Notes under the pieces: model-generated
The model's database searches: none
Told to the model about the DNA's origin: nothing
What the model saw: the letters and a program-made list of their open reading frames with translations, nothing else
Source: Escherichia phage vB_EcoM-E33
Length of the DNA: 64,000 bases
Reading direction: 5' to 3' (one strand)
Sequence record: OL780484.1
Shown: in pieces, positions 1-64,000 of the stretch
How positions within the stretch are numbered: the first letter of the stretch is position 1
Layout: every line of letters starts with the position of its first letter
Translations under genes and position numbers: made by a program

Positions 1-276
1 AAGAAACTATATCAATCCTGCCACATTCTGCAAAAGCAAGGGCTATACTATATCGTCCACTTTAAAGAGATGTTGCGTATGGATGGCCGCCAAGTTGATA
101 TCGATGGTGAAGACTACCAACGTCGTGATTCAATTGCCCAGCTTCTTAAGGAGTGGGGACTGATTGATATAGTAGACGACTCTGAGCTGTTCGAAATCAC
201 TAATAATTTCCGTGTCATTTCCTTTAAGCAGAAAAATGACTGGGAACTACTGTCTAAGTATACCATTGGTAATTAA
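1..276 (+). CDS. regA: Translational repressor RegA, C-terminal part (5' end lies upstream of window)
   Basis: Frame-1 translation from base 1 (…YQSCHILQKQGLYYIVHFKEMLRMDGRQV…FRVISFKQK…KYTIGN) matches remembered T4 RegA C-terminus; lies directly upstream of gene 43 as in T4. Confidence 0.85.
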   Translation, partial: KKLYQSCHILQKQGLYYIVHFKEMLRMDGRQVDIDGEDYQRRDSIAQLLKEWGLIDIVDDSELFEITNNFRVISFKQKNDWELLSKYTIGN

Positions 277-277
277 T

Positions 278-493
278 ATGATTCTTGAAATTGAAACGTG
301 TGAACGTCTTAAAGAGGTATACGGACTTTCTCCAACTCAAACGATTTTTGACCTTTCCGAAGAGCTCCAAATAGAATTTCAAAAGGACCTCCAAAAGTTA
401 CTACATCCTGGCCAGCAAGTCTTCCAGGCTATGATTAAAACTAAAGACGAAGATGGTAATTCAACTATTAAACGTCAGACAATAGAAATTTAA
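278..493 (+). CDS. Hypothetical small protein (71 aa)
   Basis: ATG at 278 overlaps regA stop (TAATATG); ORF track 212..493 in same frame; followed by hairpin terminator. Confidence 0.5.
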   Translation: MILEIETCERLKEVYGLSPTQTIFDLSEELQIEFQKDLQKLLHPGQQVFQAMIKTKDEDGNSTIKRQTIEI

Positions 494-495
494 GC

Positions 496-515
496 AAAGG
501 GACTTCGGTCCCTTT
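496..515 (+). terminator. Stem-loop aaagggac-UUCG-gtcccttt, terminator-like
   Basis: Perfect 8-bp stem with UUCG tetraloop, T-run 3' side, directly after stop at 493. Confidence 0.5.
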
Positions 516-544
516 TGGAGTATAATGATTCATCAACAAACAAA

Positions 545-574
545 AGACAATCACTCGTCTATAAAGGAAATGAA
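545..574 (+). promoter_or_regulatory. Putative gene 43 translational operator (hairpin agac-aatcactc-gtct adjacent to SD AAGGAAA)
   Basis: 4-bp stem/8-nt loop immediately 5' of the gene 43 Shine-Dalgarno; T4 gp43 is known to autoregulate by binding a hairpin+SD operator. Confidence 0.35.
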
Positions 575-3286
575 ATGCAAGAATTCTATTTGACAGTCGA
601 ACAAATCGGTGATAATATTCTCGAACGTTACATCGATAAAAATGGTAACGAACGTAGTCGTGAAGTTCCTTACAAGCCTACAATGTTTATGCATGCTAAT
701 CCAGAGCAAGCCGTAAAATACATTGATATCTATGGTAAGGGTTGTGTTAAGAAAGAATTCGACTCTATGCGTGATGCATCCCAATGGATGAAACGTATGG
801 ACGATATGGGTCTCGAAGCCCTGGGTATGGACGACTATAAATTAGCCTATTTGTCTGATACCTATCGTAAAGAAATCAGATATGATTCTTCTAAGATTCG
901 TATTGCTAACTTCGACATCGAGGTAACATCTCCTGATGGATTCCCTGAACCAGCTCAGGCTAAACATCCTATCGATGCCATTACCCACTACGACTCGATT
1001 GACGATAAATTCTATGTATTCGACCTTTTAGTTTCGCCTTATGGTACTGTCGAAGAGTGGTCGATTAAAATCGCTGAGAAACTCCAAGACGAAGGCGGTG
1101 ACGAAGTTCCACAAGAAATCATTGACAAAATCGTTTATCTTCCGTTTAATTCTGAAGAAGAAATGATGCTTGAGTACTTGAATTTCTGGCAACAGAAAAC
1201 TCCTGTGATTTTGACTGGATGGAACGTTGAGTCGTTTGACGTACCGTACGTTTATAACCGTCTGAAAAATCTGTTCGGTGAGAACACTGCTAAGCGATTA
1301 AGCCCACATCGTAAAACTCGTGTTAAAGTTATTGAGAACATGTACGGGGCTCGTGAAATCATTACATTGTTCGGTATCTCTGTTCTGGATTATATCGACC
1401 TCTATAAAAAATTCAGCTTCACCAACCAGCCTTCTTATTCTCTGGATTATGTTTCTGAATATGAATTGAAAGTAGGTAAGTTGAAATATGATGGCCCAAT
1501 CTCCAAGTTACGTGAGACGAACCACCAACGATATATTTCCTATAACATTATCGACGTATATCGTGTAGTGCAGATTGATATGAAGCGTCAGTTCATTCTT
1601 CTGAGTTTGGACATGGGTTATTATGCCAAGATGCAGATTCAGTCGGTGTTCAGCCCAATTAAGACTTGGGACGCTATTATCTTTAATAGCCTTAAAGAAC
1701 AAGGCAAGGTAATTCCACAAGCTCGCTCACACGTGGTCCAACCTTATCCTGGTGCTTTCGTTAAGGAACCGATTCCTAACGCTTACAAATATGTAATGAG
1801 TTTCGACCTTACATCTCTGTATCCGAGTATCATTCGACAAGTGAATATAAGCCCAGAGACCATCGCAGGGACATTCGCTAACGCACCGATACATGAATAT
1901 ATTGCCGGAACTGCTCAGCGTCCTAGCGACACCTACAGTTGCTCTCCTAACGGCATGATGTACTATAAAGACCGTGAAGGTGTGATTCCGACAGAAATCA
2001 CCAAGGTATTCTTGCAGCGTAAAGAACATAAAGGTTACATGCTTGCAGCTCAACGTAATGGTGAGTTAATTAAAGAAGCATTGGAAAATCCTAATCTCTC
2101 AGTTGATAGTCCACTGGATATCGATTATCGTTTTGACTTCTCTGACGAAATCAAAGCCAAGATTAAAGCACTGTCAGCGCCTTCTTTAAGAGAAATGTTG
2201 AAGAAAGCCGAGCTCACTGAAGTTGCAGGTAACACTGCTCAGATTAACCGTAAGTTGCTTATCAACTCCCTTTATGGTGCACTTGGTAACGTATGGTTCC
2301 GTTACTATGACCTCAGGAACGCAACTGCAATCACATTGTTTGGTCAAATGGCCCTCCAATGGATTGAACGTAAGGTTAACGAATATCTGAATAGCGTGTG
2401 TAAGACTGAAAACCAGAAGTTCGTGCTCTACGGTGATACTGACTCCATTTATGTTAAGGCAGATGCAATCATCAATAAAGTAGGCGAAGATAAATTCCGT
2501 GATACTAACCACTGGGTCGACTTCTTAGATAAATTTGCACGTGAACGTATGGAACCAGCTATTGATGCAGGCTTCCGTGAGATGTGCGAATACATGAACA
2601 ACAAACAACACTTGATGTTCATGGACCGAGAAGCTATCGCAGGTCCTCCACTTGGTTCTAAAGGCCTTGGTGGATTCTGGACAGGCAAGAAACGTTATGC
2701 ACTTAACGTTTGGGACATGGAAGGTACTCGTTATGCTGAACCACACTTGAAAATCATGGGTCTCGAAACTCAGAAATCAAGTACACCTAAAGCAGTTCAG
2801 AAAGCTCTGAAGGAATGTATCCGTCGTATGCTTCAGGAAGGCGAGGCATCTTTGCAAGAATATTTCAAACAGTTTAATAAGGAATTTAACGAACTCGATT
2901 ATGTAAGCATTGCAGCAGTATCCAGTGCTAACAACATCGAGAAATATAATGAAGGTGGATTCCCGGGTTCTAAATGTCCATACCACATCAAAGGTTGCTT
3001 AGCTTACATGCGTGCTTCTGCAGGTGATTTGACTATGCCTCGTATCGTTGATGGTGAAAAGGTATATGTACTGCCACTTAAAGAAGGCAACCCGTTCGGT
3101 GAAGCTTGTATGGCATGGCCGTCAGGTATTGAACTTCCGGTTCAGATTCGTGACCAAGTCCTCCGTTGGATGGACTACAACGTACTGTTCCAAAAGACCT
3201 TTATCAAACCTCTGACCGGTTTTACTGAGTCTGCTAAAATCGACTACGAGAAAAAAGCAACATTATTTGATATGTTCGACTTTTAA
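575..3286 (+). CDS. 43: DNA polymerase gp43 (family B, 3'-5' exonuclease + polymerase)
   Basis: 903-aa product starting MQEFYLTVEQIGDN…; strong similarity by recollection to T4/RB69 gp43 incl. exo motifs (FDIEV) and polymerase motifs (SLYPSII, YGDTDS); SD AAGGAAA 7 nt upstream of ATG 575. Confidence 0.97.
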   Translation: MQEFYLTVEQIGDNILERYIDKNGNERSREVPYKPTMFMHANPEQAVKYIDIYGKGCVKKEFDSMRDASQWMKRMDDMGLEALGMDDYKLAYLSDTYRKEIRYDSSKIRIANFDIEVTSPDGFPEPAQAKHPIDAITHYDSIDDKFYVFDLLVSPYGTVEEWSIKIAEKLQDEGGDEVPQEIIDKIVYLPFNSEEEMMLEYLNFWQQKTPVILTGWNVESFDVPYVYNRLKNLFGENTAKRLSPHRKTRVKVIENMYGAREIITLFGISVLDYIDLYKKFSFTNQPSYSLDYVSEYELKVGKLKYDGPISKLRETNHQRYISYNIIDVYRVVQIDMKRQFILLSLDMGYYAKMQIQSVFSPIKTWDAIIFNSLKEQGKVIPQARSHVVQPYPGAFVKEPIPNAYKYVMSFDLTSLYPSIIRQVNISPETIAGTFANAPIHEYIAGTAQRPSDTYSCSPNGMMYYKDREGVIPTEITKVFLQRKEHKGYMLAAQRNGELIKEALENPNLSVDSPLDIDYRFDFSDEIKAKIKALSAPSLREMLKKAELTEVAGNTAQINRKLLINSLYGALGNVWFRYYDLRNATAITLFGQMALQWIERKVNEYLNSVCKTENQKFVLYGDTDSIYVKADAIINKVGEDKFRDTNHWVDFLDKFARERMEPAIDAGFREMCEYMNNKQHLMFMDREAIAGPPLGSKGLGGFWTGKKRYALNVWDMEGTRYAEPHLKIMGLETQKSSTPKAVQKALKECIRRMLQEGEASLQEYFKQFNKEFNELDYVSIAAVSSANNIEKYNEGGFPGSKCPYHIKGCLAYMRASAGDLTMPRIVDGEKVYVLPLKEGNPFGEACMAWPSGIELPVQIRDQVLRWMDYNVLFQKTFIKPLTGFTESAKIDYEKKATLFDMFDF

Positions 3287-3288
3287 GT

Positions 3289-3318
3289 GTTTACATACCA
3301 CAAGGAACGTGGTAGTAT
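3289..3318 (+). promoter_or_regulatory. T4-type early promoter (GTTTAC -35, TAGTAT -10)
   Basis: GTTTAC at 3289, ~18-nt spacer, TAGTAT, then conserved leader CTATCAACT and SD GAGGAAA before imm. Confidence 0.55.
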
Positions 3319-3348
3319 CCTTCCTATCAACTACATGAGGAAATTACA

Positions 3349-3585
3349 ATGGAAGCTTTAATCGTTAGTGCTGGTGTTTTAGGATTCGGTTCTCTGGTTA
3401 TTATGTTCATCGGTTACTTTTTACCATGGATTCTGGCTCTTCTGCGAGGCACTCGTAGTAATGTAGGAATTTTCTTCCTTAATCTCCTGTTAGGCTGGAC
3501 GATGATTGGTTGGGTAGTGGCTTTAATCTGGGCTATCGTCGCTGAACGTAAATCAAACGCACAAATCATTATTGTTAAACAATGA
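3349..3585 (+). CDS. imm: Immunity to superinfection membrane protein Imm
   Basis: 78-aa highly hydrophobic two-helix protein directly downstream of gene 43, as T4 imm. Confidence 0.8.
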   Translation: MEALIVSAGVLGFGSLVIMFIGYFLPWILALLRGTRSNVGIFFLNLLLGWTMIGWVVALIWAIVAERKSNAQIIIVKQ

Positions 3586-3726
3586 AAATAATTGTTTTAT
3601 TTCTTATAATGGCTGCCTTTACCGTTTATTGGGCAGTGGCAATTCCGCCAATGATTCCGACACTCATCATTGGATGGATTATTCTTATAGCACAAATTAA
3701 GTATAACTGTTTTAATTGAGGATATT

Positions 3727-4227
3727 ATGAAAAAGTTAATTATCGCAATGAGTATGCTCCTATCAGGTTGCGCGGTCCAATATGGTGATACAGTTTCGGC
3801 CGATGAAGTTGGTAAAGCTCGTATCGCAGCTGAACAGAAACAATTCGATGGCGAAATGAAATTCCGTGCAGGTTCTGGACTTGTGTACACCCGAGCTAAT
3901 AATCAATGCGGTAATAACTGTGCAAAATATGCTCAACAAGAAATCGAATTCCAACGTGAACAAGAGTCCAAGCGTGAAGCGGTACTAGCCAAACACCAGG
4001 CAGAAATGAAGCGTCAAGATGATTTGTACAAAAAGCAGAAACTGTATGCGATGTGCGTAAACCATATCAATCTACAGATTTCCATCCACGAGGCTCGTTA
4101 TTACGAAATGCTCGAAACCGAGAGCTTCGGTAAAGCTCGTGATTATAAGAAACAAATCGATAAGCTCAAGACCAAAGTACCGGCGGCAATAGAACAGTGT
4201 ATTGAAATCGGTAAAGATAAGATTTAA
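3727..4227 (+). CDS. Putative lipoprotein (signal peptide with lipobox LLSGC), coiled-coil rich
   Basis: N-terminus MKKLIIAMSMLLSGC; SD TGAGGA upstream. Confidence 0.6.
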   Translation: MKKLIIAMSMLLSGCAVQYGDTVSADEVGKARIAAEQKQFDGEMKFRAGSGLVYTRANNQCGNNCAKYAQQEIEFQREQESKREAVLAKHQAEMKRQDDLYKKQKLYAMCVNHINLQISIHEARYYEMLETESFGKARDYKKQIDKLKTKVPAAIEQCIEIGKDKI

Positions 4228-4287
4228 GCAATACCAATTTATTAAAAATAGTGTATAATGTACCTACATTCACTTGAGGAACAGATA

Positions 4288-5961
4288 ATGAAAAAGGTTG
4301 TTATTTTAGGCGCGGGTCTTGGCTCACGGTTGTATCCAATTACCAACGAAATCCCGAAGGTACTGGTTAACTACAAACAACATACTGTATTAAAACATTT
4401 GTATGATTTGTATAGTAATCAATCAGATGAAATTATTCTGGTTATTCACAGCAAATTTAACGACCTCGTTAAAGGCTATATTAAATCCATTAACATGATT
4501 AATAGTGATAAGCCTAAATTCACTATTCGTAACGTTGATGTTGCCAATGGTTCGGCTCATGCTATCGATTGCATTGCCGAAGATATCATTGGGCACAATG
4601 TCTTGTTTAACTGGTGTGATATTATTCCTGAAGGTCATAAAGTTGAGTGGGATAACGACTACTGTTATACCTATGGGACTGACTGTCGTTTTACATTTGA
4701 AGAACCGTACTTGCGTGAAATTGGTACCGGTGGTGGCGTAGTTGGCTTGTATCAGGTGGCTAATTGGACAGGTTTCGACCGTTCTAATTATGGTGAAGAC
4801 CTTGCTGACAACCTGGATTCAATGGTCCATTTGACTGAACGTAAGTTAGACTTTGTAGTTGATGTTGGTGACAAACTGAAACTGGCTAAGGCGCATGAAG
4901 ATTCTGAAATTAACCGTGAATTTAATAAATTAGAGTTCACCGAGAATCTAGCTATTAAAGTACCAACTAACGAATTGGGTAAAGAAATCCAATCTAAAGA
5001 AATCAATTGGTATAATTCTATTGATTCCGAATTCGTTCCTAGCATTGTAGACTTTGCTCCAGGCGAATTCATTAAAATGGAACGTATCTTTGGTCGAACC
5101 ATGGCAGATGCCTACCGGTTTATGTCTAAAGAAACTAAAGTCCTAATGGTTTATAAGGTTATTAGTGCATTACGTTCGTTCGGTGGAACTATCGATAATC
5201 CGTCCGATGAGCAATGGTATTCTGATGTTAAGAAAGAAGTATTGGACAAGGTCCTTATTCGTAATGCTTCTATTGCCGGATTGATTGAAGGCTTTGCTCC
5301 ACAGGGTATTACCCATGTTAACGACTTCAAGGTAGGCGACCCAGAAAAACTTCTTCGTCACGCCTTAGAAATTCTGTCTGAACATAAAGAACCGTACCAA
5401 CTTATTCATGGCGACCCGCACTACAGTAATATTATGTTGTCGGACGAAGGTAATATTAAAATCATCGACCCACGTGGTTATTTTGGTAATAGTTCTAAAG
5501 GCCCTGCGATTTATGATGAAGCTAAGGTGCTTTATTCTATCGATGGTTATGACAAATTTAACTCTGACCCTCTATGGGGTGGCTTAACTCGTAACGGAAC
5601 TCGTGTATTCGTTGATATTGAAAAGGTTATGCCTTTAGATGATATTCCGATGTGTACATTTAAGCACAAGCTCTGGATTGCTGTTATCTGGATGGCATTG
5701 GCAGGTTACTTTAAAAATAACCCTCTGAAAGCTCTGGGCGCTTATTACAATGGGCTATATCAACTGAGTGTGCTGCTGAAGCGGCATCCTCGTAAGCGTA
5801 AGCTTATCACAGGTGAATTCGTTGATGAAGTTCGCGACCCTATCACGGCTCAAATTATCACTCGTTGTCCTGATAAGTGGGTTTTGCTTGACCAGGAAAC
5901 TGGTGTAAAATATAAACCTACAGGTTCTACCGAACTCCACAAACAATGGAAGAAAATTTAA
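4288..5961 (+). CDS. Bifunctional sugar-1-phosphate nucleotidyltransferase / APH-choline-kinase-like kinase (557 aa)
   Basis: N-term motif ILGAGLGSRLYPIT…PKVLV (canonical G-x-G-x-R-x-P-K of NDP-sugar pyrophosphorylases); C-term catalytic loop LIHGDPHYSNIML…IIDPRGYFG (HGDxxxxN + D motif of APH/ChoK/anomeric sugar kinases); ATG 4288 with SD GAGGAA. Confidence 0.7.
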   Translation: MKKVVILGAGLGSRLYPITNEIPKVLVNYKQHTVLKHLYDLYSNQSDEIILVIHSKFNDLVKGYIKSINMINSDKPKFTIRNVDVANGSAHAIDCIAEDIIGHNVLFNWCDIIPEGHKVEWDNDYCYTYGTDCRFTFEEPYLREIGTGGGVVGLYQVANWTGFDRSNYGEDLADNLDSMVHLTERKLDFVVDVGDKLKLAKAHEDSEINREFNKLEFTENLAIKVPTNELGKEIQSKEINWYNSIDSEFVPSIVDFAPGEFIKMERIFGRTMADAYRFMSKETKVLMVYKVISALRSFGGTIDNPSDEQWYSDVKKEVLDKVLIRNASIAGLIEGFAPQGITHVNDFKVGDPEKLLRHALEILSEHKEPYQLIHGDPHYSNIMLSDEGNIKIIDPRGYFGNSSKGPAIYDEAKVLYSIDGYDKFNSDPLWGGLTRNGTRVFVDIEKVMPLDDIPMCTFKHKLWIAVIWMALAGYFKNNPLKALGAYYNGLYQLSVLLKRHPRKRKLITGEFVDEVRDPITAQIITRCPDKWVLLDQETGVKYKPTGSTELHKQWKKI

Positions 5962-6320
5962 TGCATCTGTGTTTTGATATCGATAATACCATTACTCACT
6001 GGCAAGATGACCGTGATTACGAAAACTTTAAACCGGACACCGAAATGGTGTCCATGATTAATAAGCTTTATGATGAAGGGTACGAGATTACCTTGTTCAC
6101 TGCCCGTGGTATGACTTCATGCGGCCCGGGTCGAATCTTGGTTGAAGTAGTTCCTGCATTAGTTAAGAACCTTGAAAAGATTGGATTGAAATATCACAAT
6201 CTGCTTACACATAAGCCGAGTTATACTTTTATCATCGATGACCGAGCAATCCGTCCTGACCACTTTAAAGAAATGGTTCGTGAAGGAACTCTTGAAACCT
6301 ATAAGGCATATCATCCGTGA
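5946..6320 (+). CDS. Small HAD-superfamily phosphatase-like protein (124 aa)
   Basis: Motif I FDIDNTIT (DxDxT), motif II T in ITLFTARG, motif IV FIIDDR; start overlaps upstream stop. Confidence 0.6.
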   Translation: MEENLMHLCFDIDNTITHWQDDRDYENFKPDTEMVSMINKLYDEGYEITLFTARGMTSCGPGRILVEVVPALVKNLEKIGLKYHNLLTHKPSYTFIIDDRAIRPDHFKEMVREGTLETYKAYHP

Positions 6321-6853
6321 AACCAAAAATCATTGTTATCGACGGCCCGGATAATTCCGGGAAGTCTACTTTAATTGAATCACTTTTATCTGATAAGAAA
6401 TATCGTCTTATTGATTTCCCTAAAAAGATTAATGGCAAATGCATTTCATTAGGGACCGATAATGACAAGGCTTTAGTCGAGACGTTGTATAAGTTTTTAG
6501 ACCCTAATTTCGTTTACATCCTTGACCGTGGTTATCCAAGTAATATTGTTTACTCGGGATTCCTTCGCGGTGAAATGGACCCTTATGTAGAACTGGAAGA
6601 TTGGAAAAGGTTTAAATCTGAATTCAATATTATTGAGGTTATTTTAACCCGTAATCCACTGGATAAAGACTTTGAAGATGACCTTATTAAATTAACCAAA
6701 GATGAGTTCAACCTAACTATCCGCCAATACGAAACATGTTTTGAAAACGTGTTTAAAATCTTAAATCACGACGGCCATAATAACTTGCTTAACGTCGATA
6801 TGGTAGAATTAAAACGTCTGAATGAATATATTGAAAATAAGGTGAATAAATGA
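6317..6853 (+). CDS. P-loop kinase, thymidylate/deoxynucleotide-kinase-like (178 aa)
   Basis: Walker A IVIDGPDNSGKST; LDRGYPSNIVYSG resembles dTMP kinase DRY/S…Y motif; GTG start overlapping upstream stop. Confidence 0.65.
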   Translation: MKPKIIVIDGPDNSGKSTLIESLLSDKKYRLIDFPKKINGKCISLGTDNDKALVETLYKFLDPNFVYILDRGYPSNIVYSGFLRGEMDPYVELEDWKRFKSEFNIIEVILTRNPLDKDFEDDLIKLTKDEFNLTIRQYETCFENVFKILNHDGHNNLLNVDMVELKRLNEYIENKVNK

Positions 6854-7548
6854 AACACATTACCGCTGTTAGTTTTGAAAACGCGTTTAAGCAAATGAAC
6901 GAAGAAATCCTGGAAGCTCCACAGTTTGCAGTTGATTCTCGTATCGGCCGTTGTTATGAAATTGGTTCTGCTTCGGTAGAAGTACTGGATGCAAGCACCT
7001 ATAAATTCACCGACCCTCGTATTAATCGTATCAACTATGATTATGCCGAATCTTTCTGGAAGTTTATGATTTCTGGTGGTACTGACGCCGCCGAAGCATT
7101 TAAGGAATACCCTAATGTTGCTAAGTTCATTGATAAGCCGAAAAGTGACGTATTGCCTGCAAACTTCAACACTTTCTATGGACCTAGAATTGTGGCCCAA
7201 CTCCCAGCCTTACTTAAAGAGCTTAAAGAGAAGCCTAACTCAAGACGAGTTGTGTTCCAAATTCTCCAAGAACAAGACCAAGCCCTCCTTGATTCTGACG
7301 AATCCTTAGAATATCCATGTACTGATTCAGTGACATATTATATTCGTGATGGACGTCTTTATGCACATACCCATATGCGTTCACAGAACTGTGCTATTGT
7401 TATGCAGCTGGATTTCTATCTGCAGGGTAAACTGATGGCCTTTATTGCTGAACAGTGTGGTGTTGGTCTGGGTACGTATTCCCATACTATGGTTAGTGCA
7501 CACGTATTTGAACGTGATTTTGACTACGTTCGAGGATTCCTGAAATGA
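6850..7548 (+). CDS. 42: dCMP hydroxymethylase gp42 (thymidylate-synthase fold)
   Basis: 232 aa; position between imm and uvsX as T4 gene 42; TS-like C-terminal region; start overlaps upstream stop. Confidence 0.8.
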   Translation: MKHITAVSFENAFKQMNEEILEAPQFAVDSRIGRCYEIGSASVEVLDASTYKFTDPRINRINYDYAESFWKFMISGGTDAAEAFKEYPNVAKFIDKPKSDVLPANFNTFYGPRIVAQLPALLKELKEKPNSRRVVFQILQEQDQALLDSDESLEYPCTDSVTYYIRDGRLYAHTHMRSQNCAIVMQLDFYLQGKLMAFIAEQCGVGLGTYSHTMVSAHVFERDFDYVRGFLK

Positions 7549-8438
7549 GTTTGTTTATCGTTCCTATTTTCAGTATGCGTAGTTACGAAACAGGTGAATA
7601 TGCCGTCCTTAAGGACGGTAATTTTCAACTCCATTTAAACCGTGCTTGCCAAGGTGATTATCTGGCTTATCCTAGAAATTCGAGCGATATCAAAGAATGC
7701 ATTGAATTATTTCCTGAACTGAATTTTGTACCTCTTTGGTATAAAGAAAATGCTTATGAAACTCGTAAACATTTTTGGTCTGAAAATGAGTTCGTTGTTG
7801 ATTCGTTAATCGAATACTATGACTGCTCAGGATTGGTAACCGATATCACAGGTTATGATGGCACTCAGACTGTACAATTCAACTTTAACATTACAATGGA
7901 CCCTGAAGTTCCTCGTTATTATATCGACGAGTTTATTGATACCGACGTGTCCTCAGTTGAACGTTCGATTTATACCACAGTCCTGAATCAATGCCAGAAA
8001 GACGTCCTGGTGTCACGAGGTGCGTCCTCTGATAAGATTTTTGTAGACCAAAAGGTAATTAATCCGGCAGTAATTGAGCGTTACTCTGAAGGCCTAGCGC
8101 CTATTAAAATTGATGGTATTTTCCATCCATTCCGTATCTCTGATAAATGTTATCAATTCGAAAGAGTTGTAGACCAAGCTGCGGCTGAAGGTTCTCGCCT
8201 TTATATCACCGATCCGAATGATTCATTTAAGCGTGAAGACTATCGTCCTGATGTAGAGATTATTAAATTCAAACCGAGTAAGGTTGAATATTATCAGATT
8301 CTGAAATCAAGACCTCATATCATTTATCATGAGAATCCCAGTTTAGTATTTCATCCTGGCCTGGCTGAATTCATTTATTTCGGTGCCCACATCCATTCTG
8401 AGCACGAAATGCCAAGTTATGAGGACGTGGTCCTTTAA
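7545..8438 (+). CDS. Hypothetical 297-aa protein occupying the T4 beta-glucosyltransferase locus (candidate DNA-modifying transferase)
   Basis: Located between 42 and uvsX where T4 encodes beta-gt; no resemblance by eye to T4 alpha/beta-gt; start overlaps gene 42 stop (coupled). Confidence 0.6.
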   Translation: MSLFIVPIFSMRSYETGEYAVLKDGNFQLHLNRACQGDYLAYPRNSSDIKECIELFPELNFVPLWYKENAYETRKHFWSENEFVVDSLIEYYDCSGLVTDITGYDGTQTVQFNFNITMDPEVPRYYIDEFIDTDVSSVERSIYTTVLNQCQKDVLVSRGASSDKIFVDQKVINPAVIERYSEGLAPIKIDGIFHPFRISDKCYQFERVVDQAAAEGSRLYITDPNDSFKREDYRPDVEIIKFKPSKVEYYQILKSRPHIIYHENPSLVFHPGLAEFIYFGAHIHSEHEMPSYEDVVL

Positions 8439-8515
8439 CGCTGTAAATGTGAAGTGATATAATTACCCTATCTTAAAACGTGAGTAAAATATAATGATGC
8501 CTATGGAAAAATATA

Positions 8516-9688
8516 ATGTCTGATTTAAAATCCCGTTTGATTAAAGCTTCTACTTCTAAAATGACCGCCGACCTGACCAAATCTAAATTGTTTAATGGTC
8601 GTGACGAAGTTCCTACTCGTATCCCTATGCTGAATATTGCATTAGGCGGTGCGTTGAATGCAGGCTTACAATCAGGTTTGACAATCTTTGCTGCTCCATC
8701 TAAACACTTTAAAACGTTGTTTGGACTTACCATGGTTGCGGCATATATGAAGAAATATCCAGACGCAATTTGTTTGTTCTATGACTCTGAGTTTGGTGCT
8801 TCAGAATCTTATTTCCGTTCGATGGGTGTTGATTTGGAACGTGTGGTTCATACACCAATCCAGTCAGTCGAACAGCTTAAAGTTGATATGACCAACCAGT
8901 TAGAAGAAATTACTCGTGGCGAAAAGGTTATTATCTTTATCGACTCCATTGGTAACACTGCTTCTAAGAAAGAAACCGAAGATGCTTTGAACGAGAAAGT
9001 TGTAGGTGATATGACTCGTGCTAAATCACTGAAATCTCTGTTCCGTATCGTAACACCTTATCTGACCATCAAAGATATCCCTTGTGTAGCAATTAACCAC
9101 ACGGCTATGGAAATTGGTGGAATGTACCCTAAAGAGATTATGGGTGGTGGTACTGGTATTCTGTACTCTGCTTCTACCGTGTTCTTTATCTCTAAACGTC
9201 AGGTTAAAGATGGTACTGAGCTCACTGGTTATGACTTCACACTGAAGGCCGAGAAATCTCGTACGGTTAAAGAGAAATCAACGTTCCCGATTACAGTGAA
9301 CTTCGAAGGTGGTATCGACCCATTCAGTGGATTGCTTGAAATGGCTACTGATATTGGCTTTGTCGTGAAACCTAAAGCTGGCTGGTATAATCGTGCATTC
9401 CTTGACGAAACCACAGGCGAAATGGTTCAAGAAGAAAAAGCATGGCGTGCTAAAGCTACCGATTGTGTCGAGTTCTGGGGACCGCTGTTTAAACATGCCC
9501 CGTTCCGTGAAGCAATCGAGAATAAGTATAAGCTCGGTGCAATTAATTCTATTAAAGAAGTTGACGATGCAGTGAACGACCTTATTAACTCTCGTGTCTC
9601 TAAGAACGTTGCTGTTAAATTAGGTGGTAATGCCCAAAGCGCCGCTGATATCGAAAACGATTTGGAAGAGATGAATTTAGATGACTGA
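8516..9688 (+). CDS. uvsX: Recombinase UvsX (RecA-like)
   Basis: MSDLKSRLIKASTSK… near-identical N-terminus to T4 UvsX; Walker A GPSKHFKT region; 390 aa. Confidence 0.97.
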   Translation: MSDLKSRLIKASTSKMTADLTKSKLFNGRDEVPTRIPMLNIALGGALNAGLQSGLTIFAAPSKHFKTLFGLTMVAAYMKKYPDAICLFYDSEFGASESYFRSMGVDLERVVHTPIQSVEQLKVDMTNQLEEITRGEKVIIFIDSIGNTASKKETEDALNEKVVGDMTRAKSLKSLFRIVTPYLTIKDIPCVAINHTAMEIGGMYPKEIMGGGTGILYSASTVFFISKRQVKDGTELTGYDFTLKAEKSRTVKEKSTFPITVNFEGGIDPFSGLLEMATDIGFVVKPKAGWYNRAFLDETTGEMVQEEKAWRAKATDCVEFWGPLFKHAPFREAIENKYKLGAINSIKEVDDAVNDLINSRVSKNVAVKLGGNAQSAADIENDLEEMNLDD

Positions 9689-10010
9689 TTTATCTGATTT
9701 AGATAATTTCGTTAAAGATACCGAAGAGGGTCCTAGTGACCCTCGTTATTATGAGAAATCATTAGATATAATCCGTAAGTCAATGGGTTCTGTTAAGCAG
9801 GAAATTATGCTTACTTTACCCGATGGCACTGCTCACATCGTTTATGTGATGAATATTGTTATTGAGAAAGATGGAAAAGTGTCGGTTGATTTCGGAACAC
9901 CTTCCGAAGACCGAAAAGAAGAGCTAGCGCTTCATGTAGAAAAATGTGTTACAATGCAAATACAAGAAGAACTGGATAAAATTAAATCTAAGAGGTGGTG
10001 GAAGTGGTAG
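9681..10010 (+). CDS. 40: gp40 head vertex assembly chaperone homolog
   Basis: 109-aa ORF between uvsX and 41 as in T4. Confidence 0.6.
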   Translation: MTDLSDLDNFVKDTEEGPSDPRYYEKSLDIIRKSMGSVKQEIMLTLPDGTAHIVYVMNIVIEKDGKVSVDFGTPSEDRKEELALHVEKCVTMQIQEELDKIKSKRWWKW

Positions 10011-11434
10011 AAACTATTTTGGCTCAACTGCTAGGCAATAGTGATTATTTCACTAAGGTCTGGCCTTATATGAATGATTCTTATTTTGACCAGGGTCCTG
10101 CAAAGACCCTTTTCAAAGAAATTAAAAAACACGTCAATGAATATAATGCAGTGCCTTCTAAGAACGCATTGAGCATTGCATTAGATAACAGTACGCTTTC
10201 AGAAGTTGAACATCAAGGCGCTAAAGAGCTTTTAAGTTCGCTGAACGCCGGGCCTGAAGACCAAGAATGGTTGGTTAAAGAGACGGAGAAATACGTTCAG
10301 AAAGCAGCGATGTATAATGCAACTTCAAAAATCATTGAAATCCAAACTAATGCCGACCTTCCAGTTGAGCAACAAAATAGAAAACTTCCAGGTATTGGTG
10401 CTATTCCAGATATCATGCGTGATGCATTATCGATTTGTTTCGATTCTGAATTAGGTCATGACTGGATGGATGACTATGAAGAACGATTCAAAAGTTATTC
10501 CGATAAAGCACGTAAGGTTCCGTTCCGTCTTAATATTCTGAATAAGATTACCAAAGGTGGTGCTGAGTTTGGTACTGAAAACGTATTGTTGGCAGGAACA
10601 AACGTAGGTAAGTCTCTTGGTCTTTGTTCATTGGCTGCTGATTACCTTCAATCTGGTTACGATGTTCTTTATATCTCCATGGAGATGGCAGAGGAAGTAT
10701 GTGCTAAGCGTATCGATGCCAACCTTCTGGACGTGTCGCTGGATGATATCGATGATGGTCACGTCTCGTGGCCTGAATATAAAGCTAAGATGGATAAATG
10801 GCGTTCAACTGCTACTTTAGGTCGTTTAAAGATTAAACAGTATCCTACTGGCGGTGCTAATGCCGATACATTCCGTGCATTATTAAACGAATACAAGCTC
10901 AAACAAAACTTTGTCCCACAGGTCGTTATCGTTGACTACTTGGCTATCTGTGCATCGTCTCGTACGAAAGTTTTCTCTGAAAACAGTTACGGATTGATTA
11001 AGATGGTTGCTGAAGAACTACGTGGACTTGCAGTAGAGAAGAAATTACTGTTGTGGACTGCAGCCCAGACTACTCGTGGTGCGAACGTTGCAGCCGAAAT
11101 CGATATGGCCGATATTGCTGAATCCTTTGGTATTGCACATACTGCAGACTTCATGTTGGGTGTGGTCGAGACAGAAGAGTTCGCTCAGATGGGTATGCAG
11201 ATGGTTAAGCAGCTTAAATCTCGTTATGGCGATAAGAGCTACTACAACAAATTTAAGATTGGTGTTAAGAAAGGAAATCAACGTTGGTACGAAGTTGAAG
11301 ATGATTCCAACCCAGGCCCAGTGAACACTGTTCGTGAGGCTACAGGTGAGATGAATCGCCAGGCCGAGGTCAATCGACAGACGCGTGTTAATAGAAGTGA
11401 TTTGGACGATTTAGCAGCATCTATCAAATTTTAA
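10004..11434 (+). CDS. 41: Replicative DNA helicase gp41 (DnaB-like)
   Basis: MVETILAQL… matches T4 gp41 MVEIILSHL…; Walker A GTNVGKS; GTG start at 10004 after SD AAGAGG (ORF track starts upstream at 9995). Confidence 0.93.
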   Translation: MVETILAQLLGNSDYFTKVWPYMNDSYFDQGPAKTLFKEIKKHVNEYNAVPSKNALSIALDNSTLSEVEHQGAKELLSSLNAGPEDQEWLVKETEKYVQKAAMYNATSKIIEIQTNADLPVEQQNRKLPGIGAIPDIMRDALSICFDSELGHDWMDDYEERFKSYSDKARKVPFRLNILNKITKGGAEFGTENVLLAGTNVGKSLGLCSLAADYLQSGYDVLYISMEMAEEVCAKRIDANLLDVSLDDIDDGHVSWPEYKAKMDKWRSTATLGRLKIKQYPTGGANADTFRALLNEYKLKQNFVPQVVIVDYLAICASSRTKVFSENSYGLIKMVAEELRGLAVEKKLLLWTAAQTTRGANVAAEIDMADIAESFGIAHTADFMLGVVETEEFAQMGMQMVKQLKSRYGDKSYYNKFKIGVKKGNQRWYEVEDDSNPGPVNTVREATGEMNRQAEVNRQTRVNRSDLDDLAASIKF

Positions 11435-11456
11435 GGAGCTTCGGCTCCTTTTTTGT
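11433..11456 (+). terminator. Rho-independent terminator (aaggagc-UUCG-gctcctt + T tract)
   Basis: Stem-loop followed by TTTTTGTTTT immediately after gene 41 stop. Confidence 0.6.
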
Positions 11457-11463
11457 TTTAAGG

Positions 11464-11492
11464 GTTTACATCTCCTGTAGGCGTGATACTAT
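11464..11492 (+). promoter_or_regulatory. T4-type early promoter
   Basis: GTTTAC, 17 nt, TGaTACTAT, then CTATCAACT leader. Confidence 0.55.
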
Positions 11493-11516
11493 AGACCTAT
11501 CAACTTGGAGAACAAA

Positions 11517-11834
11517 ATGAAAACCATCGACTGTAAAGCAGAATATAAAGTGTATTATCATGGAAGTTGTAGTGTTGCTAATATCGGTAATATGCTTTGT
11601 CCTCCTGAGGAAACAGGAGTTCTGTCTGAAACCAGTCGTAAGAAAAACCTGAATCGTGTGTTCTTTACTGAAGATATCGGTTTGGCTAAGATTTATGCTG
11701 GACGTGCAGCCCGTTCAGTGGGAGGAGAACCTCGTCTTTATCGTGTAATTGCTCCGGTAGATGTGGTTTGTTTAAATGATACTAAAGGCGCTACGGTTTA
11801 TCATGCTGAATGGGCCTTCTGTGAGGAAATCTAA
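11517..11834 (+). CDS. Hypothetical protein with possible Arr/Tpt1-like ADP-ribosyltransferase fold (105 aa)
   Basis: ATG 11517 after SD GGAG; motifs VYYHGS … RVFFTEDIGLAKIYA … RLYRVIAP loosely resemble rifampin ADP-ribosyltransferase (Arr) family as I recall it. Confidence 0.5.
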   Translation: MKTIDCKAEYKVYYHGSCSVANIGNMLCPPEETGVLSETSRKKNLNRVFFTEDIGLAKIYAGRAARSVGGEPRLYRVIAPVDVVCLNDTKGATVYHAEWAFCEEI

Positions 11835-12038
11835 ATGCCTAAATTAGAGAAAGTAGTGTTTATTGGTTGGTTTGAAAATGGTAATATGTTTACCAAAGAA
11901 ACCGTTCTGGATGTTAGTGACCAAAATATGATTGAATGGGTTACAGTGCAGTATGCAGAAGTGAATAATGCGCTGGTGAAAGCCTTTGTTGATGACAATA
12001 AAGTTTTTGAGTGTGATTACCGTTCTAACGAAAAATAA
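11835..12038 (+). CDS. Hypothetical protein (67 aa)
   Basis: ATG with SD GAGGAAA; ORF track. Confidence 0.5.
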   Translation: MPKLEKVVFIGWFENGNMFTKETVLDVSDQNMIEWVTVQYAEVNNALVKAFVDDNKVFECDYRSNEK

Positions 12039-12098
12039 CAGTTTACATCAAAGGGATAATGCAGTATATTATCCCTATCAACTACCGAGGAGAACATT

Positions 12099-12392
12099 AT
12101 GAAAAAGTTATTAATCGCAGCAATTCTTGCCGTAGCATCATGTGGTACAGCCCCAGTTACTGCTGGACTTGATAAAGACCTTTGTGAATGGTCTATGACT
12201 GCAGACCAAGAATCAGTCGAACATCAGATTTATGCTGATATCATGAACATCACTAAACGTGACCGCCCTGATATGGTTAAAGAAGTGTCAGACCAATTGG
12301 CTTCAAGCGGCGTTATGCAGTATAACTATGTTCTGTATTGTGACGCTAATTTCGATAACAAAAACATCGTTAAAGAGGTGACAGGTGAATAA
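12099..12392 (+). CDS. Putative lipoprotein (lipobox VASC)
   Basis: MKKLLIAAILAVASCG… signal peptide; SD GAGGAG. Confidence 0.6.
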   Translation: MKKLLIAAILAVASCGTAPVTAGLDKDLCEWSMTADQESVEHQIYADIMNITKRDRPDMVKEVSDQLASSGVMQYNYVLYCDANFDNKNIVKEVTGE

Positions 12393-12825
12393 GATTAACA
12401 GAAATTTAGTTATCAAAAAACTTCGTTGTAAAAATCCAAATGCACAGGCATACAGGATGTTTTGGAGCGACGACCACCAATACCTAGGTTATTTTCTTGT
12501 TGATAGTGATGATAGAATTACAATGGCTCATAAACTTCTTAACAGAGAATTAAACCATTGGCAAGAACTTATTGCGGTGAGGTCTAAATTATTTTCATGC
12601 AATACAATGCACCAATTGGTTTATTTTTTCGCCGATGGTATTCCTGACAAGGTTGAGTTTGATGGGTTTGAATTTAAAGACATCCTCCCGGACAACGAAT
12701 TGAACGACTGTGTTAATATGGATATCCCTAGCAAGTATATCAAAAACAGTCTGTTGAAAATTCTGGAAGCTCCGGTTTATTCAATTGACGACCAGATTTT
12801 TAATGCCTTTATGAATCGAGGTTAA
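12385..12825 (+). CDS. Hypothetical protein (146 aa)
   Basis: ORF track; GTG start after SD AAGAGG; AT-rich accessory region. Confidence 0.45.
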   Translation: MNKINRNLVIKKLRCKNPNAQAYRMFWSDDHQYLGYFLVDSDDRITMAHKLLNRELNHWQELIAVRSKLFSCNTMHQLVYFFADGIPDKVEFDGFEFKDILPDNELNDCVNMDIPSKYIKNSLLKILEAPVYSIDDQIFNAFMNRG

Positions 12826-12826
12826 T

Positions 12827-13048
12827 ATGTTTGTTTTAACTCAATTCTCTAAAGCGGTATATGGTTACTCCTGCCAGTGGGAAGTCTTTATCGATTCTCC
12901 TTCACCTAAGTACGGTGTTTTTGGACGAGTAACTACTCAAGCTTATGTTGCACGGCCGACTAAGCGCCAGCTTCGTAAACTTAAAAAGGCCCATCGCCAA
13001 CTGATTGAAAGAAGGGAACAATATGAGTGCAATGTGTACGGGCTCTAA
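12827..13048 (+). CDS. Hypothetical protein (73 aa)
   Basis: ATG after SD GAGG. Confidence 0.45.
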   Translation: MFVLTQFSKAVYGYSCQWEVFIDSPSPKYGVFGRVTTQAYVARPTKRQLRKLKKAHRQLIERREQYECNVYGL

Positions 13049-13214
13049 GATTTCTGTATTCGAGTTATTCGAAGAATATGAAATCATATCAAAAGACCAA
13101 GAAGCTATCCATATTATTGCTGATGATGGTGTGACTTGGATTATTCCACTTTACCACGAAGATACCTATGAAGTCACTGATGCAAATGGTGATAAAGCTA
13201 TTTTCGTAATATAA
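13023..13214 (+). CDS. Hypothetical protein (63 aa)
   Basis: ATG 13023 after SD AAGAAGGGAA; ORF track 13005..13214 same frame. Confidence 0.4.
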   Translation: MSAMCTGSKISVFELFEEYEIISKDQEAIHIIADDGVTWIIPLYHEDTYEVTDANGDKAIFVI

Positions 13215-13217
13215 ATA
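13210..13217 (+). promoter_or_regulatory. T4-type late promoter TATAAATA
   Basis: Exact TATAAATA ~14 nt upstream of SD AGGAG of the small ORF at 13231. Confidence 0.4.
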
Positions 13218-13230
13218 AGGCCAGGAGCCT

Positions 13231-13392
13231 ATGAAATCTTTTAAAGAAGTTATGAACGAAGATATGGTCGCAGGCGATGCAGGTGGTAACCCATCTAATA
13301 TTGCCTCCGGAACTACCTCAGGCGCGGTCGTCAACAAAGGGCCTGAACAAATCCCATCTAAAAAGCGTAAAGAAAAATCCGAAAACGAATGA
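13231..13392 (+). CDS. Small hypothetical protein (53 aa, Gly/Ser-rich, basic C-terminus)
   Basis: ATG 13231 with SD AGGAG; below 60-aa ORF-track cutoff; preceded by TATAAATA. Confidence 0.35.
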   Translation: MKSFKEVMNEDMVAGDAGGNPSNIASGTTSGAVVNKGPEQIPSKKRKEKSENE

Positions 13393-13430
13393 TATAATGG
13401 CTCTATTAATTTAGAGCCCAAGGAAAAATA

Positions 13431-14459
13431 ATGTCATATGTCGATAGAGAATTTGCTGTACGTGCCTTGAATTACCAACCTAAATTCAGACAAGTAACCG
13501 GTAGTGATTTTAAATTAAACTGCCGTTGTCGTGTATGTGGCGACTCCCTAAAAGATGAGAACAAAGCTCGTTTTTGGGCCTATCCGGCCAATGACGGCTC
13601 CGTAATGCTGCACTGTTTTAACTGTGACTATTCAGCAGGAATTAAGAAGTATCTATACGAATATGAGCCTGATTTATATCGAGAATATATTCTTGAGAAA
13701 CATAAAGAGCAATCGTTCGGGAGACAAGCTGCACCTAAGGTGGAGATATCAGAAAAGATTAAAGCCAAGATGCCTGTCATCGAAAAGCTTAATTTCTGTG
13801 AACGTCTGGATAGAATGCCAAAGGACCATCCTATTATCAAATATGTAACACTACGTTGCATTCCTGAAAACAAATGGAATCGCTTATGGTTTACTAAAGA
13901 ATGGCCGGCATTGGTGAACTCTGTCAATCCAGGGACCTATTCTAAAGAAATGCCTGAGCCTCGTTTGGTTATTCCAATTTTCAATAAGAATAAACAAATT
14001 GAAAGTTTTCAGGGTCGAGCCTTACGTAAAGATGCTCCACAAAAATATATTACAATAAAAGCTCATGACCAAGCTACAAAAATATATGGAATGGATACAG
14101 TTGACGAACGTCAGTTGGTGTGGGTAATGGAAGGCCCTATTGACTCTTTGTTTGTTCCGAATGCAATAGCAATTACTGGCGGGTCGTTGGACTTGGCTAT
14201 GGTTCCATGTAAAGAAACTCGTGCCTGGGTAATGGACAATGAACCCCGCCATCCTGACACAATTAAGCGTATGCAACGATTAGTTGATGCTGGCGAAAGG
14301 GTTCTATTCTGGGACAAGGCTCCATGGCCTTCTAAAGATATAAATGATATGATTATGAAAGATAAAGCTGATATAAATGATGTACTGGCATATATGAAAG
14401 CTAATATAGCCCAAGGTCTAATGGCTAAAATGAGACTTTCAAAATATTCTAAAATTTAG
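13431..14459 (+). CDS. 61: DNA primase gp61 (zinc-binding + TOPRIM)
   Basis: 342 aa, same length as T4 gp61; Cys4 zinc motif CRCRVCGDS…CFNC near N-terminus. Confidence 0.9.
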   Translation: MSYVDREFAVRALNYQPKFRQVTGSDFKLNCRCRVCGDSLKDENKARFWAYPANDGSVMLHCFNCDYSAGIKKYLYEYEPDLYREYILEKHKEQSFGRQAAPKVEISEKIKAKMPVIEKLNFCERLDRMPKDHPIIKYVTLRCIPENKWNRLWFTKEWPALVNSVNPGTYSKEMPEPRLVIPIFNKNKQIESFQGRALRKDAPQKYITIKAHDQATKIYGMDTVDERQLVWVMEGPIDSLFVPNAIAITGGSLDLAMVPCKETRAWVMDNEPRHPDTIKRMQRLVDAGERVLFWDKAPWPSKDINDMIMKDKADINDVLAYMKANIAQGLMAKMRLSKYSKI

Positions 14460-14656
14460 GCAGGAACTCCGCTAAAGAATCCAATTATGCTTAATACGTG
14501 TTCCATTGTAACCGCTGGTAAAATTATCCCTTGGCTAGCGGCTACAGGGACTACTAGAAGATTCCAAAGGAATACGTCTAGCGCAAGAAAACCTAACATC
14601 ATTTTCTTGTCTTTCTTTTCGGCCAATTTCCAGATTTGGTAAAAAATACTGCCCAT
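14456..14656 (-). CDS. Small hydrophobic membrane protein (66 aa), antisense to early gene block
   Basis: Strong SD AGGAGG 6 nt before ATG; exact late promoter TATAAATA upstream on - strand; convergent with gene 61 stop. Confidence 0.55.
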   Translation of the reverse strand: MGSIFYQIWKLAEKKDKKMMLGFLALDVFLWNLLVVPVAASQGIILPAVTMEHVLSIIGFFSGVPA

Positions 14657-14677
14657 GTTATCCTCCTGTTAAATTAA

Positions 14678-14685
14678 TATTTATA
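14678..14685 (-). promoter_or_regulatory. T4-type late promoter TATAAATA (minus strand)
   Basis: Reverse complement of tatttata at 14678-14685; ~20 nt upstream of the antisense gene SD. Confidence 0.5.
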
Positions 14686-14718
14686 ACTTGCTTTACAAAT
14701 TAATGATACAATTATCCC

Positions 14719-15375
14719 ATGAATTACGAAAAAATATACCAGGAATTAATATCTAAAGGAAAATTAAGAGGTTCTAAGCGGTCTTTATCATATTATACGG
14801 AAGAACACCATGTTATACCTAGATGTATGAATGGTTCTGATGATAAAAACAATTTAGTTGCTTTATTGCCAAGAGAACACTTTGTAGCTCATAGGCTTTT
14901 AACAAAAATATATCCCGAAGTAAAAGGTCTACATTATGCTGTTAATTTAATGAGATATAATAAAGGAGTTAAATTAACTAGTAGAACTATAGCCACGTTA
15001 AGAGAAAATAACGCTAAAGCATTTTCAGGAAAAAATAACCCGATGTTTGGTAAACCTTCCTGGATTAGAGGGATGAAAACTCCTGAAGAAACTAAAGCCA
15101 AAATGCGCCTGGCTCATAAAGATAAAATTATATCTGATGAAGCCAAGGCCAATATGAGTAAAGCTAGAAAAGGAAGATTTAGTGGTAAAGATTCCCCTAG
15201 ATATGGTTTGCCGAATCCTAGGCGTGGAGAAATATGGAATAGTTACGATATGCTTTACGAATTATGGGTTTACAATAATAAACCTAAACGCACCAAATTT
15301 AATAAAATAGCTGTTGATAATGGATATCCTGATATTTGTTATCGACGAATGATAGAAAACTTTAATAGGAAATAA
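14719..15375 (+). CDS. Free-standing HNH homing endonuclease (218 aa)
   Basis: HNH motif EEHHVIPRCMNGSDDKNNLVALLPREHFVAH; C-terminal repeated GKNNPMFGKP / GKDSPRYGLPNP DNA-binding-like modules; AT-rich coding sequence; inserted between 61 and 56. Confidence 0.8.
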   Translation: MNYEKIYQELISKGKLRGSKRSLSYYTEEHHVIPRCMNGSDDKNNLVALLPREHFVAHRLLTKIYPEVKGLHYAVNLMRYNKGVKLTSRTIATLRENNAKAFSGKNNPMFGKPSWIRGMKTPEETKAKMRLAHKDKIISDEAKANMSKARKGRFSGKDSPRYGLPNPRRGEIWNSYDMLYELWVYNNKPKRTKFNKIAVDNGYPDICYRRMIENFNRK

Positions 15376-15379
15376 TATA

Positions 15380-15901
15380 ATGGCATTTTTTAACGAATGT
15401 AGTGGTTTGATTTCTGGTGTTGATAAAGCTGAGGAAGCTTATTTTAATGCTCTGATTCATGAAGATAAAGACCCTCTGCAGGTTATGCTTGATATGCAGA
15501 AATCATTACAGGTCCGTTTGGCTACTGAAAAATCTGAATTTAACTCTAACCCCGATGAACTGGCTACTGCAGGTCAAGTTGTCGATTGGCTTCGCAACCA
15601 GAAAGATTATATTGATGACGAATTCCGTGAACTGTTGACTTCTCTTGGTGGCATGAGTAATGGTGAGAAAGCCGCATCTAGCGTCTGGAAGCCTTGGAAA
15701 GCTCAGCACGGTGAATTCCGTAACCGTCGTATTGACGAACTCTCTCCTGAAGACCAGCTTGAAATTAAATTCGAGATGATTGATATTCTGCACTTTGTTC
15801 TGAATATGTTCCAAGGTCTTGGTCTGTCAGCCGAAGAAATCTTTAAGTTGTATTACCTGAAAAACGCTGAGAACTTTGCTCGTCAAGACCGAGGTTATTA
15901 A
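15380..15901 (+). CDS. 56: dCTP pyrophosphatase gp56 (MazG-like dCTPase/dUTPase)
   Basis: 173 aa vs T4 gp56 171 aa; synteny; all-alpha NTP-PPase-like sequence. Confidence 0.75.
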   Translation: MAFFNECSGLISGVDKAEEAYFNALIHEDKDPLQVMLDMQKSLQVRLATEKSEFNSNPDELATAGQVVDWLRNQKDYIDDEFRELLTSLGGMSNGEKAASSVWKPWKAQHGEFRNRRIDELSPEDQLEIKFEMIDILHFVLNMFQGLGLSAEEIFKLYYLKNAENFARQDRGY

Positions 15902-16041
15902 TGCCTCGTTTAAATAAACGTCAACTAAAAAAGTTGAATAAGAAAAGGGCGAAAGCCTTTACTGCCTTATTACGTAATGAAATAACTAAAGAAATAGACC
16001 AAGAGATTATTGAACAACTTTGGAAAGCCGCCAAATTGTAA
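15901..16041 (+). CDS. Small basic hypothetical protein (46 aa)
   Basis: ATG overlapping gp56 stop (TAATG); Lys/Arg-rich; unverified. Confidence 0.3.
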   Translation: MPRLNKRQLKKLNKKRAKAFTALLRNEITKEIDQEIIEQLWKAAKL

Positions 16042-16043
16042 GT

Positions 16044-16051
16044 TATAAATA
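16044..16051 (+). promoter_or_regulatory. T4-type late promoter TATAAATA (soc)
   Basis: Exact TATAAATA 32 nt upstream of soc ATG; SD AAGGAG between. Confidence 0.6.
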
Positions 16052-16082
16052 CACCTGTAATTAAACAACAAAGGAGTTAATT

Positions 16083-16316
16083 ATGGGTGGTTTCGTTAAT
16101 ATCAAAACCTTTACACATCCAGCTGGTGAAGGTAAAGAAGTTAAAGGTACTGAGGTTTCGGTTCCGTTTGAGATTTATTCAAACGAGCACCGTATTGCAG
16201 ACTCTCATTATCAGACTTTCCCTTCGGCCGTTGCAGCCTATACTACTGTAGTGACTGATGCAGCCGATTGGCGAACTAAGAACGCAGCAATGTTCACGCC
16301 GACCCCAGTAGTTTAA
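16083..16316 (+). CDS. soc: Small outer capsid protein Soc
   Basis: 77 aa; GFVNIKTF…YQTFPS motifs match T4 Soc; late promoter upstream. Confidence 0.85.
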   Translation: MGGFVNIKTFTHPAGEGKEVKGTEVSVPFEIYSNEHRIADSHYQTFPSAVAAYTTVVTDAADWRTKNAAMFTPTPVV

Positions 16317-16320
16317 TTAT

Positions 16321-16345
16321 AAGGAACCTTCGGGTTCCTTTTTTT
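16321..16345 (+). terminator. Rho-independent terminator (aaggaacc-UUCG-ggttcctt + T7)
   Basis: 8-bp stem, UUCG loop, TTTTTTT tail right after soc. Confidence 0.7.
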
Positions 16346-16411
16346 GGTTTTAAGGGTTTACTTTCTAGGAAGGCCGTGTTAAGATGGTCTTATCTTATAG
16401 AGGAGAACACT

Positions 16412-16621
16412 ATGTTAAATCGTTGGATTAAACCAAATAAAACTTTGGATGAAATTATCGCTAATCATGTATTGAAAAAGTACTTTTATACTCCTTGGTA
16501 TACCGAAGTTATTGTCCATTCATTTATGATGCATGAAGACGGTTCTATCGAATTTAATGCTGAAATCCGTCACGAGACTGATGATAACGATAAAGTTGAA
16601 TTTAAACGAGGTTTCCTATGA
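16412..16621 (+). CDS. Hypothetical protein (69 aa)
   Basis: ATG 16412 after SD AGGAG; early promoter upstream. Confidence 0.45.
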   Translation: MLNRWIKPNKTLDEIIANHVLKKYFYTPWYTEVIVHSFMMHEDGSIEFNAEIRHETDDNDKVEFKRGFL

Positions 16622-16953
16622 TTCGTTGGCTTAAGAATTTTTTCAAGATTACCCCTGGCGAAGGGCCGGTTCCTATTAGTCCATCAGACGTTAAGTTAAG
16701 GGAATATGTTTATGTGGGCGATGGTATGATGGAAGAAGTTATCCGTCAACCTGAAAAAGCCGGTAATGTAGGCCCGGGTGCCCTTCCTTTGAATTCTAAA
16801 AAGTTTAAAGAGCATCTAGAAGCTCGTCGCACAAGCCATATTGATACTACTCCTATTATGGTTGCGGCTGCTGTCAGTTCTTGGACTGGTGATTCTTCTT
16901 ATTCGTCTTATGACTCAGGAAGCTGTGACTCATCGTCCGGCTCGTGTGATTAA
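16618..16953 (+). CDS. Hypothetical protein (111 aa, Ser-rich C-terminus)
   Basis: ORF track; start overlaps upstream stop. Confidence 0.45.
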   Translation: MIRWLKNFFKITPGEGPVPISPSDVKLREYVYVGDGMMEEVIRQPEKAGNVGPGALPLNSKKFKEHLEARRTSHIDTTPIMVAAAVSSWTGDSSYSSYDSGSCDSSSGSCD

Positions 16954-17153
16954 TGAAACCTTTATCATGGCTTAAAGATTGGCTGGACCGTCCTGGTGAT
17001 TATCTTGATGACGGGTGGTTGGACCAAGCTAATGCAGAAATGAAACGCGAGTCCGAAGAATGGATTCTTAAAGGTATCCGTGAAGAACGCGAAAAGAAAT
17101 TAGAACGCGAAGCTCTTAGAATTATGCGTGACATCTATGGGGATAAATCATGA
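16953..17153 (+). CDS. Hypothetical protein (66 aa, charged/coiled-coil)
   Basis: ORF track; start overlaps upstream stop. Confidence 0.4.
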
Positions 17154-17317
17154 CTACTGAAGAGGCCGAAAAACAAGCTAAAGAGGCACTGGATTTGCTT
17201 CTTAAAATTGGTAGTAAAATGATGAAAGAAAACGAGAAATACATCCAAGAAAATAAAATTCCGGATGGTCCTTTAGTAGGTAAACTAAGAAGAGGAAATC
17301 ATAATGAAAGTTTATGA
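17150..17317 (+). CDS. Small hypothetical protein (55 aa)
   Basis: ATG overlaps upstream stop; below track cutoff. Confidence 0.3.
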
Positions 17318-17792
17318 ACTAGAATTCCATGTACGTGATTCATCTGGACAGACACGTCCTTATGATGCTACAGTGTGTCTTATCTTTGTCGACAATGGTA
17401 CGAATTCTATAACCCAGTTAGAAACACGATTAAAAGATATTAAGCTTCCAGAAAATATTATGATGAAGGCTTACCATAACAAAAATGTTGATGTTGCTGA
17501 AGATTGTCCTTTTAGCCTGGCTGAAGCATTACATATCAAGGGTTATCGCCATCCGGACCCGTATGGCGAAGGAACAATGGACATTTTCTATAAAGATACC
17601 GATAGAATGTCCAACGAACGTCTTAAAGGTCGTACTTATCTTATTTCCGCTACCGAAGACCTTATTGAAGTTGAACGTCAGATTTGGAAGCACTTTGATA
17701 TTGGATTGCGCTTTACCATGACTGAAGACGCTATTCGTGATGCTAAGGTACGAGCTCGTATGTACGAGTACGGTCCTATCGGTGGTTACTAA
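17304..17792 (+). CDS. Hypothetical protein (162 aa; position of T4 mrh)
   Basis: SD AGAAGAGGAAA; size and position similar to T4 mrh but sequence not recognised. Confidence 0.5.
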
Positions 17793-17980
17793 TGGACTTA
17801 TTTGATATGTTTGTCATTCCGGACCCTGAGCCTGAAACAACTCAGGAGCCGCCTGTTGACCTTGTCAACGAACTTGATATGATTATACAGAAGCATGGTT
17901 TTAAGTTGCCTAAAGATGTTCTTAGTGACCTAGCTTCTTATTACTTAGACCCTCCACCCTGGGCTCCTTGGGTAAAATAA
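17792..17980 (+). CDS. Hypothetical protein (62 aa, acidic, Pro-rich)
   Basis: ORF track; start overlaps upstream stop. Confidence 0.4.
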   Translation: MDLFDMFVIPDPEPETTQEPPVDLVNELDMIIQKHGFKLPKDVLSDLASYYLDPPPWAPWVK

Positions 17981-18035
17981 AGTTTTACACCTCCTCCCTT
18001 CATGTTATAATGACCTCTAAATCACTGGAGGTCAT

Positions 18036-18605
18036 ATGAACATCGAACAAAAATGTCTTTATCAAGACCGAATCAATTCCAAATTCTCAAAACACGAACA
18101 GAATCTTTTAGAAAAATGTCTGGATGCTAAAAAAGACCCTAACTTCCATTACGACCTTGACAAACTGGTTCGCAAGCATGTTACTTCAGCGGTTCCAGTA
18201 GAGTTGTATCGTGGGATTACCACCAGAGAACTTGAGCAATTAGAGCTCCTTTCAGTAGGGTGTCAATGGTCTCCTGGTCGAGTTACTTCTTTTAGTACAC
18301 AATACTCTCAGGCTCGTCAGTTCGCAGGGGCGTGGGAATATGGAACCAAAACCATTTTAAGTCTCAGGAATGCACCGTTCATTTTCGACTACTACAACCA
18401 TGCTATAGACCTTGTTCTTGCAGGGAATGTAGACGCCCTTGAAATTGATGAAACTCGTATTGACCTCTATGATATGGTCGAAACTGAATGTGAGTTCATG
18501 GTCTCTAGCCAATCGCGATTTGAGATTGTTGCAATCGAAACCGTCAAAAGAGACCCGTATGATATCGAGTACAAAACAATTCATTTAAAAATGTTGGATT
18601 TTTAG
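18036..18605 (+). CDS. modB: Mod-family ADP-ribosyltransferase (ModB-like by position)
   Basis: 189 aa; ART triad-like motifs LYRG (Arg), SFSTQ (S-T-S-like), ECEFMV (E-x-E); SD GGAGG. Confidence 0.6.
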   Translation: MNIEQKCLYQDRINSKFSKHEQNLLEKCLDAKKDPNFHYDLDKLVRKHVTSAVPVELYRGITTRELEQLELLSVGCQWSPGRVTSFSTQYSQARQFAGAWEYGTKTILSLRNAPFIFDYYNHAIDLVLAGNVDALEIDETRIDLYDMVETECEFMVSSQSRFEIVAIETVKRDPYDIEYKTIHLKMLDF

Positions 18606-18659
18606 TTTACAGGCAAGGAAGCTTGTGGTACTATCTTTCTACCAACTGAGGAGAATAAT

Positions 18660-19274
18660 ATGTTATACCCTAACCACAGATTATCAGAGTTCTATGACAA
18701 TGTTAAGTGCGATGATTTCCGTGAAAACATTCAGTGTGAAATCGACCAGCAGTATTCTGATTTAGAACAGAGTACCCTCTGGCTGTGTATGGAAAATAAA
18801 CCGGATTGCATCCAAGAAACTCTGAATAAAATTATCCGTAAGAATCTGACTTCTGTAGTGCCTGACAAGCTGTACCGTGGAATTTCTAAGAAAACTTTGA
18901 AATACCTTGAATCGGTAGGATGTGTCGGCGCTACTATTGAATTTGACAGGGTAATGAGCTTCTCTAAAGATTTTAAGATTGCCCGTAATTTTGCTTCATA
19001 TAATTTTTACGGAACTAAAAATATTTTCTGTATTAACGATGCCCCCTTTGCATTTGATTATCAGGAAGCAATCTTTAAAATGATTTGTGGCGCTCCTCCC
19101 GAAGAGTTCAACGGGCCGTATCCTGAAATAACTCGAACTTCAAACTTACAACTAGTGAATGATGAGGATGAGATGATGTTCCCTGCGGGAACTACGCTGC
19201 GCGTAGACTCTATTGAGAAGGTTTATGGATGGCAAGATTATACATTATGGAATCTTTCCGTTCTTTCTTACTGA
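18660..19274 (+). CDS. modA: Mod-family ADP-ribosyltransferase (ModA-like by position), paralog of 18036..18605
   Basis: 204 aa; LYRG … SFSKD … FPAGTT; shared paralogous blocks with upstream gene; SD GAGGAG. Confidence 0.6.
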   Translation: MLYPNHRLSEFYDNVKCDDFRENIQCEIDQQYSDLEQSTLWLCMENKPDCIQETLNKIIRKNLTSVVPDKLYRGISKKTLKYLESVGCVGATIEFDRVMSFSKDFKIARNFASYNFYGTKNIFCINDAPFAFDYQEAIFKMICGAPPEEFNGPYPEITRTSNLQLVNDEDEMMFPAGTTLRVDSIEKVYGWQDYTLWNLSVLSY

Positions 19275-19414
19275 ACCACCCGGTTTAATTGAAAGGCAAA
19301 GTCCTTGATTCATTATACCGTCGAAAATTTAAAGCAAAAAAGTGTTTACTTTATCAAGCAACATGATACTATAGACACCTATCAACTAATCGTCCGTAAG
19401 ATGAGAAAAATACC

Positions 19415-20149
19415 ATGACCCCTGAATTTGAATTAAAGGTTTACAAACGTCGCGAACACACTAAAGCCTCTGCCAAAAAACGTGGTAAGGACTTCAATCT
19501 GTCTAGTAATTATGTTCGTAGACTTCTCGAACAAAAAGTGTGTGCTTATTCAGGCGAACGTTTTGATGAGAATTCAGTTAGTGATAAGATTTCATTTGAA
19601 CGTTTTAATAATGATATTGGTTATATCGAAGGTAATGTAATCCCAGTTAAAGTCAAGTACAATAGCTTACGTGCTGATTTGTCTTTAGATGAATTGAAAC
19701 GTGCACAGACTCGTTTAGCGTCCCGTATTTCAGGTGGTTCTAAAATGCCTAATAGTTTTAAAGTTACCCCAGATAATTATTATAAAATTCGTAAAATAGT
19801 TAAAAATATTAAAGATACCCAAAGAGGTCTTAAAAAGCGTGAAAAACGTCTTAAGGACCTTATTAAATCAGGAGCTACTGATAAGACCCCTTCTGTCATC
19901 GCGGTTAAGGCCCGTATCCATGGTTCTAACGCTTCAATAGGTACTATGGAAAAGGGTCTTAAATCTTTAATTGGTGGGCCTGATTGGCGTGTCAAGTTTA
20001 AATTGTCTGAAGCAGAAACGCGTTACGATATGTATGATAAAATTATTCAAGGTCTGGAGCGTTTAGAACACCTTTCTTTTATTGACAAAATGAAGTTGAA
20101 AAAAGGTCTTCCGCTGAATGCTTCAATTTTTTCACTGATTAGAGGTTAA
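19415..20149 (+). CDS. Hypothetical protein (244 aa; position of T4 srd)
   Basis: ORF track; early promoter upstream; N-terminal basic region; function unrecognised. Confidence 0.5.
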   Translation: MTPEFELKVYKRREHTKASAKKRGKDFNLSSNYVRRLLEQKVCAYSGERFDENSVSDKISFERFNNDIGYIEGNVIPVKVKYNSLRADLSLDELKRAQTRLASRISGGSKMPNSFKVTPDNYYKIRKIVKNIKDTQRGLKKREKRLKDLIKSGATDKTPSVIAVKARIHGSNASIGTMEKGLKSLIGGPDWRVKFKLSEAETRYDMYDKIIQGLERLEHLSFIDKMKLKKGLPLNASIFSLIRG

Positions 20150-20153
20150 CGTG

Positions 20154-20450
20154 ATGTACTATGCATACGTATTAGTTCACAAGGACAAAGACGGGTACGA
20201 AATTCCATTAGAAGAGGCCGGTGAGGTGACTTTGTATTCGACAAAGATTGGAGCCGATACCGCTCTATCCGTTTATGAAATGTCAACAAAAAGATATCTT
20301 CGGCTTGGACGCCTTGAAACGGTGTGCACACCTAGAAAATGGTGGTTTGATAAGTGGGAAACTAAAACAGTATATCCTACCGAAGAACGAGCCCGAGAAC
20401 TTAAATTAGTTTTAGACACTTTATATGTTAAGCGAGTAAAATTGGCATGA
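20154..20450 (+). CDS. Hypothetical protein (98 aa; position of T4 dda.1)
   Basis: ATG 20154 after SD AGAGG. Confidence 0.45.
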   Translation: MYYAYVLVHKDKDGYEIPLEEAGEVTLYSTKIGADTALSVYEMSTKRYLRLGRLETVCTPRKWWFDKWETKTVYPTEERARELKLVLDTLYVKRVKLA

Positions 20451-21778
20451 TTACATTTGAAGACTTGAACATCGGCCAGAGGACGGCCTTTAAAGAAATC
20501 ATTGAAGCTATTAAACGACGTAAGGGCGAATGGATTACATTGAACGGCCCTGCTGGTACGGGTAAAACAACCCTTACCAAATTTATTCTTGACCATCTAG
20601 TCAAGAATGGTGAACTCGGAGTTATTTTGACTGCACCTACCCATGCGGCCAAAAAGGTGTTGTCGAAACTCGCAGGTCAAGAAGCATCAACAATCCATAG
20701 AATCTTAAAGATTAACCCTACTACGTACGAAGACCAGGACATCTTTGAACAACGCGAAGCTCCTGACTTGAGCAAATGTAACGTTCTGGTTGTTGATGAA
20801 GGCTCGATGATTGACGGTAAGCTGTTTAAGATTATCGAATCTTCAGTGCCACCATGGTGTACTGTATTAGGGATTGGCGACAGAGCTCAGCTACAGCCAG
20901 TGGAACCTGGAAGTGATGGTAGTCCACAGTTGTCTCCGTTCTTTACCCATCCAAAAATCAAGCAATTGCATTTGACCGAAGTAATGCGTAGCAATGCTCC
21001 AATCATTGAGGTTGCTACTGAAATCCGTAATGGTGGGTGGTTTAGAGATTGTGTATTCGAAGGACATGGTGTCCATGGTTTTAAATCCCAAACAGCATTA
21101 AAAGATTTTATGATGAATTATTTTTCCATTGTAAAAGATGCTGATGCCCTGTTTGAGAATAGGATGTTTGCTTATACCAATAAATCGGTTGAAAAGCTGA
21201 ATAGCATTATTCGTAAAAAGCTTTATGAAACCGATGCACCTTATATCAAGGGCGAAATCCTAGTGATGCAAGAGCCTTTTATGAAGGAACTTGAATACGA
21301 TGGTAAGAAATTCTCTGAAACCATTTTTAATAATGGACAAATGGTTCGTATTCTGGATGTGAACCATACCTCGTTGTTTTTGTCTGCTAAGGATGTAGGC
21401 ACTCGTCAAATGATTAATTACTGGGACCTGCAAGTAGAATCTGTTGATGAAGACGACGAGTACTATGTAGAGCATTTAAAGGTTATCGATGAGGCTTCAG
21501 TTGAGAAGTTCCATTATTTCTTGGCTAAGGTTGCTACAGAGTACAAAGCCATGCGTGGTAGTGGTAAGAAACCTAAGTGGGCTGATTTCTGGAAAGCCAA
21601 GCGAATGTTCAGTAAGGTTCGAGCTCTTCCTGTGAGCACTGTTCATAAATCCCAAGGACTTACAGTCCAAAACAGTTTCATCTATACTCCATGCATGCAT
21701 ATGGCTGATGCGAATTTAGCTTCACAGCTGGCTTATGTTAGTATTACTCGTGCTCGTACTGACGCCTACTACGTTTGA
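20447..21778 (+). CDS. dda: Dda DNA helicase (SF1B)
   Basis: 443 aa; INGPAGTGKTTLTKFI Walker A and overall strong match to remembered T4 Dda. Confidence 0.95.
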   Translation: MITFEDLNIGQRTAFKEIIEAIKRRKGEWITLNGPAGTGKTTLTKFILDHLVKNGELGVILTAPTHAAKKVLSKLAGQEASTIHRILKINPTTYEDQDIFEQREAPDLSKCNVLVVDEGSMIDGKLFKIIESSVPPWCTVLGIGDRAQLQPVEPGSDGSPQLSPFFTHPKIKQLHLTEVMRSNAPIIEVATEIRNGGWFRDCVFEGHGVHGFKSQTALKDFMMNYFSIVKDADALFENRMFAYTNKSVEKLNSIIRKKLYETDAPYIKGEILVMQEPFMKELEYDGKKFSETIFNNGQMVRILDVNHTSLFLSAKDVGTRQMINYWDLQVESVDEDDEYYVEHLKVIDEASVEKFHYFLAKVATEYKAMRGSGKKPKWADFWKAKRMFSKVRALPVSTVHKSQGLTVQNSFIYTPCMHMADANLASQLAYVSITRARTDAYYV

Positions 21779-21785
21779 GGAAAAT

Positions 21786-22025
21786 ATGATTAAAGTAACT
21801 AAAGACCAATTTTATAAGTTGAAATTCGAAACCGAACATATTATTAAAGTCAACCAAAATAATATCAGCATTAGGCAAAAGGCCCATACTGTCCTGAACT
21901 CTCTTAAAGAGATTGAAAGTGATTTTATTGCAGTACAAAATCTGATGGACGACAATATCTCTTCGGTTTATATTGAAGACTACACTGTTGGCCAAATCCG
22001 AGACCTTATGAGGTACGTTAAATGA
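21786..22025 (+). CDS. Hypothetical protein (80 aa)
   Basis: ATG 21786 after SD GAGGAAA. Confidence 0.45.
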   Translation: MIKVTKDQFYKLKFETEHIIKVNQNNISIRQKAHTVLNSLKEIESDFIAVQNLMDDNISSVYIEDYTVGQIRDLMRYVK

Positions 22026-22696
22026 AAGATATAATTATTGACTTTGAAACCTTTGCCACTACTCAAAATGCAGCGGTTATCGACCTAGCCGTAATTGCTT
22101 ACGACCCTAATCCAGAGGTTGTAGAAACGTTTGAAGAGCTTACTCAACGAGGCCTTCGTATTAAATTTGACCTCGCTTCTCAACGTGATAAACGACTGTT
22201 TTCTAAAAGCACGTTGCAGTGGTGGAAAGAGCAAGGGCCTGAAGCGCGTAAAAACCTGGCTCCATCTGAAATTGATGTGTCCACTTCTATTGGTCTCGGT
22301 AATTTCCTGGAATACTGCCGTAAAAACGAAGTGGACCAATGGAAATCTCAGATGTGGTGCCGTGGAATGTCCTTTGACTTTCCTATCTTAGTAGACCTAA
22401 TCCGTGATGCTTATCGTTCTGAAGGTGTTCCTGAGAATGAAATTGATACCAGTAAATTAGAACCGGTTAAATTCTGGAACCAACGTGACATCCGTACAGC
22501 TATTGAAGCATATTCACTAACTCGTGGATTGAGCATGTGTCCTCTGCCTAACGGAACATTGAATGGCTTTGTTGCTCATGACTCCATCCATGACTGTGCT
22601 AAGGATATCTTGATGCTTAAATATGCCCAACGATACGCCTTGGGTCTGGAAGATGTCCCTGAGAATCCTGACCCATTAAGTATAAAAAATCGATAA
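22022..22696 (+). CDS. dexA: Exonuclease A DexA (DnaQ-like 3'-5' exonuclease)
   Basis: 224 aa; IIIDFETF exo I motif; synteny after dda. Confidence 0.85.
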   Translation: MKDIIIDFETFATTQNAAVIDLAVIAYDPNPEVVETFEELTQRGLRIKFDLASQRDKRLFSKSTLQWWKEQGPEARKNLAPSEIDVSTSIGLGNFLEYCRKNEVDQWKSQMWCRGMSFDFPILVDLIRDAYRSEGVPENEIDTSKLEPVKFWNQRDIRTAIEAYSLTRGLSMCPLPNGTLNGFVAHDSIHDCAKDILMLKYAQRYALGLEDVPENPDPLSIKNR

Positions 22697-22700
22697 AAGT

Positions 22701-22729
22701 GTTTACTTCTCCTCATGACATGATATTAT
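22701..22729 (+). promoter_or_regulatory. T4-type early promoter
   Basis: GTTTAC, 17 nt, TGaTATTAT, CTATCAAC leader, SD GAGGAGAA. Confidence 0.55.
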
Positions 22730-22756
22730 CTACCCTATCAACATGAGGAGAACAAA

Positions 22757-23266
22757 ATGAAAATTTATCGAGTGGAGTCATCGTTCAGTATCTTAGATAA
22801 CAGCGATGTTATAGCAATCACTCACCAACAGTGCCGCCAATTAACACCGTATAGAGGCTCGTTTGATGAATGGAGCGAAGGTTGGTTATTAGAAGTAGGT
22901 TTCGACAAACCTAATTTTAGACACCACCATACCAATAATAAAAATATTCCACTACCAGGTCAAGACAAGTTGTTGGTGGAAAATTCTAATAAAACCATTC
23001 GAACTAAGTGGAACCAGCCTGATTATGAAGGCTGTGATGATTATATTCCAGGTTGGTTTGTTAATCTCTACCATTTTGCTTTTGCCAGTGAGTATGATAT
23101 GATGCGCTGGTTCACTCGTGAAGAGCGTGAAGAATTATCTTCTAAAGGATTCTATCTTGCCGTTTACGAAATCCCTGAAGATGAGGTTGTCATTGGTGGC
23201 CACCAAGTAATGTTCCGCAAATCCCATGCTGAACTCGTAGATTTTATTGAATTGAGAACAATATGA
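22757..23266 (+). CDS. Hypothetical protein (169 aa)
   Basis: ORF track; early promoter and SD. Confidence 0.5.
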   Translation: MKIYRVESSFSILDNSDVIAITHQQCRQLTPYRGSFDEWSEGWLLEVGFDKPNFRHHHTNNKNIPLPGQDKLLVENSNKTIRTKWNQPDYEGCDDYIPGWFVNLYHFAFASEYDMMRWFTREEREELSSKGFYLAVYEIPEDEVVIGGHQVMFRKSHAELVDFIELRTI

Positions 23267-23811
23267 AATTTAATTACAACCCTAAATACACCCCGAATCC
23301 GGCAGCTAAACTGATTGATTTTGATGTTTTAAGCACTTATGTATGCCCTGTTAAACCACTGGAAATTAAGGAACCTGCTATGAATACTCAGACTATCGAA
23401 ATCGGCAAAACCTACAAACTGGTTGAACCTGAAATTAAAACTAAGGCCTTGATTTCTGGCCATAAAACTCTGACTGAGGTTTTTGGCGAAGGCGAATTTA
23501 TTGTTGAAGAATTTACCAAAAGTGACTGGTTTACTAAATCTTACGTCATCCACGGCCGTCGATTAGATAATAACAAAATAGAGAAAATCTTGGTTTATGA
23601 AGATGAGTTCATCCTGTTCCAAGAAGTTGAAGAACAAGAACCTACCGACCTTCTGTGTGCTGCTGTGTCTATCCGTCGTCCTTTTGATAATCCTATCTGT
23701 GGTTGGGTAACAGACCAGTGGGTTGAAGACGGTGTTGAGCTGCTGAACGTTGTACATGCTGGTGATTTTAGCGTAGTACCTCGTAGTGCAGTGGTTAATG
23801 TATTGAATTAG
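23263..23811 (+). CDS. Hypothetical protein (182 aa), paralog A
   Basis: C-terminal block TDQWVEDGVELLNVVHAGDFSVVPRS shared with next gene. Confidence 0.5.
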   Translation: MKFNYNPKYTPNPAAKLIDFDVLSTYVCPVKPLEIKEPAMNTQTIEIGKTYKLVEPEIKTKALISGHKTLTEVFGEGEFIVEEFTKSDWFTKSYVIHGRRLDNNKIEKILVYEDEFILFQEVEEQEPTDLLCAAVSIRRPFDNPICGWVTDQWVEDGVELLNVVHAGDFSVVPRSAVVNVLN

Positions 23812-23884
23812 TAGTTTACTTTATCGAGAGCCATGTTATAATGGCTCTCATGGAGAATAAACTTATTAACCAAGAGAGAAAATT

Positions 23885-24436
23885 ATGATTACTATCGGTG
23901 AAATTGTTCGTGTATCCAAAGAATCTCGCTCAAAAGCCGCGGGTCGTTTTGTTGAAGTTGCTGGTATTCGTACTAATTTAGTAGGTGGAATTAAAGAAGT
24001 TAAAGTGCGTATTATTCCTAAAAATGGCCAGACTGAAACTCAATTCGCTTATGTGCATCCTAAATTCCTGGAATCAACTGAATTCACTGGACACATCGCT
24101 CCTGTAGTTGAAGAAGTTGAATCCCATGATGGGTATGTATGTGAAAGCAATGATATCCGTGGCGTAGTAGCTCAAGACGTTGAAACTATTGACCAATCTC
24201 ATGTTGGTGTTGATTTCAAATGGAAATTAGGTAAAGGTGTCTTTTTCGTTTCACCTAAACCGTTTGAATACAATTGCAAGTATGGTCCGACTTATGAAAC
24301 CACTAGTATGTCCGGTTACATCACAGACCAATGGGTTGAAGAAGGTGTTAAGCTGTATAACATCGTGTTCCTTGGCACCTTTAAAGTAGTTCCTGAAAGT
24401 TTTATTGTTGAGTACGCTGATATTCATTTTGCATAA
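23885..24436 (+). CDS. Hypothetical protein (183 aa), paralog B
   Basis: C-terminal block TDQWVEEGVKLYNIVFLGTFKVVPES; own early-type promoter (GTTTAC…TGtTATAAT). Confidence 0.5.
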   Translation: MITIGEIVRVSKESRSKAAGRFVEVAGIRTNLVGGIKEVKVRIIPKNGQTETQFAYVHPKFLESTEFTGHIAPVVEEVESHDGYVCESNDIRGVVAQDVETIDQSHVGVDFKWKLGKGVFFVSPKPFEYNCKYGPTYETTSMSGYITDQWVEEGVKLYNIVFLGTFKVVPESFIVEYADIHFA

Positions 24437-24508
24437 AGTTTAAAAACAGTATACAACAGGGTAGTAGTGTGATACTATTACCCTATCAACAAATGAGAGG
24501 AAAATAAA

Positions 24509-24727
24509 ATGGCTAAAGTTACTGTGAACTCGACTCGTGAAGAATTTGAAGATGTTCTGTTCAACCCTGATTTAATCGTGGTTCAAAAGGAACATTCTGA
24601 TACGTTTTCTCATTTATCGTCGGTTTATGTATACGAAAACCAAGGTGATGAAAACCCTATCTATGCGGTGTTCCGTGAAATCACTGCTGAAGGCACCGAC
24701 TTCTGGAAGGAAACTTATAATGCTTAA
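24509..24727 (+). CDS. Hypothetical protein (72 aa)
   Basis: ORF track; SD GAGAGGAAAA. Confidence 0.45.
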   Translation: MAKVTVNSTREEFEDVLFNPDLIVVQKEHSDTFSHLSSVYVYENQGDENPIYAVFREITAEGTDFWKETYNA

Positions 24728-25157
24728 TCAAGAACTTGAATTTGAAAAAGGTAAATGGTACTATTTTAAAGATGATGCGGCAGAAGCTGAATTCCGTAAG
24801 CTGAATTCCCATAATATTAGGAATCCTAATAATTCTTCTATAGCAGATATCATTGTCAATTCTGAAGGTTTTTGCCCTGTTAGATTAGCGGCAGGTTATG
24901 TGATGAACGTGGACTTGGCTTATGGTGATAACACTGATATGGTTTTATATCCAAGCGAGCGTAAATTCTTTACGGAAATGGTTGTAGTTGACAGTGAAGA
25001 CGAATGGGCCGAAGATGGTTTCTCTGAAGACGAAGACACGTCTGAAGATGCAGCTCCATTCGAACCGAGTGATTTTCCTTTAACTAAAATCACTATCTCT
25101 AATAATTCTGAAGCCTGGTCAGTTTTCCAGATGTTGAAAGCTCACTTTAAGGAATAA
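24720..25157 (+). CDS. Hypothetical protein with strongly acidic C-terminal region (145 aa)
   Basis: ATG 24720 overlapping upstream stop; DSEDEWAEDGFSEDEDTSEDAAPFEPSDF. Confidence 0.4.
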   Translation: MLNQELEFEKGKWYYFKDDAAEAEFRKLNSHNIRNPNNSSIADIIVNSEGFCPVRLAAGYVMNVDLAYGDNTDMVLYPSERKFFTEMVVVDSEDEWAEDGFSEDEDTSEDAAPFEPSDFPLTKITISNNSEAWSVFQMLKAHFKE

Positions 25158-25158
25158 T

Positions 25159-25335
25159 ATGCCACTTTATGATTACAAATGCCAATCTGAAGACTGTGCA
25201 AAAGAATACGAAAAAATCAAGAAAATCTCTGAAAGAGATAATGATGTTTGTCCTGATTGCCATCGGCTGGCTGTTCGGTTAGTCTCGGCTCCTAAACATG
25301 TTAATGGCGGTTTTTACGACCTGCTGACTAAGTGA
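25159..25335 (+). CDS. Zinc-ribbon protein, FmdB-like (58 aa)
   Basis: MPLYDYKCQSEDC…CPDCH: two CxxC pairs; SD AAGGAA 5 nt upstream. Confidence 0.45.
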   Translation: MPLYDYKCQSEDCAKEYEKIKKISERDNDVCPDCHRLAVRLVSAPKHVNGGFYDLLTK

Positions 25336-25341
25336 GAAATT

Positions 25342-25602
25342 ATGAAATATATTAATCGTTCTATTGCAGCTCTCGTATTAGCAGTTTCTTTGGTTGGATG
25401 TACTGATGCCGATAATGCTACCCGTGTATTGGATGCAAATGGCTACGAACAAATCCAAATCACAGGATACAACCTATTTGGCTGCTCTGAAGATGATTTC
25501 CAACGTACAGGCTTTATTGCTGTGGGTCCGACAGGTAAAAGGGTTGAAGGAACTGTTTGTTCTGGATTATTCTTTAAAAAGTCGACCATTCGATTTGATT
25601 AA
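25342..25602 (+). CDS. Putative lipoprotein (lipobox LVGC)
   Basis: MKYINRSIAALVLAVSLVGCTD…. Confidence 0.55.
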   Translation: MKYINRSIAALVLAVSLVGCTDADNATRVLDANGYEQIQITGYNLFGCSEDDFQRTGFIAVGPTGKRVEGTVCSGLFFKKSTIRFD

Positions 25603-25620
25603 GGGCTTCGGCCCTTTTAT
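25601..25620 (+). terminator. Terminator-like hairpin (aagggc-UUCG-gccctt + TTTTAT)
   Basis: Stem-loop overlapping stop of lipoprotein gene. Confidence 0.5.
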
Positions 25621-25644
25621 GCTTTAAGTGAAATGGGATAATAT
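25620..25644 (+). promoter_or_regulatory. Possible MotA-dependent middle promoter (TGCTTTA box + TAATAT -10)
   Basis: TGCTTTA at 25620-25626, 12-nt spacer, TAATAT; upstream of gene 39. Confidence 0.35.
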
Positions 25645-25668
25645 TCTCCTACTACATGAGGAAATAAC

Positions 25669-27486
25669 ATGATTAAGAATGAAATTAAAGTACTGTCCGA
25701 CATTGAACATATCAAAAAACGTAGTGGGATGTATATTGGCTCAAGTGCTAATGAAGCTCACGGTCGATTCCTGTTTGGTAATTTTACACAGGTAAACTAT
25801 GTTCCTGGACTGGTTAAATTAATTGATGAAATCATTGATAACTCTGTCGATGAAGCTATTCGTACCAATTTTAAATTCGCAAATAAAATTGATGTTCAAA
25901 TTAAGAATAACCAGGTTTCAGTTTCTGATAATGGTCGTGGTATTCCACAAGCAATGGTCACCGACCAAAATGGTGAACAGATTCCAGGTCCTGTAGCTGC
26001 ATGGACTATTCCAAAGGCAGGTGGTAACTTTGGAGATGACGCTGAGCGTAAGACAGGCGGCATGAATGGTGTCGGTAGTAGTTTAACTAATATCTTCTCT
26101 GTTTTGTTCACAGGCATCACCTCTGATGGTGAGAATGAGATTACTGTTAACTGTTCAAACGGAATGGAAAACAAAGGTTGGTCTACTAAGAAATCTAAAG
26201 GTAAGGGTACTTCGGTTATATTCACCCCAGACTTTAATCATTTCGAAGAAAATAGCCTGTCACAAATTTATCTGGATATTACATTAGACCGATTGCAAAC
26301 TCTGGCCGTAGTTTATCCTGATATTCAATTTACTTTTAATGGTAAAAAAGTAGATGGCAACTTTAAAAAGTATGCTAAGCAATTTGGTGAAGACTTTGTA
26401 ATCCAAGAAACCGATAATGTTTCGATGGCGTTCACTCCTTCTCCGGATGGATTCCGTCAACTGACTTATGTAAACAATATCCACACCAAGAATGGTGGCC
26501 ACCACGTTGAATGTGTATTCGATGATATTTGTGAACACCTTCTGCCAGGCATTAAAAAGAAATACCGTGGAATTGAAGTAACTAAAGCTCGTGTTAAAGA
26601 ATGCCTTACGATGGTGATGTTCATTCGTGATATGAGCAACATGCGTTTTGATTCACAGACTAAAGAACGTTTGACCTCTCCTTTTGGTGAGATTCGCAAT
26701 CATATCCAAATTGATGCTAAAAAAATTGCTCAAGCCATTCTTAAAGTTGATGGGTTGATTATGCCTATCGTTGAAGCTGCTTTAGCACGTAAATTAGCAG
26801 CTGAAAAGGCTGCCGAAACTAAAGCCGCTAAGAAAGCTTCTAAAGCCAAGGTCCATAAGCATATTAAAGCTAACCTATACGGCAAAGATGCTGATACAAC
26901 CCTGTTCCTAACCGAAGGTGATTCCGCTATGGGTCCTTTCATTGAAGTCCGTAATAAAGACCTTCAAGGTGGCTATCCATTACGTGGTAAGGTTATGAAT
27001 ACCTGGGGAATGACAGCAACAGATATCATGAAGAACAAGGAACTATTTGATATCTGTGCAATCACTGGATTGGTTATTGGTGAACCCGCAGAGAAAACCA
27101 ACTATCGTAATATTGCTATTATGACCGATGCCGATGTGGATGGTACTGGTTCGATTTATCCATCATTGCTAGCCTTCTTTAGTCAATGGCCTGAATTGTT
27201 CGAACAAGGCCGAGTACGTTTCTGTAAAACTCCGGTAATTATTGCCCAGGTTGGTAAAGAACAGGAATGGTTCTATGATGTGCCTAGTTATACCAAAGCT
27301 AAGGATTCTCTACCAAAACATTCTATTCGTTATATCAAAGGACTAGGTTCTCTTGAGAAAGCTGAATACCGTCGAATGATTCAAGACCCTAAATTTGATG
27401 TGGTTCAATTACCTGAAGATTGGAAAGAACAGTTCGAAATGCTCCTTGGTAATGACCCTCAACTCCGTAAGGCCTGGATGTCGTAA
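25669..27486 (+). CDS. 39: DNA topoisomerase II large subunit gp39 (GyrB-like ATPase + TOPRIM), contiguous 39+60 equivalent
   Basis: 605 aa; GHKL ATPase and TOPRIM-like regions; single uninterrupted ORF. Confidence 0.92.
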   Translation: MIKNEIKVLSDIEHIKKRSGMYIGSSANEAHGRFLFGNFTQVNYVPGLVKLIDEIIDNSVDEAIRTNFKFANKIDVQIKNNQVSVSDNGRGIPQAMVTDQNGEQIPGPVAAWTIPKAGGNFGDDAERKTGGMNGVGSSLTNIFSVLFTGITSDGENEITVNCSNGMENKGWSTKKSKGKGTSVIFTPDFNHFEENSLSQIYLDITLDRLQTLAVVYPDIQFTFNGKKVDGNFKKYAKQFGEDFVIQETDNVSMAFTPSPDGFRQLTYVNNIHTKNGGHHVECVFDDICEHLLPGIKKKYRGIEVTKARVKECLTMVMFIRDMSNMRFDSQTKERLTSPFGEIRNHIQIDAKKIAQAILKVDGLIMPIVEAALARKLAAEKAAETKAAKKASKAKVHKHIKANLYGKDADTTLFLTEGDSAMGPFIEVRNKDLQGGYPLRGKVMNTWGMTATDIMKNKELFDICAITGLVIGEPAEKTNYRNIAIMTDADVDGTGSIYPSLLAFFSQWPELFEQGRVRFCKTPVIIAQVGKEQEWFYDVPSYTKAKDSLPKHSIRYIKGLGSLEKAEYRRMIQDPKFDVVQLPEDWKEQFEMLLGNDPQLRKAWMS

Positions 27487-27530
27487 TAAATATGTATGGT
27501 ACTAATTGGTGCCATACAAAAGGAGACTTT

Positions 27531-27692
27531 ATGAGAAAGTACTGGGTTACGCTCGTCACCGGTGAATACGGTTATATCTGGACTGATACTAGACCTCAGT
27601 TTGCAGAATACGTGACTATTACAGTCGAGACATGGGACGGCGAAGTTTACCAAACCCGCGGACAAGTCTATAAGGTCGATTCAAGTAACTAA
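27531..27692 (+). CDS. Small hypothetical protein (53 aa)
   Basis: ATG 27531 after SD AGGAG; ORF track 27492..27692. Confidence 0.4.
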   Translation: MRKYWVTLVTGEYGYIWTDTRPQFAEYVTITVETWDGEVYQTRGQVYKVDSSN

Positions 27693-27700
27693 ACTAATAA

Positions 27701-27719
27701 GGGCCTTCGGGCCCTTTTC
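27701..27719 (+). terminator. Terminator-like hairpin (gggcc-UUCG-ggccc + TTTT)
   Basis: Stem-loop after stop at 27692. Confidence 0.5.
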
Positions 27720-27769
27720 GGGGTTTACAAAGACCTGTGGTTATGATAGGATTATCTAGAGGTGAGAAT

Positions 27770-28093
27770 ATGATTATGCAAGATAACAGTATAGTGAACA
27801 CTGACAATCTAGCTTTATCCTTTATGGAAACGGCCATTCGTAACTGTAAAGATGAAGGAGTAGTGACTACAAGCGGTAAGGGACTTGAATACCTTAAGGC
27901 TGTAAAATCTATTGCCTTAAAGATTAAAGATAACCAGGCGCTCTCTCCTGTGGTCCAGGAAAAGGTTTTAGAGATAATGTATCGCCACAGAGAGCACAAA
28001 AGTACAATGGGTTCTATGAGAAGAATTCTGGCTGAACTAGGTTCTACCAGAGAATATGTTCAACATGAGGTAGTTAAAAATGACAAACTTTAA
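27770..28093 (+). CDS. Hypothetical protein (107 aa)
   Basis: ATG 27770 after SD GAGGTGAG; early promoter upstream. Confidence 0.45.
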   Translation: MIMQDNSIVNTDNLALSFMETAIRNCKDEGVVTTSGKGLEYLKAVKSIALKIKDNQALSPVVQEKVLEIMYRHREHKSTMGSMRRILAELGSTREYVQHEVVKNDKL

Positions 28094-28283
28094 AGTGAAT
28101 ATTGATTTGTTCGATAAAGCCGTCCATAAAGAATTCCGGTTAATCCAACGATTTTTTGATATCAATGCGGCTGAGGATTTTAAAGAACGCTTTAAAGAAA
28201 TCAGATATAAAATACTCAACGACATCGCTACTAAGGACGAGCTCCTTGAAGTGGCAGACATTTTTAAACGTAACCTGAATTGA
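28080..28283 (+). CDS. Hypothetical protein (67 aa)
   Basis: ORF track. Confidence 0.4.
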   Translation: MTNFKVNIDLFDKAVHKEFRLIQRFFDINAAEDFKERFKEIRYKILNDIATKDELLEVADIFKRNLN

Positions 28284-28290
28284 GAAAAAT

Positions 28291-30501
28291 ATGATTATTG
28301 AAACCGAAAAAGAACAAATCATTGGTAATGGTGCTAAGTCCACAGGCTTTACTATTCAGGCATCGCCTAAGGTCTTTAAAATTTTGTCATCAGACCTTTA
28401 TAGTAATAAAGTACGTGCCGTAGTTCGTGAACTAATTACCAACATGATTGATGCCCATATTCTAAATGGTAATAAAGAACGTTGGAAAGTACAGGTTCCT
28501 GGTAAACTAGACCCTCGCTTTGTATGTCGTGATTTCGGTCCGGGTATGAGTGATTTCCAAATTCGTGGTGATGAAAACGAAACAGGTTTGTATAACTCTT
28601 ATTTCGCGTCGTCCAAAACCGCTTCTAACGATTTCATCGGCGGCTTTGGCCTTGGTTCAAAATCTCCGTTCAGTTATACCGAAACGTTTAATATTACCTC
28701 ATGGCACAATGGCGAAGTTCGCGGTTATGTAGCATATATGGATGGTGATGGCCCGCAGATTAAACCTACTTTCGTAGAACCTATGCAGCCAGGTGATAAA
28801 ACAGGTATCGAAATCACGGTTCCTGTTGATGAAGAAGATTTCCGTAAGTTTGAAACTGAAGTTCGTTATATCATGCGGCCTTTCATTGGTCTTGGTGATG
28901 TAGACGGTGTTGAAGTTGATTATTTCCCTGAATTTGACGATTACCATCCTGTAACCACTACAAATTATGGCAGCTTCGAACGTTCAGGACTTTATGCAGT
29001 TTATGGTGGTATTGTTTATCCATTGGATTCTGCCTATAATAAAGGCACATGGATGCGTACTCGCCATGATGTAGTTTATATTAAGTTCCCTATGGGTTCA
29101 CTGGATATTGCTCCGTCTCGTGAAGTGTTGTCTCTTGATAAACGTACGATGGAAAATATTGCAACCCGTATCGAAGCACTGGATGCAGTGGTCTTTAAAA
29201 ACGATACACAGGAATGGGTTGAATCTGATAATCCACGCCATGTTTATCGTGACCTTTCTAACCTTGGTTACAGTGCTCGTGACTATCTTACCAAAAAAGG
29301 TGGAACTAGCCTGTTTACTACAGAAAAATTGACATATGAGAAATTATACCAGCGTTATACCCTTCAAAACGACCTTATTAATTTAGGTGTGGTTTACGAA
29401 GTCGTTTCAGACCCACGTTTGAAACGAATTAAGTCAAGTGGTAATACTTCTTCGGTAGCAGGACTTAGTAATTTATTAGGCATTAATAAGAAAGAAATCC
29501 ATGTTGTTTATGATGATGAAAAAGGTCGTGTGCCATTAGTTCGAGGTCTTTGGGCTCTGGCAATGGACAACAGTGCTTCGGCTAAGAAAATTGTTAAAGA
29601 GAACAATATTCCTAAATACGGAACTGACCTTATTTTTGTCGACCCAAATTCAATGTTGCAAATGCAACAACTTGAAAAGGTTAAAGAACTTTTTAAAGGT
29701 GACACAATTCATTTTTATAAAGTCTCTGAACTGAATAAAATTGTTAAGCCATGGATTCCGGTTACTGTCCGTTCATCAGAACCGCGTCCTAAAACACCGA
29801 GTGCTTATCGTTGGTTCATTAAAGACGGGCGCTGGCAACAAGAGACCATGTATTTGACTGCTGCCGAAGCAGAAGAAATTACAGGTTATGTTCTGTTTGG
29901 CAGTCGTTCTGATATTATGGGAATGGATGAAGCTTATGGTATCTTTGACATCAATACCACTACCATGTGTCGTATGGCTAATTTGATTGGTGCTACCGAA
30001 TTCCATATCATTCGCCCTCAGATTGCCAAAAAGATTAAAAAGTTAGGCCAATGCGAATGCTTGATGGAAGCTACATTAGAAGCTTATGCTGAAGCCTTAG
30101 ACGCGGTAGATGTTGATGACTACCTTGGTAGCAATACTCGAGCTCGGTATTACCTTGAAATCATTGCTAAGTTCCCTCAGCTTAATTTCATGACCAAGTA
30201 TTTCAGTGATAAGCCGGTGACTGAAGCATATACTCGTCTGAGTAATTTCTATGATATATTCCGTTATATGAATTTCGGCGGATATATCACTGATGATAAG
30301 CTTTCCGTTATCAAGAAAATTTGTAACAATACTTTTTTTAAGTTGACTGATAATGCTTCAAGCAACAATGATAAAATGACTGTACAGTTTGAATCTGATT
30401 ACCATTTAGTTTCAGACTACATGTATCGTCGTGGAACATCCATTACCGAGGCTTCTGTAGCTCAAATTGTTAAATTCATGAAAGCCGTGGAAGCGGCTTA
30501 A
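28291..30501 (+). CDS. rIIA: rIIA protein (membrane-associated, GHKL-like N-terminal domain)
   Basis: 736 aa; MIIETEKEQIIGNGAKS… matches T4 rIIA N-terminus as recalled; synteny 39-rIIA-rIIB. Confidence 0.92.
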   Translation: MIIETEKEQIIGNGAKSTGFTIQASPKVFKILSSDLYSNKVRAVVRELITNMIDAHILNGNKERWKVQVPGKLDPRFVCRDFGPGMSDFQIRGDENETGLYNSYFASSKTASNDFIGGFGLGSKSPFSYTETFNITSWHNGEVRGYVAYMDGDGPQIKPTFVEPMQPGDKTGIEITVPVDEEDFRKFETEVRYIMRPFIGLGDVDGVEVDYFPEFDDYHPVTTTNYGSFERSGLYAVYGGIVYPLDSAYNKGTWMRTRHDVVYIKFPMGSLDIAPSREVLSLDKRTMENIATRIEALDAVVFKNDTQEWVESDNPRHVYRDLSNLGYSARDYLTKKGGTSLFTTEKLTYEKLYQRYTLQNDLINLGVVYEVVSDPRLKRIKSSGNTSSVAGLSNLLGINKKEIHVVYDDEKGRVPLVRGLWALAMDNSASAKKIVKENNIPKYGTDLIFVDPNSMLQMQQLEKVKELFKGDTIHFYKVSELNKIVKPWIPVTVRSSEPRPKTPSAYRWFIKDGRWQQETMYLTAAEAEEITGYVLFGSRSDIMGMDEAYGIFDINTTTMCRMANLIGATEFHIIRPQIAKKIKKLGQCECLMEATLEAYAEALDAVDVDDYLGSNTRARYYLEIIAKFPQLNFMTKYFSDKPVTEAYTRLSNFYDIFRYMNFGGYITDDKLSVIKKICNNTFFKLTDNASSNNDKMTVQFESDYHLVSDYMYRRGTSITEASVAQIVKFMKAVEAA

Positions 30502-30515
30502 TCTAAGGAAATATT

Positions 30516-31484
30516 ATGTACAATATTAAGTGTTTGACCTCCGCTGAGCAAGTTGAAATCGCTAAGTTATATATTTCTGGTAATTATACTCAGAATGAGT
30601 TGGCTGACTGGTACAGTGTATCAGTTGATACAATCCGTAAAGTCCTGAAAAATGCTAAAGGAGCTGGACAGGCCCAGGTAGTTATTACCGGAAATATCAA
30701 AGTAACAGTTCCTAACGAGCCTCGTGAAGTTCCCGTTGAAGTTACTATTGGCGGCTCTCGCCCTGAAATTATCTGGAACGCGAGTTCTAAATTCGTATCC
30801 ATCACTGAAGGTCGTACAGTATGGAACACCACTAATAAGAACAAACATTTTGATGCCATCGTACAGGCTCTTAAAGAATCTCGTTTCGATGACGCGATTA
30901 AACTGATTTCCATTAAAGAAGCCGTTAAGGCCTTTGTTAAAGGCAACGTTCGTATTGAAGGTGGACGTCTGGTTTACCAAGGCATTGAATTGCGTTCAGG
31001 GTTGATTGACCGTATTATCACTTCAATGGAAAACGGTGAAGACTTCGAATTCTACCTGCCGTTCCTTGAGAACCTGTTAGAAAACCCAAGCGAAAAAGCT
31101 GTACAACGTTTGTTCGACTTCTTGGTGGCAAACGACATCAAAATTACTGAAGATGGTCACTTTATTACGTGGAAGGTGGTTAACTCCGATTACACCGACT
31201 GCCGTACCGGTACGTTTGATAACTCACCAGGCAAACCGGTTAAAATGCCTCGTTCTCGTGTAAATGACGATGATGAAGTAACCTGTTCAAGTGGTCTGCA
31301 CGTTTGCTCTCGTAGTTATATCAGTCATTTTGGTAACTCAAGCTGTAAAGTGGTTTCATGTAAAGTTAACCCACGTGATGTTGTTAGTATTCCGGTCGAT
31401 TACGGTGATGCTAAAATGCGTGTATGTTATTATGAAGTTCTAGAAGACGTCACCGAACAGTTCGCAAACGAATACAAATACTAA
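30516..31484 (+). CDS. rIIB: rIIB protein
   Basis: 322 aa (T4 312 aa); immediately downstream of rIIA; SD AAGGAAA. Confidence 0.88.
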   Translation: MYNIKCLTSAEQVEIAKLYISGNYTQNELADWYSVSVDTIRKVLKNAKGAGQAQVVITGNIKVTVPNEPREVPVEVTIGGSRPEIIWNASSKFVSITEGRTVWNTTNKNKHFDAIVQALKESRFDDAIKLISIKEAVKAFVKGNVRIEGGRLVYQGIELRSGLIDRIITSMENGEDFEFYLPFLENLLENPSEKAVQRLFDFLVANDIKITEDGHFITWKVVNSDYTDCRTGTFDNSPGKPVKMPRSRVNDDDEVTCSSGLHVCSRSYISHFGNSSCKVVSCKVNPRDVVSIPVDYGDAKMRVCYYEVLEDVTEQFANEYKY

Positions 31485-31521
31485 ATCAATAACGGAGGCT
31501 TCGGCCTCCTAATGAGGAATT

Positions 31522-31719
31522 ATGTTAGGTTACCAAGCACGTGTAGTTGAAGAATACGACCAGTTGGTTCTTAAAATTAACGCACTAGAAACCTTTATTG
31601 AAGGTGGTGTTTTTGAAACTCTTGATATCCGTCAACAAGGGTTACTGATTGCACAACTGGATGCGATGGGCGCTTATGCTCATTGTTTAGAGGTTCGTAT
31701 TTCTTATTTCGGTGAGTAA
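31522..31719 (+). CDS. Hypothetical protein (65 aa)
   Basis: SD GAGGAA; preceded by UUCG hairpin. Confidence 0.45.
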   Translation: MLGYQARVVEEYDQLVLKINALETFIEGGVFETLDIRQQGLLIAQLDAMGAYAHCLEVRISYFGE

Positions 31720-31720
31720 A

Positions 31721-32020
31721 ATGATTAATTACCTGAATGTCGGTGAACGTGGTATCAAGATTTCTAATTTGCGTGGATTCCATAAAGCAGGTACTGTTTA
31801 TTGTGCTAAGCTCGTTAAACACCCGGGTGATGTTCATTACGCTTTTCTAGAATGCGATGAGGTGGTCGAAGGCGAATTTCCTTTAGCAGATTCTGATACT
31901 TTAGAACCCGACGACCGAATTTATTACGGTGAACTTCATATTCGAGGCATTTATGGTGAAGACGAACCCGGGACTACTCCGATTGGCAGCGATGCCGACA
32001 TTTACCCTGAAGACATCTGA
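31721..32020 (+). CDS. Hypothetical acidic protein (99 aa)
   Basis: ATG 31721; ORF track 31712..32020. Confidence 0.45.
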   Translation: MINYLNVGERGIKISNLRGFHKAGTVYCAKLVKHPGDVHYAFLECDEVVEGEFPLADSDTLEPDDRIYYGELHIRGIYGEDEPGTTPIGSDADIYPEDI

Positions 32021-32033
32021 TTTAACAGGCGAA

Positions 32034-32510
32034 ATGAAGGTCAAGATTAAGGATACCGTATTGTATTCCTTAAGCCAAGACCCGTCCCAAGATAAGAAAG
32101 AAGTATTGACTCGGTGTGTCATTGCAACGTATGCCGAGTACATGGTTGCTGATTGGTTGAAAGGATATGTTAACAGTGGTCTGGAAGACCATGACGACCC
32201 TTATACCTATGCATGGGATGTTTTAGCTCATCCTATGTATTGTGGACTACGTGTAGAGGTCAAGACCCATCAGTCGGATTCTAAGTGGATTTCCTGCACT
32301 ACAGGATACTCCGGTGACTTCCCTTATGGAACAGGGATTAACCTGGGCCCGCTCTTGAATCATAAAGTTGCAGATTGTATAATTATATTCGACACTTCGG
32401 TAAATGAGGCAGGCGATGTCCTGTTCACTCCTAAGTTCTCTGGTGACAGAGAAGCCATCACAAAGCTAGTCCGTAAGAGCAATTACAACGGCTGGTATCT
32501 CGCCTTATAA
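32034..32510 (+). CDS. Hypothetical protein (158 aa; possibly denB-region gene)
   Basis: First ATG after upstream stop in frame of ORF-track 31929..32510; start uncertain. Confidence 0.4.
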   Translation: MKVKIKDTVLYSLSQDPSQDKKEVLTRCVIATYAEYMVADWLKGYVNSGLEDHDDPYTYAWDVLAHPMYCGLRVEVKTHQSDSKWISCTTGYSGDFPYGTGINLGPLLNHKVADCIIIFDTSVNEAGDVLFTPKFSGDREAITKLVRKSNYNGWYLAL

Positions 32511-32583
32511 ATTTTTTAAATAAGTGTTTACATACACCAAGGATGGTGTTACTATCTTCCTATCAACTTGAGAGGAAAACAAA

Positions 32584-32841
32584 ATGAAATTCTATTACGC
32601 CAAACATAAAATTACCCGTGAGTTTGTATCGTTTTCAACCTTTTCAGATGAAGAAGACTTTTGCATCACTGGTCTGGATTTATCTAAATATGAAACCGAC
32701 CAGCCTTATTTGACCACTCATGACGAGATTCAACGTTTGGTGAACGGTGAGCTAAATAATTCTTACTGCACTCAAATTTACCCTGCTTTGAAAAAAGCTA
32801 TCAATGCTAATCAGATTGAAATCATTGAGGTGGAATTGTGA
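32584..32841 (+). CDS. Hypothetical protein (85 aa), tandem paralog 1
   Basis: MKFYYAKHKIT… ; SD GAGAGGAAAA; early promoter. Confidence 0.5.
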   Translation: MKFYYAKHKITREFVSFSTFSDEEDFCITGLDLSKYETDQPYLTTHDEIQRLVNGELNNSYCTQIYPALKKAINANQIEIIEVEL

Positions 32842-33104
32842 ATATCAAATTATATTACGCTAAACACAAAGTTACGGGTACGGTTGTTGCCGCCATGTAT
32901 GACGCGTCAGGTGAAGGTGATGATGTTACTACAGAGTTATCTCTTTCTGATTGTAAATTTCTCCGTCCCTTAATCGCATCAAAGGAAGATTTAGAAAAGC
33001 TTATTGATGGAAAACTGGATAATGTTGACGGCATAGATATTCTTTATGACCTCCGCACGGCATTGTACAGGGGATTGATTGAGATAAAAGAGGTGGTGTT
33101 TTGA
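32838..33104 (+). CDS. Hypothetical protein (88 aa), tandem paralog 2
   Basis: MNIKLYYAKHKVT… shares N- and C-terminal blocks (…IEIIEVEL / …IEIKEVVF) with upstream gene. Confidence 0.5.
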   Translation: MNIKLYYAKHKVTGTVVAAMYDASGEGDDVTTELSLSDCKFLRPLIASKEDLEKLIDGKLDNVDGIDILYDLRTALYRGLIEIKEVVF

Positions 33105-33249
33105 GTAGCAAAACGTGGTGCCTTATTTGGATGGCCTGTATCCCAGTGATTTGCGTGTGTTTTAGTTTATTGTTGTGGAAATTGGCATAAATCAGTATAC
33201 ATCTCCATTAATCATGATATTATAGACCTATCAACTAATGGAGATGATT

Positions 33250-33360
33250 ATGAAAAACTTACTTAAAGCAATTTGGAACATGTTTGTGTTGTTAATGGTA
33301 TTGAGCATTTTCCCAATCGTTTTTATGATTGACCATGTACGTGTATTCTTTAACTTCTGA
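33250..33360 (+). CDS. Small hydrophobic peptide (36 aa)
   Basis: ATG after SD GGAGATGA; single TM-like segment; unverified. Confidence 0.3.
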   Translation: MKNLLKAIWNMFVLLMVLSIFPIVFMIDHVRVFFNF

Positions 33361-33370
33361 GGAAAATATT

Positions 33371-33583
33371 ATGAAACTTTTTAAAGATGTGGTAGTCGGC
33401 GAGAGCTTTGTATTGCATAATGGCCAACAACTGATTCGCATTTCTCCTTTGCAAGTTGGGACCGAATTACAACCTGTTAATGCTACAGACCTTTATGATT
33501 CAACTAAGCGTTTTTGTGTAGGCCCTAGTGTGCAATGCCTTACTGTTGATGAGTTGATGGCTATTTCTGTTGACGCTGAATAA
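33371..33583 (+). CDS. Hypothetical protein (70 aa)
   Basis: ATG 33371 after SD GAGGAAA. Confidence 0.45.
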   Translation: MKLFKDVVVGESFVLHNGQQLIRISPLQVGTELQPVNATDLYDSTKRFCVGPSVQCLTVDELMAISVDAE

Positions 33584-33593
33584 GGAAAATATT

Positions 33594-33938
33594 ATGTCTA
33601 AATTATTTTTTGGTAATCGCAACATTATGTTCTTTGAGCAACTCAGTCTTAAAGAGGCATTGAAGGCCTTCAATCAAGAACTGGTTACTGGGCTAGATTC
33701 AAAAACTATGGCAAGTGCGGATTTCGTTTTCGTTCAAGACCCGGATACAGGTTTTTATCGATTCATCAAATTCCGTATGAGCATGGACCCTGACTATCGT
33801 AGTGCTTACTACGTGAGTTATGAAAACGTTATCAAAGAATTACGTGATACCTATGGACGCGCTTTGAACCCACTGAACAAGGTTTATAATGCTTCTTTTT
33901 ATACGAGCGGATTTATTTTAGAACAGCTACAAAAATAG
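33594..33938 (+). CDS. Hypothetical protein (114 aa)
   Basis: ATG 33594 after SD AAGGAAA. Confidence 0.45.
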   Translation: MSKLFFGNRNIMFFEQLSLKEALKAFNQELVTGLDSKTMASADFVFVQDPDTGFYRFIKFRMSMDPDYRSAYYVSYENVIKELRDTYGRALNPLNKVYNASFYTSGFILEQLQK

Positions 33939-34015
33939 TTTACAACCTCGAGAATCATGTTATAATGGTTCTCGTTGACTGGATAACAAAACATTAATCT
34001 ACTGAGGAAATTGAT

Positions 34016-34465
34016 ATGAATACTTATATGACTCGCCGTAACGTTCTGTCTGCTGGTGCTACTACTGTTGCTTATGTTAAGAACGGTGAATACCAAAATG
34101 GCAAACCTTCTAAAGAAATCTCTGCTCAGCCAGGCTTCTACTTCTTTGTTAAAGGTGAAGCGGATTCTCGTGTCGTAGCTGCACGCTTTTATGTCGGTAA
34201 TCAACGTTCGGCTCAAGGTCTCGATGGTATCGTGGCTAACATTCGTAAGAAACGTTCTCAATCAGCCCGCACTATGGCAGTGAACGGTGTTGTGTATGAA
34301 GTTCTTTATGTACCAGCTTCTAAGATGAAACCTCTGACTACAGGTTTTGGTAAGGGTCAAATTGCAATGGCTTTCACTCGTAATCATAGTTCCGACCTCC
34401 AGACACTGGAAGAAATGAACCGTATGTTGGCTGATAACTTTAAATTCATCCTGCAGGCTTACTAA
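34016..34465 (+). CDS. Hypothetical protein (149 aa)
   Basis: Early-type promoter (GTTTAC…TGtTATAAT) and SD GAGGAAA. Confidence 0.5.
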
Positions 34466-34552
34466 TGAGTAATTTCCATAACGAGCATGTGATGCAGTTC
34501 TATCGTAACAATCTTAAAACTAAAGGCGTCTTCGGACGCTAATGAGGAAAAT

Positions 34553-34714
34553 ATGGTTATCCTAGTTTTTATTGAACTTATTATGGCTATAGTCTGTTCA
34601 GTTTGCTTCTTTTTAGGAGTGTGGGCCCCTGGTCCGATATTCTTAAGTTTTCTGCTTATTGGTTGGGTTCTTTCTACTTTTGTCGGTTTACTTAAGACGA
34701 TTAAAAATGATTAA
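34553..34714 (+). CDS. Small membrane protein (53 aa)
   Basis: ATG after SD GAGGAAAA; two hydrophobic segments. Confidence 0.4.
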   Translation: MVILVFIELIMAIVCSVCFFLGVWAPGPIFLSFLLIGWVLSTFVGLLKTIKND

Positions 34715-34847
34715 TAAAATCCTGGGCTACTCGTTAGCCCTTGCTGCTTTATTAGTAGCGCTGTATTACGGAGTAATGTTCGGACTTATCCAAGTTGTGC
34801 TTTTTATTTCCGATGTTATTATGGCTATTCATTCACTAGTATGGTAA
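34707..34847 (+). CDS. Small membrane protein (46 aa)
   Basis: ATG overlapping upstream stop; hydrophobic; ORF track 34659..34847. Confidence 0.35.
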   Translation: MINKILGYSLALAALLVALYYGVMFGLIQVVLFISDVIMAIHSLVW

Positions 34848-34851
34848 AATT

Positions 34852-36231
34852 ATGGCTGATGTAATTGATACCCTTTTTAAACAGGCTTTAGATGTTTACG
34901 ATGATTCTTTCACTCGTCGTGACTTAAAAAGTATTATCGACAACGAAGCATTGGCTTATGCAATGTATACTGTCGAAAACCGAGCCATTCCAAATATGAT
35001 TGATGGCTTTAAACCTGTACAACGTTTTGTAGTGGCTCGTTGTCTTGATATGGCTCGTGGTAATAAAGAAAAATTCCACAAACTGGCTTCTATCGCTGGT
35101 GGTGTAGCCGACCTCGGATATCACCACGGTGAAGGTTCTGCTCAGGAAGCAGGGGCTTTGATGGCTAACACATGGAACAACAACTATCCATTGTTAGACG
35201 GTCAAGGTAACTTCGGTTCTCGATTGGTTCAAAAGGCTGCAGCCTCTCGTTATATTTTTGCTCGTATCGGAAGTAACTTTGCAAAAGTTTATAAGGACAC
35301 AGAATATGCTCCGGTTCATGCGGATGTCGAACATAAGCCACCGGCTTTTTATCTGCCTATTATTCCTACTGTTCTTCTTAATGGCGTTTCCGGTATTGCA
35401 ACTGGTTATGCAACTAATATTCTTCCTCATAGTTTTGATTCTGTTAAGAAAGCTGTACTGCAAGTTCTTCAGGAAAAACGAGTAACCAAACCCAAAGTGG
35501 CTTATCCTGAATTCCGTGGTGAAGTTGTTGAGATTGAACCTGGTAGTTATGAGATTCGTGGAACGTATAAGTTCACATCTCGAACCCAAATGCATATCAC
35601 GGAAATCCCATACAAATACGACCGTGAAACATATGTGGCTAAGGTATTAGACCCTCTGGAAGACAAAGGGTATATCACATATGATGATGACTGTGACGAG
35701 AACGGTTTTGGCTTCAAGGTTAAGATTCGTAAAGAATACGAATTGCCTACTGATGAAAACAAGAAGCATGAAAAAATCATGAAGGACTTCGGGTTAATCG
35801 AACGTCGTTCACAAAACCTGACTGTCATTAATGAAAAAGGTAAACTTAAGGTTTACGAAGATGCAGTTGAACTGATTCGTGATTTCGTTGAGGTCCGTAA
35901 GACCTTTGTACAGAAACGTATTGATGGTAAAATCATCGAAACTGAAGAAGCTTTCAAACTGGCATTGGCTAAAGCCACATTTATCAAAGATGTTATTGAT
36001 GGTGTAGTGGTTATCCAAGGTAAGACCCGTAAGGTTTTAACCGAAGAATTGACCGGTAATAAAGTCTATGGCGAATATGCCGATAAACTAGTGGCCATGA
36101 ACATTTTCCATATCACTTCTGACGAAGCCAAGAAACTGGCCCTCGAAGCCAAGGCTAAGAAAGAAGAGCATCAATATTGGAAAACCACTGATGTTGTAAC
36201 TGAGTATGTTAAAGATTTGGAGGCTCTATGA
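34852..36231 (+). CDS. 52: DNA topoisomerase II medium subunit gp52 (GyrA-like)
   Basis: 459 aa; GFKPVQRFV and catalytic-Tyr region typical of type IIA topo A subunit. Confidence 0.9.
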   Translation: MADVIDTLFKQALDVYDDSFTRRDLKSIIDNEALAYAMYTVENRAIPNMIDGFKPVQRFVVARCLDMARGNKEKFHKLASIAGGVADLGYHHGEGSAQEAGALMANTWNNNYPLLDGQGNFGSRLVQKAAASRYIFARIGSNFAKVYKDTEYAPVHADVEHKPPAFYLPIIPTVLLNGVSGIATGYATNILPHSFDSVKKAVLQVLQEKRVTKPKVAYPEFRGEVVEIEPGSYEIRGTYKFTSRTQMHITEIPYKYDRETYVAKVLDPLEDKGYITYDDDCDENGFGFKVKIRKEYELPTDENKKHEKIMKDFGLIERRSQNLTVINEKGKLKVYEDAVELIRDFVEVRKTFVQKRIDGKIIETEEAFKLALAKATFIKDVIDGVVVIQGKTRKVLTEELTGNKVYGEYADKLVAMNIFHITSDEAKKLALEAKAKKEEHQYWKTTDVVTEYVKDLEAL

Positions 36232-36332
36232 GCCTTGGAGTCGAGTTCTTGTTACTCTGTATCTTTGCTGTTATCCTAGGCCTGGCGACAGGCTTAGCTA
36301 TAGGTTTAATAGCAGCCCACTTTAAAAAGTAA
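36228..36332 (+). CDS. Small hydrophobic peptide (34 aa)
   Basis: ATG overlapping gp52 stop; unverified. Confidence 0.25.
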   Translation: MSLGVEFLLLCIFAVILGLATGLAIGLIAAHFKK

Positions 36333-36356
36333 GGAACCTTCGGGTTCCTTTTTTGG
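36331..36356 (+). terminator. Rho-independent terminator (aaggaacc-UUCG-ggttcctt + T tract)
   Basis: Same hairpin sequence as at 16321; TTTTTTGGGTTT tail. Confidence 0.7.
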
Positions 36357-36373
36357 GTTTAGTGCAAAAAAGT

Positions 36374-36402
36374 GTTTACATCTGCTTTAAACATGATACT
36401 AT
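36374..36402 (+). promoter_or_regulatory. T4-type early promoter (motA)
   Basis: GTTTAC, 17 nt, TGaTACTAT, CTATCAAAT leader. Confidence 0.55.
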
Positions 36403-36440
36403 AGACCTATCAAATAAATGAACTGAAACGGAGATACAAA

Positions 36441-37073
36441 ATGTCTAAAATTACTTATATCATCAAAGCTTCTGAAGACGTCCTGAATGAAAAAACTGCT
36501 TCGATCTTAGTACATATCATCAAGCATAACTTCATCACTTCAGGCGAAGTCCGTGAAGCCCTGAGTGAGCATTTTAGTGCTGCGGTAGTTAACTCTAACA
36601 TCGGTGTATTGATTAAGAAAGGATTCATCGAAAAATCTGGTGACGGTTTAGTGGCTACAGGTGAAGCAATGGACCTAGTTCAAAAAGCCGCCGACCTGTT
36701 CGCTTCTGAAAATGCTCCAGAGATGTTGGAAAAACGTAAAACACGTAGCTCACGTGGTGTTACTCCTGAAATGGTAACCATGGCCGATGAAGTTAAAGCT
36801 TTATTAGAAGATCGTATCGAGATTCGTGAAATTGCTGAAAACCGTAGCAACCTTGAAGTTCGATTCGCCAAACGTACCAATGGTATTCGTCAAATTGAAG
36901 TCCGTCGTGACGGAATGATGCGTATCTTCGGTTATAATATGACTGATAAAGAAAAACAAGTGTTTACTTCCTTGAATCTTGATGTTAAGATTAAGACTGG
37001 TGGTAAGAATACTTATATCGACTTCCAAAATGTATCATCTGAAGTTATCAAAACCGTAACCAACGCAATTTAA
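36441..37073 (+). CDS. motA: Middle-transcription activator MotA
   Basis: 210 aa; MSKITYIIKASEDVLNEKTASIL… close to T4 MotA as recalled. Confidence 0.92.
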   Translation: MSKITYIIKASEDVLNEKTASILVHIIKHNFITSGEVREALSEHFSAAVVNSNIGVLIKKGFIEKSGDGLVATGEAMDLVQKAADLFASENAPEMLEKRKTRSSRGVTPEMVTMADEVKALLEDRIEIREIAENRSNLEVRFAKRTNGIRQIEVRRDGMMRIFGYNMTDKEKQVFTSLNLDVKIKTGGKNTYIDFQNVSSEVIKTVTNAI

Positions 37074-37091
37074 CTGACTGAGGAAATTATT

Positions 37092-37421
37092 ATGAACAAG
37101 CTTAATATTGTTAATGAACTTCGTCGTTGTGCAGAACCTACTCAAGAAGGTTGGGACATTTGGTACCACGGTGCTTATCTCGGCACTATTGTTAAGATTA
37201 AAGCAGGTAAATACTTAATCATCCGTGGTGGTTCTGAAGCTTCTATGGGAATTCGCAAAAACTTTATGGCAGCAATCAGCACCTTTGTTCCGGCGGCCTA
37301 CGAAGTTTATAAAGCGGACTACAAAGAATACCAGGAATCACAGCCGGTTATTCGTTCAATTGGTGTTAATAAAGCTCAACAGAAAACTTTATGGCAACGT
37401 GTTAAAGGATGGTTCAAATGA
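37092..37421 (+). CDS. Hypothetical protein (109 aa)
   Basis: SD GAGGAAA. Confidence 0.45.
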   Translation: MNKLNIVNELRRCAEPTQEGWDIWYHGAYLGTIVKIKAGKYLIIRGGSEASMGIRKNFMAAISTFVPAAYEVYKADYKEYQESQPVIRSIGVNKAQQKTLWQRVKGWFK

Positions 37422-37756
37422 TTCCGATGGAACTTGACTGGGACGGCGAAGGCCATTCCCTTAAATTAATCGAAGAGCAGCGTAATGATTGGGACGAGCG
37501 TGTAGCTCTGGTAAACGGTATTAAGAAAATTTATCAACTCAATCTCCAGATTGATAACGTTCATCTTGAATTTGGTATGCAGTTATTACGATTTCTTGAG
37601 ATTATTTTTATTGAAAAGGTAAATATAACTTCGTATGGCGAGGGCCAAACAGTTGATATTAAATTATCATCCTATTATAAAGGTGATTTAATTGAAACTG
37701 CCACCAAAATTCAAGAATTTGCTAAAGATAATGGCCATAAGGTGATTTTCAAATGA
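37418..37756 (+). CDS. Hypothetical protein (112 aa)
   Basis: ATG 37418 overlapping upstream stop. Confidence 0.45.
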
Positions 37757-38241
37757 ACCCATTAAAAGGTAAAGAATTATCCTTTAAAGACCGTATGGCC
37801 TTGTTGGATAAAGCTCTTTCTCGCGAGACTCCTGAAAGTCTAGCAGCTAAATTACAGGCCTATGGTGATTACACCGAATATACAGAAGAGGATGTTTTAG
37901 AAGAGGTTCCTGAAATCTGTTGGCAAGTGGCCCATTGGTGTGAAGACCAAAAATTCCAGCGTCGAATTGTGTGTGCTGCAAACCGTTTTAAGTTAAAAGA
38001 TGGTGGAACTCTGGTTATTCCTGCGACACGTCATTACTCTAAAGATATGGGTGCGGTTATCAAGGCAGTTGAAGATAAATTGGTAACACGATTTGTCTGT
38101 GATGATGACCAAGGCTTTGTCGACCAATATGGTAATTATTGGACTCGTGAAGAAGCAATGATAATTGCAACATATGCTAATCAGGTTCGTATTGAACGTG
38201 GTGGTAGTGAAAAAGAACTTTACTCTGAGGACCTTTACTAA
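37753..38241 (+). CDS. Hypothetical protein (162 aa)
   Basis: ORF track; coupled start. Confidence 0.45.
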
Positions 38242-38522
38242 TGAATCTTAAACAACTTCAAATCGATGCAATCGAAACCCATATTAATCATGTTAAACGA
38301 CTGAATGTCATGCTGGAAGACAACTGGGGAACTTATGTCAACCAACCGGCTTGGGATGCTTTAGACCACGAATATATAAAGAATATTAGTTCTAAGACAA
38401 TCCACGGGAATATGGAAGGTTTGAAGCCGTTCCTACGTGATATGTATATTGCAACTAATAAAGAAATTATCAGCTCTCTTGAATATCAATTAAGGAAATT
38501 ACGTGAACAATCTGGTAGCTAA
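38241..38522 (+). CDS. Hypothetical protein (93 aa)
   Basis: ORF track; coupled start. Confidence 0.4.
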   Translation: MNLKQLQIDAIETHINHVKRLNVMLEDNWGTYVNQPAWDALDHEYIKNISSKTIHGNMEGLKPFLRDMYIATNKEIISSLEYQLRKLREQSGS

Positions 38523-38755
38523 GCACGATTTCAATAAGGCTTCTGTCCATAAGGACAAGAAGAAAAATCTTAAAGAGTCTAAACGTAAACAGAAACATAA
38601 GGGTAAAGGCTATGAGTCATAACTTAGAGAATACCGTAACAGGCATGCGTACGCGTGAGCAGGAGTGCTTTGAGGAATTCCTGGGAGCTGATTTTAAGTT
38701 CCAGGAACCAATAGAAGAGATGTATCAGGAATATGTTAAAAAGAACGAAGAACAT

Positions 38756-38784
38756 GTTTACAATCCCTAAGGATATGTTAGTAT
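38756..38784 (+). promoter_or_regulatory. T4-type early promoter (asiA)
   Basis: GTTTAC, 17 nt, TGtTAGTAT, CTATCAGAT leader. Confidence 0.5.
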
Positions 38785-38825
38785 AGCCCTATCAGATAAT
38801 GACGTACTGAATTGAAGAGAATATT

Positions 38826-39101
38826 ATGACTAAAATTGAAATTGTTTCCGAAATTGCTACTATTGTTTCCATTTTGATTAAAACGGATTGTGAAGACATC
38901 ATGCAACGTCGTGATGAGTTTATTGCCTTTTTGAATGAGTTGGGTATTCGTAATGAACATGGAAAGGAACTTAATGGTTTGTCTTATAACAAATTATTTA
39001 AGTCATTAACTGAAGATGAACGTGACACTCTTATTGAGCAATTTAATGAAGGGTATGAAGATATACACCGTTACTTAATGATGTATACCTCCAATTTCTA
39101 A
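38826..39101 (+). CDS. asiA: Anti-sigma70 factor AsiA
   Basis: 91 aa; …IAFLNELGI…LIEQFNEGYEDIHRYLMMYTS matches T4 AsiA. Confidence 0.92.
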   Translation: MTKIEIVSEIATIVSILIKTDCEDIMQRRDEFIAFLNELGIRNEHGKELNGLSYNKLFKSLTEDERDTLIEQFNEGYEDIHRYLMMYTSNF

Positions 39102-39751
39102 CGTGTTCGACCTAATGTCCTCCCAGCCTGACCGCACATAGACGAAAGTCTAGGAAATCCTAAATCCGGTTTGATATCATACCAGTACAACGATATCGAG
39201 CCGGCGTAGACGTTATCCAAATTAAAAAACGGGCACGAAAACATATACGTGAATTGTGTTTTCTTCTTTGTAGGAAGGAACACAGTTTCGGTACTTGATT
39301 CAAAATAGTTCCCGTTAACTCCCGCCATATATTCTACTGACGTTTTGTCAATTGGAAACCCTCCCGTGTTTTTTGCGTCTACCGTTTCCGGTAATTTACC
39401 CTCGTAAGCCACCATATCCACAAAATAATTCATGTTGGTCGGTCTAAAAGAATATATTGCTGTGAAGTCTGCGCCTGAAGAAGAATGCACTATTCGGAGC
39501 TGCTCGATAGCCGCAATTTTAAATCTATTGTCCTGGTCTTGTCTAATCATTTCAGTATAAGAGGCATAAGTAGTCTCTTTATAAAAGTTTAGAATATACT
39601 CGCCTTTATACCAAACCAATGCCATAAAGAACAATAATATTACGACTAGGACCCGGGAAAAAACTACTTTCCCGGAAGAAGTATCTTTAAAAATTCTATC
39701 AAGAAGTCCAAAAAGTAGGTCTGATAATGATATTCCTACTTTTGGTTCCAT
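39098..39751 (-). CDS. t: Holin T
   Basis: 217 aa; …LSDLLFGLLDRIFKD…VWYKG…NYFVDMVAYEGKLP… matches T4 holin; SD AAGGAG; late promoter upstream. Confidence 0.95.
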   Translation of the reverse strand: MEPKVGISLSDLLFGLLDRIFKDTSSGKVVFSRVLVVILLFFMALVWYKGEYILNFYKETTYASYTEMIRQDQDNRFKIAAIEQLRIVHSSSGADFTAIYSFRPTNMNYFVDMVAYEGKLPETVDAKNTGGFPIDKTSVEYMAGVNGNYFESSTETVFLPTKKKTQFTYMFSCPFFNLDNVYAGSISLYWYDIKPDLGFPRLSSMCGQAGRTLGRTR

Positions 39752-39769
39752 ACTTTTCTCCTTTAAAGA

Positions 39770-39777
39770 TATTTATA
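39770..39777 (-). promoter_or_regulatory. T4-type late promoter TATAAATA (holin t)
   Basis: Reverse complement of tatttata, ~19 nt upstream of t start. Confidence 0.6.
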
Positions 39778-39788
39778 GAGCTTATGCA

Positions 39789-40595
39789 CTATAGCCAGGA
39801 ACCGTAGATAACACCTGTATTATGCCAAGTAGGAGAACTTCCAGCAACAGCAGCTCCTGCGCCGCCGCCAGCGCCGACTTTTAGAACTTTACCACCATCA
39901 TTCCATGCGTTCTGGCCTGCGGCGCCAGCATCACCGCCATGACCTGAGTGGGCGTTACCATAATTGTATCCACCGCCAGGGCTTTCATAAGAAGCACCAC
40001 CGCCAGAGTATCCACCGCCGCCACCAGGGCCAAATGGACGTCCACCACCACCACCGATATCTTGCCAGTTAGCACCTGAGTGAGGACGATACGCAATGCC
40101 GCCACCGCCGCCGCCACCGCCACAGATAACCCCACCATTATTAATTCTTAAACGACCACCAATATCATTTACAATACAAGTTCCACCCCATTGGCCGTTG
40201 CCATCGCCACCCGAGTGGGTCCAACCACCTTGACCACCTCGGCCCCATATATGAACCCCACCACCAATATTCAATTGAACATATTCGTTTGGAGTATCCC
40301 CATACATAAAGAACAATGGAACATCACGGGTATAAGATACTAATGTACCTGTAAGATTAAACACAATAGGCGCACTACCAGCTTCAAAGCAACGGTCGCG
40401 GAACCACTGCCCATTAAAGTTATGGTCCCCACCTAAAGTATGAATAACTTCAACAGACCGGCCGTTCATATTACTCATCCAAAATGGGACACCCATTCTT
40501 AATCTTACAGCGGCTCCTGCCATCCAAGGGTCTCCTGTCTGCGCCCTTGCAGAAGTTCCTATCCACGGTCCTGCTACTGCCATATAAACCTCCAA
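39789..40595 (-). CDS. 38: gp38 tail-fiber tip adhesin (T2-type, Gly-rich motifs)
   Basis: 268 aa with multiple polyglycine stretches (GGGGGGGG, GGGGG) separating short variable segments; directly downstream of gene 37. Confidence 0.85.
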
Positions 40596-40609
40596 GGGGC
40601 CGAAGCCCC
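40596..40609 (-). other. ggggc-UUCG-gcccc hairpin between gene 37 stop and gene 38 SD
   Basis: Read on - strand: …GAGGGGCUUCGGCCCCUUGGAGGUUUAUAUG. Confidence 0.5.
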
Positions 40610-40614
40610 TCTTA

Positions 40615-43600
40615 TTATTTTAACAATGATTTAATTAATGCTTTAAGTTCTTCAATCTCTGATTTCAATTCTGCTATTTCTGCAGTGTGCTCATTGATTG
40701 CAGCTGTATTTAAACCAATTACACCGTTATAGTTCAAACGAAGTAAAGCTTCACCATCAGGGTCACCTTCAACTAATTCTGGTAAAATAGCTTGAACTTC
40801 TTGAGCTATCAAACCGGCGTTAGGTTCCCATTTCTGATTGCCTTCTTCATCTAGGCCTCGCTTCTGCATATAAGTGTAACCATTAATTTTAGAAAGTGTT
40901 TGTGAAGCATTTTCAAATTTAACGAGGTCTTTTTTAACGCGAATATCAGAACGGACATAAACATCACGGACAAACGTTGAATAGGCATCACCCTGTTGGA
41001 CTAAATGACCATGAGAAACAATTGCTTTACCGACTTCTGTCCAAAAAGCACCGGATGAATCCCATAACCCCTCATGTGCCAGACGTTGAGATCCCCATGA
41101 CGCAATATGAACACTATCGGCAAACATGTTAATACGGCCGTCACCGCCCCAGACTAAACCAGTATCATTATCACCAATAACAAGACACGGCCCGGGCCAT
41201 GCAGGGTCTCCACCACCAGCTGATAATCTTGCTCCAGTTTTAACCATATTAGGAACATACAGAACTCCATTGTGATGGAATTCATAGATAGCTTGTGGGT
41301 CTTGACCATTTTCCTGGTTACCTACACGAATAATACCTTGCGCCCAAGTATTAGTAATGCGTCGCATACCAAAATCTACACCCGATATGTATCCTTCGTT
41401 AGTAATACCAGATTTTCCTTTGATAATCGGGTAATAACTATCATTACCAACATTACCAAAATCTACAAACACCGGAGCTTCTTGTCGCCATTGATTACCC
41501 CAATCGCCAGCTTGGTGTGCAGCCCATTGTGAACCCTTTATATAAAGACGGTCCCTATTAAAATAAAAAGTATCCGCCCCTTGAGGAGCTAAACCAACTT
41601 CTCCACTATTATGAATATTAACGCCTGAATTAGTTTGGAAACTATAAAACGATAAGTTGTTATCAGCGCCGCCATTACCAACATACCAGTTATTAACGCC
41701 TGCTTTTTGTCCTTTCACATAACCAGATTCGGTTGCAGCACTGTTAATAACAATAGCATCCGAGTTTGCATTGATAGTTAAGCGGCCGGTCATCGTGTCG
41801 CCTTCTTTAGCCACACGGGAGGCAATAGCATCATGAATGTTAGTTATATCACCAGCAGAGGTAAATACGTTCCAAATGTTGGAGAAGATATTACCATTTC
41901 GAGCAATAGTAGCTTCACCGCCGCCAACCTGTACGTTATCCGGGAAATTAACTGTACCATCAGCATTAAATCTTGATGTATGACCTTGGGTCCCGTCTTC
42001 TTTGTAATGATGCAAAACAAAAGTCCCGGAATTAATTTCAGTACCTAAAGACCAAACAGCTTTTCCTTGTAAGAATTTCTGCTTAACAATAGGATAATAT
42101 TTACTTACCGCGTCATCATCAATTTCTTGGAAAACAGGAGCTGCTTGTGCATATTGAATATCGTAACCGCCTGCACCTGCACCATGTCCACCGAATTTAA
42201 TATAACCGTTTGCTGCAAAAAAAGCATAACTCAAATCTAGGTCAGGAATAACAACCTTACCGGTATCCAATGCCAAACTAAATGGACGAAGTGGTCCGAT
42301 ATCACCATTTTTACCTTCACCGTAAGCAGTTGGAATAATATGAAGACTTCCTTCTGAACGTCTAAAAATGGCACCGTAATCATTGTTCCAAATACGAAGA
42401 CCATTTACAGCATTTGTCGCGATTTCACCGGCTGCGCTGATTGTACCGTCAAATGTAGCATTTTTTACTACAGTCAAGTTTTCATTAACAATCTGGGTGC
42501 CATTTAGAACCGATTCGACTTTACCAGCAGTTGTTCGTTGAATATATTGCATCCAGCTAGTAGCATCAGATATTTCCATTACGTTTTTACGGTCGCCATC
42601 AACATTAGTAAAGGTATTACCCCAAACGCTGATAGTCATATTATCAACTGAACTACTTCCTGTAGTATTTCCTCTGAACATTAGTGTAGAAGCATTGTTG
42701 TGGCCATCAATATTAACCGAACCACCAACAACATCAATATTACCAGGAGTAACTAACAAACCACCAGCGGTGTTAACGTTTGTAGTACCCTTACCACGGA
42801 AATAGTGGTGATAATTGCCACCTTGATAATAACCTAAAAGAGTTTGACCGTCGCCATACGCGTTATTATCATGATAAGTGACAACCGTCGCCAAAGCATA
42901 GTTTTCCGACGGAGGAGTGGTTAAATCGGTACCGTTTACAGAATAACCCATAACCATTTTTCTAAGACTGGTGGTTTCTGCAGGGCCGTACAGGAAAGTT
43001 CTCGTGCCGTTATTAACGCTGAAATAATATCCATCCTGATGCCATTTTAACCCGGTGTCATTATCGCCAAGAGCAATTGAAGCCGTTCCTAATTCAGAAT
43101 ATCCTTTAGAGTTACCTGGGGTGCCTACAGAAATAGAATGGCCTGCTTTCAATCCACCGGACCAGGTAAATGACCAAAGATAAGCTTCTAAGCCGTCGCC
43201 GGCATACCAGGTTATTCCGTCATTATCTTTAACTTCATGGAAAATGCTCGAACTAACGGCATTTCGCATAACACGAAGGTGGTTAATAGCTGTTTCACTT
43301 TCTGCCAATGGGGTATTATCGGCCATTGAATAGATATCATAATCACCTTTAACCTTTTTATTAGTAATAACTTTATTGGTATAAATTACCGGAGTTGATA
43401 CAGATTTCCATCCAAAAACTTCAGGGGAAGAAAACACACCATTGCCTGAAAACGCGTAGGTGCTTTCGCCACTTGTCGCATAATCTTGTACGCGAATATT
43501 AACTACCTGAGTGGTCGCTCCAGCATTATTTGGCGAAAAGATAATGCCACGTTCGCGGGATGCGCCGTCAAAAAATCTCAAATGGGACGTCGATGCACTC

Positions 43601-43941
43601 TTAGAAATAAGCTCGCCACCTTCGGTCATTATCTGGCCAGCGGCAATAATGTCACGAGTTACACGAGCAATACCGGTTAAATTAAAATCACCTGTTTGGG
43701 TAAAGGTACCATTTAGGGTGTAATCGCCAGTCTGGTTGTAGTTACCGGTATGAATAACATTGCCGTCAATATTACCACCTTTAGCAAAGCCAAGGTCGAT
43801 AATCGCTCCAGTATCGTCTTTAGTAAAAAGTAAACGGTCCTTTAAGTTAATAGCCAGTTCGCCTTCAGCCAACTGGGCCGGTGCTGGACGTACACCGGCT
43901 ACTTTACTTCTTTTAAATTGGATTTGCTTTAAAGTAGCCAT
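40615..43941 (-). CDS. 37: Long tail fiber distal subunit gp37 with C-terminal intramolecular-chaperone (S74-like) domain
   Basis: 1108 aa; C-terminus …SDIRVKKDL…GYTY…[15 protein letters not shown]… + coiled coil. Confidence 0.93.
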
Positions 43942-43949
43942 AATGCCTC

Positions 43950-44597
43950 TTAATAATAACCAAAATCTTGAATAGAATCTTTAATAACAATCTGGTCAAA
44001 ACGAGGAACGTGTCCTGCGTCAGAGGCCGGATTCAGCGAAATAAAGTTAGGAGCAGCAAGTACCCCGGTCATTGTTTGCATGTTAGTATTATTTATTTGG
44101 ACTTGTTTTGCGTTATCTACTAACGATAATCCTACTTGAGCTTTAGTAGGGGTGTTGCCTGGGCTGAATACACGACCTGATTCGTCATAAACTTGACGGG
44201 ATAATGAATCACCCATTACTGTGAGGCGTTTAGCACCCACTACTGTACTTGGGTCAAATATAACGAACGGTGTACCGTCTTCCGTTTCATATCCAAAAGC
44301 ACCTTTAATACGGAAAGAAGCCGTGAACGGGGCCCCGCCAGTTCTTGCTCCTAATTTAATACCATATCCATTGGTATCATTAAAGGTCAGGCCTTTTTCA
44401 AAATACACGTTATTCTTATAATTACCACCATTTGCTTTTGAAACAAAGTCGTTATCAGCGGCTTGTGGTTTATTATATTCGGTGTAAACTTTATACGTTT
44501 TGTAAAGAAGGTCATTTGATACAGGCGTTAAGGGGAAATTACCTTGGTGCCATAATACTGAACCTCCTGCTGTAGAACCTAATTTTAAATCTGCCAT
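43950..44597 (-). CDS. 36: Long tail fiber hinge connector gp36
   Basis: 215 aa (T4 221 aa); synteny 35-36-37. Confidence 0.85.
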   Translation of the reverse strand: MADLKLGSTAGGSVLWHQGNFPLTPVSNDLLYKTYKVYTEYNKPQAADNDFVSKANGGNYKNNVYFEKGLTFNDTNGYGIKLGARTGGAPFTASFRIKGAFGYETEDGTPFVIFDPSTVVGAKRLTVMGDSLSRQVYDESGRVFSPGNTPTKAQVGLSLVDNAKQVQINNTNMQTMTGVLAAPNFISLNPASDAGHVPRFDQIVIKDSIQDFGYY

Positions 44598-44630
44598 TTG
44601 AGTTTCCTTTGGGAGTTATAGCCTTTTATA

Positions 44631-44638
44631 TATTTATG
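44631..44638 (-). promoter_or_regulatory. Late-promoter-like element CATAAATA (7/8 match) upstream of gene 36
   Basis: ~34 nt upstream of gp36 ATG, same spacing as gene 34 late promoter. Confidence 0.3.
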
Positions 44639-44640
44639 GC

Positions 44641-44674
44641 CGTAGAAAACGAAAAAGGAACCCGAAGGTTCCTT
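44641..44674 (-). terminator. Rho-independent terminator after gene 35 (aaggaacc-UUCG-ggttcctt + T-rich)
   Basis: Hairpin overlaps gp35 stop; followed on - strand by TTTCGTTTTC. Confidence 0.55.
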
Positions 44675-45794
44675 AATATTTTTCTCTAAATTCAGCGACC
44701 CAAACCTGACCAGGTTTAGTGCCTGTTTTATCATATAGCTGGGCTATGGTAGTACCCATATTTTTAGTTTCTGTACCAAAGTTCATACGAATACCGTTAA
44801 CACCAAATTCAGCGGGTTTTGGCTGAGGTTCTGATTCAGATATCTCACCGAACATAACATTTCGAACTCCACCTTGTCCGGCCGAAGCTGTTTTTCTGGC
44901 ATAAAGGGTAAAGTCTGTAGTACCTTCAGGAACCATTACTACCCGTTCAAATGTCATCCATGCACCAGCAGGAACGTTGGAAGGAACGTCCATATTAACT
45001 GTCCCGGTTAAAGCACCTGAGGCATTAAAAAATCTAACAGACATCTGAGAGGTCCCGACGTCTTTTAAAGCTTGGTCGCGCATTAATTGAAACTTAAGGT
45101 AAAAGAATTCACCTGGTTTCATATTATAATCTGTTAATGGGGTTGTAGGAGATTCGGTAGGAAATCGCTTAATTTCATCTCCATCATTGCTTAGATAAGT
45201 GCTTTCGTCTTCAACAATTCTGACAGGATATCCTGTACCACCAACGTCGCTGATATCATCAAATACCACTTCTAATGGGGTAGAAACATCTTCGACCAAT
45301 ACCCCATCATTATAAAGCACATGTTCCATTACTATAGCATTCCTTCCTGAAACATAAAATGCCGAATAAGACGGCTCGAAGCGGTCTATTAGCCATTTAG
45401 ATGGAAATGCGGTACTTCCTGCTGCACGGAACCAATCGATAAGTTTTTGTGAAGCATTTAATCTACCAGAAGATACTAAACAAACTATTCTATTAGCCGG
45501 TATAGAATTTATATACGTTATAAAAGCTTCAGAAATAACATCAAAATCTTTTGTAAAACTATAAGTTTTGTTAGCCACTATTTTGGGTTCAGCACTAACA
45601 TCGATTTCTATAAGGTTTAATCCATTTTGAAAATTCTGGGAACCGAAGTTCCCATCTTGAAATTTAACATATGCTTTTGTGGTAGACTTAGTACAACTAC
45701 CAGCTATACTAAGTTTATACCTCACAGCATTGTTTTCAGATAATGTAGGAACCTGGACATATCCTTGTCCAAATTCTGCCATAAATCTTTCCAT
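44673..45794 (-). CDS. 35: Long tail fiber hinge protein gp35
   Basis: 373 aa (T4 372 aa); synteny. Confidence 0.85.
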   Translation of the reverse strand: MERFMAEFGQGYVQVPTLSENNAVRYKLSIAGSCTKSTTKAYVKFQDGNFGSQNFQNGLNLIEIDVSAEPKIVANKTYSFTKDFDVISEAFITYINSIPANRIVCLVSSGRLNASQKLIDWFRAAGSTAFPSKWLIDRFEPSYSAFYVSGRNAIVMEHVLYNDGVLVEDVSTPLEVVFDDISDVGGTGYPVRIVEDESTYLSNDGDEIKRFPTESPTTPLTDYNMKPGEFFYLKFQLMRDQALKDVGTSQMSVRFFNASGALTGTVNMDVPSNVPAGAWMTFERVVMVPEGTTDFTLYARKTASAGQGGVRNVMFGEISESEPQPKPAEFGVNGIRMNFGTETKNMGTTIAQLYDKTGTKPGQVWVAEFREKY

Positions 45795-45802
45795 AATACC
45801 TC

Positions 45803-48800
45803 TTATTCAATCCACTCAAACTTAACGGATTTAGTGACCGGGTCAGGAATAATACGAACGTTACCAATACGTAACCAATCAAGGATTGTAATGTTACCCA
45901 TTGTAGCGTTATCAGCAGGCAATGCACCAACCTCTTCAGCAGAAGGAGGGTTATCTGCCGTATAGACCATAGAGAACGTAGTCCATGCGTTTTTATTTTT
46001 CTGCCAGGTACGTGTATAACGAATAGTACCACCATTCAGTCCTGTAGGATAGCACACCCAATCCTGATAACATGAATCCAATGTATTACCAAACTGAGTT
46101 AACGTACCAGGATATTTAACTTCCTTATCACGAACAGAATAATCAAACCAAGTACCACGTAATTTCTGACCTGATGTACCGAGAACCTCGTCACCAAAAC
46201 TACCGTCTTCGTTACGATAACGAATAGCCGGAGAACTAAATGCACCTGTTTCTGTTAACCAACCAGAAGCATTCCATATCTCGTCAGAAACACCGGCAGG
46301 TTTAGTTTGGACCGTATCAATATTAACCTGACGTTTAGTTTTCATCGTCCAATAACCAGGGAACAGGTTAAATGTAGCCGAATCATCGATATCGACAGAC
46401 CAGAAGCCAACGGTTTCTGCAGTAGGGGCCTGGGATGCTAATGTAGGTTTAACACCAACAGAACGGACGTATTTTTGAGCAACCAAACCATTATTTGCCG
46501 ATACCTGCCCGGTGGAAACGATAGTACCTGAAGTAGTTACGTTTTGCAACGAAGACAGAGCAGAAGCATTTAGTGTGGTTGTAGAAACACCGTTAGAAGT
46601 GGTTATACCTGTGATATTAGCATTCTTAGAAATACTAATGGAACCACTATTAACAGCAAAGTCACCAGTCGTATTAAAGGTCCAGTAGAAAGATTCTAAA
46701 GAACCCGGCGATGGAAGATAATGTATTTTAAAATCACGAGTTCCGTCGTTTACAGTGCCTAAAGAGAATGTACCTTGCCCTAAACGTTGTTTAACAATAG
46801 GATGGAACTTGGCATCCGGGGTCGAATTTATCTCGGCAAAAATCGGAGCTAAAGTATCACCTTGAGAGTTCCAAGTACCTGCACCAGATTGGGGTCCTAC
46901 AAATTTAATAGATTTACCTGAGCTAACAGATACATCATTTTTAAAAGTAGAATTTCCAGTTACTTCTAGAGAACCTAAAATAGTGTTGCCGGTAATATTA
47001 GCCGTACTAGAAGACACCAGAGGAGCGGCCAGGTTCAATTGTTTTGTCAACGTTAAAGAACCATTAACCGTTTGGTCAACGTCTCTACGAATGAACTGGA
47101 GTGAATCTAGGCCATCCAATTTCTCGGAGTTCACAGCCGTAGCATTTATAGGTAAAAAGTTCTGTAAAGTTTTATTCATCTCGTAAGATGAAACAGCATA
47201 ACCTGTTTTAGGGTAGTTAGCTGCGTTCAGAACAGTATCGTCATTCTCATAAAGGCCTGTACCTGAGTTAAATTTAACACCAGAACCAGTAACTTTATTT
47301 CCTGAATAGGTTAAAGCACCTTCGGTTAGTTTAACAAATCCACGACGAAGTGCAGTAGCTTCCCAAGTGGTTTCAGTTTGTACTACATATTTTAAACCAG
47401 AAGGGCTTACAGCCAGAACTTTAGAAGTTCCTGCGGTTGTTTCGGTATTCGTTGCAACACGAATAATACCTTCAGAACTTTCAGTAGATTTTTTATAATG
47501 CAATTTCAAAGGAGTGATGATAGTTTTATCATCGGTACCAACGTTGACTTCGGTCTGGGTCGCCAGGCGAGCAGTACCACGTTGTGTCTCATTTGCTTCT
47601 CTAATATCTAGTGTATAATGGTTCCATAAGGTTCCTGATTCAATCAAACCACTGGCTGCTGAGACAGAAGTTCTAGCAGTATCATTAAATCTTGTTTTAA
47701 CTTTCAACGGAGTTGAAATAACATTATCTAACGTACCAGCATCAAATTCTACCTGTGTTGCAATTCTAGCAATACCAGTCAATCCTTCCGTAGCTTTCCT
47801 ATCATTTAACGTCTTAGGCGTTACCGCACGAGTATAATCTGTTCCAGTATCAGTTTCCTGTTGCGTAGCAATTTCAATTAACCCTGTACGAGTATCAAGG
47901 GCCACACGAGCATGTAATGTTTCCGGAGAAACAGCACTGTTGGCAAATCCACTTGCAGTTTGACCTGCGTTAACTTCAGATTGGTTAGAAAGATATACTG
48001 TACCCTGTTGAACTTGGGTAGCTTTATACTGGTCGAGAGCTTTAGGAGAAATAACCAAATTGCCTACGTTCTTATTATAAACGTTAGTACCTACAGTGTC
48101 TCTAGCAGTCGCAGGAGTGGTTCCTACAGTAGAGGTATATGTTACAATACCTGAAAGACTTTCCGAACCCTGGCGTGCTTGTAGCTTCTTAGGAGTGATG
48201 ATTGTAGTATCATCTGTACCCGTGTTAGTTTCAACTTGCGTAGCAATTTCAGCAACACCACGGCGAGTTTCGGTTGCAGTACGTTCGTTTAATTTCTTAG
48301 GAGAAATAATCAAATCGTCCTGGAATGCGAAGGTTGTGTCCTGGTTCACCTGAGCAGTAGTAGCAATACGAGCAATACCACGACGAGATTCAGTCGCTAC
48401 ACGATTAGCTAAAGTCTGTGGAGTAATTGCAAGTTCTTTCTCAGGGTTATTTTCATGGTCAACGTTTGCCTGAGTCTGCGACGCAAGGGCAATAACACCT
48501 AAACGAGCACGAGTTAAATCATCTTTAGAATCTACACGTTCTATAGTAGGAACGTTCTGAGCAACAACCCAATATTTGCCACCTGTAGTGGTGTCTTCGA
48601 TATAACTCAGTTCAATAACCGGAGTATAACTTATATTGCCATTAAAGGTCAGTACGTCATTCAATACCCATTCGGTTTCTGGTGGATATTCTGAACGTTT
48701 AGGGAATTGAAGCAACTGGACGGATGAAGCAATCTTATCTCCTACGGCAGCCTTAATATTTACTGTCTGAGCTTTACGGAGATAGTTCAGAGCAATCTTA

Positions 48801-49852
48801 ACGACATCACCCTGGGCCACACCGGTAGGTAATGTGATATTAATTGTCTGGGGTGTCGTGTTATTAGGACCAAAAACAATAACACTTTCGTTAGCCAAGA
48901 GTTCAACATCGTCACGAATTACACGTAAACGAGTTTGTCGGTCGCCGTCCCAAACATACCATAATTTTTCGGTAGAGTTATAAACAAAGAATCCATCACC
49001 TGAAGTACGGAATTCCATGCTATGCTGGCCAGGCTTACCTAATGAAGATGACGCATCAAATGTTTCAACGATTAAGTGGAATTTACTTCCTAAACCATCG
49101 ATATCAACGGTTTTAATAATATCACCTTGGTTCGCATACTTAGGAAGAGTAAACTTAATTACTGCACCTGAAGTATAACGACGTAAAACGTTATCACCCG
49201 CTTGTGATTGGAACTGGGCGGTGTTCGGTTCTACACGAATACCACGTTCTTCATTAGCTGCTTCCCAGAAATGCCATAAACGGTTGGCAAAGATAATCAT
49301 ATTATAGGAAAAAGGCTTCGTAATTAAGGTCTCAGTGAACTGGTTACCGAAACGGACAATTTTCTGATTACCACCACCTGGAGCAGAACTAGACTGGAGC
49401 TTAATTTCATTATAACCTACACGGCCACCAATATCCTTGATTACGATGGTATCACCATCAGTAGGGTTAGGAGGCAGGGTAAACGTAGTAAAGCTAGCAG
49501 CAGAATCCACAGCAATATATTCACCGGAAGCCAGCTGGCGTGTAGGAGATGCTACGGTAATCCATTTAGGGTCAGTACGGGTAGCAGTCCAATAACCTGG
49601 TACAAAGGCTCCTGCCGGAGCATCGATATCACGTTGAGCAACCCAGATACGTTGGTCATGGATTACGGCAAACCCTTTCTTATATCCGCGCGTCTCGTCG
49701 TACGCCTGGATGGTGTTCTCATCTATAAAGAATTCAACGTTGACGCCGTCGTCTAATACATTGTAATCGGCTTTGGCAACATTGATAACTTTCTCGCCTG
49801 CAGCATCGAGTCCGGATGTAGCACGGAAGGCAGGTTTTAAAATATCGGCCAT
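45803..49852 (-). CDS. 34: Long tail fiber proximal subunit gp34
   Basis: 1349 aa; internal repeated …TRRG.A.IAT…ITP.KL… motifs typical of gp34; SD AAGGAAA; late promoter. Confidence 0.93.
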   Translation of the reverse strand: MADILKPAFRATSGLDAAGEKVINVAKADYNVLDDGVNVEFFIDENTIQAYDETRGYKKGFAVIHDQRIWVAQRDIDAPAGAFVPGYWTATRTDPKWITVASPTRQLASGEYIAVDSAASFTTFTLPPNPTDGDTIVIKDIGGRVGYNEIKLQSSSAPGGGNQKIVRFGNQFTETLITKPFSYNMIIFANRLWHFWEAANEERGIRVEPNTAQFQSQAGDNVLRRYTSGAVIKFTLPKYANQGDIIKTVDIDGLGSKFHLIVETFDASSSLGKPGQHSMEFRTSGDGFFVYNSTEKLWYVWDGDRQTRLRVIRDDVELLANESVIVFGPNNTTPQTINITLPTGVAQGDVVKIALNYLRKAQTVNIKAAVGDKIASSVQLLQFPKRSEYPPETEWVLNDVLTFNGNISYTPVIELSYIEDTTTGGKYWVVAQNVPTIERVDSKDDLTRARLGVIALASQTQANVDHENNPEKELAITPQTLANRVATESRRGIARIATTAQVNQDTTFAFQDDLIISPKKLNERTATETRRGVAEIATQVETNTGTDDTTIITPKKLQARQGSESLSGIVTYTSTVGTTPATARDTVGTNVYNKNVGNLVISPKALDQYKATQVQQGTVYLSNQSEVNAGQTASGFANSAVSPETLHARVALDTRTGLIEIATQQETDTGTDYTRAVTPKTLNDRKATEGLTGIARIATQVEFDAGTLDNVISTPLKVKTRFNDTARTSVSAASGLIESGTLWNHYTLDIREANETQRGTARLATQTEVNVGTDDKTIITPLKLHYKKSTESSEGIIRVATNTETTAGTSKVLAVSPSGLKYVVQTETTWEATALRRGFVKLTEGALTYSGNKVTGSGVKFNSGTGLYENDDTVLNAANYPKTGYAVSSYEMNKTLQNFLPINATAVNSEKLDGLDSLQFIRRDVDQTVNGSLTLTKQLNLAAPLVSSSTANITGNTILGSLEVTGNSTFKNDVSVSSGKSIKFVGPQSGAGTWNSQGDTLAPIFAEINSTPDAKFHPIVKQRLGQGTFSLGTVNDGTRDFKIHYLPSPGSLESFYWTFNTTGDFAVNSGSISISKNANITGITTSNGVSTTTLNASALSSLQNVTTSGTIVSTGQVSANNGLVAQKYVRSVGVKPTLASQAPTAETVGFWSVDIDDSATFNLFPGYWTMKTKRQVNIDTVQTKPAGVSDEIWNASGWLTETGAFSSPAIRYRNEDGSFGDEVLGTSGQKLRGTWFDYSVRDKEVKYPGTLTQFGNTLDSCYQDWVCYPTGLNGGTIRYTRTWQKNKNAWTTFSMVYTADNPPSAEEVGALPADNATMGNITILDWLRIGNVRIIPDPVTKSVKFEWIE

Positions 49853-49884
49853 TTTATTTCCTTTTCGTTTTCAGGGTATAGAAC

Positions 49885-49892
49885 TATTTATA
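49885..49892 (-). promoter_or_regulatory. T4-type late promoter TATAAATA (gene 34)
   Basis: Reverse complement of tatttata, ~33 nt upstream of gp34 ATG. Confidence 0.6.
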
Positions 49893-49899
49893 GCAAAGT

Positions 49900-49928
49900 G
49901 TTTACTTCTTCTAGGGTCGTGATATAAT
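49900..49928 (+). promoter_or_regulatory. T4-type early promoter (rnh), divergent from gene 34 late promoter
   Basis: GTTTAC, 17 nt, TGaTATAAT. Confidence 0.55.
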
Positions 49929-49959
49929 GAACCTCTACACTAATTGGACAGAGGTTCAT

Positions 49960-50907
49960 ATGAACGATTTAGATTTTTTACTTCCTGAAGAAGACCAACA
50001 AAAAGATGGATTTTTACTCCTAGATTTCAGCCAAATCATTATGGCTGCAGCTTTCCAAGAGTTTGGTGAGAATGCTGGATTTCCTAAAGTAACTACAGCA
50101 ATGCTTCGACACCTCGTGTTGAATTCAATTAAGAAAAATATTAAAGACTTTAAAAAACAGGGGTACAACCAACTGGTTATTTGTGTTGATAACTCTAAAT
50201 CAGGTTATTGGCGTCGTCGCTATTCACCTTATTATAAGAAAAACCGTGCTAAGGCACGTGACGAATCACCATTTGATTGGGAAGGTTTATTCACAGCAAT
50301 GCATATTATTGTTGATGAACTGGAACAAAACATGCCTTATATTGTTATGAATATCGATACAATCGAAGCTGATGACCATATTGCTGTTTTAACCCGAATC
50401 CTCACGGCTTTAGGCCATCCAGTTATGATTGGTTCTTCGGATGGCGACTTTACTCAACTCCATAAATTCCCTGGGGTAAAACAATGGTCTCCAATGCAGA
50501 AAAAATTCGTCAAAACAAAATCTGGCGATTCATTATTAGATTGTGTAACTAAGGTTGTTAAAGGCGACCGCAAGGATAACGTCGCGAGTATTAAAGTTCG
50601 TGGTGATTACTGGTTGACGATGGTTGAAGGCGAACGTACTCCTAGCACTCGTGCCAAGGAACTTGAAGCAATTGCTCTGAATTATTACGACCATGATATA
50701 ATTAAAACACTTCTTACTGAAGAACAATATGAACGTTTCTGTGAAAACCAAATCTTAATTGATATGGACTTTATTCCAGATGATATTGTTGCTTTAATTA
50801 CTGAAAGATATAATACGTATAACAAACCTTCGAAATCTAAAGTTTATCCTTATTTCGTTAAATCTGGTTTGTCTAAACTAACTGCTACAGTAGCTGATTT
50901 TTATTAA
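49960..50907 (+). CDS. rnh: RNase H (5'-3' exonuclease / flap endonuclease)
   Basis: …DGFLLLDFSQI…YWRRRYSPYYKKNRAKARDES…EADDHIAVL…SSDGDFTQLHK… matches T4 RNase H; ATG 49960 chosen by alignment to T4 N-terminus (track start 49927). Confidence 0.92.
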   Translation: MNDLDFLLPEEDQQKDGFLLLDFSQIIMAAAFQEFGENAGFPKVTTAMLRHLVLNSIKKNIKDFKKQGYNQLVICVDNSKSGYWRRRYSPYYKKNRAKARDESPFDWEGLFTAMHIIVDELEQNMPYIVMNIDTIEADDHIAVLTRILTALGHPVMIGSSDGDFTQLHKFPGVKQWSPMQKKFVKTKSGDSLLDCVTKVVKGDRKDNVASIKVRGDYWLTMVEGERTPSTRAKELEAIALNYYDHDIIKTLLTEEQYERFCENQILIDMDFIPDDIVALITERYNTYNKPSKSKVYPYFVKSGLSKLTATVADFY

Positions 50908-50917
50908 GGTGAATATA

Positions 50918-51187
50918 ATGGCTAAAGAAAAAGTGAAAGTTGAATTCAATCAAGAAGAACATGGTAACACATTGGCACAACTGATTAAGTCTGCTTCCGA
51001 TACTAAATTAAAAATGGAAGCTTACGGTGACGAAATTAAAGATATCAAAGACCGTGCTAAGACTGAACTTGGTGTAGACGGTAAAATGTTTAACCAACTG
51101 TTCTCTCTGTACCATAAAGGCACCCGTGAACGTTTCGAAGACGAAAAAACTGAAGTGGTAGAACTGTATGACACAATCTTTGAATGA
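50918..51187 (+). CDS. dsbA: dsDNA-binding late transcription enhancer DsbA
   Basis: 89 aa; MAKEKVKVEF…ELGVDGKMFNQL…VVELYDTIFE matches T4 DsbA. Confidence 0.88.
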   Translation: MAKEKVKVEFNQEEHGNTLAQLIKSASDTKLKMEAYGDEIKDIKDRAKTELGVDGKMFNQLFSLYHKGTRERFEDEKTEVVELYDTIFE

Positions 51188-51470
51188 TTTTGATGGAGCG
51201 GTTAATACCGCTTCCGAACCTGTCCATGTGCTCGTAAACAAACAACAGAATGGCCTTGATATTGAGGCCTTTGTTGAAGCTGAAGGTTGTAGTTACCTCG
51301 AAGCGGCTACCGCATGGTTGGAAGAGAACAGCATCCCTGAAGGTAACTTTGCTCGTTATTTGCCTGCAGGAATTATTGATAAAATTATGAACGAAGCCAT
51401 TGATGATAACTTGCTTCGACCTTCAATGGCTCGAACGCAAAAAACTAATACTCTGGATTTCTTGTTATGA
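51168..51470 (+). CDS. 33: Late transcription co-activator gp33
   Basis: 100 aa; C-terminus …LRPSMARTQKTNTLDFLL matches T4 gp33 tail. Confidence 0.85.
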   Translation: MTQSLNDFDGAVNTASEPVHVLVNKQQNGLDIEAFVEAEGCSYLEAATAWLEENSIPEGNFARYLPAGIIDKIMNEAIDDNLLRPSMARTQKTNTLDFLL

Positions 51471-52120
51471 TTAAGATTCGCATGCCACCAAACAATAACC
51501 GTATGGTGAATGGTAAGAGCGTATATTCACTATACTTAATGCTCAAACATCACTTCAATGCCAAATACGACGTTATAAAATATAACTGGGTCATGCGAAT
51601 CTCTGATACGGCTTATCAAAAACGTCGTGACAAATATTTCTTTGAGAAATTGAGTGATAAATACACTTTGAAAGAGCTTGCTCTTATCTTCATGAGTAAC
51701 TTGGTGGCTAACCAAGACGCATGGATTGGCGACATCAGTGATGCTGACGCCTTAGTCTTTTACCGAGAATATATCGGTAGACTTAAAAGAATAAAACAAG
51801 TTTTTGAGGATGATATCAAAAACATTTATTATTTTAGTAAGAAAGTGGAAGTTCAAGCGCTTTCTGAAATTTTTGATTATAATAAAAAAGTTAACTCGAG
51901 CTATATTTTTAAGCTCCTTCAATCGAATGTGATTTCATTCGAAACGTTTATTTTGCTTGATTCATTTATGGATATAATAAATAAACATGATGAACAGACC
52001 AACGATTTAGTATGGTCTAAGTATTCGACTAAATTAAATGCTTATAAGAAAATTCTTATAATCGATAATTTAGAAGCTCGTAAATGGTTCATTGAAACTA
52101 TCAAATCTTGTAAGTTTTAA
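51467..52120 (+). CDS. 59: Helicase loader gp59
   Basis: 217 aa; near-identical to T4 gp59 (MIKIRMP…DVIKYNWVMRISDTAYQKRRDKYFF…). Confidence 0.95.
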   Translation: MIKIRMPPNNNRMVNGKSVYSLYLMLKHHFNAKYDVIKYNWVMRISDTAYQKRRDKYFFEKLSDKYTLKELALIFMSNLVANQDAWIGDISDADALVFYREYIGRLKRIKQVFEDDIKNIYYFSKKVEVQALSEIFDYNKKVNSSYIFKLLQSNVISFETFILLDSFMDIINKHDEQTNDLVWSKYSTKLNAYKKILIIDNLEARKWFIETIKSCKF

Positions 52121-52209
52121 TGCTTCAAACCAACTGTGTTAATATACTAACTCAATCTGTTAAAAACTGTTAATAAAATATAACTGCTAAATCTGCTAAG
52201 GTAAATAAT
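52121..52209 (+). promoter_or_regulatory. Putative gene 32 autoregulatory translational operator (AU-rich unstructured leader with UAA-containing repeats)
   Basis: Leader contains repeated ctgttaa/ctgctaa/ttaataaaata elements before SD; T4 gp32 is known to repress its own mRNA via such a leader. Confidence 0.4.
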
Positions 52210-53115
52210 ATGTTTAAACGTAAAGACCCTTCCCAACTGGCTGCTCAACTGTCTGCAATGAAAGGTGGTTCTTCTTTCTCTTCCGATGATAAAGCTGAAT
52301 GGAAATTGAAAGATGACAATGGCGTTGGTACTGCGGTAATTCGTTTCCTACCTTCGAAAAACGAAGAAAATCCATCTCCATTCATTAAGCTCGTTAACCA
52401 CGGCTTTAAGAAAAATGGTCAATGGTACATTGAAAACTGTACGTCTACACACGGTGATTTCGATTCATGTCCTGTATGTAAATACATGAACCAGAATGAT
52501 ACCTTTAATACTAATAATGCCGAATACAAACTGATGAAACGTAAAACTTCCTTCTGGGCTAACATCCTTGTTATTAAGGATAGTGCAGTGCCTGCTAACG
52601 AAGGTAAAGTGTTTAAATTCCGTTTCGGTCAGAAAATTATGGATAAAATCAACCAGATGGTTGAAGTTGATACCGATATTGGTGAAGTGCCGGTTGACGT
52701 AACATGTCCGTTTGATGGTGCGAACTTCGTACTGAAATCTAAGAAAGTTGGCGACTTCAAGAACTATGACGATTCCAAATTCATGGGTCAGTCTGAAATT
52801 CCTAACATCAATGATGAAGCTTACCAAGCTAAATTGATGGAAGAAATGCACGACCTTTCTAAACTGCTCGATTTCAAATCATTCGAAACTAACGAAGCCA
52901 AGTTTAAGAAAGTTGTTGGTACAGCTGCTCTTGGTGGTGCTGCCGCTAAAGCTTCTGCAGCCGCTGATAAGATTGGTGATGACCTGGACGCATTCAGTGC
53001 AGACCTTGATGCATATGATTCTAAACCATCTACACCGACTCGTTCCACTACTCCTGAGCCGTCAGTAAGTCCTTCTGATGACGATGGTCTGGACGACCTG
53101 TTAGCTGGTCTATAA
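52210..53115 (+). CDS. 32: ssDNA-binding protein gp32
   Basis: 301 aa, same as T4; [13 protein letters not shown]…[10 protein letters not shown]… zinc site C…H…C…C region. Confidence 0.95.
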
Positions 53116-53131
53116 GTTATTGATTTATAAT

Positions 53132-53157
53132 GGGAAGACTTCGGTCTTCCCTTTTTG
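53132..53157 (+). terminator. Rho-independent terminator (gggaagac-UUCG-gtcttccc + T5)
   Basis: 8-bp stem, UUCG loop, TTTTTGG after gene 32. Confidence 0.7.
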
Positions 53158-53167
53158 GCATTTAATG

Positions 53168-53196
53168 GTTTACAACGCCTTTAAACGTGATACTAT
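53168..53196 (+). promoter_or_regulatory. T4-type early promoter
   Basis: GTTTAC, 17 nt, TGaTACTAT, CTATCAACT. Confidence 0.55.
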
Positions 53197-53224
53197 AGAC
53201 CTATCAACTACATGAGGAAATAAA

Positions 53225-53614
53225 ATGGAAATCGGTAAAACTTATGAACTTCGTCCTGAATGCATTAAAGACTTTATTGAAATGGACGAATATGAAAATA
53301 ATAAAAGCATGGTCGACCTTATCCAAGACAACGGAGGTTGGTTTGAAGTAAAGGATATGTTGACTATGGATGGCGACAAATTTGTGACTGAAATCGAATG
53401 TGCAAATGGCGAGATTTATAATGCATTTGGGTTGGTGCCAAATTATTTTGAGTTGCATGAAGATGAGTTCTATTGCTTCTGTGAATATGTTGTGGAAGAT
53501 AAAGAAATCGATGAGCCTATTGCTAAGGCCGGTGTGACTCAAATCCATTGCATTGTCACCGAACAGAACGTTGACCAAATCATTGAACTTTTGCAAAAAA
53601 CTTTTAAGGCCTAA
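53225..53614 (+). CDS. Hypothetical acidic protein (129 aa)
   Basis: SD GAGGAAA. Confidence 0.5.
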   Translation: MEIGKTYELRPECIKDFIEMDEYENNKSMVDLIQDNGGWFEVKDMLTMDGDKFVTEIECANGEIYNAFGLVPNYFELHEDEFYCFCEYVVEDKEIDEPIAKAGVTQIHCIVTEQNVDQIIELLQKTFKA

Positions 53615-53615
53615 T

Positions 53616-53876
53616 ATGACTAAAGATGATTTCCTGGATGCAGTAGAAAAAGCCAGTGAGAAATTTGAAGTGATGGGTGTACGAGTTCATAAAGACCGAA
53701 ATTACGGGCTCGATATCCAAACTTATTCATTATGGCTTGTAGGTGAACATAGTCTTGTAACCACCTTAGTTATGGGTGTTGATGCCCAACCTTTACTGGT
53801 TAAATTTAGAAGTATGGAAAAAGCTACCAAAGAAATGATTAAGCTTGGTAAATGGCTTGATAAAATTCAAAAATAA
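53616..53876 (+). CDS. Hypothetical protein (86 aa)
   Basis: ATG 53616; ORF track 53553..53876. Confidence 0.4.
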   Translation: MTKDDFLDAVEKASEKFEVMGVRVHKDRNYGLDIQTYSLWLVGEHSLVTTLVMGVDAQPLLVKFRSMEKATKEMIKLGKWLDKIQK

Positions 53877-53878
53877 GT

Positions 53879-53907
53879 GTTTACAATGCCTTTAAACATG
53901 ATACTAT
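53879..53907 (+). promoter_or_regulatory. T4-type early promoter
   Basis: GTTTAC, 17 nt, TGaTACTAT, CTATCAACT. Confidence 0.55.
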
Positions 53908-53939
53908 AGACCTATCAACTAATGAGTGAGGAAAATAAA

Positions 53940-54167
53940 ATGGCTAAGGTTAATATTGATATCGTTGATTTTGAATACACTTACGAAGTTATCCGTAATC
54001 GTTATCCTTCTTTAGTTATGACCCATATTAAAGATACCCAATTCTGTAGTATGCAAATTGAAGTCCAAGGTCCTCTTGAAGACCTTACCCGCTTTATGGC
54101 TGACGAGTATTGTGACGGTATGCACCTGGAAGACGCTAAATTTTATATGGGCCTAATTCAAAAATAA
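53940..54167 (+). CDS. Hypothetical protein (75 aa)
   Basis: ATG 53940 after SD GAGGAAAA. Confidence 0.45.
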
Positions 54168-54222
54168 GTTTACACCAGGCTATGGTAGTGATACTATAGC
54201 CTTATCAACTAAGGAGAATAAA

Positions 54223-55905
<1,683 letters not shown>

Positions 55906-55966
55906 AAATTCAAATAATCTGTACTCTGTTTTTGGTTATTATGGTTGGGCTGAATTTGGTGCTATA

Positions 55967-56260
55967 ATGAGAGTTTGCAGAGTTGTTAACAAGTATAAAG
56001 AAGACTTTGATGTCAATATCCAACGTGGAACTATGTGGGGTAATCCATTTAAAGATGGAACCCGCGAGGAAAACATCAAGAACTTTAAAGAATACTTTAT
56101 TGCTAAAATAAAATCGGGCGAAATTAAAAGAGAACATCTTGAAACCCTTAGAGGTATGCGTATAGCGTGTACCTGTAAACCTAAGGACTGTCATGGGGAT
56201 GTGATAGCCCTGGTTGTTAACAAACTTTTCAAAGACACGTTCTCATTAGAAGACCTATAA
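55967..56260 (+). CDS. Hypothetical protein, DUF4326-like (97 aa)
   Basis: …RGTMWGNPF…CTCKPKDCHGDV… pattern. Confidence 0.45.
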   Translation: MRVCRVVNKYKEDFDVNIQRGTMWGNPFKDGTREENIKNFKEYFIAKIKSGEIKREHLETLRGMRIACTCKPKDCHGDVIALVVNKLFKDTFSLEDL

Positions 56261-56326
56261 ATATCAGTCCATGCTTAACAGGTTCTATGATAGAATAATT
56301 ATAGAACCTAACATATTGAGGAAATT

Positions 56327-58582
56327 ATGCAAGTACAAAAAAGTAGTGGTGTATCCCAAGATTTTGACGCACAAAAAATTATTAAAGTTCTGACTTGGGG
56401 CTGTGAAGGAACCCAAATCGACCCCTATGAATTATACGAAGAAATCAAATCCCATCTTCGTGACGGTATGACTACCAAAGATATCCAAAATCTGACTGTT
56501 AAGGTAGCAGCCAACCTTATCTCGGTTGAAGAGCCTGATTACCAATATGTTGCTGCAAAAGAATTGATGTTTGCACTGCGTAAAGAAGTTTATGGGCAGT
56601 TCGAACCACGTAGCTTTATCGACCATATTTCCTATTGTGTTAACGAAGGTAAATATGACCCTGAATTGTTGTCTCGATATTCTGCAGAAGAAATTACTTT
56701 CTTAGAATCTCATATAAAGCATGAACGCGATTTCGAATTGACTTATGCTGGTGCGATGCAGCTTAAAGAGAAATATCTGGTTAAAGATAAAACAACCGGT
56801 AAAATCTACGAAACCCCTCAGTTCGCTATCATGTGTATTGGTATGGCCTTACACCAAGACGAGCCGGGTAATCGTTTAGCACATATTATTCGTTTTTATG
56901 ATGCTGTAAGTACCCGTCAGGTTTCATTACCAACTCCTATTATGGCTGGAGCACGTACACCAACCCGTCAATTTAGTTCTTGTGTGGTTATTGAAGCAGG
57001 CGACTCACTGAAATCTATTAACAAAACTGCTAACTCAATAATTGAATACATTTCTAAACGTGCCGGTATTGGTATCAACGTTGGTATGATTCGTGCTGAA
57101 GGTTCTCGTATTGGCATGGGCGAAGTCAAGCATACCGGTGTTATTCCATTCTGGAAACATTTCCAGACTGCTGTTAAATCATGTTCACAAGGTGGAATCC
57201 GTGGCGGCGCTGCTACTGCTTATTATCCTATTTGGCATTTGGAAGTTGAAAATCTGCTCGTTCTGAAAAACAACAAGGGTGTCGATGAGAACCGTATTCG
57301 TCATATGGACTATGGAATCCAGTTGAACGACCTGATGATGGAACGTTTCGGTAAGAATGATTACATTACTCTGTTTAGTCCTCATGAAATGGGTGGTGAG
57401 CTTTACTATTCTTATTTCGAAGACCAAGACCGTTTCCGTGAATTGTATGAAGCCGCAGAAAAAGACCCTAGTATTCGTAAGAAACGTATTAAGGCACGTG
57501 ACCTCTTTGAATTGTTCATGACTGAACGTTCAGGCACTGCACGAATTTATCCTCAATTCGTTGATAACACTAACAACTTCACACCATTTATTCGTGAGAA
57601 AGCTCCTATTCGCCAGAGCAACTTGTGTTGTGAAATTGCTATCCCGACTACTGACGTGAATAGTCCTGACGCTGAAATTGGTTTGTGTACGTTGTCTGCA
57701 TTCGTATTGGATAACTTCGATTGGCAGGACCAAGACAAAATCAACGAGCTGGCTGAAGTACAAGTACGTGCACTTGATAACCTGTTGGACTATCAAGATT
57801 ATCCTGTTCCTGAAGCTCTGAAGGCTAAGAAACGTCGTAACCTGGGTGTTGGTGTTACGAACTACGCCGCTTGGTTAGCAAGCAACTTTGCTTCTTATGA
57901 AGACGCTAACGATTTAACTCATGAATTGTTTGAGAGATTACAATATGGACTTATCCGAGCATCCATCAAGCTGGCCGAAGAAAAAGGACATTGCGAGTAT
58001 TATTCAGACACTAAATGGTCTCGAGGCGAATTACCTATCGACTGGTACAATAAAAAGATTGACCAAATCGCAGCCCCTAACTATGTTTGTGACTGGACGT
58101 CGTTGCGGGAAGACTTGGCTAAACATGGCATCCGTAATAGCACATTATCAGCACTTATGCCGTGTGAATCAAGCAGCCAGGTTTCCAACTCTACAAACGG
58201 TATCGAACCTCCACGTGGTCCGGTAAGTATTAAAGAATCTAAAGAAGGTAACTTCCGTCAGGTAGTTCCTAATGTAGAACATAACCAAGGACTCTACGAT
58301 TACGCTTGGACCCTTGCTAAGAAAGGTAATAAACCTTATCTTACCCAAGTGGCAATAGCGTTGAAATGGGTGTGTCAATCAGCATCAGCGAATACATATT
58401 ACGACCCACAGATTTTCCCAAAAGGAAAAGTTCCGATGTCGGTAATGCTTGATGACCTGCTGTATTTCTGGTACTACGGCGGTAAGAACCTTTACTATCA
58501 TAACACCCGTGATGGCTCTGGTACTGATGACTACGAAATCGAAACTCCTAAAGCCGACGATTGTGCAGCTTGTAAGCTTTAA
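56327..58582 (+). CDS. nrdA: Aerobic ribonucleotide reductase large subunit NrdA
   Basis: 751 aa; ATP-cone N-terminus and class I RNR catalytic region. Confidence 0.93.
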   Translation: MQVQKSSGVSQDFDAQKIIKVLTWGCEGTQIDPYELYEEIKSHLRDGMTTKDIQNLTVKVAANLISVEEPDYQYVAAKELMFALRKEVYGQFEPRSFIDHISYCVNEGKYDPELLSRYSAEEITFLESHIKHERDFELTYAGAMQLKEKYLVKDKTTGKIYETPQFAIMCIGMALHQDEPGNRLAHIIRFYDAVSTRQVSLPTPIMAGARTPTRQFSSCVVIEAGDSLKSINKTANSIIEYISKRAGIGINVGMIRAEGSRIGMGEVKHTGVIPFWKHFQTAVKSCSQGGIRGGAATAYYPIWHLEVENLLVLKNNKGVDENRIRHMDYGIQLNDLMMERFGKNDYITLFSPHEMGGELYYSYFEDQDRFRELYEAAEKDPSIRKKRIKARDLFELFMTERSGTARIYPQFVDNTNNFTPFIREKAPIRQSNLCCEIAIPTTDVNSPDAEIGLCTLSAFVLDNFDWQDQDKINELAEVQVRALDNLLDYQDYPVPEALKAKKRRNLGVGVTNYAAWLASNFASYEDANDLTHELFERLQYGLIRASIKLAEEKGHCEYYSDTKWSRGELPIDWYNKKIDQIAAPNYVCDWTSLREDLAKHGIRNSTLSALMPCESSSQVSNSTNGIEPPRGPVSIKESKEGNFRQVVPNVEHNQGLYDYAWTLAKKGNKPYLTQVAIALKWVCQSASANTYYDPQIFPKGKVPMSVMLDDLLYFWYYGGKNLYYHNTRDGSGTDDYEIETPKADDCAACKL

Positions 58583-58635
58583 TAAAATCTGATTATAATT
58601 GACTCATGGATGAGTCACTAACAAATGAGAATAAC

Positions 58636-59814
58636 ATGTCTACAGTTTTTAATACCACCCCAGTTGATGTTTTAGTCGAACCGATGTTCTTTGGTTCAGG
58701 ATTGGGTATTGCTCGTTATGATATCCAACGCCATAAAGTATTCGAAGAGCTTTGTGAGAAGCAGTTGAGTTTTTTCTGGCGTCCAGAGGAAGTTAACTTG
58801 ATGATGGATGCTGCCCAGTTTAATAAGCTTCCACAATTCCAGCAAAATATTTTTACCAATAATCTGAAGTATCAATCACTTCTGGATAGTATCCAAGGAC
58901 GTGCTCCTTCTGCTGCACTTCAAGCCTTGATTTCAGACCCTAGCCTTGATACATGGGTGGCTACATGGACCTTTAGTGAGACTATTCACTCTCGTTCATA
59001 TACCCATATCATGCGTAACCTCTATACAGACCCGTCAAAGGTATTTGATGAAATTCTGTTAGATGACGCTATTATGAAACGTGCTGAATCTATTGGTCGT
59101 TATTACGACGACGTTATTGAGAAAACTCGCTATTGGCAGAATGCTAAAGCTGATATCGAATACCAAAAAGAAATTAATGCAGACGAAGACGATATTGAAG
59201 ATGCTATTGAGCATGAGATGTATTGGAAGCGTGAGCTAATGAAATCCCTTTACCTTTGCCTTCATGTAATCAACGCATTGGAAGCTATTCGTTTTTATGT
59301 ATCTTTCGCATGCACCTTTAACTTCCATAAAAACATGGAAATCATGGAAGGTAATGCTAAGATTATGAAGTTCATTGCACGTGATGAACAGCTTCACCTT
59401 AAAGGTACTCAGTACATTATTCGTCAACTCCAACTTGGTACTGACGGTGACGAATGGGTTAAAATTGCTCAAGAGTGTGAACAAGAAGCAGTTGATATTT
59501 TCATGGAAGTTAACCGTCAAGAAAAAGAATGGGCTGCTCACCTGTTCAAAGATGGTACTTGCCCTGGATTAAATACTCAGAACATGGGTGCTTTTGTCGA
59601 TTACCTGACAGTTTCTCGTATGAAGCAATGTGGCTTACCGTGTCCTATTACTGATGCTCCTGCCCGCCATCCTTATCCTTGGATTCGCGAATACCTGAAC
59701 TCTGATGCTGTACAGGCTGCTCCTCAGGAAGTGGAAATAAGTTCTTACCTTGTAGCACAAATTGATAACGATGTCGATGAAAAAGTAATGGCATCGTACA
59801 AGAAATATTTTTAA
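58636..59814 (+). CDS. nrdB: Ribonucleotide reductase small subunit NrdB (uninterrupted, no intron)
   Basis: MSTVFNTTPVDVLVEPMFFGSGLGIARYDIQRH… matches T4 NrdB; start at ATG 58636 by homology (ORF track begins 58606). Confidence 0.9.
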   Translation: MSTVFNTTPVDVLVEPMFFGSGLGIARYDIQRHKVFEELCEKQLSFFWRPEEVNLMMDAAQFNKLPQFQQNIFTNNLKYQSLLDSIQGRAPSAALQALISDPSLDTWVATWTFSETIHSRSYTHIMRNLYTDPSKVFDEILLDDAIMKRAESIGRYYDDVIEKTRYWQNAKADIEYQKEINADEDDIEDAIEHEMYWKRELMKSLYLCLHVINALEAIRFYVSFACTFNFHKNMEIMEGNAKIMKFIARDEQLHLKGTQYIIRQLQLGTDGDEWVKIAQECEQEAVDIFMEVNRQEKEWAAHLFKDGTCPGLNTQNMGAFVDYLTVSRMKQCGLPCPITDAPARHPYPWIREYLNSDAVQAAPQEVEISSYLVAQIDNDVDEKVMASYKKYF

Positions 59815-59819
59815 GGAAT

Positions 59820-59833
59820 GGGGCTTCGGCCCC
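59820..59833 (+). other. ggggc-UUCG-gcccc hairpin between SD-like AAGGA and denA start codon
   Basis: Hairpin lies between AAGGA (59814-59818) and ATG 59842; folding would shorten the effective SD-AUG spacing. Confidence 0.4.
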
Positions 59834-59841
59834 TTATTGCT

Positions 59842-60255
59842 ATGAAAGAAATCGCAGACGAATTTAGCTTTATCAAGTACGTCACCCTAGAACTCCAAGA
59901 TGACGCCACCATAGCTCCACTCACAGTACCAAATAAACAAAATGTCATATATGCTATAGCGGTTGATGATATACTAGTCTACGTCGGGAAGACTAAAAAT
60001 CTTCGTAAGCGCATCAACTACTACCGAACCGCTATTAATCGTAAGGACCAAACGTCGGATTCGACTAAGTCCATTCTGATTCATGAAGCATTAATGGCAG
60101 GTAAAAAGGTGGAGTTCTATGCACGGCAGTGCTTTAATCTGTCGATGACTAACGAACTTGGAACTATGTCAGTTGAGACCATGTCTCTTGAAGAGCCAAT
60201 GTTCATAAAGAAATTTAATCCACCTTGGAATACCCAACATAGGATAAAGCAATGA
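59842..60255 (+). CDS. denA: Endonuclease II DenA (GIY-YIG family)
   Basis: MKEIADEFSFIKY…VIYAIAVDDILVYVGKTKNLRKRINYYRTAINRK… matches T4 EndoII; GIY…YIG-like motif. Confidence 0.85.
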   Translation: MKEIADEFSFIKYVTLELQDDATIAPLTVPNKQNVIYAIAVDDILVYVGKTKNLRKRINYYRTAINRKDQTSDSTKSILIHEALMAGKKVEFYARQCFNLSMTNELGTMSVETMSLEEPMFIKKFNPPWNTQHRIKQ

Positions 60256-61400
60256 TTGAATTATATGATAACTTGATGGCCCTGGTTAAAAACTCGACTA
60301 AATCTAAGTTCTTCTTTAAAGACTTTCAGAGTGCTCTAGGAGTCAACTATCGCATCTTTAGTTATAACTACGCATCATACAGTGATTGGTTGGAAGACGG
60401 CGCACTAGAGTGCCGAGGCATTATGTTTGAAATGGACGAGAAAGGTCCTGTACGTATTGCCGCTCGTCCTATGCAAAAGTTCTTTAACCTCGACGAAAAC
60501 CCTATGACTATCGGTCTGGATTTGTCGCCAGAAAATATCGACCTCGTAATGGCTAAGGAAGATGGTTCTCTGATTTCTACATTCATGGACCGACAGTATC
60601 TTTCTGTTAAATCTAAAGGCTCTATCCATTCATCAATGGTGCATGATTCTTTACGGTTCCTTCGTCTCCCTGAGAACGAGGCTTTTGCCGCACGTCTAGA
60701 AGAAATCACCAAAGCTGGGTATACCTGCAACCTTGAATATGTTGCACCTACCAACCGTATCGTGCTGGCTTACCAAGAAACAAATCTCATCCTGTTGAAC
60801 GTTCGTAATAATGAAACCGGTGAATATATTCCATATGCGGAATTGTTTAAGGACGGCGCACTGCGTAAGCATTTGGTTGAAAGCTATGAGCTCGCTGAGG
60901 GCGATTTCGTAGAAAACATCCGTAAGCAGGAAGGCATTGAAGGTTTCATCTTTGTACTGAAAGATGGTACGTTCTTTAAACTCAAAACCGCCTGGTACAG
61001 TGCACTGCATCATACCAAAGATTCCATTAACAACAACGAACGTTTGTTTGAAGTTGTAGTGGCTGGTGGAACTGATGACCTTCGTGGTCTGTTCAGTACA
61101 GATTCCTTTGCTATCGAGAAAATCGATGCCTTTGAACGCATCCATTTAGATTACCTAGAACAATCATTAGCCTTGTTAGAAGCAGCTTACTCTCAACTCA
61201 AAGGTCGCGACCGTAAAGACTATGCCGTTACTGGACAGCTAATCCTTAAGGACTTCCCAGGGTTGTTCTCTATTCTTATGCAGGCGTACGTAGGCGGTAT
61301 TAATTATGATACGGTCATGGACCAGATTAACTCTGTGTTCTTGAAAAATCATAAGGCCCAAATCCCTGAAAAATATTTGAAAGAAATTGTGGTAGAGTAG
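60252..61400 (+). CDS. 63: RNA ligase 1 / tail fiber attachment protein gp63
   Basis: 382 aa; …YRIFSYNYASYSDWL…ALECRGIMFEMDE…LTKEDGSL… matches T4 Rnl1 incl. ligase motif I K-x-D-G. Confidence 0.93.
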   Translation: MIELYDNLMALVKNSTKSKFFFKDFQSALGVNYRIFSYNYASYSDWLEDGALECRGIMFEMDEKGPVRIAARPMQKFFNLDENPMTIGLDLSPENIDLVMAKEDGSLISTFMDRQYLSVKSKGSIHSSMVHDSLRFLRLPENEAFAARLEEITKAGYTCNLEYVAPTNRIVLAYQETNLILLNVRNNETGEYIPYAELFKDGALRKHLVESYELAEGDFVENIRKQEGIEGFIFVLKDGTFFKLKTAWYSALHHTKDSINNNERLFEVVVAGGTDDLRGLFSTDSFAIEKIDAFERIHLDYLEQSLALLEAAYSQLKGRDRKDYAVTGQLILKDFPGLFSILMQAYVGGINYDTVMDQINSVFLKNHKAQIPEKYLKEIVVE

Positions 61401-61458
61401 TTTACATCTCCTCATGACGTGTTAGTATAGACTTACCAACTAATGAGGAGAAAACAAA

Positions 61459-61959
61459 ATGAATATGCAAATGATTACTAACGAAATGGTTGTTAAGGCT
61501 TTTGGTGACTCTACTGACGGCATCCAAGTTTTTAAAGGTTCTCGTGCAGTAGGTTACCTGACCGATCTTCGTGTCACTTTAGCTAAAAATGCTAAAAAGA
61601 AAATCAAGCAAAAAGAATACTCTACCCGTTATGCAGAAGAAAAGCGTGAAGCAATGCCTCAAGCTGTTAACTCTATGGTCGAGTTTCTCCAAAACAACCT
61701 TTCCAAATACGATGCCGAGGTGTTTATTAATATTAGCCAACCTAATGTTAAAATCTCAGGCATCACGTTCTATTTGATTTGCGACCCATTAAGCGACAAG
61801 TTTAATCGCCTTGGCATTTCAAGTCCTTACCATACCGCTGAAGAATTGTGTTTTATGTTCGAAACGTACAAAATTCAGTGTGAAAATCCTAAAACAGTTC
61901 TTATTAATTCCCTGTCACGTGATGACATCATCGAGATTATTACCAAATGTCTAAATTAA
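61459..61959 (+). CDS. alc: Alc-like host transcription shutoff protein
   Basis: 166 aa (T4 Alc 167 aa); position between 63 and spanins as in T4; sequence not independently recognised. Confidence 0.55.
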   Translation: MNMQMITNEMVVKAFGDSTDGIQVFKGSRAVGYLTDLRVTLAKNAKKKIKQKEYSTRYAEEKREAMPQAVNSMVEFLQNNLSKYDAEVFINISQPNVKISGITFYLICDPLSDKFNRLGISSPYHTAEELCFMFETYKIQCENPKTVLINSLSRDDIIEIITKCLN

Positions 61960-62300
61960 GTATTTACCTTTTAGCTGGAGCCATTGCAGTAGGTGCTTAC
62001 GGTTTTATTTCGTATCAATCAAGTCGTATTGATACCCTTACTGAAGAACTGAAAACTACCCAGCAAACGGCCAAACAGAATGCCGAAGCCGTAGAGGACC
62101 TACGTGGCCAATACTCGGATATTGAATTCCGTACTACTGAAATGAATGCCCGAATGGATAAAATTAAGGTAGAAAATGAAAAGCTCCGTAAAGATTCGAA
62201 GAAGGCGCACGTGGTGGCAAGTAAGCCAGGATTGGTCGAAAAACAAATCAACAAGTCCTTCGATTCCTTTACAGAAGACTTCAGGAGCATTACAGAATGA
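61947..62300 (+). CDS. i-spanin (Rz-like; T4 PseT.3 equivalent)
   Basis: N-terminal TM segment (IYLLAGAIAVGAYGFISY) followed by coiled-coil periplasmic domain. Confidence 0.7.
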   Translation: MSKLSIYLLAGAIAVGAYGFISYQSSRIDTLTEELKTTQQTAKQNAEAVEDLRGQYSDIEFRTTEMNARMDKIKVENEKLRKDSKKAHVVASKPGLVEKQINKSFDSFTEDFRSITE

Positions 62301-62587
62301 TTAAATTATCTGTGGTAGTATTATCTATTGGCTTGTTAGTTGGATGTGCCCAGGACATCCCTGTAGTGCCTAAGCAACAACTACATCCTTCATGGCCACA
62401 ACCTATTGCCAAACATAATGTTAAATGGCAGGTTAAGGTAATCGATGGTAAAGCTTGGGTTGGAATGCCATTTGAAGATTCCCAAGAACATCGTATTTGG
62501 TTGAATGACGTAAAAAGATATGTACAAGACCAGAAATCTATGTTATGTTATTATCGTTCTGGACTAAAAGAGGGGAAGTGCAAATGA
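62297..62587 (+). CDS. o-spanin lipoprotein (Rz1-like; T4 PseT.2 equivalent)
   Basis: Lipobox LLVGC, Pro-rich mature region, C-terminal Cys; start overlaps i-spanin stop. Confidence 0.7.
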   Translation: MIKLSVVVLSIGLLVGCAQDIPVVPKQQLHPSWPQPIAKHNVKWQVKVIDGKAWVGMPFEDSQEHRIWLNDVKRYVQDQKSMLCYYRSGLKEGKCK

Positions 62588-62754
62588 TTGAGACATGCGT
62601 TTGCGGTTGGGATGCCGTTAGATTTGGCGCTGCATTCTTTTGTTTTGGGATTGTGTTCAGCATGTGTATGCATGGTCTTTTCGGAAAGTAGTTTACAAAC
62701 TCTTGGGAGCAGAGTATAATGCTCCTACGGATTATAAAAATTGAGGAAATTATT

Positions 62755-63958
<1,204 letters not shown>

Positions 63959-63959
<1 letters not shown>

Positions 63960-64000
63960 TGAATAATATCGAAAAGATTTTTCGTACAATCGAAGAAATT
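63959..64000 (+). CDS. 5' end of hypothetical gene (truncated by window end)
   Basis: ATG overlapping pseT stop, open to window end. Confidence 0.3.

Follow-up and report, generated by a model that had tools for sequence, protein, structure and literature searches.

Next to the DNA primase gene 61 of Escherichia phage vB_EcoM-E33, a 66-codon open reading frame (ORF) preceded by a promoter-like octamer lies on the opposite strand from every early gene around it. Is it a gene or an accident of sequence, when would it be expressed, and what might its product do? We addressed these questions in a 64,000-nucleotide stretch of the phage sequence (OL780484.1; hereafter the window), which belongs to a Dhakavirus, that is, a JS98/IME08-like T-even phage. 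An earlier note had described an exact late promoter, a strong Shine–Dalgarno sequence, an ATG and the 66-residue ORF on the − strand, convergent with gene 61; every element was found just where that note had put it, and the two converging stop codons share nucleotides (Table 1).

Table 1. Features of the locus in the window
Feature	Position	Strand	Details
phrog_2024 small (predicted) membrane protein, CDS	14456..14656	−	66 aa, MGSIFYQIWKLAEKKDKKMMLGFLALDVFLWNLLVVPVAASQGIILPAVTMEHVLSIIGFFSGVPA; from the ORF list
ORF start ATG and stop	14656-14654 (start); 14458-14456 (stop)	−	Read from the sequence
Shine–Dalgarno sequence AGGAGG	14667-14662	−	Spacer to ORF ATG, 5 nt
T4-type late promoter box TATAAATA	14685-14678	−	Exact match; ORF ATG 21 nt further
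Predicted transcription start of the ORF (inferred)	near 14672	−	
Gene 61, DNA primase	13431-14459	+	342 aa; 100% identical to IME08 gp61
Overlap of convergent stops, ORF and gene 61	14456-14459		4 nt, TTAG
MobE-like HNH/NUMOD3 homing endonuclease gene	14719..15375	+	Divergent neighbour upstream of the ORF

A conserved gene convergent with the primase gene

The ORF product matched phrog_2024, a PHROGs family of unassigned function, over residues 1–64 (profile positions 1–64 of 65; E = 5.8e-28, 97.5 bits), as did the T4, STP4-a, JD18 and PEi20 subtypes. The same protein, residue for residue, is annotated as hypothetical in phages QL01, WG01 and E33, and members of the family go by the names RB32ORF030w, RB69ORF029c and VR7ORF033w, or by ‘hypothetical protein’ in QL01, WG01, Marfa, JD18, S16 and others. 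These members have the size of the ORF, its position convergent with primase and its WN..P..G..P motif, and we saw no difference between them and the ORF. The family has 21 representatives among 1.84 billion proteins, and an HMM search of all six-frame ORFs of the window found no paralogue. Pfam gave no consistent match for the ORF or any of the 25 alignment members, NCBIfam and PADLOC gave chance-level matches or none for the ORF, and a PDB profile search gave no match below E = 0.16, so no solved structure was found for the family. A Foldseek search of BFVD recovered family members only, fold matches outside the family being insignificant. Full-text literature searches (ORF names, T4 ribosome profiling, small proteins, late antisense promoters) returned no mention of the ORF.

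The position of the gene, on the opposite strand, convergent with gene 61 and upstream of gene 56, is kept in at least nine T-even-type genera: Tequatrovirus (T4, T6), Mosigvirus, Dhakavirus, Gaprivervirus, Jiaodavirus, Kanagawavirus, Moonvirus, Gelderlandvirus and Marfavirus. Gaprivervirus has two divergent tandem paralogues. In T4, an intact homologue (17738–17938) lies inside a 309-nt gap between genes 61 and dam that the RefSeq annotation leaves empty; the gene is likewise unannotated in JS98 and IME08, and already a ‘hypothetical protein’ in many genomes. The earlier note had called the arrangement unusual. Within this genome it is, and in 42.5 kb around the site in Salmonella phage ABTNLS3, the closest annotated relative (98.7% identity), the homologue alone among 72 CDSs lies on the opposite strand; across the T-even phages, however, the arrangement is ancient and standard, and not peculiar to E33.

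The flanks of the gene vary between lineages. The 4-nt stop overlap with gene 61 recurs in T4, Marfa, CF1, STP4-a, VR26 and PEi20, and SEA1 has a 2-nt gap between the two stops. In JD18, a 17-nt spacer between ORF and primase holds a GGGGC-UUCG-GCCCC hairpin, and in one metagenomic lineage (L035) another gene lies between the homologue and primase; on the strength of these last two arrangements, we rejected an obligatory coupling to the 3′ end of the primase gene. On the other side, the product of the divergent gene has Pfam matches to NUMOD3 and HNH and is annotated as mobE in IME08; by alignment this gene is inserted here by comparison with JS98 and QL01, in which the divergent neighbour is gene 56.

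Comparison with orthologues revealed selection on the protein. Between the ORF and its Marfa counterpart, 38 differences fell at third codon positions versus 4 at second positions (pS 0.79, pN 0.13). The dN/dS ratio was 0.09–0.37 in ten computable pairs and 0.50 in the most divergent pair; in the other five pairs, dS was saturated. The overall picture is one of saturated synonymous sites and conserved amino acids. The in-frame codon score was the best of the six frames and similar to that of the holin gene t, so codon usage is not atypical for the phage. Kept in at least nine genera under purifying selection, the ORF is almost certainly a real protein-coding gene and, judged by these sequence comparisons, a true phrog_2024 gene of the T-even phages.

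A late-type promoter and the question of antisense transcription

T4 late promoters are defined by a box about one helical turn 5′ of the transcription start, AT-rich sequence downstream and the lack of a −35 element (PMC2988020). The ORF has an upstream sequence of this type, with an exact TATAAATA followed by TTAATTTAAC. Taken alone, the octamer occurs at chance level in the window (6 observed versus 6.5 expected from dinucleotide shuffles), and NATAAATA is depleted (11 sites on both strands versus 24.6 expected under a first-order Markov model). For seven of these 11 sites, a Shine–Dalgarno sequence and an ATG opening an ORF of 50 aa or more follow within 45 nt; this combination is far from chance, with 0.02 cases expected and no more than one in any of 300 simulations. 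Genes known to be late (soc, holin t, gp34 and gp36) are among the seven and serve as internal positive controls.

Every lineage examined has a late-promoter-like box (NATAAATA or ATTAAATA) 12–22 nt 5′ of the ATG. The boxes of orthologues read TATAAATA, AATAAATA, GATAAATA, CATAAATA or ATTAAATA, and are kept while the flanking sequence diverges; the same variant classes are reported for T4 late promoters, and late transcripts of T4 are known from either strand (PMC2988020). The Shine–Dalgarno sequence is kept as AGGAGG, GGAGG or AAGGAG in all orthologues examined. T4 itself carries the box GATAAATA, and T6 has ATT where the start ATG stands elsewhere, so the strength of expression may differ among phages. 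We rejected the idea that the perfect TATAAATA of this phage was created at the mobE insertion junction: alignment puts the boundary upstream of the box by a further ~45 nt, and AATAAATA and TATAAATA differ by a local change. The fixed distance of the box from the start in all lineages bears out the proposal that the gene probably has a late-type promoter of its own.

The chance-level frequency of TATAAATA in the AT-rich window, together with the missing annotation in T4, JS98 and IME08, is what would be seen if a functionless chance ORF lay beside a chance promoter-like octamer. Purifying selection, cross-genus synteny, the conserved box and Shine–Dalgarno sequence and the existence of an HMM-defined family all speak against this, and we give it next to no credence; the selection and promoter-box comparisons in effect refute it.

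Another possibility is that the RNA, not the protein, matters at this locus. We found no terminator-like site 3′ of the ORF on the − strand, where the RNA folded no better than shuffled sequence (z = +1.25); with the stops overlapping, a late transcript is expected to read antisense into gene 61. Late antisense transcription through gene 61, and perhaps 41, might then shut off primase and helicase synthesis, with the ORF secondary. Some sites in T4 are known to be transcribed both ways at different times (PMC2988020), and the convergent overlap is widely conserved. Such a role would, however, leave unexplained the strong selection on amino acids, Shine–Dalgarno sequence and reading frame. Read-through into gene 61 is also not conserved, given the UUCG hairpin of JD18-type phages and the intervening gene in one lineage, and homologues in prophages (below) are unrelated to any primase. 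We therefore regard an RNA-level role as very unlikely.

Under the protein-coding reading that we prefer, gp55-directed RNA polymerase would transcribe the ORF late from TATAAATA, against the direction of the early genes around it, and the consensus Shine–Dalgarno sequence would then give efficient translation. For T4, a dRNA-seq preprint (bioRxiv 2024.04.04.588121) reports 150 phage transcription start sites, of which 22 are antisense.

A predicted single-pass membrane protein

Hydropathy of the ORF product peaks at 2.05 over residues 20–38, giving one clear predicted transmembrane helix. AlphaFold2 places helices at residues 3–11, 17–41 and 51–62, with modest confidence (pLDDT 65.8). In all subtypes, the N-terminus is net positive and the C-terminal part acidic or neutral; in the ORF itself, the charged segment is N-terminal and the C-terminus hydrophobic (…SIIGFFSGVPA). 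Distant members of the family have hydrophilic N-terminal extensions of 40–50 residues with no signal peptide, which is consistent with an N-terminus inside the cell. The product would thus be a 66-aa single-pass inner-membrane protein whose basic N-terminus (residues 1–18) is predicted to face the cytoplasm, with residues ~19–41 crossing the membrane and the last ~25 residues, made up of a turn rich in proline and a short amphipathic helix, in the periplasm.

The sole strongly conserved part is W31-N32-x4-P37-x-A39-x3-G43-x3-P47, in which W31, N32 and P37 are invariant in the family; it covers the helix in its outer half and the residues directly beyond the membrane. With conservation confined to it, this motif is likely to be the working surface and probably contacts another envelope protein. 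Both the N-in/C-out topology and the existence of a partner are what we infer from these features. Coding signature, synteny and the predicted helix agree with the earlier note in identifying a small membrane-protein gene reversed within the early block, and its product is likely a late-expressed membrane protein, the timing being read from the promoter sequence.

Prophage homologues and possible functions

A lead to function came from distant members of the family in enterobacterial prophages. Four of these (P0125, P0132, P0133 and P0134) lie within ~1.5 kb of a T4-type lysozyme gene, and P0134, which matches phrog_2024 at 1.3e-9, heads a tight four-gene operon whose last gene encodes the lysozyme. 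In Escherichia coli EC28, the ~32-kb prophage, which is inserted in yegD and carries the homologue WP_047667744.1, has no muralytic gene besides the lysozyme and no annotated holin; its lysozyme adjoins a protein named ‘DUF2730 family protein’ by PGAP (Pfam match 22.3 bits, just below the 24.9 cut-off). To the DUF2730 family belongs the releasin gp25 of Mu, which acts in lysis and is encoded within five genes of the endolysin (PMC9239132). The sequences of the prophage lysozymes show no hydrophobic segment at the N-terminus; on our reading there is no signal for secretion in them, and they would depend on a hole-former. All the prophage contexts belong to one homologous module, and so count as roughly one observation; proximity to an endolysin gene is absent in the T-even phages, and siphovirus-type distant homologues are absent from the cultured-phage collection. 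A prophage module combining a T4-type lysozyme with a releasin-like protein gives modest support to a lysis-related role. Of the functions that the earlier note had suggested (lysis timing, superinfection exclusion, a toxin-like action), lysis alone thereby gained indirect support.

Our best guess, a tentative one, is accordingly that the protein takes part in host lysis and would assist holin T as an accessory factor of holin or antiholin type, a lead that only the distant homologues supply. The explanation as a whole, that of a real, late-transcribed membrane-protein gene with a lysis-related function, is possible, at somewhat less than even chances. That phrog_2024 is an unrecognised T-even component of lysis or lysis inhibition, ancient and shared with the prophage lysozyme/releasin-like module, we hold to be doubtful; under it, the N-in/C-out protein would bind holin T, RI or a spanin through WN..P.A...G...P just outside the membrane. 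T-even phages already have holin T, which the window encodes at 39098–39751. No gene between 61 and dam is known to have come out of the extensive screens for T4 rapid-lysis (r) mutants.

The prophage neighbourhood bears on other functions as well. A pair of genes for proteins of ~180–196 and ~105–117 aa, with a weak ‘minor tail protein’ match, always adjoins the family member and shows a linkage to it no looser than that of the lysozyme, and one prophage locus (L047) has no lysozyme nearby. The product might, then, be a late membrane factor that, for example, anchors or chaperones assembly of the virion head or tail at the inner membrane or, being small and hydrophobic like type I toxins, a membrane-depolarising toxin. 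T6 RefSeq and some relatives do label the protein ‘putative head morphogenesis protein’. We rejected that label as annotation propagated by similarity with no experimental basis, T6 RefSeq attaching it also to the unrelated 61.1 gene. As for the gene pair, its tail-protein matches are weak (E = 6.8e-8 and 5.9e-4) and the window holds no homologue of it, and the one toxin match in the family (Ldr_toxin, E = 0.1) is at chance level. An assembly or toxin function thus seems unlikely.

Three of the prophage contexts place the homologue last, or nearly so, among the genes that follow the tail-tip gene, by the attachment site. Accessory genes unrelated to lysis are common there, and such prophage ends are where exclusion genes and further accessory genes, cor and lom for instance, are located. 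The protein could, then, be an envelope-level exclusion or protection factor like Imm, Sp, Cor or Llp and not a lysis protein, blocking DNA entry or envelope damage by superinfecting phage at the inner membrane, or countering a membrane-acting host defence. The predicted periplasmic side of the conserved motif would suit this, as would the clear subtypes and the two divergent tandem copies of Gaprivervirus, which are expected under diversifying pressure. The exclusion genes known in T4, imm and sp, belong to the early class, unlike the ORF with its late-type promoter only; a dN/dS of ~0.1–0.35 indicates ordinary purifying selection and not an arms race; and neither PADLOC nor other families gave a match. 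We consider an exclusion function rather unlikely.

Significance

T4, the best-studied phage, serves as the reference for gene regulation and lysis in phages, yet a conserved gene is absent from its annotation. Recognition of phrog_2024 adds a conserved membrane protein, probably late, to the T-even core set, and makes it a specific candidate for open questions on the control of lysis and lysis inhibition at the inner membrane. The locus also offers a clean natural case of a putative late promoter directed head-on into an early replication gene. Should the protein prove dispensable and its loss have no phenotype, there would still be a correction to the annotation of T4, JS98 and IME08.

Comparison with known systems

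Membership of a type I toxin family was not found for the ORF product; such toxins have antisense RNA control, whereas the ORF shares just 4 nt with gene 61, at its 3′ end and not in a regulatory 5′ region. T4 Imm and Sp are likewise small T-even envelope proteins from the same early region, and imm and sp homologues lie near the ORF, but they are encoded on the early strand and are unrelated in sequence. The Mu gp25 releasin (PMC9239132), which comes from a lysis module, is also small and crosses the membrane once, as predicted for the ORF product, and a DUF2730-like gene neighbours the distant homologues; its topology, however, is N-out/C-in with a 73-aa cytoplasmic domain, opposite to that predicted for the ORF product, and it has no sequence similarity to phrog_2024, which makes it a neighbour and not a relative.

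Phage holins and antiholins (such as T4 T and RI, lambda S and the pinholin S21) are, like the ORF product as predicted here, small, late and located in the inner membrane. Searches of Pfam, NCBIfam and the PHROG lysis families did not place the ORF in a holin family, and the charged hydrophilic C-terminal tail typical of holins is missing, the charged domain of the ORF product being N-terminal. One UniProt entry of a homologue is named ‘Holin’. Holins have at least one transmembrane domain, as hydropathy and the AlphaFold2 helix predict for the ORF product, and its predicted N-in/C-out orientation is that of T4 T and RI.

A lone reversed gene convergent with the primase gene

An earlier note had described, on the minus strand, a late-type promoter, a Shine–Dalgarno sequence and an ATG opening a 66-aa ORF (hereafter the small ORF) convergent with primase gene 61, and this arrangement was found in full (see table). 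The stop codons of the two genes have four bases in common (14456–14459). The surrounding region matched Salmonella phage ABTNLS3 at 98.7% identity and Escherichia phage IME08 at 97%, which identifies the window as a JS98-type T-even phage (Dhakavirus). The reversed orientation within an early block, also claimed in the note, was borne out: among 72 genes in 42.5 kb of ABTNLS3, the homologue of the small ORF was the only opposite-strand CDS. Upstream, the mobE-like gene is followed by dCTPase gene 56 and is an insertion when compared with JS98 and QL01. What separates the small ORF from gene 56 varies among phages: T4 has dam there, Marfa, ZX14, PEi20 and CF1 have small ORFs, and JS98 and T6 have nothing.

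Features in and around the small ORF, elsewhere in the window and in related elements (L-numbers, extracted loci from related phages and prophages)
Feature	Location	Strand	Remarks
Late-type box TATAAATA	13210–13217	+	exact; 13 nt upstream of 53-aa ORF
Terminator-like hairpin	13230–13218	-	weak
53-aa ORF	13231–13392	+	position of T4 61.1 homologue
Primase gene 61, 342 aa	13431–14459	+	converges on small ORF
Small ORF, 66 codons	ATG at 14656, TAA ends 14456	-	ORF reading
Shine–Dalgarno AGGAGG	14667–14662	-	sequence; 5 bases separate it from ATG
AT-rich stretch	between TATAAATA and AGGAGG	-	sequence
Late-type box TATAAATA	14685–14678	-	sequence
HNH/NUMOD3 (MobE-like) homing endonuclease gene	14719–15375	+	divergent upstream neighbour; mobE in IME08
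Topoisomerase large-subunit gene	25669–27486
AATAAATA site and ORF	27485–27692	+	overlaps end of topoisomerase gene
53-aa ORF	27531–27692	+	longer form from 27492
Holin gene t	39098–39751
T4 homologue, intact, 66 codons	NC_000866 17738–17938 (L005 3239–3439)	+	GATAAATA and AAGGAGG upstream
VR7 tandem copies	L002 2295–2770
VR26 tandem copies	L012 1795–2201
T6 homologue	L031 2517–2760	- (of locus)	ATT at start-codon position
JD18 hairpin	L007 2175–2191		GGGGC-UUCG-GCCCC
EC28 element, ~32 kb, in yegD	L051 20036–23114, L052; NZ_CP049101.1 about 1879769–1911511

The small ORF proved to be conserved in related phages, with homologues in about 140 phage records (tblastn, E ≤ 0.01); the VR7 paralogue as query retrieved about 950 records at E ≤ 1. 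Compared with Klebsiella phage Marfa, 38 differences fell at third codon positions and 4 at second positions (pS 0.79, pN 0.13), and dN/dS was 0.09–0.37 in ten computable pairs and 0.50 in the most divergent pair, dS being saturated in the remaining pairs. Codon usage was not atypical for the phage: the annotated frame scored best, at a value low in absolute terms and similar to that of holin t, in line with a hydrophobic protein. By these comparisons, the small ORF is a genuine gene.

A homologue convergent with the primase gene, between 61 and 56, was present in Marfavirus, Gaprivervirus, Kanagawavirus, Gelderlandvirus, Jiaodavirus, Moonvirus, Mosigvirus, T6 and T4; none was found after the primase gene in a Krischvirus (RB49 species), an Aeromonas Tulanevirus or Snake_ER16, a more distant Klebsiella T4-like phage. 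The T4 homologue falls in the 309-nt dam–61 gap, where RefSeq has no feature, and the gene is likewise unannotated in JS98 and IME08. Gaprivervirus carries two divergent tandem copies, one T4-like and one Dhakavirus-like, the late-type box preceding the first only; the second, intact in VR26, has a frameshift close to the 3′ end in VR7. RefSeq begins the T6 CDS at an internal Met well away from the Shine–Dalgarno sequence, giving 61 aa, and names it ‘putative head morphogenesis protein’, a label also put on the unrelated 61.1 gene. We rejected the ‘head morphogenesis’ and ‘Holin’ names in a few records as propagated or automatic labels with no evidence behind them.

Late-type promoters and predicted antisense read-through

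A late-type box lay 12–22 nt upstream of the ATG in every lineage examined, within diverging flanks: TATAAATA in this window, Marfa and ZX14; AATAAATA in most Dhakavirus, HX01 and T6; GATAAATA in T4; CATAAATA in VR7/VR26 copy A, PEi20 and JD18; and ATTAAATA in CF1, STP4-a and SEA1. [quoted passage not shown] Given these conserved boxes, and with no convincing sigma-70 promoter upstream of the small ORF in the window, we infer, as the best reading, that it would be expressed late.

The octamer TATAAATA by itself occurs at the chance rate (6 copies versus 6.5 expected). The late-promoter motif NATAAATA is rarer than expected, with 11 sites on both strands of the window where a first-order Markov model predicts ~24.6. 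Seven of these directly precede an ORF start, with a Shine–Dalgarno sequence, an ATG and an ORF of 50 codons or more all following within 45 nt (0.02 expected). Known late genes soc, holin t, gp34 and gp36 are among the seven and served as internal controls. Unlike the octamer alone, the combined arrangement is beyond chance; depletion together with linkage to ORF starts is what would be expected if stray late promoters were selected against.

Two further late-type sites lie on the plus strand. The TATAAATA copy ahead of the 53-aa ORF that immediately precedes gene 61 suggests that the early strand, too, has a late promoter; a minus-strand hairpin overlaps this region. The AATAAATA copy at the end of the topoisomerase gene is followed by a Shine–Dalgarno sequence and ATG opening another 53-aa ORF, which may be a further small gene of the early block read from a late promoter.

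No terminator was found downstream of the small ORF in the window, so a late transcript would run on antisense into gene 61. An antisense effect on gene 61 is plausible as a side effect; as the main function we consider it very improbable, being contradicted by selection on the protein sequence and by lineages that insulate the homologue from the primase gene. The 4-nt stop overlap is common among lineages and not universal: SEA1 has a 2-nt gap, a 124-aa gene intervenes in one metagenomic lineage, and JD18 (Jiaodavirus) has a 17-nt spacer with a UUCG hairpin, likely a two-way terminator or stabiliser, of a type absent from phages with overlapping stops.

A predicted inner-membrane protein

Residues 1–18 are basic and amphipathic, 19–41 strongly hydrophobic, and the C-terminal 25 acidic or without net charge. 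AlphaFold2 (25-sequence alignment) predicted helices at 3–11, 17–41 and 51–62 with modest confidence (pLDDT 65.8). By the positive-inside rule the N-terminus is predicted to be cytoplasmic, in agreement with hydrophilic N-terminal extensions of 40–50 residues in distant members. W31, N32 and P37 are invariant, A39, G43, P47 and G63 nearly so, and the best-conserved block (28–52) spans the helix's outer half along with the Pro-rich segment that follows. Searches of Pfam, NCBIfam, PADLOC, PDB and BFVD gave no hit outside the protein's own family, and no paralogue was found in the window. The best-supported reading is a late-expressed, single-pass inner-membrane protein, which would act through the stretch that emerges from the membrane.

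Remote family members beside a prophage lysozyme gene

Only 21 of 1.84 billion representative proteins reached E ≤ 0.001 in an exhaustive profile search. The weakest third retain [WY]N-x4-P-x5-G-x2-LP-x2-P-x-[DE]E, and one of these by itself matches PHROGs family phrog_2024 at 1.3e-9. Their contigs are siphovirus-like prophages of enterobacteria, in which the family member directly follows the tail-tip gene and shares a module with a T4-type lysozyme, an 81–98-aa protein (N-terminal transmembrane segment plus coiled coil), a homologous pair of ~180–196-aa and ~105–117-aa proteins, and homing endonucleases. One arrangement is a tight four-gene operon, family member first and lysozyme last.

The right end of the prophage-like E. 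coli EC28 element carries a DUF2730-like protein, a T4-type lysozyme, a GIY-YIG remnant, the 196-aa/106-aa pair and the phrog_2024 homologue WP_047667744.1. Of 5426 complete E. coli genomes, 25 contained this segment (3.2 kb, tail tip to yegD) across ≥80% of the query length. The terminase and portal genes of the element are fragmented. Its transmembrane/coiled-coil protein is a ‘DUF2730 family protein’ according to PGAP (Pfam match 22.3 bits, just below cut-off); the Mu gp25 releasin, a lysis protein that always lies close to the endolysin, belongs to DUF2730 (PMC9239132). The ~32-kb element contained no other muralytic enzyme or annotated holin. The prophage lysozymes lack an N-terminal hydrophobic segment; as we read it, they have no secretion signal and would depend on a membrane protein that forms holes. 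Few membrane proteins are present, the phrog_2024 member among them.

On the basis of these homologues, lysis is tentatively the most likely process for the small ORF protein, a lead we weight modestly because it is guilt by association from effectively one conserved module. A role in exclusion or protection seems unlikely: it would agree with the position at the prophage end and with the split of the family into subtypes, but fits late timing poorly.

The existence of the small ORF is not new, since QL01, WG01 and E33 have the identical protein annotated as ‘hypothetical protein’ and it belongs to phrog_2024 (E = 5.8e-28), a family without assigned function. The literature searched did not describe it as a conserved gene, with a late-type promoter and a predicted membrane protein product, in essentially all T-even phages, T4 included; nor did it mention that this is the only reversed gene of the early block, or that distant relatives occur in a prophage lysozyme module.

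A classical holin is disfavoured: the small ORF protein differs from one in having no charged C-terminal tail and matches no holin family, to our knowledge no screen for rapid-lysis mutants of T4 placed a gene at this site, and T-even phages, this one included, already own holin T.

What the first reader, a model, noticed from the sequence alone, without database searches (positions are those of the whole stretch)
14719..15375. Free-standing HNH homing endonuclease inserted between primase gene 61 and gene 56
The HNH catalytic motif plus repeated GKNNP/GKDSP DNA-binding-like modules and AT-rich coding sequence are typical of mobile seg/mob-type endonucleases in T-even phages. It marks a likely recent mobile-element insertion.
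Basis: partly seen in the sequence, partly recalled or inferred. Interest (0 to 1): 0.45.

Follow-up and report, generated by a model that had tools for sequence, protein, structure and literature searches.

The report
Mob-type HNH homing endonuclease gene
This is an ordinary selfish "homing endonuclease" gene of the T4 Mob family that sits just upstream of the dCTPase gene (gene 56) in some JS98-like coliphages and is missing from most close relatives; the identical gene is already annotated in phage IME08.

Summary
ORF 14719-15375 (+, 218 aa) is intact. It has invariant HNH residues (H30, N45, H54, H58), a NUMOD3 match and 32% GC against 40% for the window.

The window is a Dhakavirus (JS98/IME08-like T-even phage). 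The protein is 100% identical to the IME08 gene annotated "MobE homing endonuclease".

Of 51 phage records that share the left flank, 9 carry the gene and 42 have an empty site. About 650 nt (14717-15366) replace roughly 27 nt of 5' leader between the -10 box of the gene 56 middle promoter and its ribosome-binding site. Against QL01, identity is 99-100% up to the junction and 81-90% beyond it.

A 78%-identical homologue occupies the same spot, immediately upstream of gene 56, in Tequatrovirus phages. dN/dS is about 0.1, so the protein is under purifying selection.

Best explanation: a functional free-standing Mob-family HNH homing endonuclease. It probably nicks or cuts the first ~40 nt of gene 56 in genomes that lack it, and is copied in by recombinational repair.

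It is not a T4 MobE orthologue. Its full-length architecture matches MobD, and its C-terminal module also matches SegA.

Known kind, low novelty.

The parts
14719..15375 (+). Free-standing HNH homing endonuclease gene (218 aa), T4 Mob family, 100% identical to IME08 'MobE'
   Evidence: ORF list. PHROG 655 at 2e-54 and Pfam NUMOD3. tblastn 100% to IME08, LQ5, UGJNEcP3/4 and ABTNLS3. dN/dS 0.11-0.15.
14800..14892 (+). HNH catalytic core, aa 28-58 (E28, H30, H31, P34, N45, E53, H54, H58); predicted beta-beta-alpha
   Evidence: Invariant columns in alignments A4 and A6. AF2 strands at 28-31 and 46-49 and a helix at 51-64, with block-mean pLDDT of 92-96 over residues 31-70 and 75-80 over residues 21-30. 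phmmer alignment to the McrA HNH.
15022..15057 (+). NUMOD3-like module 1 (SGKNNPMFGKPS, aa 102-113)
   Evidence: Pfam NUMOD3 best stretch at aa 100-112; whole-protein score 28.6 bits against a cutoff of 20.4.
15181..15216 (+). NUMOD3-like module 2 (SGKDSPRYGLPN, aa 155-166)
   Evidence: Read from the sequence. Conserved in the VR5 and Tequatrovirus homologues.
15226..15372 (+). C-terminal ~50-aa helical module (W..YD.LYELW..NNKPKR..F.K.A...GYP..CYRRMIENF), presumed DNA-binding domain; shared with T4 MobD and the GIY-YIG enzyme SegA
   Evidence: BLASTP of aa 160-218 gives MobD 45% (1e-13), SegA 33% (2e-9) and the phage 005 HNH 49% (5e-12). tblastn to the T4 segA 3' end. Helices at 170-217 in the AF2 model at low pLDDT.
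14717..15366 (+). Inserted segment relative to empty-site alleles. It replaces about 27 nt of the gene 56 5' leader. The right junction is ambiguous by a few nt.
   Evidence: Alignments with the JS98, dhabil, AnYang, VR5 and Bp7 alleles.
14689..14712 (+). T4 middle-promoter-like site (MotA box TGCTTTA, 11 nt, TACAAT). The -10 ends 6 nt before the endonuclease ATG, and there is no Shine-Dalgarno.
   Evidence: Pattern search finds 9 sites in the window against 1.4 expected. The homologous site in fPS-90 is annotated 'predicted middle promoter'. The same promoter precedes gene 56 in empty alleles.
15251..15276 (+). Second middle-promoter-like site inside the 3' part of the endonuclease ORF, 103 nt upstream of the gene 56 ATG. 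Candidate replacement promoter for gene 56.
   Evidence: Pattern search. A variant, [T/C]GCTTTA-N13-TA[C/T]AAT, is kept in IME08, VR5 and fPS-90. There is precedent for promoters embedded in T4 endonuclease ORFs (PMC2988022).
15367..15379 (+). AGGAAATAATATA: Shine-Dalgarno and spacer of gene 56. The endonuclease stop codon TAA (15373-15375) lies inside it.
   Evidence: Sequence. Compare the empty alleles, AAGGAAAAATATA-ATG.
15392..15421 (+). Candidate target or immunity region: nt 13-42 of gene 56. This is the most diverged stretch between alleles with and without the endonuclease, next to the invariant GATAAAGCT.
   Evidence: Over SD plus gene 56 nt 1-60, identity is 78-81% against 94-100% for the left flank (gene 61 3' half and small ORF). 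The Ser8 codon is AGT in 7 of 7 alleles with the endonuclease and 15 of 48 without. Sequence table.
15380..15901 (+). Gene 56 (dCTPase/dUTPase, NTP pyrophosphohydrolase), the downstream host gene and probable target gene
   Evidence: Pfam dUTPase_2 and PHROG 173. IME08 and JS98 annotation.
14456..14656 (-). Conserved antisense 66-aa hydrophobic ORF between gene 61 and the insert. This is context, not part of the mobile element.
   Evidence: PHROG 2024 at 6e-28. Present in alleles both with and without the endonuclease.
13431..14459 (+). Gene 61 DNA primase (upstream context)
   Evidence: PHROG 47 at 1e-95. Annotation of IME08 and JS98.

Best explanation
The ORF is a functional, free-standing HNH homing endonuclease gene of the T4 Mob family. 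I call it MobD-like and gene-56-associated.

**Shown:**
- The intact gene occupies the leader between the middle promoter and the ribosome-binding site of gene 56.
- It is present in a minority of otherwise near-identical Dhakavirus genomes.
- A homologue sits at the same site in Tequatrovirus.
- It evolves under purifying selection.

**Inferred by analogy with T4 MobE, MobA and I-HmuI:**
- During mixed infection, the protein binds a conserved stretch at the 5' end of gene 56 in a co-infecting genome that lacks the gene. Binding would use the NUMOD3 and C-terminal helical modules.
- The N-terminal HNH domain nicks, or possibly cuts, nearby. My best guess for the site is nt ~13-42 of gene 56.
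- The lesion becomes a double-strand break, and T4-type recombination-dependent repair copies the endonuclease gene and adjoining gene 56 sequence from the donor.
- The host genome is protected because the leader is replaced and the first codons of gene 56 are recoded.

**Expression (inferred):**
- The gene is probably transcribed from the captured MotA-type middle promoter.
- The ATG lies 6 nt after the -10 box and has no Shine-Dalgarno. The mRNA would be leaderless or nearly so, and translation weak.
- Gene 56 may be served by a second middle-promoter-like site inside the endonuclease ORF.
For: **Family and active site**
- PHROG 655 at 2e-54 and Pfam NUMOD3 above cutoff.
- BLASTP to T4 MobD gives 35% over 216 aa (2e-39); MobE gives 46% over 129 aa (1e-29).
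- The HNH residues are invariant in 26 homologues.
- The AF2 model shows beta-beta-alpha at aa 28-64, with block-mean pLDDT of 92-96 over residues 31-70 and 75-80 over residues 21-30.

**Mobility signatures**
- Empty sites exist in JS98, dhabil, AnYang and Bp7.
- Only 9 of 51 records that share the left flank extend into the gene.
- Against QL01, gene 61 and the small ORF are 99-100% identical, but identity falls to 81-90% from the junction rightwards.
- VR5 carries an 89%-identical copy behind the native JS98-type promoter, so left-flank breakpoints differ between lineages.
- GC is 32% against 40%.

**Site specificity**
- The homologue lies immediately upstream of gene 56 in fPS-90, Killian, PsgM02F and IME537. 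This holds whether dam or the small ORF lies upstream.

**Function retained**
- dN/dS is 0.11-0.15 between lineages. There are 0 non-synonymous and 5 synonymous differences against IME08.

**Target inference**
- The most diverged stretch is the first 60 nt of gene 56.
- Ser8 is AGT in 7 of 7 alleles with the endonuclease against 15 of 48 without. Fisher p = 8e-4, but the samples are not phylogenetically independent.
- Tequatrovirus alleles L022, L034 and L035 lack the endonuclease but keep its right-junction signature, AAAAATAAC-ATGCCACA..TGTAGT. That is what short co-conversion, or deletion between the flanking GAAAGGA repeats, would leave.

**Mechanistic precedent**
- T4 MobE makes a strand-specific nick in T2 nrdB near a polymorphic patch beside a conserved block, and is inherited preferentially (PMC2790892).
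- MobA and MobE are nickases, and promoters are embedded in T4 endonuclease ORFs (PMC2988022).
Against: - No activity, target or inheritance data exist for this protein. I found no paper on it.
- Pfam HNH is below its gathering score (18.4 against 21.4).
- The AGT/GGT/TTG variant of gene 56 also occurs without the endonuclease, in Bp7 and L040. It may be lineage variation rather than immunity.
- Purifying selection and long residence at one site in two genera would also fit a gene that benefits the phage.
- The transcription start and the leaderless mRNA are inferred from spacing only.
Confidence: 0.85

Rival explanations
1. A domesticated or beneficial nuclease. The same HNH protein is kept mainly because it helps the phage, for example by excluding markers of competing T-even phages, or by stimulating recombination or replication near the oriA-equivalent region. 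On this view, spread of its own gene is secondary.
For: dN/dS is about 0.1, and the gene has stayed at the same site in both Dhakavirus and Tequatrovirus while diverging about as much as gene 56 (78% nt identity across the endonuclease gene and gene 56). T4 homing endonucleases contribute to partial exclusion of T2 (PMC2993671). A recent report describes a Seg endonuclease aiding immune evasion (PMC13096335 abstract). In T4 the homologous position is annotated as oriA.
Against: The gene is absent from about 80% of close relatives that share the flank, so it is dispensable. The pattern of presence and absence with flanking breakpoints is the classical selfish-element signature. This reading overlaps with the main explanation rather than excluding it.
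Confidence: 0.2
2. An inactive relic: a former homing endonuclease gene that no longer cuts and is merely carried along.
For: Many T4 endonuclease genes are defective, such as mobA and I-TevIII in T4. This copy has no Shine-Dalgarno and its ATG lies 6 nt from the -10 box, which could reflect decay of expression. The Tequatrovirus copy has 19 more nt carrying an SD and a GTG start.
Against: The ORF is full length in all carriers, every catalytic residue is intact and dN/dS is 0.11-0.15 in both the HNH and DNA-binding halves. There are 0 non-synonymous against 5 synonymous changes relative to IME08.
Confidence: 0.07
3. Not a mobile element at all: an ancestral gene of the 61-56 interval that was deleted repeatedly in most lineages.
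For: The 61-56 interval is a plasticity zone. In different Tevenvirinae it holds dam, a MazG-like ORF and other ORFs. Some Tequatrovirus alleles look like losses of the endonuclease gene.
Against: Empty alleles keep an intact native leader and SD that the carrier allele lacks, so they are not simple deletions of this allele. GC is 7-8 points below the flanks. There is an abrupt identity breakpoint at the junction. The gene belongs to a family with experimentally shown mobility.
Confidence: 0.03

Closest known systems
IME08 'MobE homing endonuclease' (ADI55355.1, GenBank HM071924), with identical copies in phages LQ5, UGJNEcP3/4 and ABTNLS3
   Same: 100% amino-acid identity, the same position between gene 61 and gene 56, and the same flanks.
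   Different: Nothing differs at the protein level; there are 5 synonymous nucleotide differences. The window also has a 46-aa ORF between gene 56 and soc that IME08 lacks.
T4 MobD (NP_049710, free-standing HNH, target unknown)
   Same: This is the best full-length match: 35% over 216 aa, 2e-39. It has the same N-terminal HNH domain and the same C-terminal ~50-aa module, 45% identical.
   Different: The genomic site differs (nrdC.11/mobD.1 in T4). MobD is 259 aa with a longer middle region. Neither protein has a known target.
T4 MobE (NP_049844), the experimentally studied nicking Mob endonuclease
   Same: The N-terminal HNH domain is 46% identical over 129 aa. Both are free-standing and inserted just upstream of the gene they are thought to target. 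In MobE's target, a polymorphic patch lies next to a conserved block near the nick (PMC2790892).
   Different: MobE is 141 aa and lacks the C-terminal module. It lies between nrdA and nrdB and targets nrdB. It has no promoter and carries an internal terminator. The gene here sits directly behind a middle promoter and has no SD. The 'MobE' label in IME08 is a similarity label, not orthology.
Tequatrovirus gene-56-upstream HNH endonuclease (e.g. Yersinia phage fPS-90 g031c, phage Killian, IME537)
   Same: 77-78% amino-acid identity, and the same insertion point immediately upstream of gene 56.
   Different: The Tequatrovirus copy keeps the native leader and SD (GAAAGGA) and starts with GTG. The Dhakavirus copy starts at an ATG 6 nt after the -10 box and is about 19 nt shorter upstream.
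T4 SegF (GIY-YIG, between gene 56 and soc; cuts gene 56)
   Same: Another free-standing endonuclease flanking the same host gene, with gene 56 listed as its target (PMC2988022). AnYang and T4 carry it.
   Different: It belongs to a different catalytic family and sits on the other side of gene 56. It is absent from the window.
I-HmuI (intron-encoded HNH nickase of Bacillus phage SPO1)
   Same: By established knowledge it has an HNH domain plus NUMOD3-type DNA-binding modules in an extended architecture and nicks one strand. It is cited as the model for Mob proteins in PMC2790892.
   Different: It is intron-encoded. No significant sequence or fold match to it was obtained here.

Membership tests
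HNH (beta-beta-alpha-metal) nuclease superfamily | Catalytic His (general base) in strand 1, structural Asn, and metal-binding His in the following helix | tested here: met
   H30, N45, H54 and H58 are invariant in alignments of 25-26 homologues. They align with the EcoKMcrA HNH motif.
HNH (beta-beta-alpha-metal) nuclease superfamily | Profile match above the curated threshold (Pfam PF01844) | tested here: not met
   The score is 18.4 bits against a gathering score of 21.4, E = 0.0025. Some homologues (P0010, P0015, P0027) carry a precomputed PF01844 hit.
HNH (beta-beta-alpha-metal) nuclease superfamily | Beta-beta-alpha fold confirmed by structural similarity to solved HNH nucleases | tested here: inconclusive
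T4 Mob family of free-standing HNH homing endonucleases | Conserved N-terminal Mob-type HNH domain (MNYxKIY...E.HHIIPR...NLV.L..REH..AH.LL.KIY) | tested here: met
   BLASTP to T4 MobD gives 2e-39, MobE 1e-29, MobB 1e-27, MobC 1e-18 and the MobA fragment 1e-8. PHROG 655 gives 2e-54.
T4 Mob family of free-standing HNH homing endonucleases | Free-standing intergenic ORF in the same orientation as its neighbours, sporadically distributed among close relatives | tested here: met
   The ORF lies between the small ORF and gene 56 on the + strand with genes 61 and 56. Nine of 51 records that share the flank carry it. Empty sites are shown.
T4 Mob family of free-standing HNH homing endonucleases | Site-specific nicking or cleavage of the allele lacking the gene, and preferential inheritance in mixed infection | not testable with these tools
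   Only indirect signatures are available: a flank identity breakpoint, linked gene 56 polymorphisms and a conserved insertion site in two genera.
Orthologue of T4 MobE (the name given in the IME08 record) | Location between nrdA and nrdB, and MobE-like full-length architecture (141 aa) | tested here: not met
   It lies between genes 61 and 56. Only aa 1-129 align to MobE. The full length and the C-terminal module match MobD instead.
NUMOD3-containing homing endonucleases | NUMOD3 DNA-binding motif above the Pfam threshold | tested here: met
   PF07460 scores 28.6 bits against a cutoff of 20.4. Two GK(N/D)(N/S)P..G modules are visible in the sequence.
Seg (GIY-YIG) free-standing endonucleases | GIY-YIG catalytic domain | tested here: not met
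   There is no GIY-YIG hit in Pfam or PHROGs. Only the C-terminal ~50 aa resemble the C-terminus of T4 SegA (33%, 2e-9).

The most novel reading that the evidence does not exclude
The Dhakavirus copy has captured the MotA-dependent middle promoter of gene 56. In T4 that promoter also supplies the primer transcript of origin oriA.

On this reading the endonuclease is made from a leaderless mRNA, because the ATG lies 6 nt after the -10 box and has no SD. That would be a mode of endonuclease down-regulation not described for T4 endonuclease genes. A second promoter inside the ORF would restore gene 56 and origin transcription.

Its nick site would coincide with the polymorphic codon 8 of gene 56, the position annotated as oriA in T4. 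Origin R-loop formation or fork passage would then convert the nick into the recombinogenic break.
Probability: 0.12. Interest if true: 0.45.

Novelty: already known. Interest (0 to 1): 0.2.

Why it matters
The finding has little importance as a discovery. The identical gene is already annotated in public genomes, and it belongs to a well-studied class of selfish phage genes.

Its modest value is as a clean natural example of intronless homing. The data include precise empty sites and two independent left-flank breakpoints. They also include likely footprints of endonuclease-gene loss or short co-conversion, and a host gene (gene 56) flanked by endonuclease sites on both sides that is highly mosaic as a result.

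This matters for phage phylogenetics and for the annotation of therapeutic Dhakavirus phages. The 'MobE' label is misleading, and the target of this endonuclease has not been characterised.

Tried and rejected
- **Sequence search of the PDB.** phmmer gave only weak HNH matches: McrA at E = 0.07 and IscB at E = 0.16.
- **Paralogues in the window.** tblastn of the protein against the window found none.
- **Rfam.** A scan of 13000-17000 at E <= 0.1 found nothing, so there is no intron or other known RNA element. The gene is free-standing, not intron-encoded.
- **Generic promoter and terminator scan.** The sigma-70 and terminator scan was uninformative: 10 promoter-like sites against 6.4 expected, and no terminator after gene 61. 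T4-specific motif searches were more useful. The late-promoter octamer is not enriched in the window (6 against 6.5 expected), so that call rests on position only.
- **IMG/VR scan with the endonuclease protein.** This returned only two close relatives, so the association analysis rests on GenBank phage records plus loci found with gp56.
- **Phage vB_EcoM_005.** Its locus is garbled, with duplicated gene 61 and gene 56 fragments. I did not use it as evidence.
- **Orthology to T4 MobE.** Considered and rejected.
- **Terminase-associated HNH.** Considered and rejected. By established knowledge the context is a T4-type replication and early-gene region, and T4-type packaging needs no HNH partner.

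Full report
**1. The observation**

- It contains the HNH signature EEHHVIPRC...KNNLVALLPREHFVAH.
- It contains two GK(N/D)(N/S)P..G modules, at aa 102-113 and 155-166.
- Pfam NUMOD3 passes its curated cutoff (28.6 against 20.4 bits). Pfam HNH is just below its cutoff (18.4 against 21.4).
- PHROG 655, 'homing endonuclease', matches at 2e-54.
- In alignments with 25-26 homologues down to about 26% identity, E28, H30, P34, N45, E53, H54 and H58 are invariant.
- The AT-richness is real. GC is 32.1% against 39.7% for the window, and only 0.8% of equal-sized windows are as low.
- Upstream is gene 61 primase (13431-14459) and downstream is gene 56 dCTPase (15380-15901).

A conserved 66-aa ORF on the opposite strand (14456-14656, PHROG 2024) lies between gene 61 and the endonuclease gene.

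**2. Where the window comes from, and whether the gene is already known**

The region is 98.8% identical to Salmonella phage ABTNLS3 and 95-98% identical to phages LQ5, IME08 and UGJNEcP3/4. These are all Dhakavirus (JS98-like Tevenvirinae).

The protein is 100% identical to the IME08 CDS annotated 'MobE homing endonuclease'. The gene is therefore already in public annotation. I found no paper that characterises it.

**3. It is an insertion: empty sites and junctions**

JS98, JS10, QL01, WG01, C6, dhabil, AnYang and many others match the flanks but lack the ORF. A 111-nt probe across the left junction hit 51 records. Nine extend into the gene, representing 7 genomes plus RefSeq duplicates. The other 42 stop at the junction.

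Two alleles fix the junctions:

- **VR5** carries an 89%-identical copy directly behind the native JS98-type promoter: ...TATAATTATC|CC-ATG.
- **Bp7** lacks the gene but has the window-type promoter followed by an intact leader: ...ATAATTATC|TAACTTATTACCTAATATGAATCGAAA|AGGAAAAATATA-ATG.

From these, about 650 nt (14717-15366) replace about 27 nt of 5' leader. The replaced stretch lies between the -10 box of the gene 56 promoter and the gene 56 Shine-Dalgarno. The endonuclease stop codon (TAA, 15373-15375) lies inside the SD-ATG spacer of gene 56.

**4. Signatures of homing-type gene conversion**

- *Breakpoint against QL01.* Gene 61 and the small ORF are 99-100% identical to the window. Identity then drops to 85% in the promoter region, 81% over the SD plus first 60 nt of gene 56, and 83-90% through the rest of gene 56 and soc. 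This is a recombination breakpoint at the left edge of the insert, with donor-type sequence running rightwards.
- *Different breakpoints in different lineages.* VR5 keeps the JS98-type promoter on the left but shares the window-type codons 8-10 of gene 56 on the right.
- *Gene 56 is mosaic.* It is 69-100% identical across Dhakavirus, while gene 61 is 93-100% among the JS98-type genomes (85-92% in the more divergent VR5 and Bp7). This fits a gene flanked by endonuclease sites on both sides. AnYang and T4 carry segF between gene 56 and soc, and the T4 review lists gene 56 as SegF's target (PMC2988022).

**5. Site specificity across genera**

A 77-78% identical homologue occurs in many Tequatrovirus genomes; 58 records fall in the 60-80% identity band. 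In all four that I opened (fPS-90, Killian, PsgM02F, IME537) it lies immediately upstream of gene 56. This holds whether the upstream neighbour is the small antisense ORF or dam. T4 itself has dam and no endonuclease gene at this spot.

All seven alleles with the endonuclease that I examined have AGT at Ser8 of gene 56, against 15 of 48 alleles without it. Fisher p = 8e-4, but the samples are not phylogenetically independent.

Tequatrovirus alleles L022, L034 and L035 lack the gene but carry its right-junction signature, GAAAGGAAAAATAAC-ATGCCACA..AACGAATGTAGT. Two events would leave exactly this: deletion between the two GAAAGGA repeats that flank the gene, or a short co-conversion tract that stops before the gene.

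Together these observations point to a lesion site in the first ~40 nt of gene 56, next to the invariant GATAAAGCT block. They do not prove it. T4 MobE shows the same layout: a polymorphic patch at the nick site beside a conserved block thought to be bound by the DNA-binding domain (PMC2790892).

One caveat applies. Bp7 and L040 have the AGT-GGT-TTG variant without the endonuclease. The variant could therefore be lineage variation, and the true target could be the replaced leader.

**6. Is the protein functional?**

- dN/dS is 0.11 against the VR5 copy, 0.12 against the fPS-90 copy and 0.15 between VR5 and fPS-90. Values are similar in the HNH half and the DNA-binding half.
- Against IME08 there are 5 synonymous and 0 non-synonymous differences.
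- The ORF is full length in all carriers.

This argues against a decaying relic. dS of 0.5-1.4 also shows the endonuclease lineages are old, even though this genome's acquisition looks recent.

**7. Architecture and family placement**

Against the T4 proteins, the best full-length match is MobD: 35% over 216 aa, 2e-39. MobE (46%), MobB (42%) and MobC (33%) align only over the N-terminal HNH domain.

The C-terminal ~50 aa module reads W..YD.LYELW..NNKPKR..F.K.A..GYP..Y.RMI..F. It is shared with three other proteins:

| Protein | Identity to the module |
|---|---|
| T4 MobD | 45% |
| T4 SegA (GIY-YIG enzyme) | 33% |
| A second HNH ORF in phage vB_EcoM_005 | 49% |

This illustrates the modular build of these enzymes. 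'MobE' in the IME08 record is a similarity label, not orthology.

AF2 models give mean pLDDT of 77 for the full length and 86 for aa 1-100. They show beta-beta-alpha at 28-64 and helical C-terminal modules. Fold searches were not significant, although the top Foldseek ranks are nearly all HNH nucleases.

**8. Expression (inference from sequence)**

A T4 middle-promoter pattern, TGCTTTA-N11-TACAAT, lies at 14689-14712. The pattern occurs 9 times in the window against 1.4 expected. The homologous site in fPS-90 was annotated 'predicted middle promoter' by its depositors. In empty alleles the same promoter precedes gene 56.

In the window the -10 box ends 6 nt before the endonuclease ATG, and there is no Shine-Dalgarno. 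A transcript from this promoter would be leaderless or nearly so. The Tequatrovirus copy instead keeps the native leader and SD (GAAAGGA) and starts at GTG. The Dhakavirus form looks like a deletion between the ATGAATT and GTGAATT repeats.

Weak translation would fit the tight down-regulation known for T4 endonuclease genes (PMC2790892 and PMC2988022).

A second middle-promoter-like site, TGCTTTA-N13-TACAAT at 15251-15276, lies inside the ORF, 103 nt upstream of gene 56. A variant of it is kept in IME08, VR5 and fPS-90. [quoted passage not shown] Because this site is also coding sequence, its conservation alone does not prove promoter function.

**9. Verdict**

Four corrections apply:

- The gene is mob-type, not seg-type.
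- It is MobD-like, not a MobE orthologue.
- It is inserted in the gene 56 leader, downstream of an antisense small gene.
- The endonuclease lineage is old, although this genome's acquisition is recent.

The feature is an ordinary, already annotated member of a well-known class. Its nuclease activity, strand specificity and exact target remain untested.

Noticed in passing
window 14456-14656 (- strand); also L006 4239-4439 (T4): A conserved 66-aa hydrophobic ORF lies antisense to the early genes and overlaps the stop of gene 61 by 4 nt. It has a strong SD (AGGAGGA, 14661-14667 rc) and a TATAAATA late-promoter-like octamer (14678-14685, - strand) right at the left edge of the insert. It matches PHROG 2024, function unknown. 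Divergent homologues occur across Tevenvirinae. T4 has a 66-aa ORF at the same position that is not in the NC_000866 feature table. In phage dhabil the ORF is labelled 'dCTP pyrophosphatase', which looks like a mislabel.
   Followed up: partly
window 15901-16041 (+): A 46-aa basic ORF (PHROG 14392, function unknown) overlaps the gene 56 stop. It is present in the window, ABTNLS3 and dhabil, and absent in IME08, JS98 and QL01. This is a second indel polymorphism, at the 56-soc site where T4 and AnYang carry segF.
   Followed up: partly
L056 (phage Bp7) 543-1298 and 1489-1680: Bp7 has a different Mob-family endonuclease gene (PHROG 655, 37% identical to this one) between gene 61 and the small ORF. 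It also has a ~130-nt patch, covering the promoter and the first 60 nt of gene 56, that is 92-97% identical to the window in a background of 69-85%. It carries no endonuclease gene at the gene 56 site.
   Followed up: partly
window 15402 (gene 56 nt 23); T4 record position 16763: The T4 record annotates replication origin oriA at nt 23 of gene 56, with the gene 56 transcript as primer RNA. That is the same codon (Ser8/Ala8) that is dimorphic (AGT against TCN/GCN) and linked to endonuclease presence here. This could be coincidence.
   Followed up: no
L022, L034, L035 (Tequatrovirus-like IMG/VR loci), about 40 nt either side of the gene 56 ATG: These alleles lack the endonuclease gene but carry its right-junction signature (GAAAGGAAAAATAAC-ATGCCACA...TGTAGT). 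This is consistent with precise loss by recombination between the flanking GAAAGGA repeats, or with co-conversion that stopped short of the gene.
   Followed up: partly
L049 / L057 (phage vB_EcoM_005): The locus is garbled. It has duplicated fragments of gene 61, a 5'-truncated copy of this endonuclease gene (aa 12-218, 99%), two gene 56 copies and a further 265-aa HNH ORF between gene 56 and soc with the same C-terminal module. It may be an assembly chimera of co-existing alleles.
   Followed up: partly
L025, L027, L026, L029, L030, L036, L040, L043, L044 (61-56 interval): In other Tevenvirinae the 61-56 interval holds other cargo: dam, a ~93-aa MazG-like NTP pyrophosphohydrolase (PHROG 4856), a ~108-aa ORF and a ~250-aa secreted protein. 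The interval is a general plasticity zone.
   Followed up: partly
window 14676-14702 and 15238-15264: A 27-nt direct repeat (78% identical) spans the two MotA-box promoter-like sites, one upstream of the endonuclease gene and one inside its 3' part.
   Followed up: no
window 15386-15391 (gene 56 codons 3-4): The window and IME08 read M-A-F-F at the start of gp56, where almost all other Tevenvirinae read M-A-H-F or M-A-Y-F (CAT to TTT). This is an extra change confined to this endonuclease-carrying lineage, next to the junction.
   Followed up: no

What the first reader, a model, noticed from the sequence alone, without database searches (positions are those of the whole stretch)
23263..24436. 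Tandem paralog pair sharing a conserved C-terminal TDQWVE(D/E)GV…VVP(R/E)S module
Two ~182-aa proteins with divergent N-terminal halves but a near-identical C-terminal module, the second with its own early promoter. This suggests a duplicated effector family with a common binding domain and variable specificity.
Basis: seen in the sequence. Interest (0 to 1): 0.45.

Follow-up and report, generated by a model that had tools for sequence, protein, structure and literature searches.

The report
Phage motB.1–motB pair, shared C-terminal barrel

Summary
ORF1 (23263-23811, 182 aa) and ORF2 (23885-24436, 183 aa) share a C-terminal module. BLASTP gives 19/34 identical residues, E 3e-11; the shuffle z-score is 14; profile-profile comparison gives E 1.9e-15 over 51 columns. 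The N-terminal halves show no similarity. "Near-identical" overstates 56% identity.

The window is a JS98-like Dhakavirus. ORF2 is MotB (Pfam PF17613, 175 bits). ORF1 is MotB.1, in conserved synteny motB.2–motB.1–motB–cef–goF. ORF2 has its own T4-early-type promoter (TTTACT-16-TGtTATAAT), at the same place as in T4.

The shared C-terminal domain (CTD) with different N-terminal domains (NTDs) was published by Patterson-West et al. 2021. The LSm-like NTD of MotB.1 was published by Kim et al. 2025. The finding is therefore already known.

- The shared domain is predicted to be an SH3/Tudor-like barrel, not the OB-fold proposed from HHpred.
- Its core is acidic and is the most conserved segment in both families. 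MotB's KOW-like NTD is basic, so the CTD is more likely a partner-binding module than the DNA-contacting surface (inference).
- The CTD occurs in only about 30 clusters among 1.84 billion representatives, behind at least seven N-terminal architectures.

Side result: the T4 reference motB.1 (119 aa) carries a 1-nt insertion inside this domain; 13 other T4-type records encode 143 aa.

The parts
22702..22729 (+). Early-type promoter-like site (TTTACT-16-TATTAT with TG) upstream of motB.2; probable promoter of the motB.2-motB.1 unit
   Evidence: Consensus scans only; no transcript mapping.
22757..23266 (+). motB.2 homologue (169 aa). Its TGA stop overlaps the ATG of ORF1 (ATGA), which suggests translational coupling
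   Evidence: phrog_1106 E 1.9e-53. Annotated motB.2 in JS98 and T4.
23263..23811 (+). ORF1 = motB.1 homologue, JS98 type, 182 aa
   Evidence: phrog_2333 full length, E 1.9e-86. 92% identical to JS98/IME08 motB.1. Pfam motB matches only residues 141-177, 35.9 bits against a cut-off of 25.
23263..23391 (+). ORF1 residues 1-43: conserved N-terminal extension, predicted disordered, carrying the motif DFDVLSTY...KPLE (residues 19-34)
   Evidence: pLDDT below 50. Many invariant columns. The same D-x-D-[VIT]-x-x-[MTA]-Y motif lies directly upstream of the CTD in KOW-type and RB69-type relatives.
23392..23628 (+). ORF1 residues 44-122: N-terminal small barrel (strand-helix-strand-strand-strand), the LSm/SH3-like domain reported for MotB.1/GoF/Frd.2; acidic
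23650..23808 (+). ORF1 residues 130-182: shared C-terminal domain, MotB.1 subtype; core 145-178 at nt 23695-23796
   Evidence: Five strands with a short helix before the last strand. Core pairwise identity 95% and pI 4.1.
23815..23842 (+). T4-early-type promoter of motB: TTTACT, 16-nt spacer, TGtTATAAT
   Evidence: Same position in T4 and JS98 and in 14 IMG/VR loci.
23826..23849 (+). 9-bp hairpin GAGAGCCAT/ATGGCTCTC enclosing the -10 hexamer, 15 nt after the motB.1 stop and followed by GGAG (23852-23855)
   Evidence: RNA fold of 23812-23884 gives -23.4 kcal/mol, z -6.15. Relatives keep the stem with compensatory changes. Function unknown.
23885..24436 (+). ORF2 = motB, 183 aa
   Evidence: Pfam PF17613 E 9.7e-52, 175.5 bits. 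phrog_1671 E 6.5e-70. 100% identical protein named 'modifier of transcription'.
23885..24073 (+). ORF2 residues 1-63: basic KOW/SH3-like N-terminal barrel, the likely DNA-contacting domain
24074..24205 (+). ORF2 residues 64-107: disordered, variable linker with a 21-residue indel (VESHDGYVCESNDIRGVVAQD) present in some relatives only
   Evidence: pLDDT below 50 for residues 66-107. Alignment A2.
24206..24433 (+). ORF2 residues 108-183: shared C-terminal domain, MotB subtype with a longer first hairpin; core 142-175 at nt 24308-24409
   Evidence: pLDDT 78-90. hhalign. Core pI 4.4, pairwise identity 75%.

Best explanation
The two ORFs are the early genes motB.1 (ORF1) and motB (ORF2) of a JS98-like Dhakavirus, a T4-type phage of E. 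coli.

Architecture. Each protein is built from small beta-barrels joined by flexible segments.
- MotB is a basic KOW-like N-terminal barrel, a disordered linker, and a C-terminal barrel.
- MotB.1 is a conserved disordered N-terminal motif, an acidic LSm/SH3-like barrel, and the same C-terminal barrel.
- Only the C-terminal barrel is homologous: about 50 residues in MotB.1 and about 65 in MotB, with core motif G-[WYF]-[VI]-[TS]-D-Q-W-[VI]-E-x-G-x-x-L-x-N-[VI]-V.
- So the pair arose by duplication of this module combined with different N-terminal domains, not by duplication of a whole gene.

Shown in the literature for T4 MotB, not for this phage:
- It binds DNA tightly and without sequence specificity.
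- It copurifies with H-NS and StpA.
- It changes H-NS footprints and de-represses H-NS-silenced host genes.
- It raises burst size about 2-fold.

Inferred here:
- The DNA-contacting part of MotB is the basic KOW-like NTD.
- The shared C-terminal barrel is acidic, aromatic-rich and the most conserved segment in both families.
- It is predicted to be SH3/Tudor-like rather than OB-fold.
- It is therefore more likely a common protein-interaction or oligomerisation module. MotB would use it to dock a DNA-binding barrel, and MotB.1 an LSm-like barrel, onto the same partner or onto each other.

Expression. motB.1 is probably translated in a unit with motB.2, because their stop and start overlap as ATGA. 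motB has its own early promoter.
For: Identity and synteny:
- The region is 92-98% identical in nucleotides to JS98, IME08, WG01 and PSD2002, whose records annotate motB.2, motB.1, motB, cef, goF, 39.2, 39.1 and 39.
- T4 has the same gene order.
- Pfam and PHROG assignments agree.

Shared module. N-terminal halves unrelated.

Fold:
- The AF2 MotB CTD has pLDDT 78-90. It has five strands with a short helix before the last strand, which is the SH3-like order. ORF1 shows the same pattern at lower confidence.
- Foldseek aligns the whole MotB model to tandem Tudor, SAWADEE and KOW6-7 structures.

Charge and conservation:
- CTD core pI is 4.1 (MotB.1 family) and 4.4 (MotB family).
- MotB NTD pI is 10.0, net charge +5.
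- Whole MotB.1 pI is 4.9, net charge -8.
- Core pairwise identity is 95% and 75%, against 75% and 60% for the NTDs.

Modularity:
- The CTD profile finds only 34 clusters among 1.84 billion representatives.
- All credible hits are 101-251 aa with the CTD at the extreme C-terminus.
- The N-terminal architectures are KOW, LSm-like, tandem LSm-like, or an extra domain.

Literature: MotB biochemistry; MotB.1/GoF/Frd.2 LSm-like NTD and lack of a deletion phenotype.
Against: - No experiment exists for this phage's proteins.
- The ORF1 model is of low confidence (mean pLDDT 56.6), so its fold matches are weak evidence.
- Foldseek E-values are weak (at best 9e-3).
- Published HHpred analysis assigned the MotB CTD to the cold-shock OB-fold family.
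- An acidic core does not exclude nucleic-acid binding through other surfaces. The T4 MotB CTD as a whole is near neutral (pI 8.0).
- No partner of the CTD has been identified.
- My profile comparison of the ORF1 family with the GoF family was not significant. The LSm-like/GoF relationship of the NTD therefore rests on the PHROG hit, the predicted topology and the literature.
Confidence: 0.8

Rival explanations
1. The shared C-terminal domain is an OB-fold (cold-shock-like) nucleic-acid-binding domain, as proposed in 2021. On this reading both MotB and MotB.1 bind DNA or RNA through it, and the N-terminal domains only modulate binding.
For: HHpred assignment of T4 MotB residues 69-149 to SCOPe b.40.4.5, with aIF5A as closest hit (PMC7827196). 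MotB binds DNA strongly. OB and SH3-like barrels are both five-stranded and easily confused.
Confidence: 0.2
2. The shared domain is primarily a homo- or hetero-dimerisation domain, so that MotB and MotB.1 form mixed oligomers and MotB.1 tunes MotB's DNA compaction.
For: The two genes are adjacent, both early, and co-occur in many genomes; 40 phages besides T4 have both. The CTD core is the most conserved segment in both. Tudor/SH3-like barrels often mediate protein contacts (established knowledge). The 119-aa T4 MotB.1 ran as monomer and dimer on non-reducing SDS-PAGE.
Against: AlphaFold3 gave no confident MotB.1 homomultimers, though that used the truncated sequence. Deleting motB.1 in T4 gave no burst-size change, whereas motB amber does. 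Some phages carry only one CTD protein, for example the KOW-m-C1 type.
Confidence: 0.2
3. The similarity reflects recent gene conversion between neighbouring genes rather than an old shared module.
For: A 60-nt direct repeat with 75% identity, including a 33-nt stretch with 4 mismatches, joins the two cores.
Against: MotB-type and MotB.1-type CTDs keep subtype-specific residues across genera (KLYN.VF against ELLNVVH; alignment A5). They form separate branches in the published tree. The identity between subtypes in this window (56% by BLASTP; about 40% in the A5 alignment) is no higher than between subtypes from other phages (37-46%).
Confidence: 0.03
4. Chance similarity, or ORF1 is not a real gene.
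For: None beyond the short length of the match.
Against: E 3e-11 and z 14. ORF1 is conserved at full length in hundreds of phage records and 224 protein clusters, with no frame disruption across 64-98% identity.
Confidence: 0.01

Closest known systems
T4 MotB (Pfam PF17613; PHROG 1671), 'modifier of transcription', a phage nucleoid-associated-like DNA-binding protein
   Same: ORF2 matches the model end to end (175.5 bits) and is 49% identical to the T4-type MotB cluster (P0195). It has the same position between motB.1 and cef and the same early promoter position. The architecture is the same: KOW-like NTD plus conserved CTD.
   Different: ORF2 is 183 aa against 162 aa, because of a 21-residue insertion in the disordered linker. 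The whole protein is less basic than T4 MotB (family median pI 6.8 against 9.2 for T4). DNA binding and H-NS effects have not been tested for this orthologue.
T4 MotB.1 (PHROG 2333), member of the GoF/MotB.1/Frd.2 'LSm-like fold' group (Kim et al. 2025)
   Same: ORF1 sits immediately upstream of motB and downstream of motB.2. Its CTD is 66% identical to T4's over residues 104-182. It has an acidic N-terminal small barrel.
   Different: ORF1 belongs to the JS98-type architecture, which has a 43-residue conserved, predicted-disordered N-terminal extension absent from T4 MotB.1. The NTD sequence is not alignable with T4's by tblastn. The T4 reference protein (119 aa) is truncated by a frameshift that other T4 records lack.
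Tudor / KOW / chromo / PWWP / SH3-like small beta-barrels (e.g. 53BP1 tandem Tudor, Spt5 KOW6-7)
   Different: There is no sequence relationship (identity 8-22%). The profile search of PDB sequences found nothing. No evidence was obtained for an aromatic cage or for methyl-lysine binding. The resemblance is at fold level only.
Phage anti-H-NS proteins such as T7 gp5.5 or Arn
   Same: They have the same functional theme as published for MotB: an early phage protein that changes H-NS behaviour on DNA.
   Different: They are unrelated in sequence and fold. MotB acts while bound to DNA rather than by sequestering H-NS, according to the cited papers.

Membership tests
MotB (Pfam PF17613 / PHROG 1671) | Full-length match to the family profile above the curated cut-off | tested here: met
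   ORF2: 175.5 bits against a cut-off of 25, profile positions to 161/162; phrog_1671 positions 2-166/166. ORF1 matches only profile positions 117-153 (35.9 bits), so it carries the domain but is not a MotB orthologue.
MotB (Pfam PF17613 / PHROG 1671) | Basic KOW-like N-terminal barrel | tested here: met
   ORF2 residues 1-63 are predicted as a four-strand barrel, pLDDT about 67-87, family pI 10.0. ORF1 lacks it.
MotB (Pfam PF17613 / PHROG 1671) | Non-specific DNA binding, co-purification with H-NS/StpA, toxicity in E. coli | not testable with these tools
   Known only for T4 MotB.
MotB (Pfam PF17613 / PHROG 1671) | Conserved genome position between motB.1 and cef, with its own early promoter | tested here: met
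MotB.1 (PHROG 2333) | Full-length profile match and position between motB.2 and motB | tested here: met
   ORF1 matches phrog_2333 at positions 1-210/210, E 1.9e-86. Synteny with JS98 gp009.
MotB.1 (PHROG 2333) | C-terminal domain homologous to the MotB CTD | tested here: met
GoF/MotB.1/Frd.2 LSm-like fold group | N-terminal five-stranded bent barrel related to GoF | tested here: inconclusive
OB-fold, cold-shock DNA-binding family (proposed for the CTD in 2021) | Five-stranded barrel with OB strand order and closest structural neighbours among OB proteins | tested here: not met
Tudor/SH3-like small barrels | Fold-level similarity to solved members | tested here: met
Tudor/SH3-like small barrels | Sequence homology or a ligand-binding aromatic cage | tested here: not met
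   The CTD profile found no PDB sequence (best E 1.3). Cage geometry could not be examined.

The most novel reading that the evidence does not exclude
The shared C-terminal barrel is a Tudor/SH3-like protein-docking module rather than an OB-fold DNA binder. Through it, MotB and MotB.1 would be recruited to one common partner (H-NS/StpA filaments, or each other). The conserved D-x-D-x-x-x-x-Y linear motif, which travels with the MotB.1-type barrel, would be part of that interface. The published MotB.1 expression work used the 119-aa sequence of the T4 reference, which lacks half of this barrel. The function of intact MotB.1 would then be essentially untested.
Probability: 0.3. Interest if true: 0.45.

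Novelty: already known. Interest (0 to 1): 0.2.

Why it matters
As a discovery it matters little. The motB/motB.1 relationship is in the literature, and this window adds only another orthologous pair.

Three practical points could help people working on T4 early proteins.
1. The domain that defines the family looks SH3/Tudor-like and acidic. Domain-dissection experiments should therefore test the KOW NTD for DNA binding and the CTD for protein partners.
2. The family is a compact example of barrel-domain shuffling confined to T4-type phages.
3. The T4 reference annotation of motB.1 appears to be truncated by a single-base insertion. This affects constructs designed from NC_000866.

Tried and rejected
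- Profile-profile comparison of the ORF1 family with the GoF family, to confirm the LSm-like NTD link, was not significant. The alignments were shallow (Neff 1.4), so I treat this as inconclusive rather than negative.
- The CTD profile against PDB sequences found nothing.
- PADLOC found no match for motB.2, motB.1 or motB.
- Rfam and tRNA scans of 22500-25800 found nothing.
- The long (600-1544 aa) hits of the CTD profile carry repeated 'SGYATEQWVE.KGYL' units in the one sequence fetched (P0300). They match only 20-25 profile positions several times, so I rejected them as spurious.
- A weak BLASTP match between the ORF1 N-terminus (FNYNPKYTPN) and the ORF2 CTD insert (FEYNCKYGPT) has E 0.09 and was rejected as chance.
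- The NAR 2021 MotB compaction paper could not be fetched. Statements on compaction rest only on a secondary citation.
- L002 was not available to the Python environment at first, so the translate tool was used instead.

Full report
**1. What is at the coordinates**

The window has two + strand ORFs exactly where stated: 23263-23811 (182 aa) and 23885-24436 (183 aa). The start of ORF1 overlaps the stop of the upstream ORF (22757-23266) as ATGA.

The quoted motifs are present in the translations. BLASTP aligns ORF1 145-178 with ORF2 142-175 without gaps: 19/34 identical, 26/34 similar, E 3e-11. A Smith-Waterman score of 109 compares with 31.9 +/- 5.4 for 2000 shuffles (z 14). The N-terminal parts alone score below the shuffle mean.

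With family profiles the homologous region grows to 51 columns, ORF1 130-180 against ORF2 114-177. MotB carries a 13-residue insertion between the first two strands (probability 98.5%, E 1.9e-15). At DNA level the cores are 75% identical over 60 nt. An HMM of the module finds no third copy in the six-frame translation of the window.

"Near-identical" should read "56% identical over 34 residues".

**2. What the genes are**

The 3-kb region is 92-98% identical to Dhakavirus genomes (PSD2002, WG01, QL01, JS98, IME08). In JS98 the corresponding genes are annotated dda, dexA.1, dexA, motB.2, motB.1, motB, cef, goF-like, 39.2, 39.1, 39. T4 has the same order.

- ORF2 matches Pfam PF17613 (motB) end to end: 175.5 bits, cut-off 25. 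It also matches phrog_1671.
- ORF1 matches phrog_2333 over its full length (E 1.9e-86). It matches the Pfam motB model only over positions 117-153 (35.9 bits).
- ORF1's residues 44-126 also hit phrog_622, the family that the window's goF homologue matches.
- All listed homologues of both ORFs carry a precomputed PF17613 hit.

ORF1 is motB.1 and ORF2 is motB.

**3. Expression signals**

A TTTACT-16-TATAAT site with TG upstream lies at 23815-23842, between the two genes. T4, JS98 and 14 IMG/VR relatives have the equivalent site at the same place. A similar site at 22702-22729 precedes motB.2. Both genes are described as early genes in T4. The promoter assignments are consensus matches plus positional conservation, not mapped starts.

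**4. What is already published**

Patterson-West et al. 2021 (PMC7827196) reported several points.
- The homologues fall into a MotB group and MotB.1 groups with two kinds of NTD.
- 40 phages besides T4 carry both genes.
- From HHpred they proposed a KOW NTD and a cold-shock OB-fold CTD.

The 2018 paper showed that T4 MotB is toxic in E. coli and binds host and modified T4 DNA without specificity. It also copurifies with H-NS and StpA and doubles burst size. The 2021 paper showed altered H-NS footprints and de-repression of 75 host genes.

Kim et al. [quoted passage not shown] They found no phenotype for T4 delta-motB.1.

**5. Structure predictions made here**

MotB (24-sequence alignment) gave mean pLDDT 69.
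- Residues 1-63 form a barrel (pLDDT about 67-87).
- Residues 66-107 are disordered.
- Residues 108-183 form five strands with a short helix before the last strand (pLDDT 78-90).

ORF1 (19 sequences, low diversity) gave mean pLDDT 56.6.
- Residues 1-43 are disordered.
- Residues 44-122 run strand-helix-three strands.
- Residues 134-180 show the same five-strand pattern with a short helix before the last strand.

I read MotB as two SH3/Tudor-like barrels on a flexible linker, and the shared CTD as SH3-like rather than OB. This rests on predicted models. The tools do not report which query residues aligned in single-domain hits.

**6. Charge and conservation**

| Segment | pI | Net charge | Mean pairwise identity |
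|---|---|---|---|
| MotB.1 family, CTD core | 4.1 | -4 | 95% |
| MotB family, CTD core | 4.4 | -2 | 75% |
| MotB.1 family, NTD | 5.4 | -2 | 75% |
| MotB family, KOW NTD | 10.0 | +5 | 60% |
| MotB.1, whole protein | 4.9 | -8 | 79% |

The shared core is acidic and is the most conserved stretch in each family. Inference: MotB's non-specific DNA binding is more plausibly carried by the basic NTD. The shared barrel is a conserved interaction module whose partner is unknown. Candidates are self-association or hetero-association, or H-NS/StpA.

**7. Distribution and architectures**

A CTD-only profile (alignment A5) searched against 1.84 billion cluster representatives found 34 proteins at E <= 1e-3 and 21 at E <= 1e-10. 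The credible ones are 101-251 aa and all have the module at the extreme C-terminus.

The sequences and motif positions give these architectures. K is the KOW-like barrel, L the LSm-like barrel, m a short motif, Cb the MotB-type CTD and C1 the MotB.1-type CTD.
- K-Cb: MotB.
- K-m-C1 and K-C1: for example P0292 and P0286.
- L-C1: T4 MotB.1.
- L-m-C1: RB69 type, P0291.
- m-L-C1: this window's ORF1, P0284, P0290.
- m-L-L-C1: P0283.
- X-m-L-C1: P0294 and P0029.

The motif m is D-x-D-[VIT]-x-x-[MTA]-Y followed by KP[LI]. In ORF1 it is DFDVLSTY...KPLE (residues 19-34), inside the predicted-disordered N-terminal extension. In the K-type and RB69-type proteins it sits directly before the CTD.

Some C1-type proteins (P0293, P0296) carry a long first hairpin like MotB's, bridging the two subtypes. 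It also shows that the pair is a product of domain shuffling, not of whole-gene tandem duplication.

**8. Mechanism and confidence**

- Identity of the genes: near certain.
- MotB function (DNA coating and H-NS modulation): shown for T4, inferred by orthology here.
- Shared CTD as a protein-docking SH3/Tudor-like module rather than a DNA-binding OB-fold: my inference, probability about 0.3-0.4. The OB/DNA-binding reading is at about 0.2.
- Recent gene conversion: unlikely, because subtype-specific residues are kept across genera.

**9. Side results**

(a) T4 reference frameshift. NC_000866.4/AF158101.6 has ATTGGAAGATGG where assembly OZ035787.1 has ATTGAAGATGG. The extra G truncates MotB.1 at 119 aa (...WVTDQWIGRWR*) in the middle of the conserved core. 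It leaves a 29-codon ORF, EDGVELLNVVHAGEYSVVPRSAVVAILN. Thirteen other T4, T4T, RB55 and RB59 records encode an intact 143-aa protein. Only the two reference records need two tblastn pieces. Kim et al. built motB.1 constructs by gene synthesis from NC_000866.4 and quote a 13.8-kDa monomer, which equals the truncated form. Neither paper mentions a frameshift.

(b) RB69. The RB69 "29-aa peptide" (Category 3 in the 2021 paper) directly follows a 132-aa motB.1. It is the tail of the same gene, cut by two single-base indels in NC_004928. An intact 164-aa relative exists (P0291).

(c) Hairpin at the promoter. The motB.1-motB spacer folds into a strong hairpin that encloses the -10 hexamer (-23.4 kcal/mol, z -6.15). 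T4 has the same arrangement with a different stem, and relatives show compensatory pairs. Several other early-type promoters in the window show the same arrangement.

**10. Verdict**

The feature is already known, so overall interest is low. The modest refinements are the fold and charge of the shared domain, the motif, the architectures, and an annotation problem in the T4 reference.

Noticed in passing
L002 5292-5310 (NC_000866.4 about 7291-7310); L003 412-843: The T4 reference genome has one extra G (ATTGGAAGATGG against ATTGAAGATGG) inside motB.1. This truncates the protein to 119 aa in the middle of the conserved C-terminal core. Thirteen other T4/T4T/RB55/RB59 records encode an intact 143-aa protein. 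Published MotB.1 constructs were synthesised from the reference sequence (13.8 kDa).
   Followed up: yes
L004 5377-5873 (NC_004928 8376-8872): RB69 motB.1 (132 aa) is followed directly by the annotated 29-aa ORF that the 2021 paper lists as a separate 'Category 3' peptide. The sequence shows two single-base indels splitting one gene. An intact 164-aa homologue exists (P0291).
   Followed up: partly
window 23826-23849; also the promoter sites starting at 16357, 33939, 49901 and 54169: The -10 hexamer of the motB early-type promoter lies in the loop and 3' arm of a 9-bp hairpin (RNA fold -23.4 kcal/mol, z -6.15). T4 and other relatives keep a hairpin at the same place with different, compensating stem sequences (GGGACCA/TGGTCCC, GGGGTCA/TGACCCC, GGTAGGAGCAT/ATGTTCCTACC). 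Four or five of 21 early-type promoters on the + strand of the window show the same arrangement. There is no T-run, so it is not a canonical terminator. It may mark the 3' end, or a stabiliser or processing site, of the upstream transcript.
   Followed up: partly
window 23852-23855: A GGAG tetranucleotide follows the hairpin by 2-3 nt in the window, T4 and most relatives (TGGAGAATAAA / GTGGAGTATAAA). GGAG is the known target motif of the T4 RegB endoribonuclease (from memory). Not tested.
   Followed up: no
window 23317-23364 (ORF1 residues 19-34): The conserved linear motif D-x-D-[VIT]-x-x-[MTA]-Y...KP[LI] travels with the MotB.1-type C-terminal domain but changes position. It is N-terminal in this ORF and immediately before the CTD in KOW-type and RB69-type relatives. 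This looks as if the LSm-like barrel had been inserted between the motif and the CTD.
   Followed up: partly
window 24116-24178 (ORF2 residues 78-98): A 21-residue segment, VESHDGYVCESNDIRGVVAQD, in the disordered MotB linker is present in some close relatives and cleanly absent in others (e.g. P0133, P0176). Its DGYV...D..... part resembles the linker of KOW-m-C1 proteins (NDGYVVDTDVASMY).
   Followed up: no
protein P0301 (43 aa, metagenomic): This sequence joins the N-terminus of MotB.2 (MKIYRVESSFSIL) to the last 28 residues of the MotB.1 CTD. It is apparently a deletion fusing motB.2 and motB.1 in some phage.
   Followed up: no
window 24459-24481: A second hairpin (GGTAGTAGT gtgat ACTATTACC) lies between motB and cef, again overlapping a -10-like TACTAT preceded by TG.
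   Followed up: no
window 24627-25157: The mechanical ORF for the goF homologue starts inside cef. The annotated JS98 start corresponds to 24720 (145 aa), overlapping the cef stop by 8 nt.
   Followed up: partly

What the first reader, a model, noticed from the sequence alone, without database searches (positions are those of the whole stretch)
25669..27486. Topoisomerase II large subunit encoded as one 605-aa ORF (no gene 60 split, no translational bypass element)
T4 splits this protein into gene 39 and gene 60, the latter containing the famous 50-nt ribosomal bypass. Here the equivalent is a single uninterrupted ORF, consistent with the ancestral/T2-like state.
Basis: partly seen in the sequence, partly recalled or inferred. 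Interest (0 to 1): 0.4.

Follow-up and report, generated by a model that had tools for sequence, protein, structure and literature searches.

The report
Ordinary unsplit phage topoisomerase II gene
This is the normal, uninterrupted gene for the large subunit of a T4-like phage's DNA topoisomerase II, already annotated in near-identical phages, and it is phage T4's split-and-bypass version that is the rare exception.

Summary
Window 25669..27486 (+) is one 605-codon ORF with no internal stop. Residues 1-474 match T4 gp39 1-473, and residues 478-605 match T4 gp60 32-159, both at 77% identity. Only three codons (E475-T477) sit where T4 carries about 1 kb of inserted DNA (gp39 tail, mobA pseudogene, 60.1, gp60 N-terminus). 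At the point where T4 has its 50-nt bypass gap, the window reads straight through (GAT GGT|ACT GGT), with no stop and no hairpin.

The protein is the same length as T2 gp39 (605 aa, 78% identical). It is collinear end to end with the cryo-EM-solved T6 gp39. The window holds no remnant of the T4 insert-derived tails, so this is the never-invaded "parental" form and not a secondary re-fusion. The partner subunit (gp52 homologue) lies at 34852..36231.

The window is a Dhakavirus-type T4-like phage. An identical protein is already deposited (Shigella phage PSD9), and RefSeq relatives annotate the same gene. About 2,200 phage records carry a homologue, mostly as a single piece; only about 54 carry a detectable T4-type cassette.

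The parts
25669..27486 (+). Complete gene for the topoisomerase II large (GyrB/ParE-like) subunit, 605 aa. It is the unsplit equivalent of T4 genes 39 + 60.
   Evidence: ORF. Pfam HATPase_c 2.4e-10 and DNA_gyraseB 2.7e-13. 77% identity to T4 gp39 and gp60. Full-length match to T6 gp39 chain 8ylu_C. 78% identity to T2 gp39. 100% identical translated match in Shigella phage PSD9, annotated 'DNA topoisomerase large subunit'.
25807..26235 (+). GHKL (Bergerat-fold) ATPase domain, aa 47-189. It includes DEIIDNSVDE (53-62), DNGRGIP (87-93) and GGMNGVGSS (130-138).
   Evidence: Pfam HATPase_c; motif positions.
26416..26823 (+). Transducer domain, aa 250-385, with the QTK loop (QTKERL, aa 330-335, nt 26656..26673).
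   Evidence: Pfam DNA_gyraseB; motif.
26914..27144 (+). Toprim core, from the EGDSA glutamate motif (aa 416-420) to the DxDxD metal-binding motif DADVDG (aa 487-492). It is continuous here; in T4 it is divided between gp39 and gp60.
   Evidence: Motifs. Collinear with T6 gp39. The literature states that MobA splits the Toprim metal site.
27091..27099 (+). Junction codons GAG AAA ACC (E475-K476-T477). They link the gp39-homologous part (ends at A474) to the gp60-homologous part (starts at N478). T4 has 1,012 nt here by my alignment boundaries.
27142..27147 (+). Site equivalent to the T4 take-off codon. GGT (G492) is followed directly by ACT (T493): no UAG, no 50-nt gap, no hairpin.
   Evidence: Codon display. 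30-nt MFE is -2.8 kcal/mol here against -12.2 for T4 and -3.4 for T2; this is the 45th percentile of the gene's own 30-nt windows.
25601..25662 (+). Upstream signals: GC hairpin plus T-run (25601..25616), MotA-box-like TGCTTTA (25620..25626), -10-like TAATAT (25639..25644), and Shine-Dalgarno GAGGA (25658..25662) 6 nt before the ATG. The layout parallels that upstream of T4 gene 39.
   Evidence: Reading it as a middle promoter is inferred from the T4 consensus (own knowledge); it was not tested.
34852..36231 (+). Partner subunit: the gp52 homologue (GyrA/ParC-like DNA breakage-reunion subunit), 459 aa, with motif AAASRYIFARI (Tyr134).
   Evidence: ORF. Pfam DNA_topoisoIV 2.7e-75. Motif.

Best explanation
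The ORF encodes the complete ATPase/Toprim (GyrB/ParE-like) subunit of a two-subunit T-even-type type IIA DNA topoisomerase. It is made by ordinary linear translation of one mRNA reading frame. By homology, two copies pair with two copies of the gp52 homologue encoded about 7 kb downstream to form an A2B2 enzyme. In that enzyme the N-terminal GHKL domains bind and hydrolyse ATP, and the Toprim domain supplies the Mg2+ site. The gp52 tyrosine cleaves the gate DNA segment so that a second duplex can pass through, which relaxes supercoils during phage DNA replication. The gene is in the 'parental' state: the MobA homing-endonuclease/bypass cassette that split the T4 gene into 39 and 60 never entered it. 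Shown here: gene structure, collinearity, domains and motifs, absence of any cassette remnant, and presence of the partner gene. Inferred: enzymatic activity, subunit stoichiometry and middle-promoter expression.
For: - The ORF is intact.
- It matches T4 gp39 and gp60 at 77% identity, with a 3-codon junction.
- It is the same length as T2 gp39 and collinear with it, and collinear with T6 gp39, whose holoenzyme structure and relaxation activity are published (PMC11461880).
- The GHKL, transducer-QTK, EGDSA, PLRGK and DxDxD motifs are all present.
- The gp52 homologue has a DNA_topoisoIV domain.
- tblastn and blastn find no CTE, NTE, T4-insert or bypass-hairpin remnant in the whole 64-kb window. 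Best E-values for the tails are about 0.8, and the only insert hits fall in an unrelated HNH gene.
- There is no stable hairpin at the take-off-equivalent site.
- Close relatives annotate the same 1,818-nt gene, and PSD9 encodes an identical protein.
- 1,954 of 2,200 phage records cover at least 80% of the protein in one place, and most sampled rows are a single piece. Only 54 records carry a detectable T4-type NTE + bypass cassette.
Against: Nothing in the sequence argues against it. Caveats: activity, stoichiometry and expression were not tested. Pfam TOPRIM_C scored below its gathering cut-off (21.6 against 29 bits), and no Pfam Toprim model was reported, so Toprim membership rests on motifs and on the full-length alignment to solved T6 gp39. 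The count of 54 cassette carriers is a lower bound, because blastn misses divergent cassettes such as those of the Acinetobacter and Aeromonas phages seen.
Confidence: 0.96

Rival explanations
1. Secondary re-fusion ('hit and run'): the lineage was once invaded by the MobA element and split, then lost the endonuclease and bypass and re-created a single ORF. This has been described for an Aeromonas phage clade and for fused Campylobacter ORFs.
For: Such cases exist and also appear as single ORFs (bioRxiv 10.1101/2022.08.31.505936).
Against: [quoted passage not shown] Here only three residues bridge the two halves. The protein is the same length as T2 gp39, with no gap at the junction. CTE and NTE searches of the whole window give only chance-level hits.
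Confidence: 0.02
2. The gene needs some form of recoding or splicing (a hidden frameshift, a bypass elsewhere, an intron or an intein), or it is a decaying pseudogene.
For: T4-like phages do carry group I introns and homing-endonuclease insertions in other essential genes (PMC2988022).
Against: There are no internal stops. Collinearity with the T6 and T2 proteins is full-length, with one 1-aa indel. No Rfam family, including introns, reaches threshold anywhere in the window. All catalytic motifs are intact.
Confidence: 0.01
3. Assembly artefact: a roughly 1-kb insert was collapsed or lost during assembly, so the real phage is split like T4.
For: None specific.
Against: In a megablast of window 25000-31000, 45 independent phage records cover at least 80% of that stretch in one place. 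The best ones have 1-3 pieces whose spans match the query length. The three close relatives inspected annotate the same 1,818-nt gene (WG01, vB_SalD_ABTNLS3) or encode an identical protein in one piece (PSD9).
Confidence: 0.01

Closest known systems
T2 / T6 gp39, the unsplit topoisomerase II large subunit (T6 gp39 solved by cryo-EM, e.g. 8ylu chain C; PMC11461880)
   Same: T2 gp39 is the same length (605 aa) and 78% identical. T6 chain 8ylu_C aligns over residues 1-604 of its 611. Domain order is the same, the Toprim is continuous, and the enzyme is a two-subunit type with gp52. No gap occurs at the T4 split site or bypass site.
   Different: About 22% of residues differ. There is one extra residue near position 301 and one fewer at the C-terminus. 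The genus differs (Dhakavirus-type against Tequatrovirus). Two small extra ORFs follow the gene before rIIA.1.
Dhakavirus topoisomerase II large subunit (e.g. Escherichia phage WG01 YP_009323204.1; Shigella phage PSD9; Salmonella phage vB_SalD_ABTNLS3 WPJ21530.1)
   Same: The gene has the same 1,818-nt length in the same genomic position (39.1 - 39 - two small ORFs - rIIA.1 - rIIA). The surrounding DNA is 98-99% identical, and the PSD9 translated match is 100% identical.
   Different: Nothing of substance. The WG01 note still calls it 'N-terminal region' by transfer from T4, which misdescribes a full-length gene.
T4 gp39 + gp60 with the mobA insert and 50-nt translational bypass
   Same: It is the orthologous enzyme. 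Identity over the shared parts is 77%, and the upstream hairpin/promoter-like/SD layout and neighbouring genes are similar.
   Different: T4 has a 43-aa insert-derived tail on gp39, a mobA pseudogene, gene 60.1, a 31-aa insert-derived N-terminus on gp60, and the UAG + hairpin + 50-nt coding gap after Gly46. The window has none of these.
Bacterial GyrB / ParE and the N-terminal half of eukaryotic Topo II
   Same: The GHKL-transducer-Toprim architecture and motifs are shared. Sequence matches are significant: human Topo IIa 2.4e-58, ParE 2.1e-42, GyrB 8.4e-38.
   Different: Relationship is much more distant. The phage subunit is shorter, and T-even enzymes relax DNA rather than supercoil it (the activity statement comes from the literature and was not tested here).

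Membership tests
Type IIA topoisomerase B-type subunit (GyrB/ParE/gp39) | N-terminal GHKL ATPase domain with N-box, G1 and G2 motifs | tested here: met
   Pfam HATPase_c 2.4e-10, above cut-off. DEIIDNSVDE, DNGRGIP and GGMNGVGSS are present.
Type IIA topoisomerase B-type subunit (GyrB/ParE/gp39) | Transducer domain with the QTK-loop lysine | tested here: met
   Pfam DNA_gyraseB 2.7e-13. QTKERL at aa 330-335.
Type IIA topoisomerase B-type subunit (GyrB/ParE/gp39) | Toprim domain with a catalytic Glu (EGDSA) and a DxDxD metal site | tested here: met
   EGDSA at 416-420 and DADVDG at 487-492. The region aligns without gaps to solved T6 gp39. Pfam TOPRIM_C is below its cut-off (21.6 against 29 bits), so the evidence is motifs plus alignment and not a Pfam domain call.
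Type IIA topoisomerase B-type subunit (GyrB/ParE/gp39) | A partner A-type subunit with a catalytic tyrosine encoded in the same genome | tested here: met
   34852..36231 is a 459-aa protein with DNA_topoisoIV at 2.7e-75 and AAASRYIFARI with Tyr134.
Type IIA topoisomerase B-type subunit (GyrB/ParE/gp39) | ATP-dependent strand-passage activity | not testable with these tools
   Inferred from its close similarity to T6 gp39 (full-length collinear match), whose holoenzyme relaxes DNA (PMC11461880).
'Parental' unsplit T-even Topo2L (T2/T6 type) | A single ORF collinear with T2/T6 gp39 across the MobA insertion site | tested here: met
   Window 1-605 against T6 1-604 and T2 1-604; the only gap is at column 301.
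'Parental' unsplit T-even Topo2L (T2/T6 type) | No insert-derived CTE/NTE sequences, no mobA and no bypass cassette | tested here: met
   tblastn and blastn of the T4 CTE, NTE, 1,012-nt insert and gap against the whole window give chance-level hits only. A fuzzy search for the take-off hairpin finds none.
T4-type split gene 39/60 with translational bypass | ORF1 ends after about 472 shared residues plus a CTE of about 43 aa, followed by a mobA (HNH) gene or its remnant | tested here: not met
   The ORF continues through the site. There is no HNH gene between 27091 and rIIA.1; the only Mob-type HNH gene is at 14719..15375.
T4-type split gene 39/60 with translational bypass | Take-off Gly codon followed by a stop codon, a stable hairpin and a roughly 50-nt non-coding gap before a matching landing codon | tested here: not met
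   GAT GGT ACT GGT TCG is in frame with no stop. Local MFE is -2.8 against -12.2 kcal/mol for T4.
Secondarily re-fused Topo2L (Aeromonas clade 7 / Campylobacter clade 8 of bioRxiv 10.1101/2022.08.31.505936) | A single ORF that carries an insertion encoding CTE- and NTE-homologous sequence at the MobA site | tested here: not met
   Only E-K-T lies between the two homologous halves. The length equals that of T2 gp39.

The most novel reading that the evidence does not exclude
The most that could be new is this: the Dhakavirus allele may keep an intact, cleavable MobA target. Seventeen consecutive nucleotides (AATATTGCTATTATGAC, 27109..27125) are identical to T2. They cover the region about 20 nt upstream of the bypass-insertion point, where MobA is reported to nick T2. 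If the target is cleavable, this phage would be a naive recipient into which the mobA/bypass cassette could home during co-infection with a MobA-positive phage. That would extend the known host range of the element to another genus.
Probability: 0.35. Interest if true: 0.15.

Novelty: already known. Interest (0 to 1): 0.07.

Why it matters
It matters very little as a discovery. The gene is an ordinary, already annotated essential replication gene of a known phage genus. Its unsplit state is the common and ancestral one, documented since the T2/T6 versus T4 comparisons and analysed in depth in the 2022 MobA/bypass survey. Its practical value is as a clean 'parental' reference allele. It marks the exact 60-nt target segment (about 27085..27144) that the MobA element replaces in invaded phages. 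It also corrects transferred annotations in relatives, such as 'N-terminal region' on the WG01 gene.

Tried and rejected
- **Homologues of T4 insert genes:** I searched the window for gp60.1 and MobA. gp60.1 gave chance hits only. The MobA fragment hit an HNH gene at 14719..15375 (E = 5e-8). That gene shares only the N-terminal nuclease domain with intact MobA (39% over 125 aa) and lies between primase and dCTPase, so it is a different Mob-type endonuclease and unrelated to this locus.
- **DUF7367 ORF:** I considered that 27737..28093, downstream of the gene, might be a relocated gp60.1. tblastn found no match at that ORF; its best gp60.1 hit was chance-level (E = 0.29) and elsewhere. Rejected.
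- **blastn window against T4:** the gene-60-homologous 3' part produced no reported hit. Codon-level comparison shows 53/75 nt identity, so this reflects blastn sensitivity and not absence.
- **Rfam and tRNA scans** of the whole window found nothing.
- **Promoter-consensus scan:** no more sites than shuffled sequence (7 found against 8.9 expected). The middle-promoter reading rests only on resemblance to the T4 upstream region.
- **Primary MobA-homing paper** (reference 19 of the bioRxiv study): it is not in the searchable library. Statements about the nick site are therefore second-hand, via the bioRxiv text.
- **Large protein-database, structure-prediction and metagenome searches:** not used, because a solved close homologue (T6 gp39) and identical GenBank entries made them unnecessary.

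Full report
**Observation.** The window has an ATG-initiated ORF at exactly 25669..27486 on the + strand, 605 aa, with no internal stop codon. Pfam finds a GHKL ATPase domain (HATPase_c, 2.4e-10) and the GyrB transducer domain (DNA_gyraseB, 2.7e-13). It also gives a sub-threshold TOPRIM_C match.

**Source of the window.** Megablast of 25000..31000 against GenBank phages finds 650 records. The best are Dhakavirus-type T4-like phages at 98-99% identity: Salmonella phage vB_SalD_ABTNLS3, Shigella phage PSD9, and Escherichia phages WG01, QL01 and IME540.
- RefSeq WG01 annotates a gene of the same 1,818-nt length as 'DNA topoisomerase II large subunit', in the same gene order: dexA, motB, cef, goF-like, 39.2, 39.1, 39, two small ORFs, rIIA.1, rIIA.
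- vB_SalD_ABTNLS3 annotates the gene at the same window-equivalent coordinates.
- tblastn shows that PSD9 encodes a 100% identical protein.

The gene and its annotation are therefore already public.

I translated T4 gp39 and gp60 from NC_000866, with the 50-nt gap removed as annotated, and aligned them to the 605-aa product.
- Residues 1-474 match gp39 1-473 (367/474 identical, one 1-aa gap).
- Residues 478-605 match gp60 32-159 (99/128 identical, no gap).
- T4 gp39 residues 474-516 and gp60 residues 1-31 have no counterpart.
- At the DNA level the two homologous halves are joined in the window by three codons, GAG AAA ACC (27091..27099). By these boundaries T4 has 1,012 nt there, containing the gp39 tail, the mobA pseudogene, 60.1 and the start of gene 60.
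- At the T4 bypass site, T4 reads GAT GGA UAG, then a hairpin, a 50-nt gap, and TTA GGT. The window reads GAT GGT ACT GGT TCG in frame, with G492 at 27142..27144.
- The 30 nt starting at the take-off codon fold at -12.2 kcal/mol in T4. The equivalent stretch folds at -2.8 in the window and -3.4 in T2. The window value sits at the 45th percentile of all 30-nt windows of the gene, so it is unremarkable.

No in-frame insertion, frameshift requirement or bypass element exists.

**Parental state or secondary re-fusion?** The 2022 bioRxiv survey of the MobA/bypass element (10.1101/2022.08.31.505936) shows that a single ORF can also arise secondarily. Some Aeromonas and Campylobacter phages re-fused the gene after invasion but kept the insert-derived C-terminal and N-terminal extensions (CTE/NTE). 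I tested this possibility.
- tblastn of the T4 CTE and NTE, and blastn of the whole T4 insert and of the gap, give only chance-level hits in the 64-kb window. Best E-values for the tails are about 0.8.
- The only near-significant insert hits lie in an unrelated HNH gene at about 14.7 kb.
- T2 gp39 (AP018813 2447..4264) is also exactly 605 aa and 78% identical. The only alignment gap is at column 301.
- The cryo-EM-solved T6 gp39 (8ylu_C) aligns 1-604 to window 1-605, with the junction region ungapped: GEPAEKTNYRNIAIMTDADVDGTGS against GEKAENLNYHNIAIMTDADHDGLGS.
[quoted passage not shown] With the window's extra residue at 301, this corresponds to D491/G492 and to roughly nt 27085..27144, which are intact here.

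The gene is therefore the never-invaded 'parental' form.

**Is 'ancestral' justified?** tblastn finds homologues in 2,200 phage records, and 1,954 of them cover at least 80% of the protein in one place. In an even sample of 60 records, most are a single piece. These include distant Vibrio, Aeromonas, Vi01-like and Xanthomonas phages at 30-50% identity. A split with an intervening homing endonuclease appears only in T4, two Acinetobacter phages and one Aeromonas phage. The T4 NTE + bypass segment is detectable by blastn in only 54 records, which is a lower bound. Cellular GyrB, ParE and eukaryotic Topo II also have a continuous Toprim domain. By parsimony, and in agreement with the literature, the unsplit state is ancestral and by far the commonest.

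**How it works.**

*Shown:*
- The protein has all the sequence hallmarks of a type IIA topoisomerase B-type subunit: N-box DEIIDNSVDE (53-62), G1 DNGRGIP (87-93), G2 GGMNGVGSS (130-138), QTK loop (330-335), EGDSA (416-420), PLRGK (437-441), DADVDG (487-492) and KGLG (557-560).
- The A-type partner is encoded at 34852..36231. It is 459 aa, with DNA_topoisoIV at 2.7e-75 and the motif AAASRYIFARI containing Tyr134.

*Inferred from the T6 holoenzyme structures and assays (PMC11461880):*
- The two proteins form a heterotetramer that performs ATP-dependent strand passage and relaxes DNA during phage replication.

*Inferred from upstream resemblance to T4, not tested:*
- Upstream there is a GC hairpin with a T-run (25601..25616), a TGCTTTA element (25620..25626) 12 nt before TAATAT (25639..25644), and a GAGGA Shine-Dalgarno 6 nt before the ATG. 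T4 has the same arrangement upstream of gene 39.
- This suggests MotA-dependent middle transcription. The generic sigma-70 scan shows no enrichment over shuffles.
- No Rfam family or tRNA occurs in the window.

**Comparison with the known, and novelty.** The feature is a member of the T2/T6-type unsplit Topo2L group; every defining feature I could test was met. It is not a member of the T4 split/bypass type or of the re-fused type, whose defining features were tested and not met. An identical protein and the same annotation are already in GenBank and RefSeq, so the novelty class is 'already known'.

The only mildly open point is whether this allele can be cleaved by MobA. It shares a 17-nt identical block with T2 (27109..27125) over the region where the nick is reported, about 20 nt upstream of the bypass-insertion point. 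That cannot be decided computationally, and it would be of modest interest.

**Verdict.** The finding is ordinary: interest 0.07.

Noticed in passing
window 14719..15375 (+): A free-standing Mob-type HNH homing endonuclease (218 aa, NUMOD3 motif) lies between the primase gene (13431..14459) and the dCTPase gene (15380..15901). Its N-terminal nuclease domain is 39% identical to intact MobA of Acinetobacter phage fHyAci03, and the T4 mobA pseudogene fragment hits it at E = 5e-8. The C-terminal half is unrelated, so it presumably has a different target. A small opposite-strand ORF (14456..14656) sits just upstream.
   Followed up: partly
window 27492..28093 (+): Two small ORFs lie between the topoisomerase gene and rIIA.1: 27492/27531..27692, with no family, and 27737/27770..28093, Pfam DUF7367 at 1.4e-44. 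In T4 and T2 the topoisomerase gene is followed almost directly by rIIA.1. A perfect GC hairpin (AAGGGCCTTCGGGCCCTT, 27699..27716) separates them. This looks like a small lineage-specific insertion of unknown function.
   Followed up: partly
window 4258..7548 (+); Pfam was run on the 98.9%-identical relative, L004 3929..7189: Between imm and uvsX there is a 567-aa ORF whose homologue carries NTP_transferase plus kinase-like (APH) domains. It is followed by small ORFs and a 232-aa thymidylate-synthase-family protein, probably dCMP hydroxymethylase (gp42), which the relative labels 'thymidylate kinase'. The cluster looks like a sugar-nucleotide / DNA hypermodification cluster, and that label is probably a mis-annotation.
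   Followed up: partly
window 277..485, 32616..32838, 40747..41147, 42415..42534: These stretches have no megablast match to the closest relative examined (vB_SalD_ABTNLS3). The last two lie inside the long-tail-fibre distal-subunit region, where identity also drops to 90-92%. They are probably receptor-binding-tip variation and small indels.
   Followed up: no
L001 (T4 NC_000866), gene 39 codons about 325-328: The T4 reference reads CGA TTG ATT CGT CAA (R-L-I-R-Q). T2 reads CGA TTT GAC TCT CAA and the window CGT TTT GAT TCA CAG (both R-F-D-S-Q), immediately before the conserved QTK loop. The T4 reading looks like a -1/+1 compensated frameshift over three codons. It could be a real T4 variant or an old sequencing error carried into NP_049621.1.
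   Followed up: partly
L002 (WG01 NC_031928), CDS 3670..5487: The RefSeq note on the full-length WG01 gene still says 'gp39 topoisomerase II, large subunit, N-terminal region'. This label was transferred from split T4 and misdescribes an unsplit 605-aa gene.
   Followed up: yes
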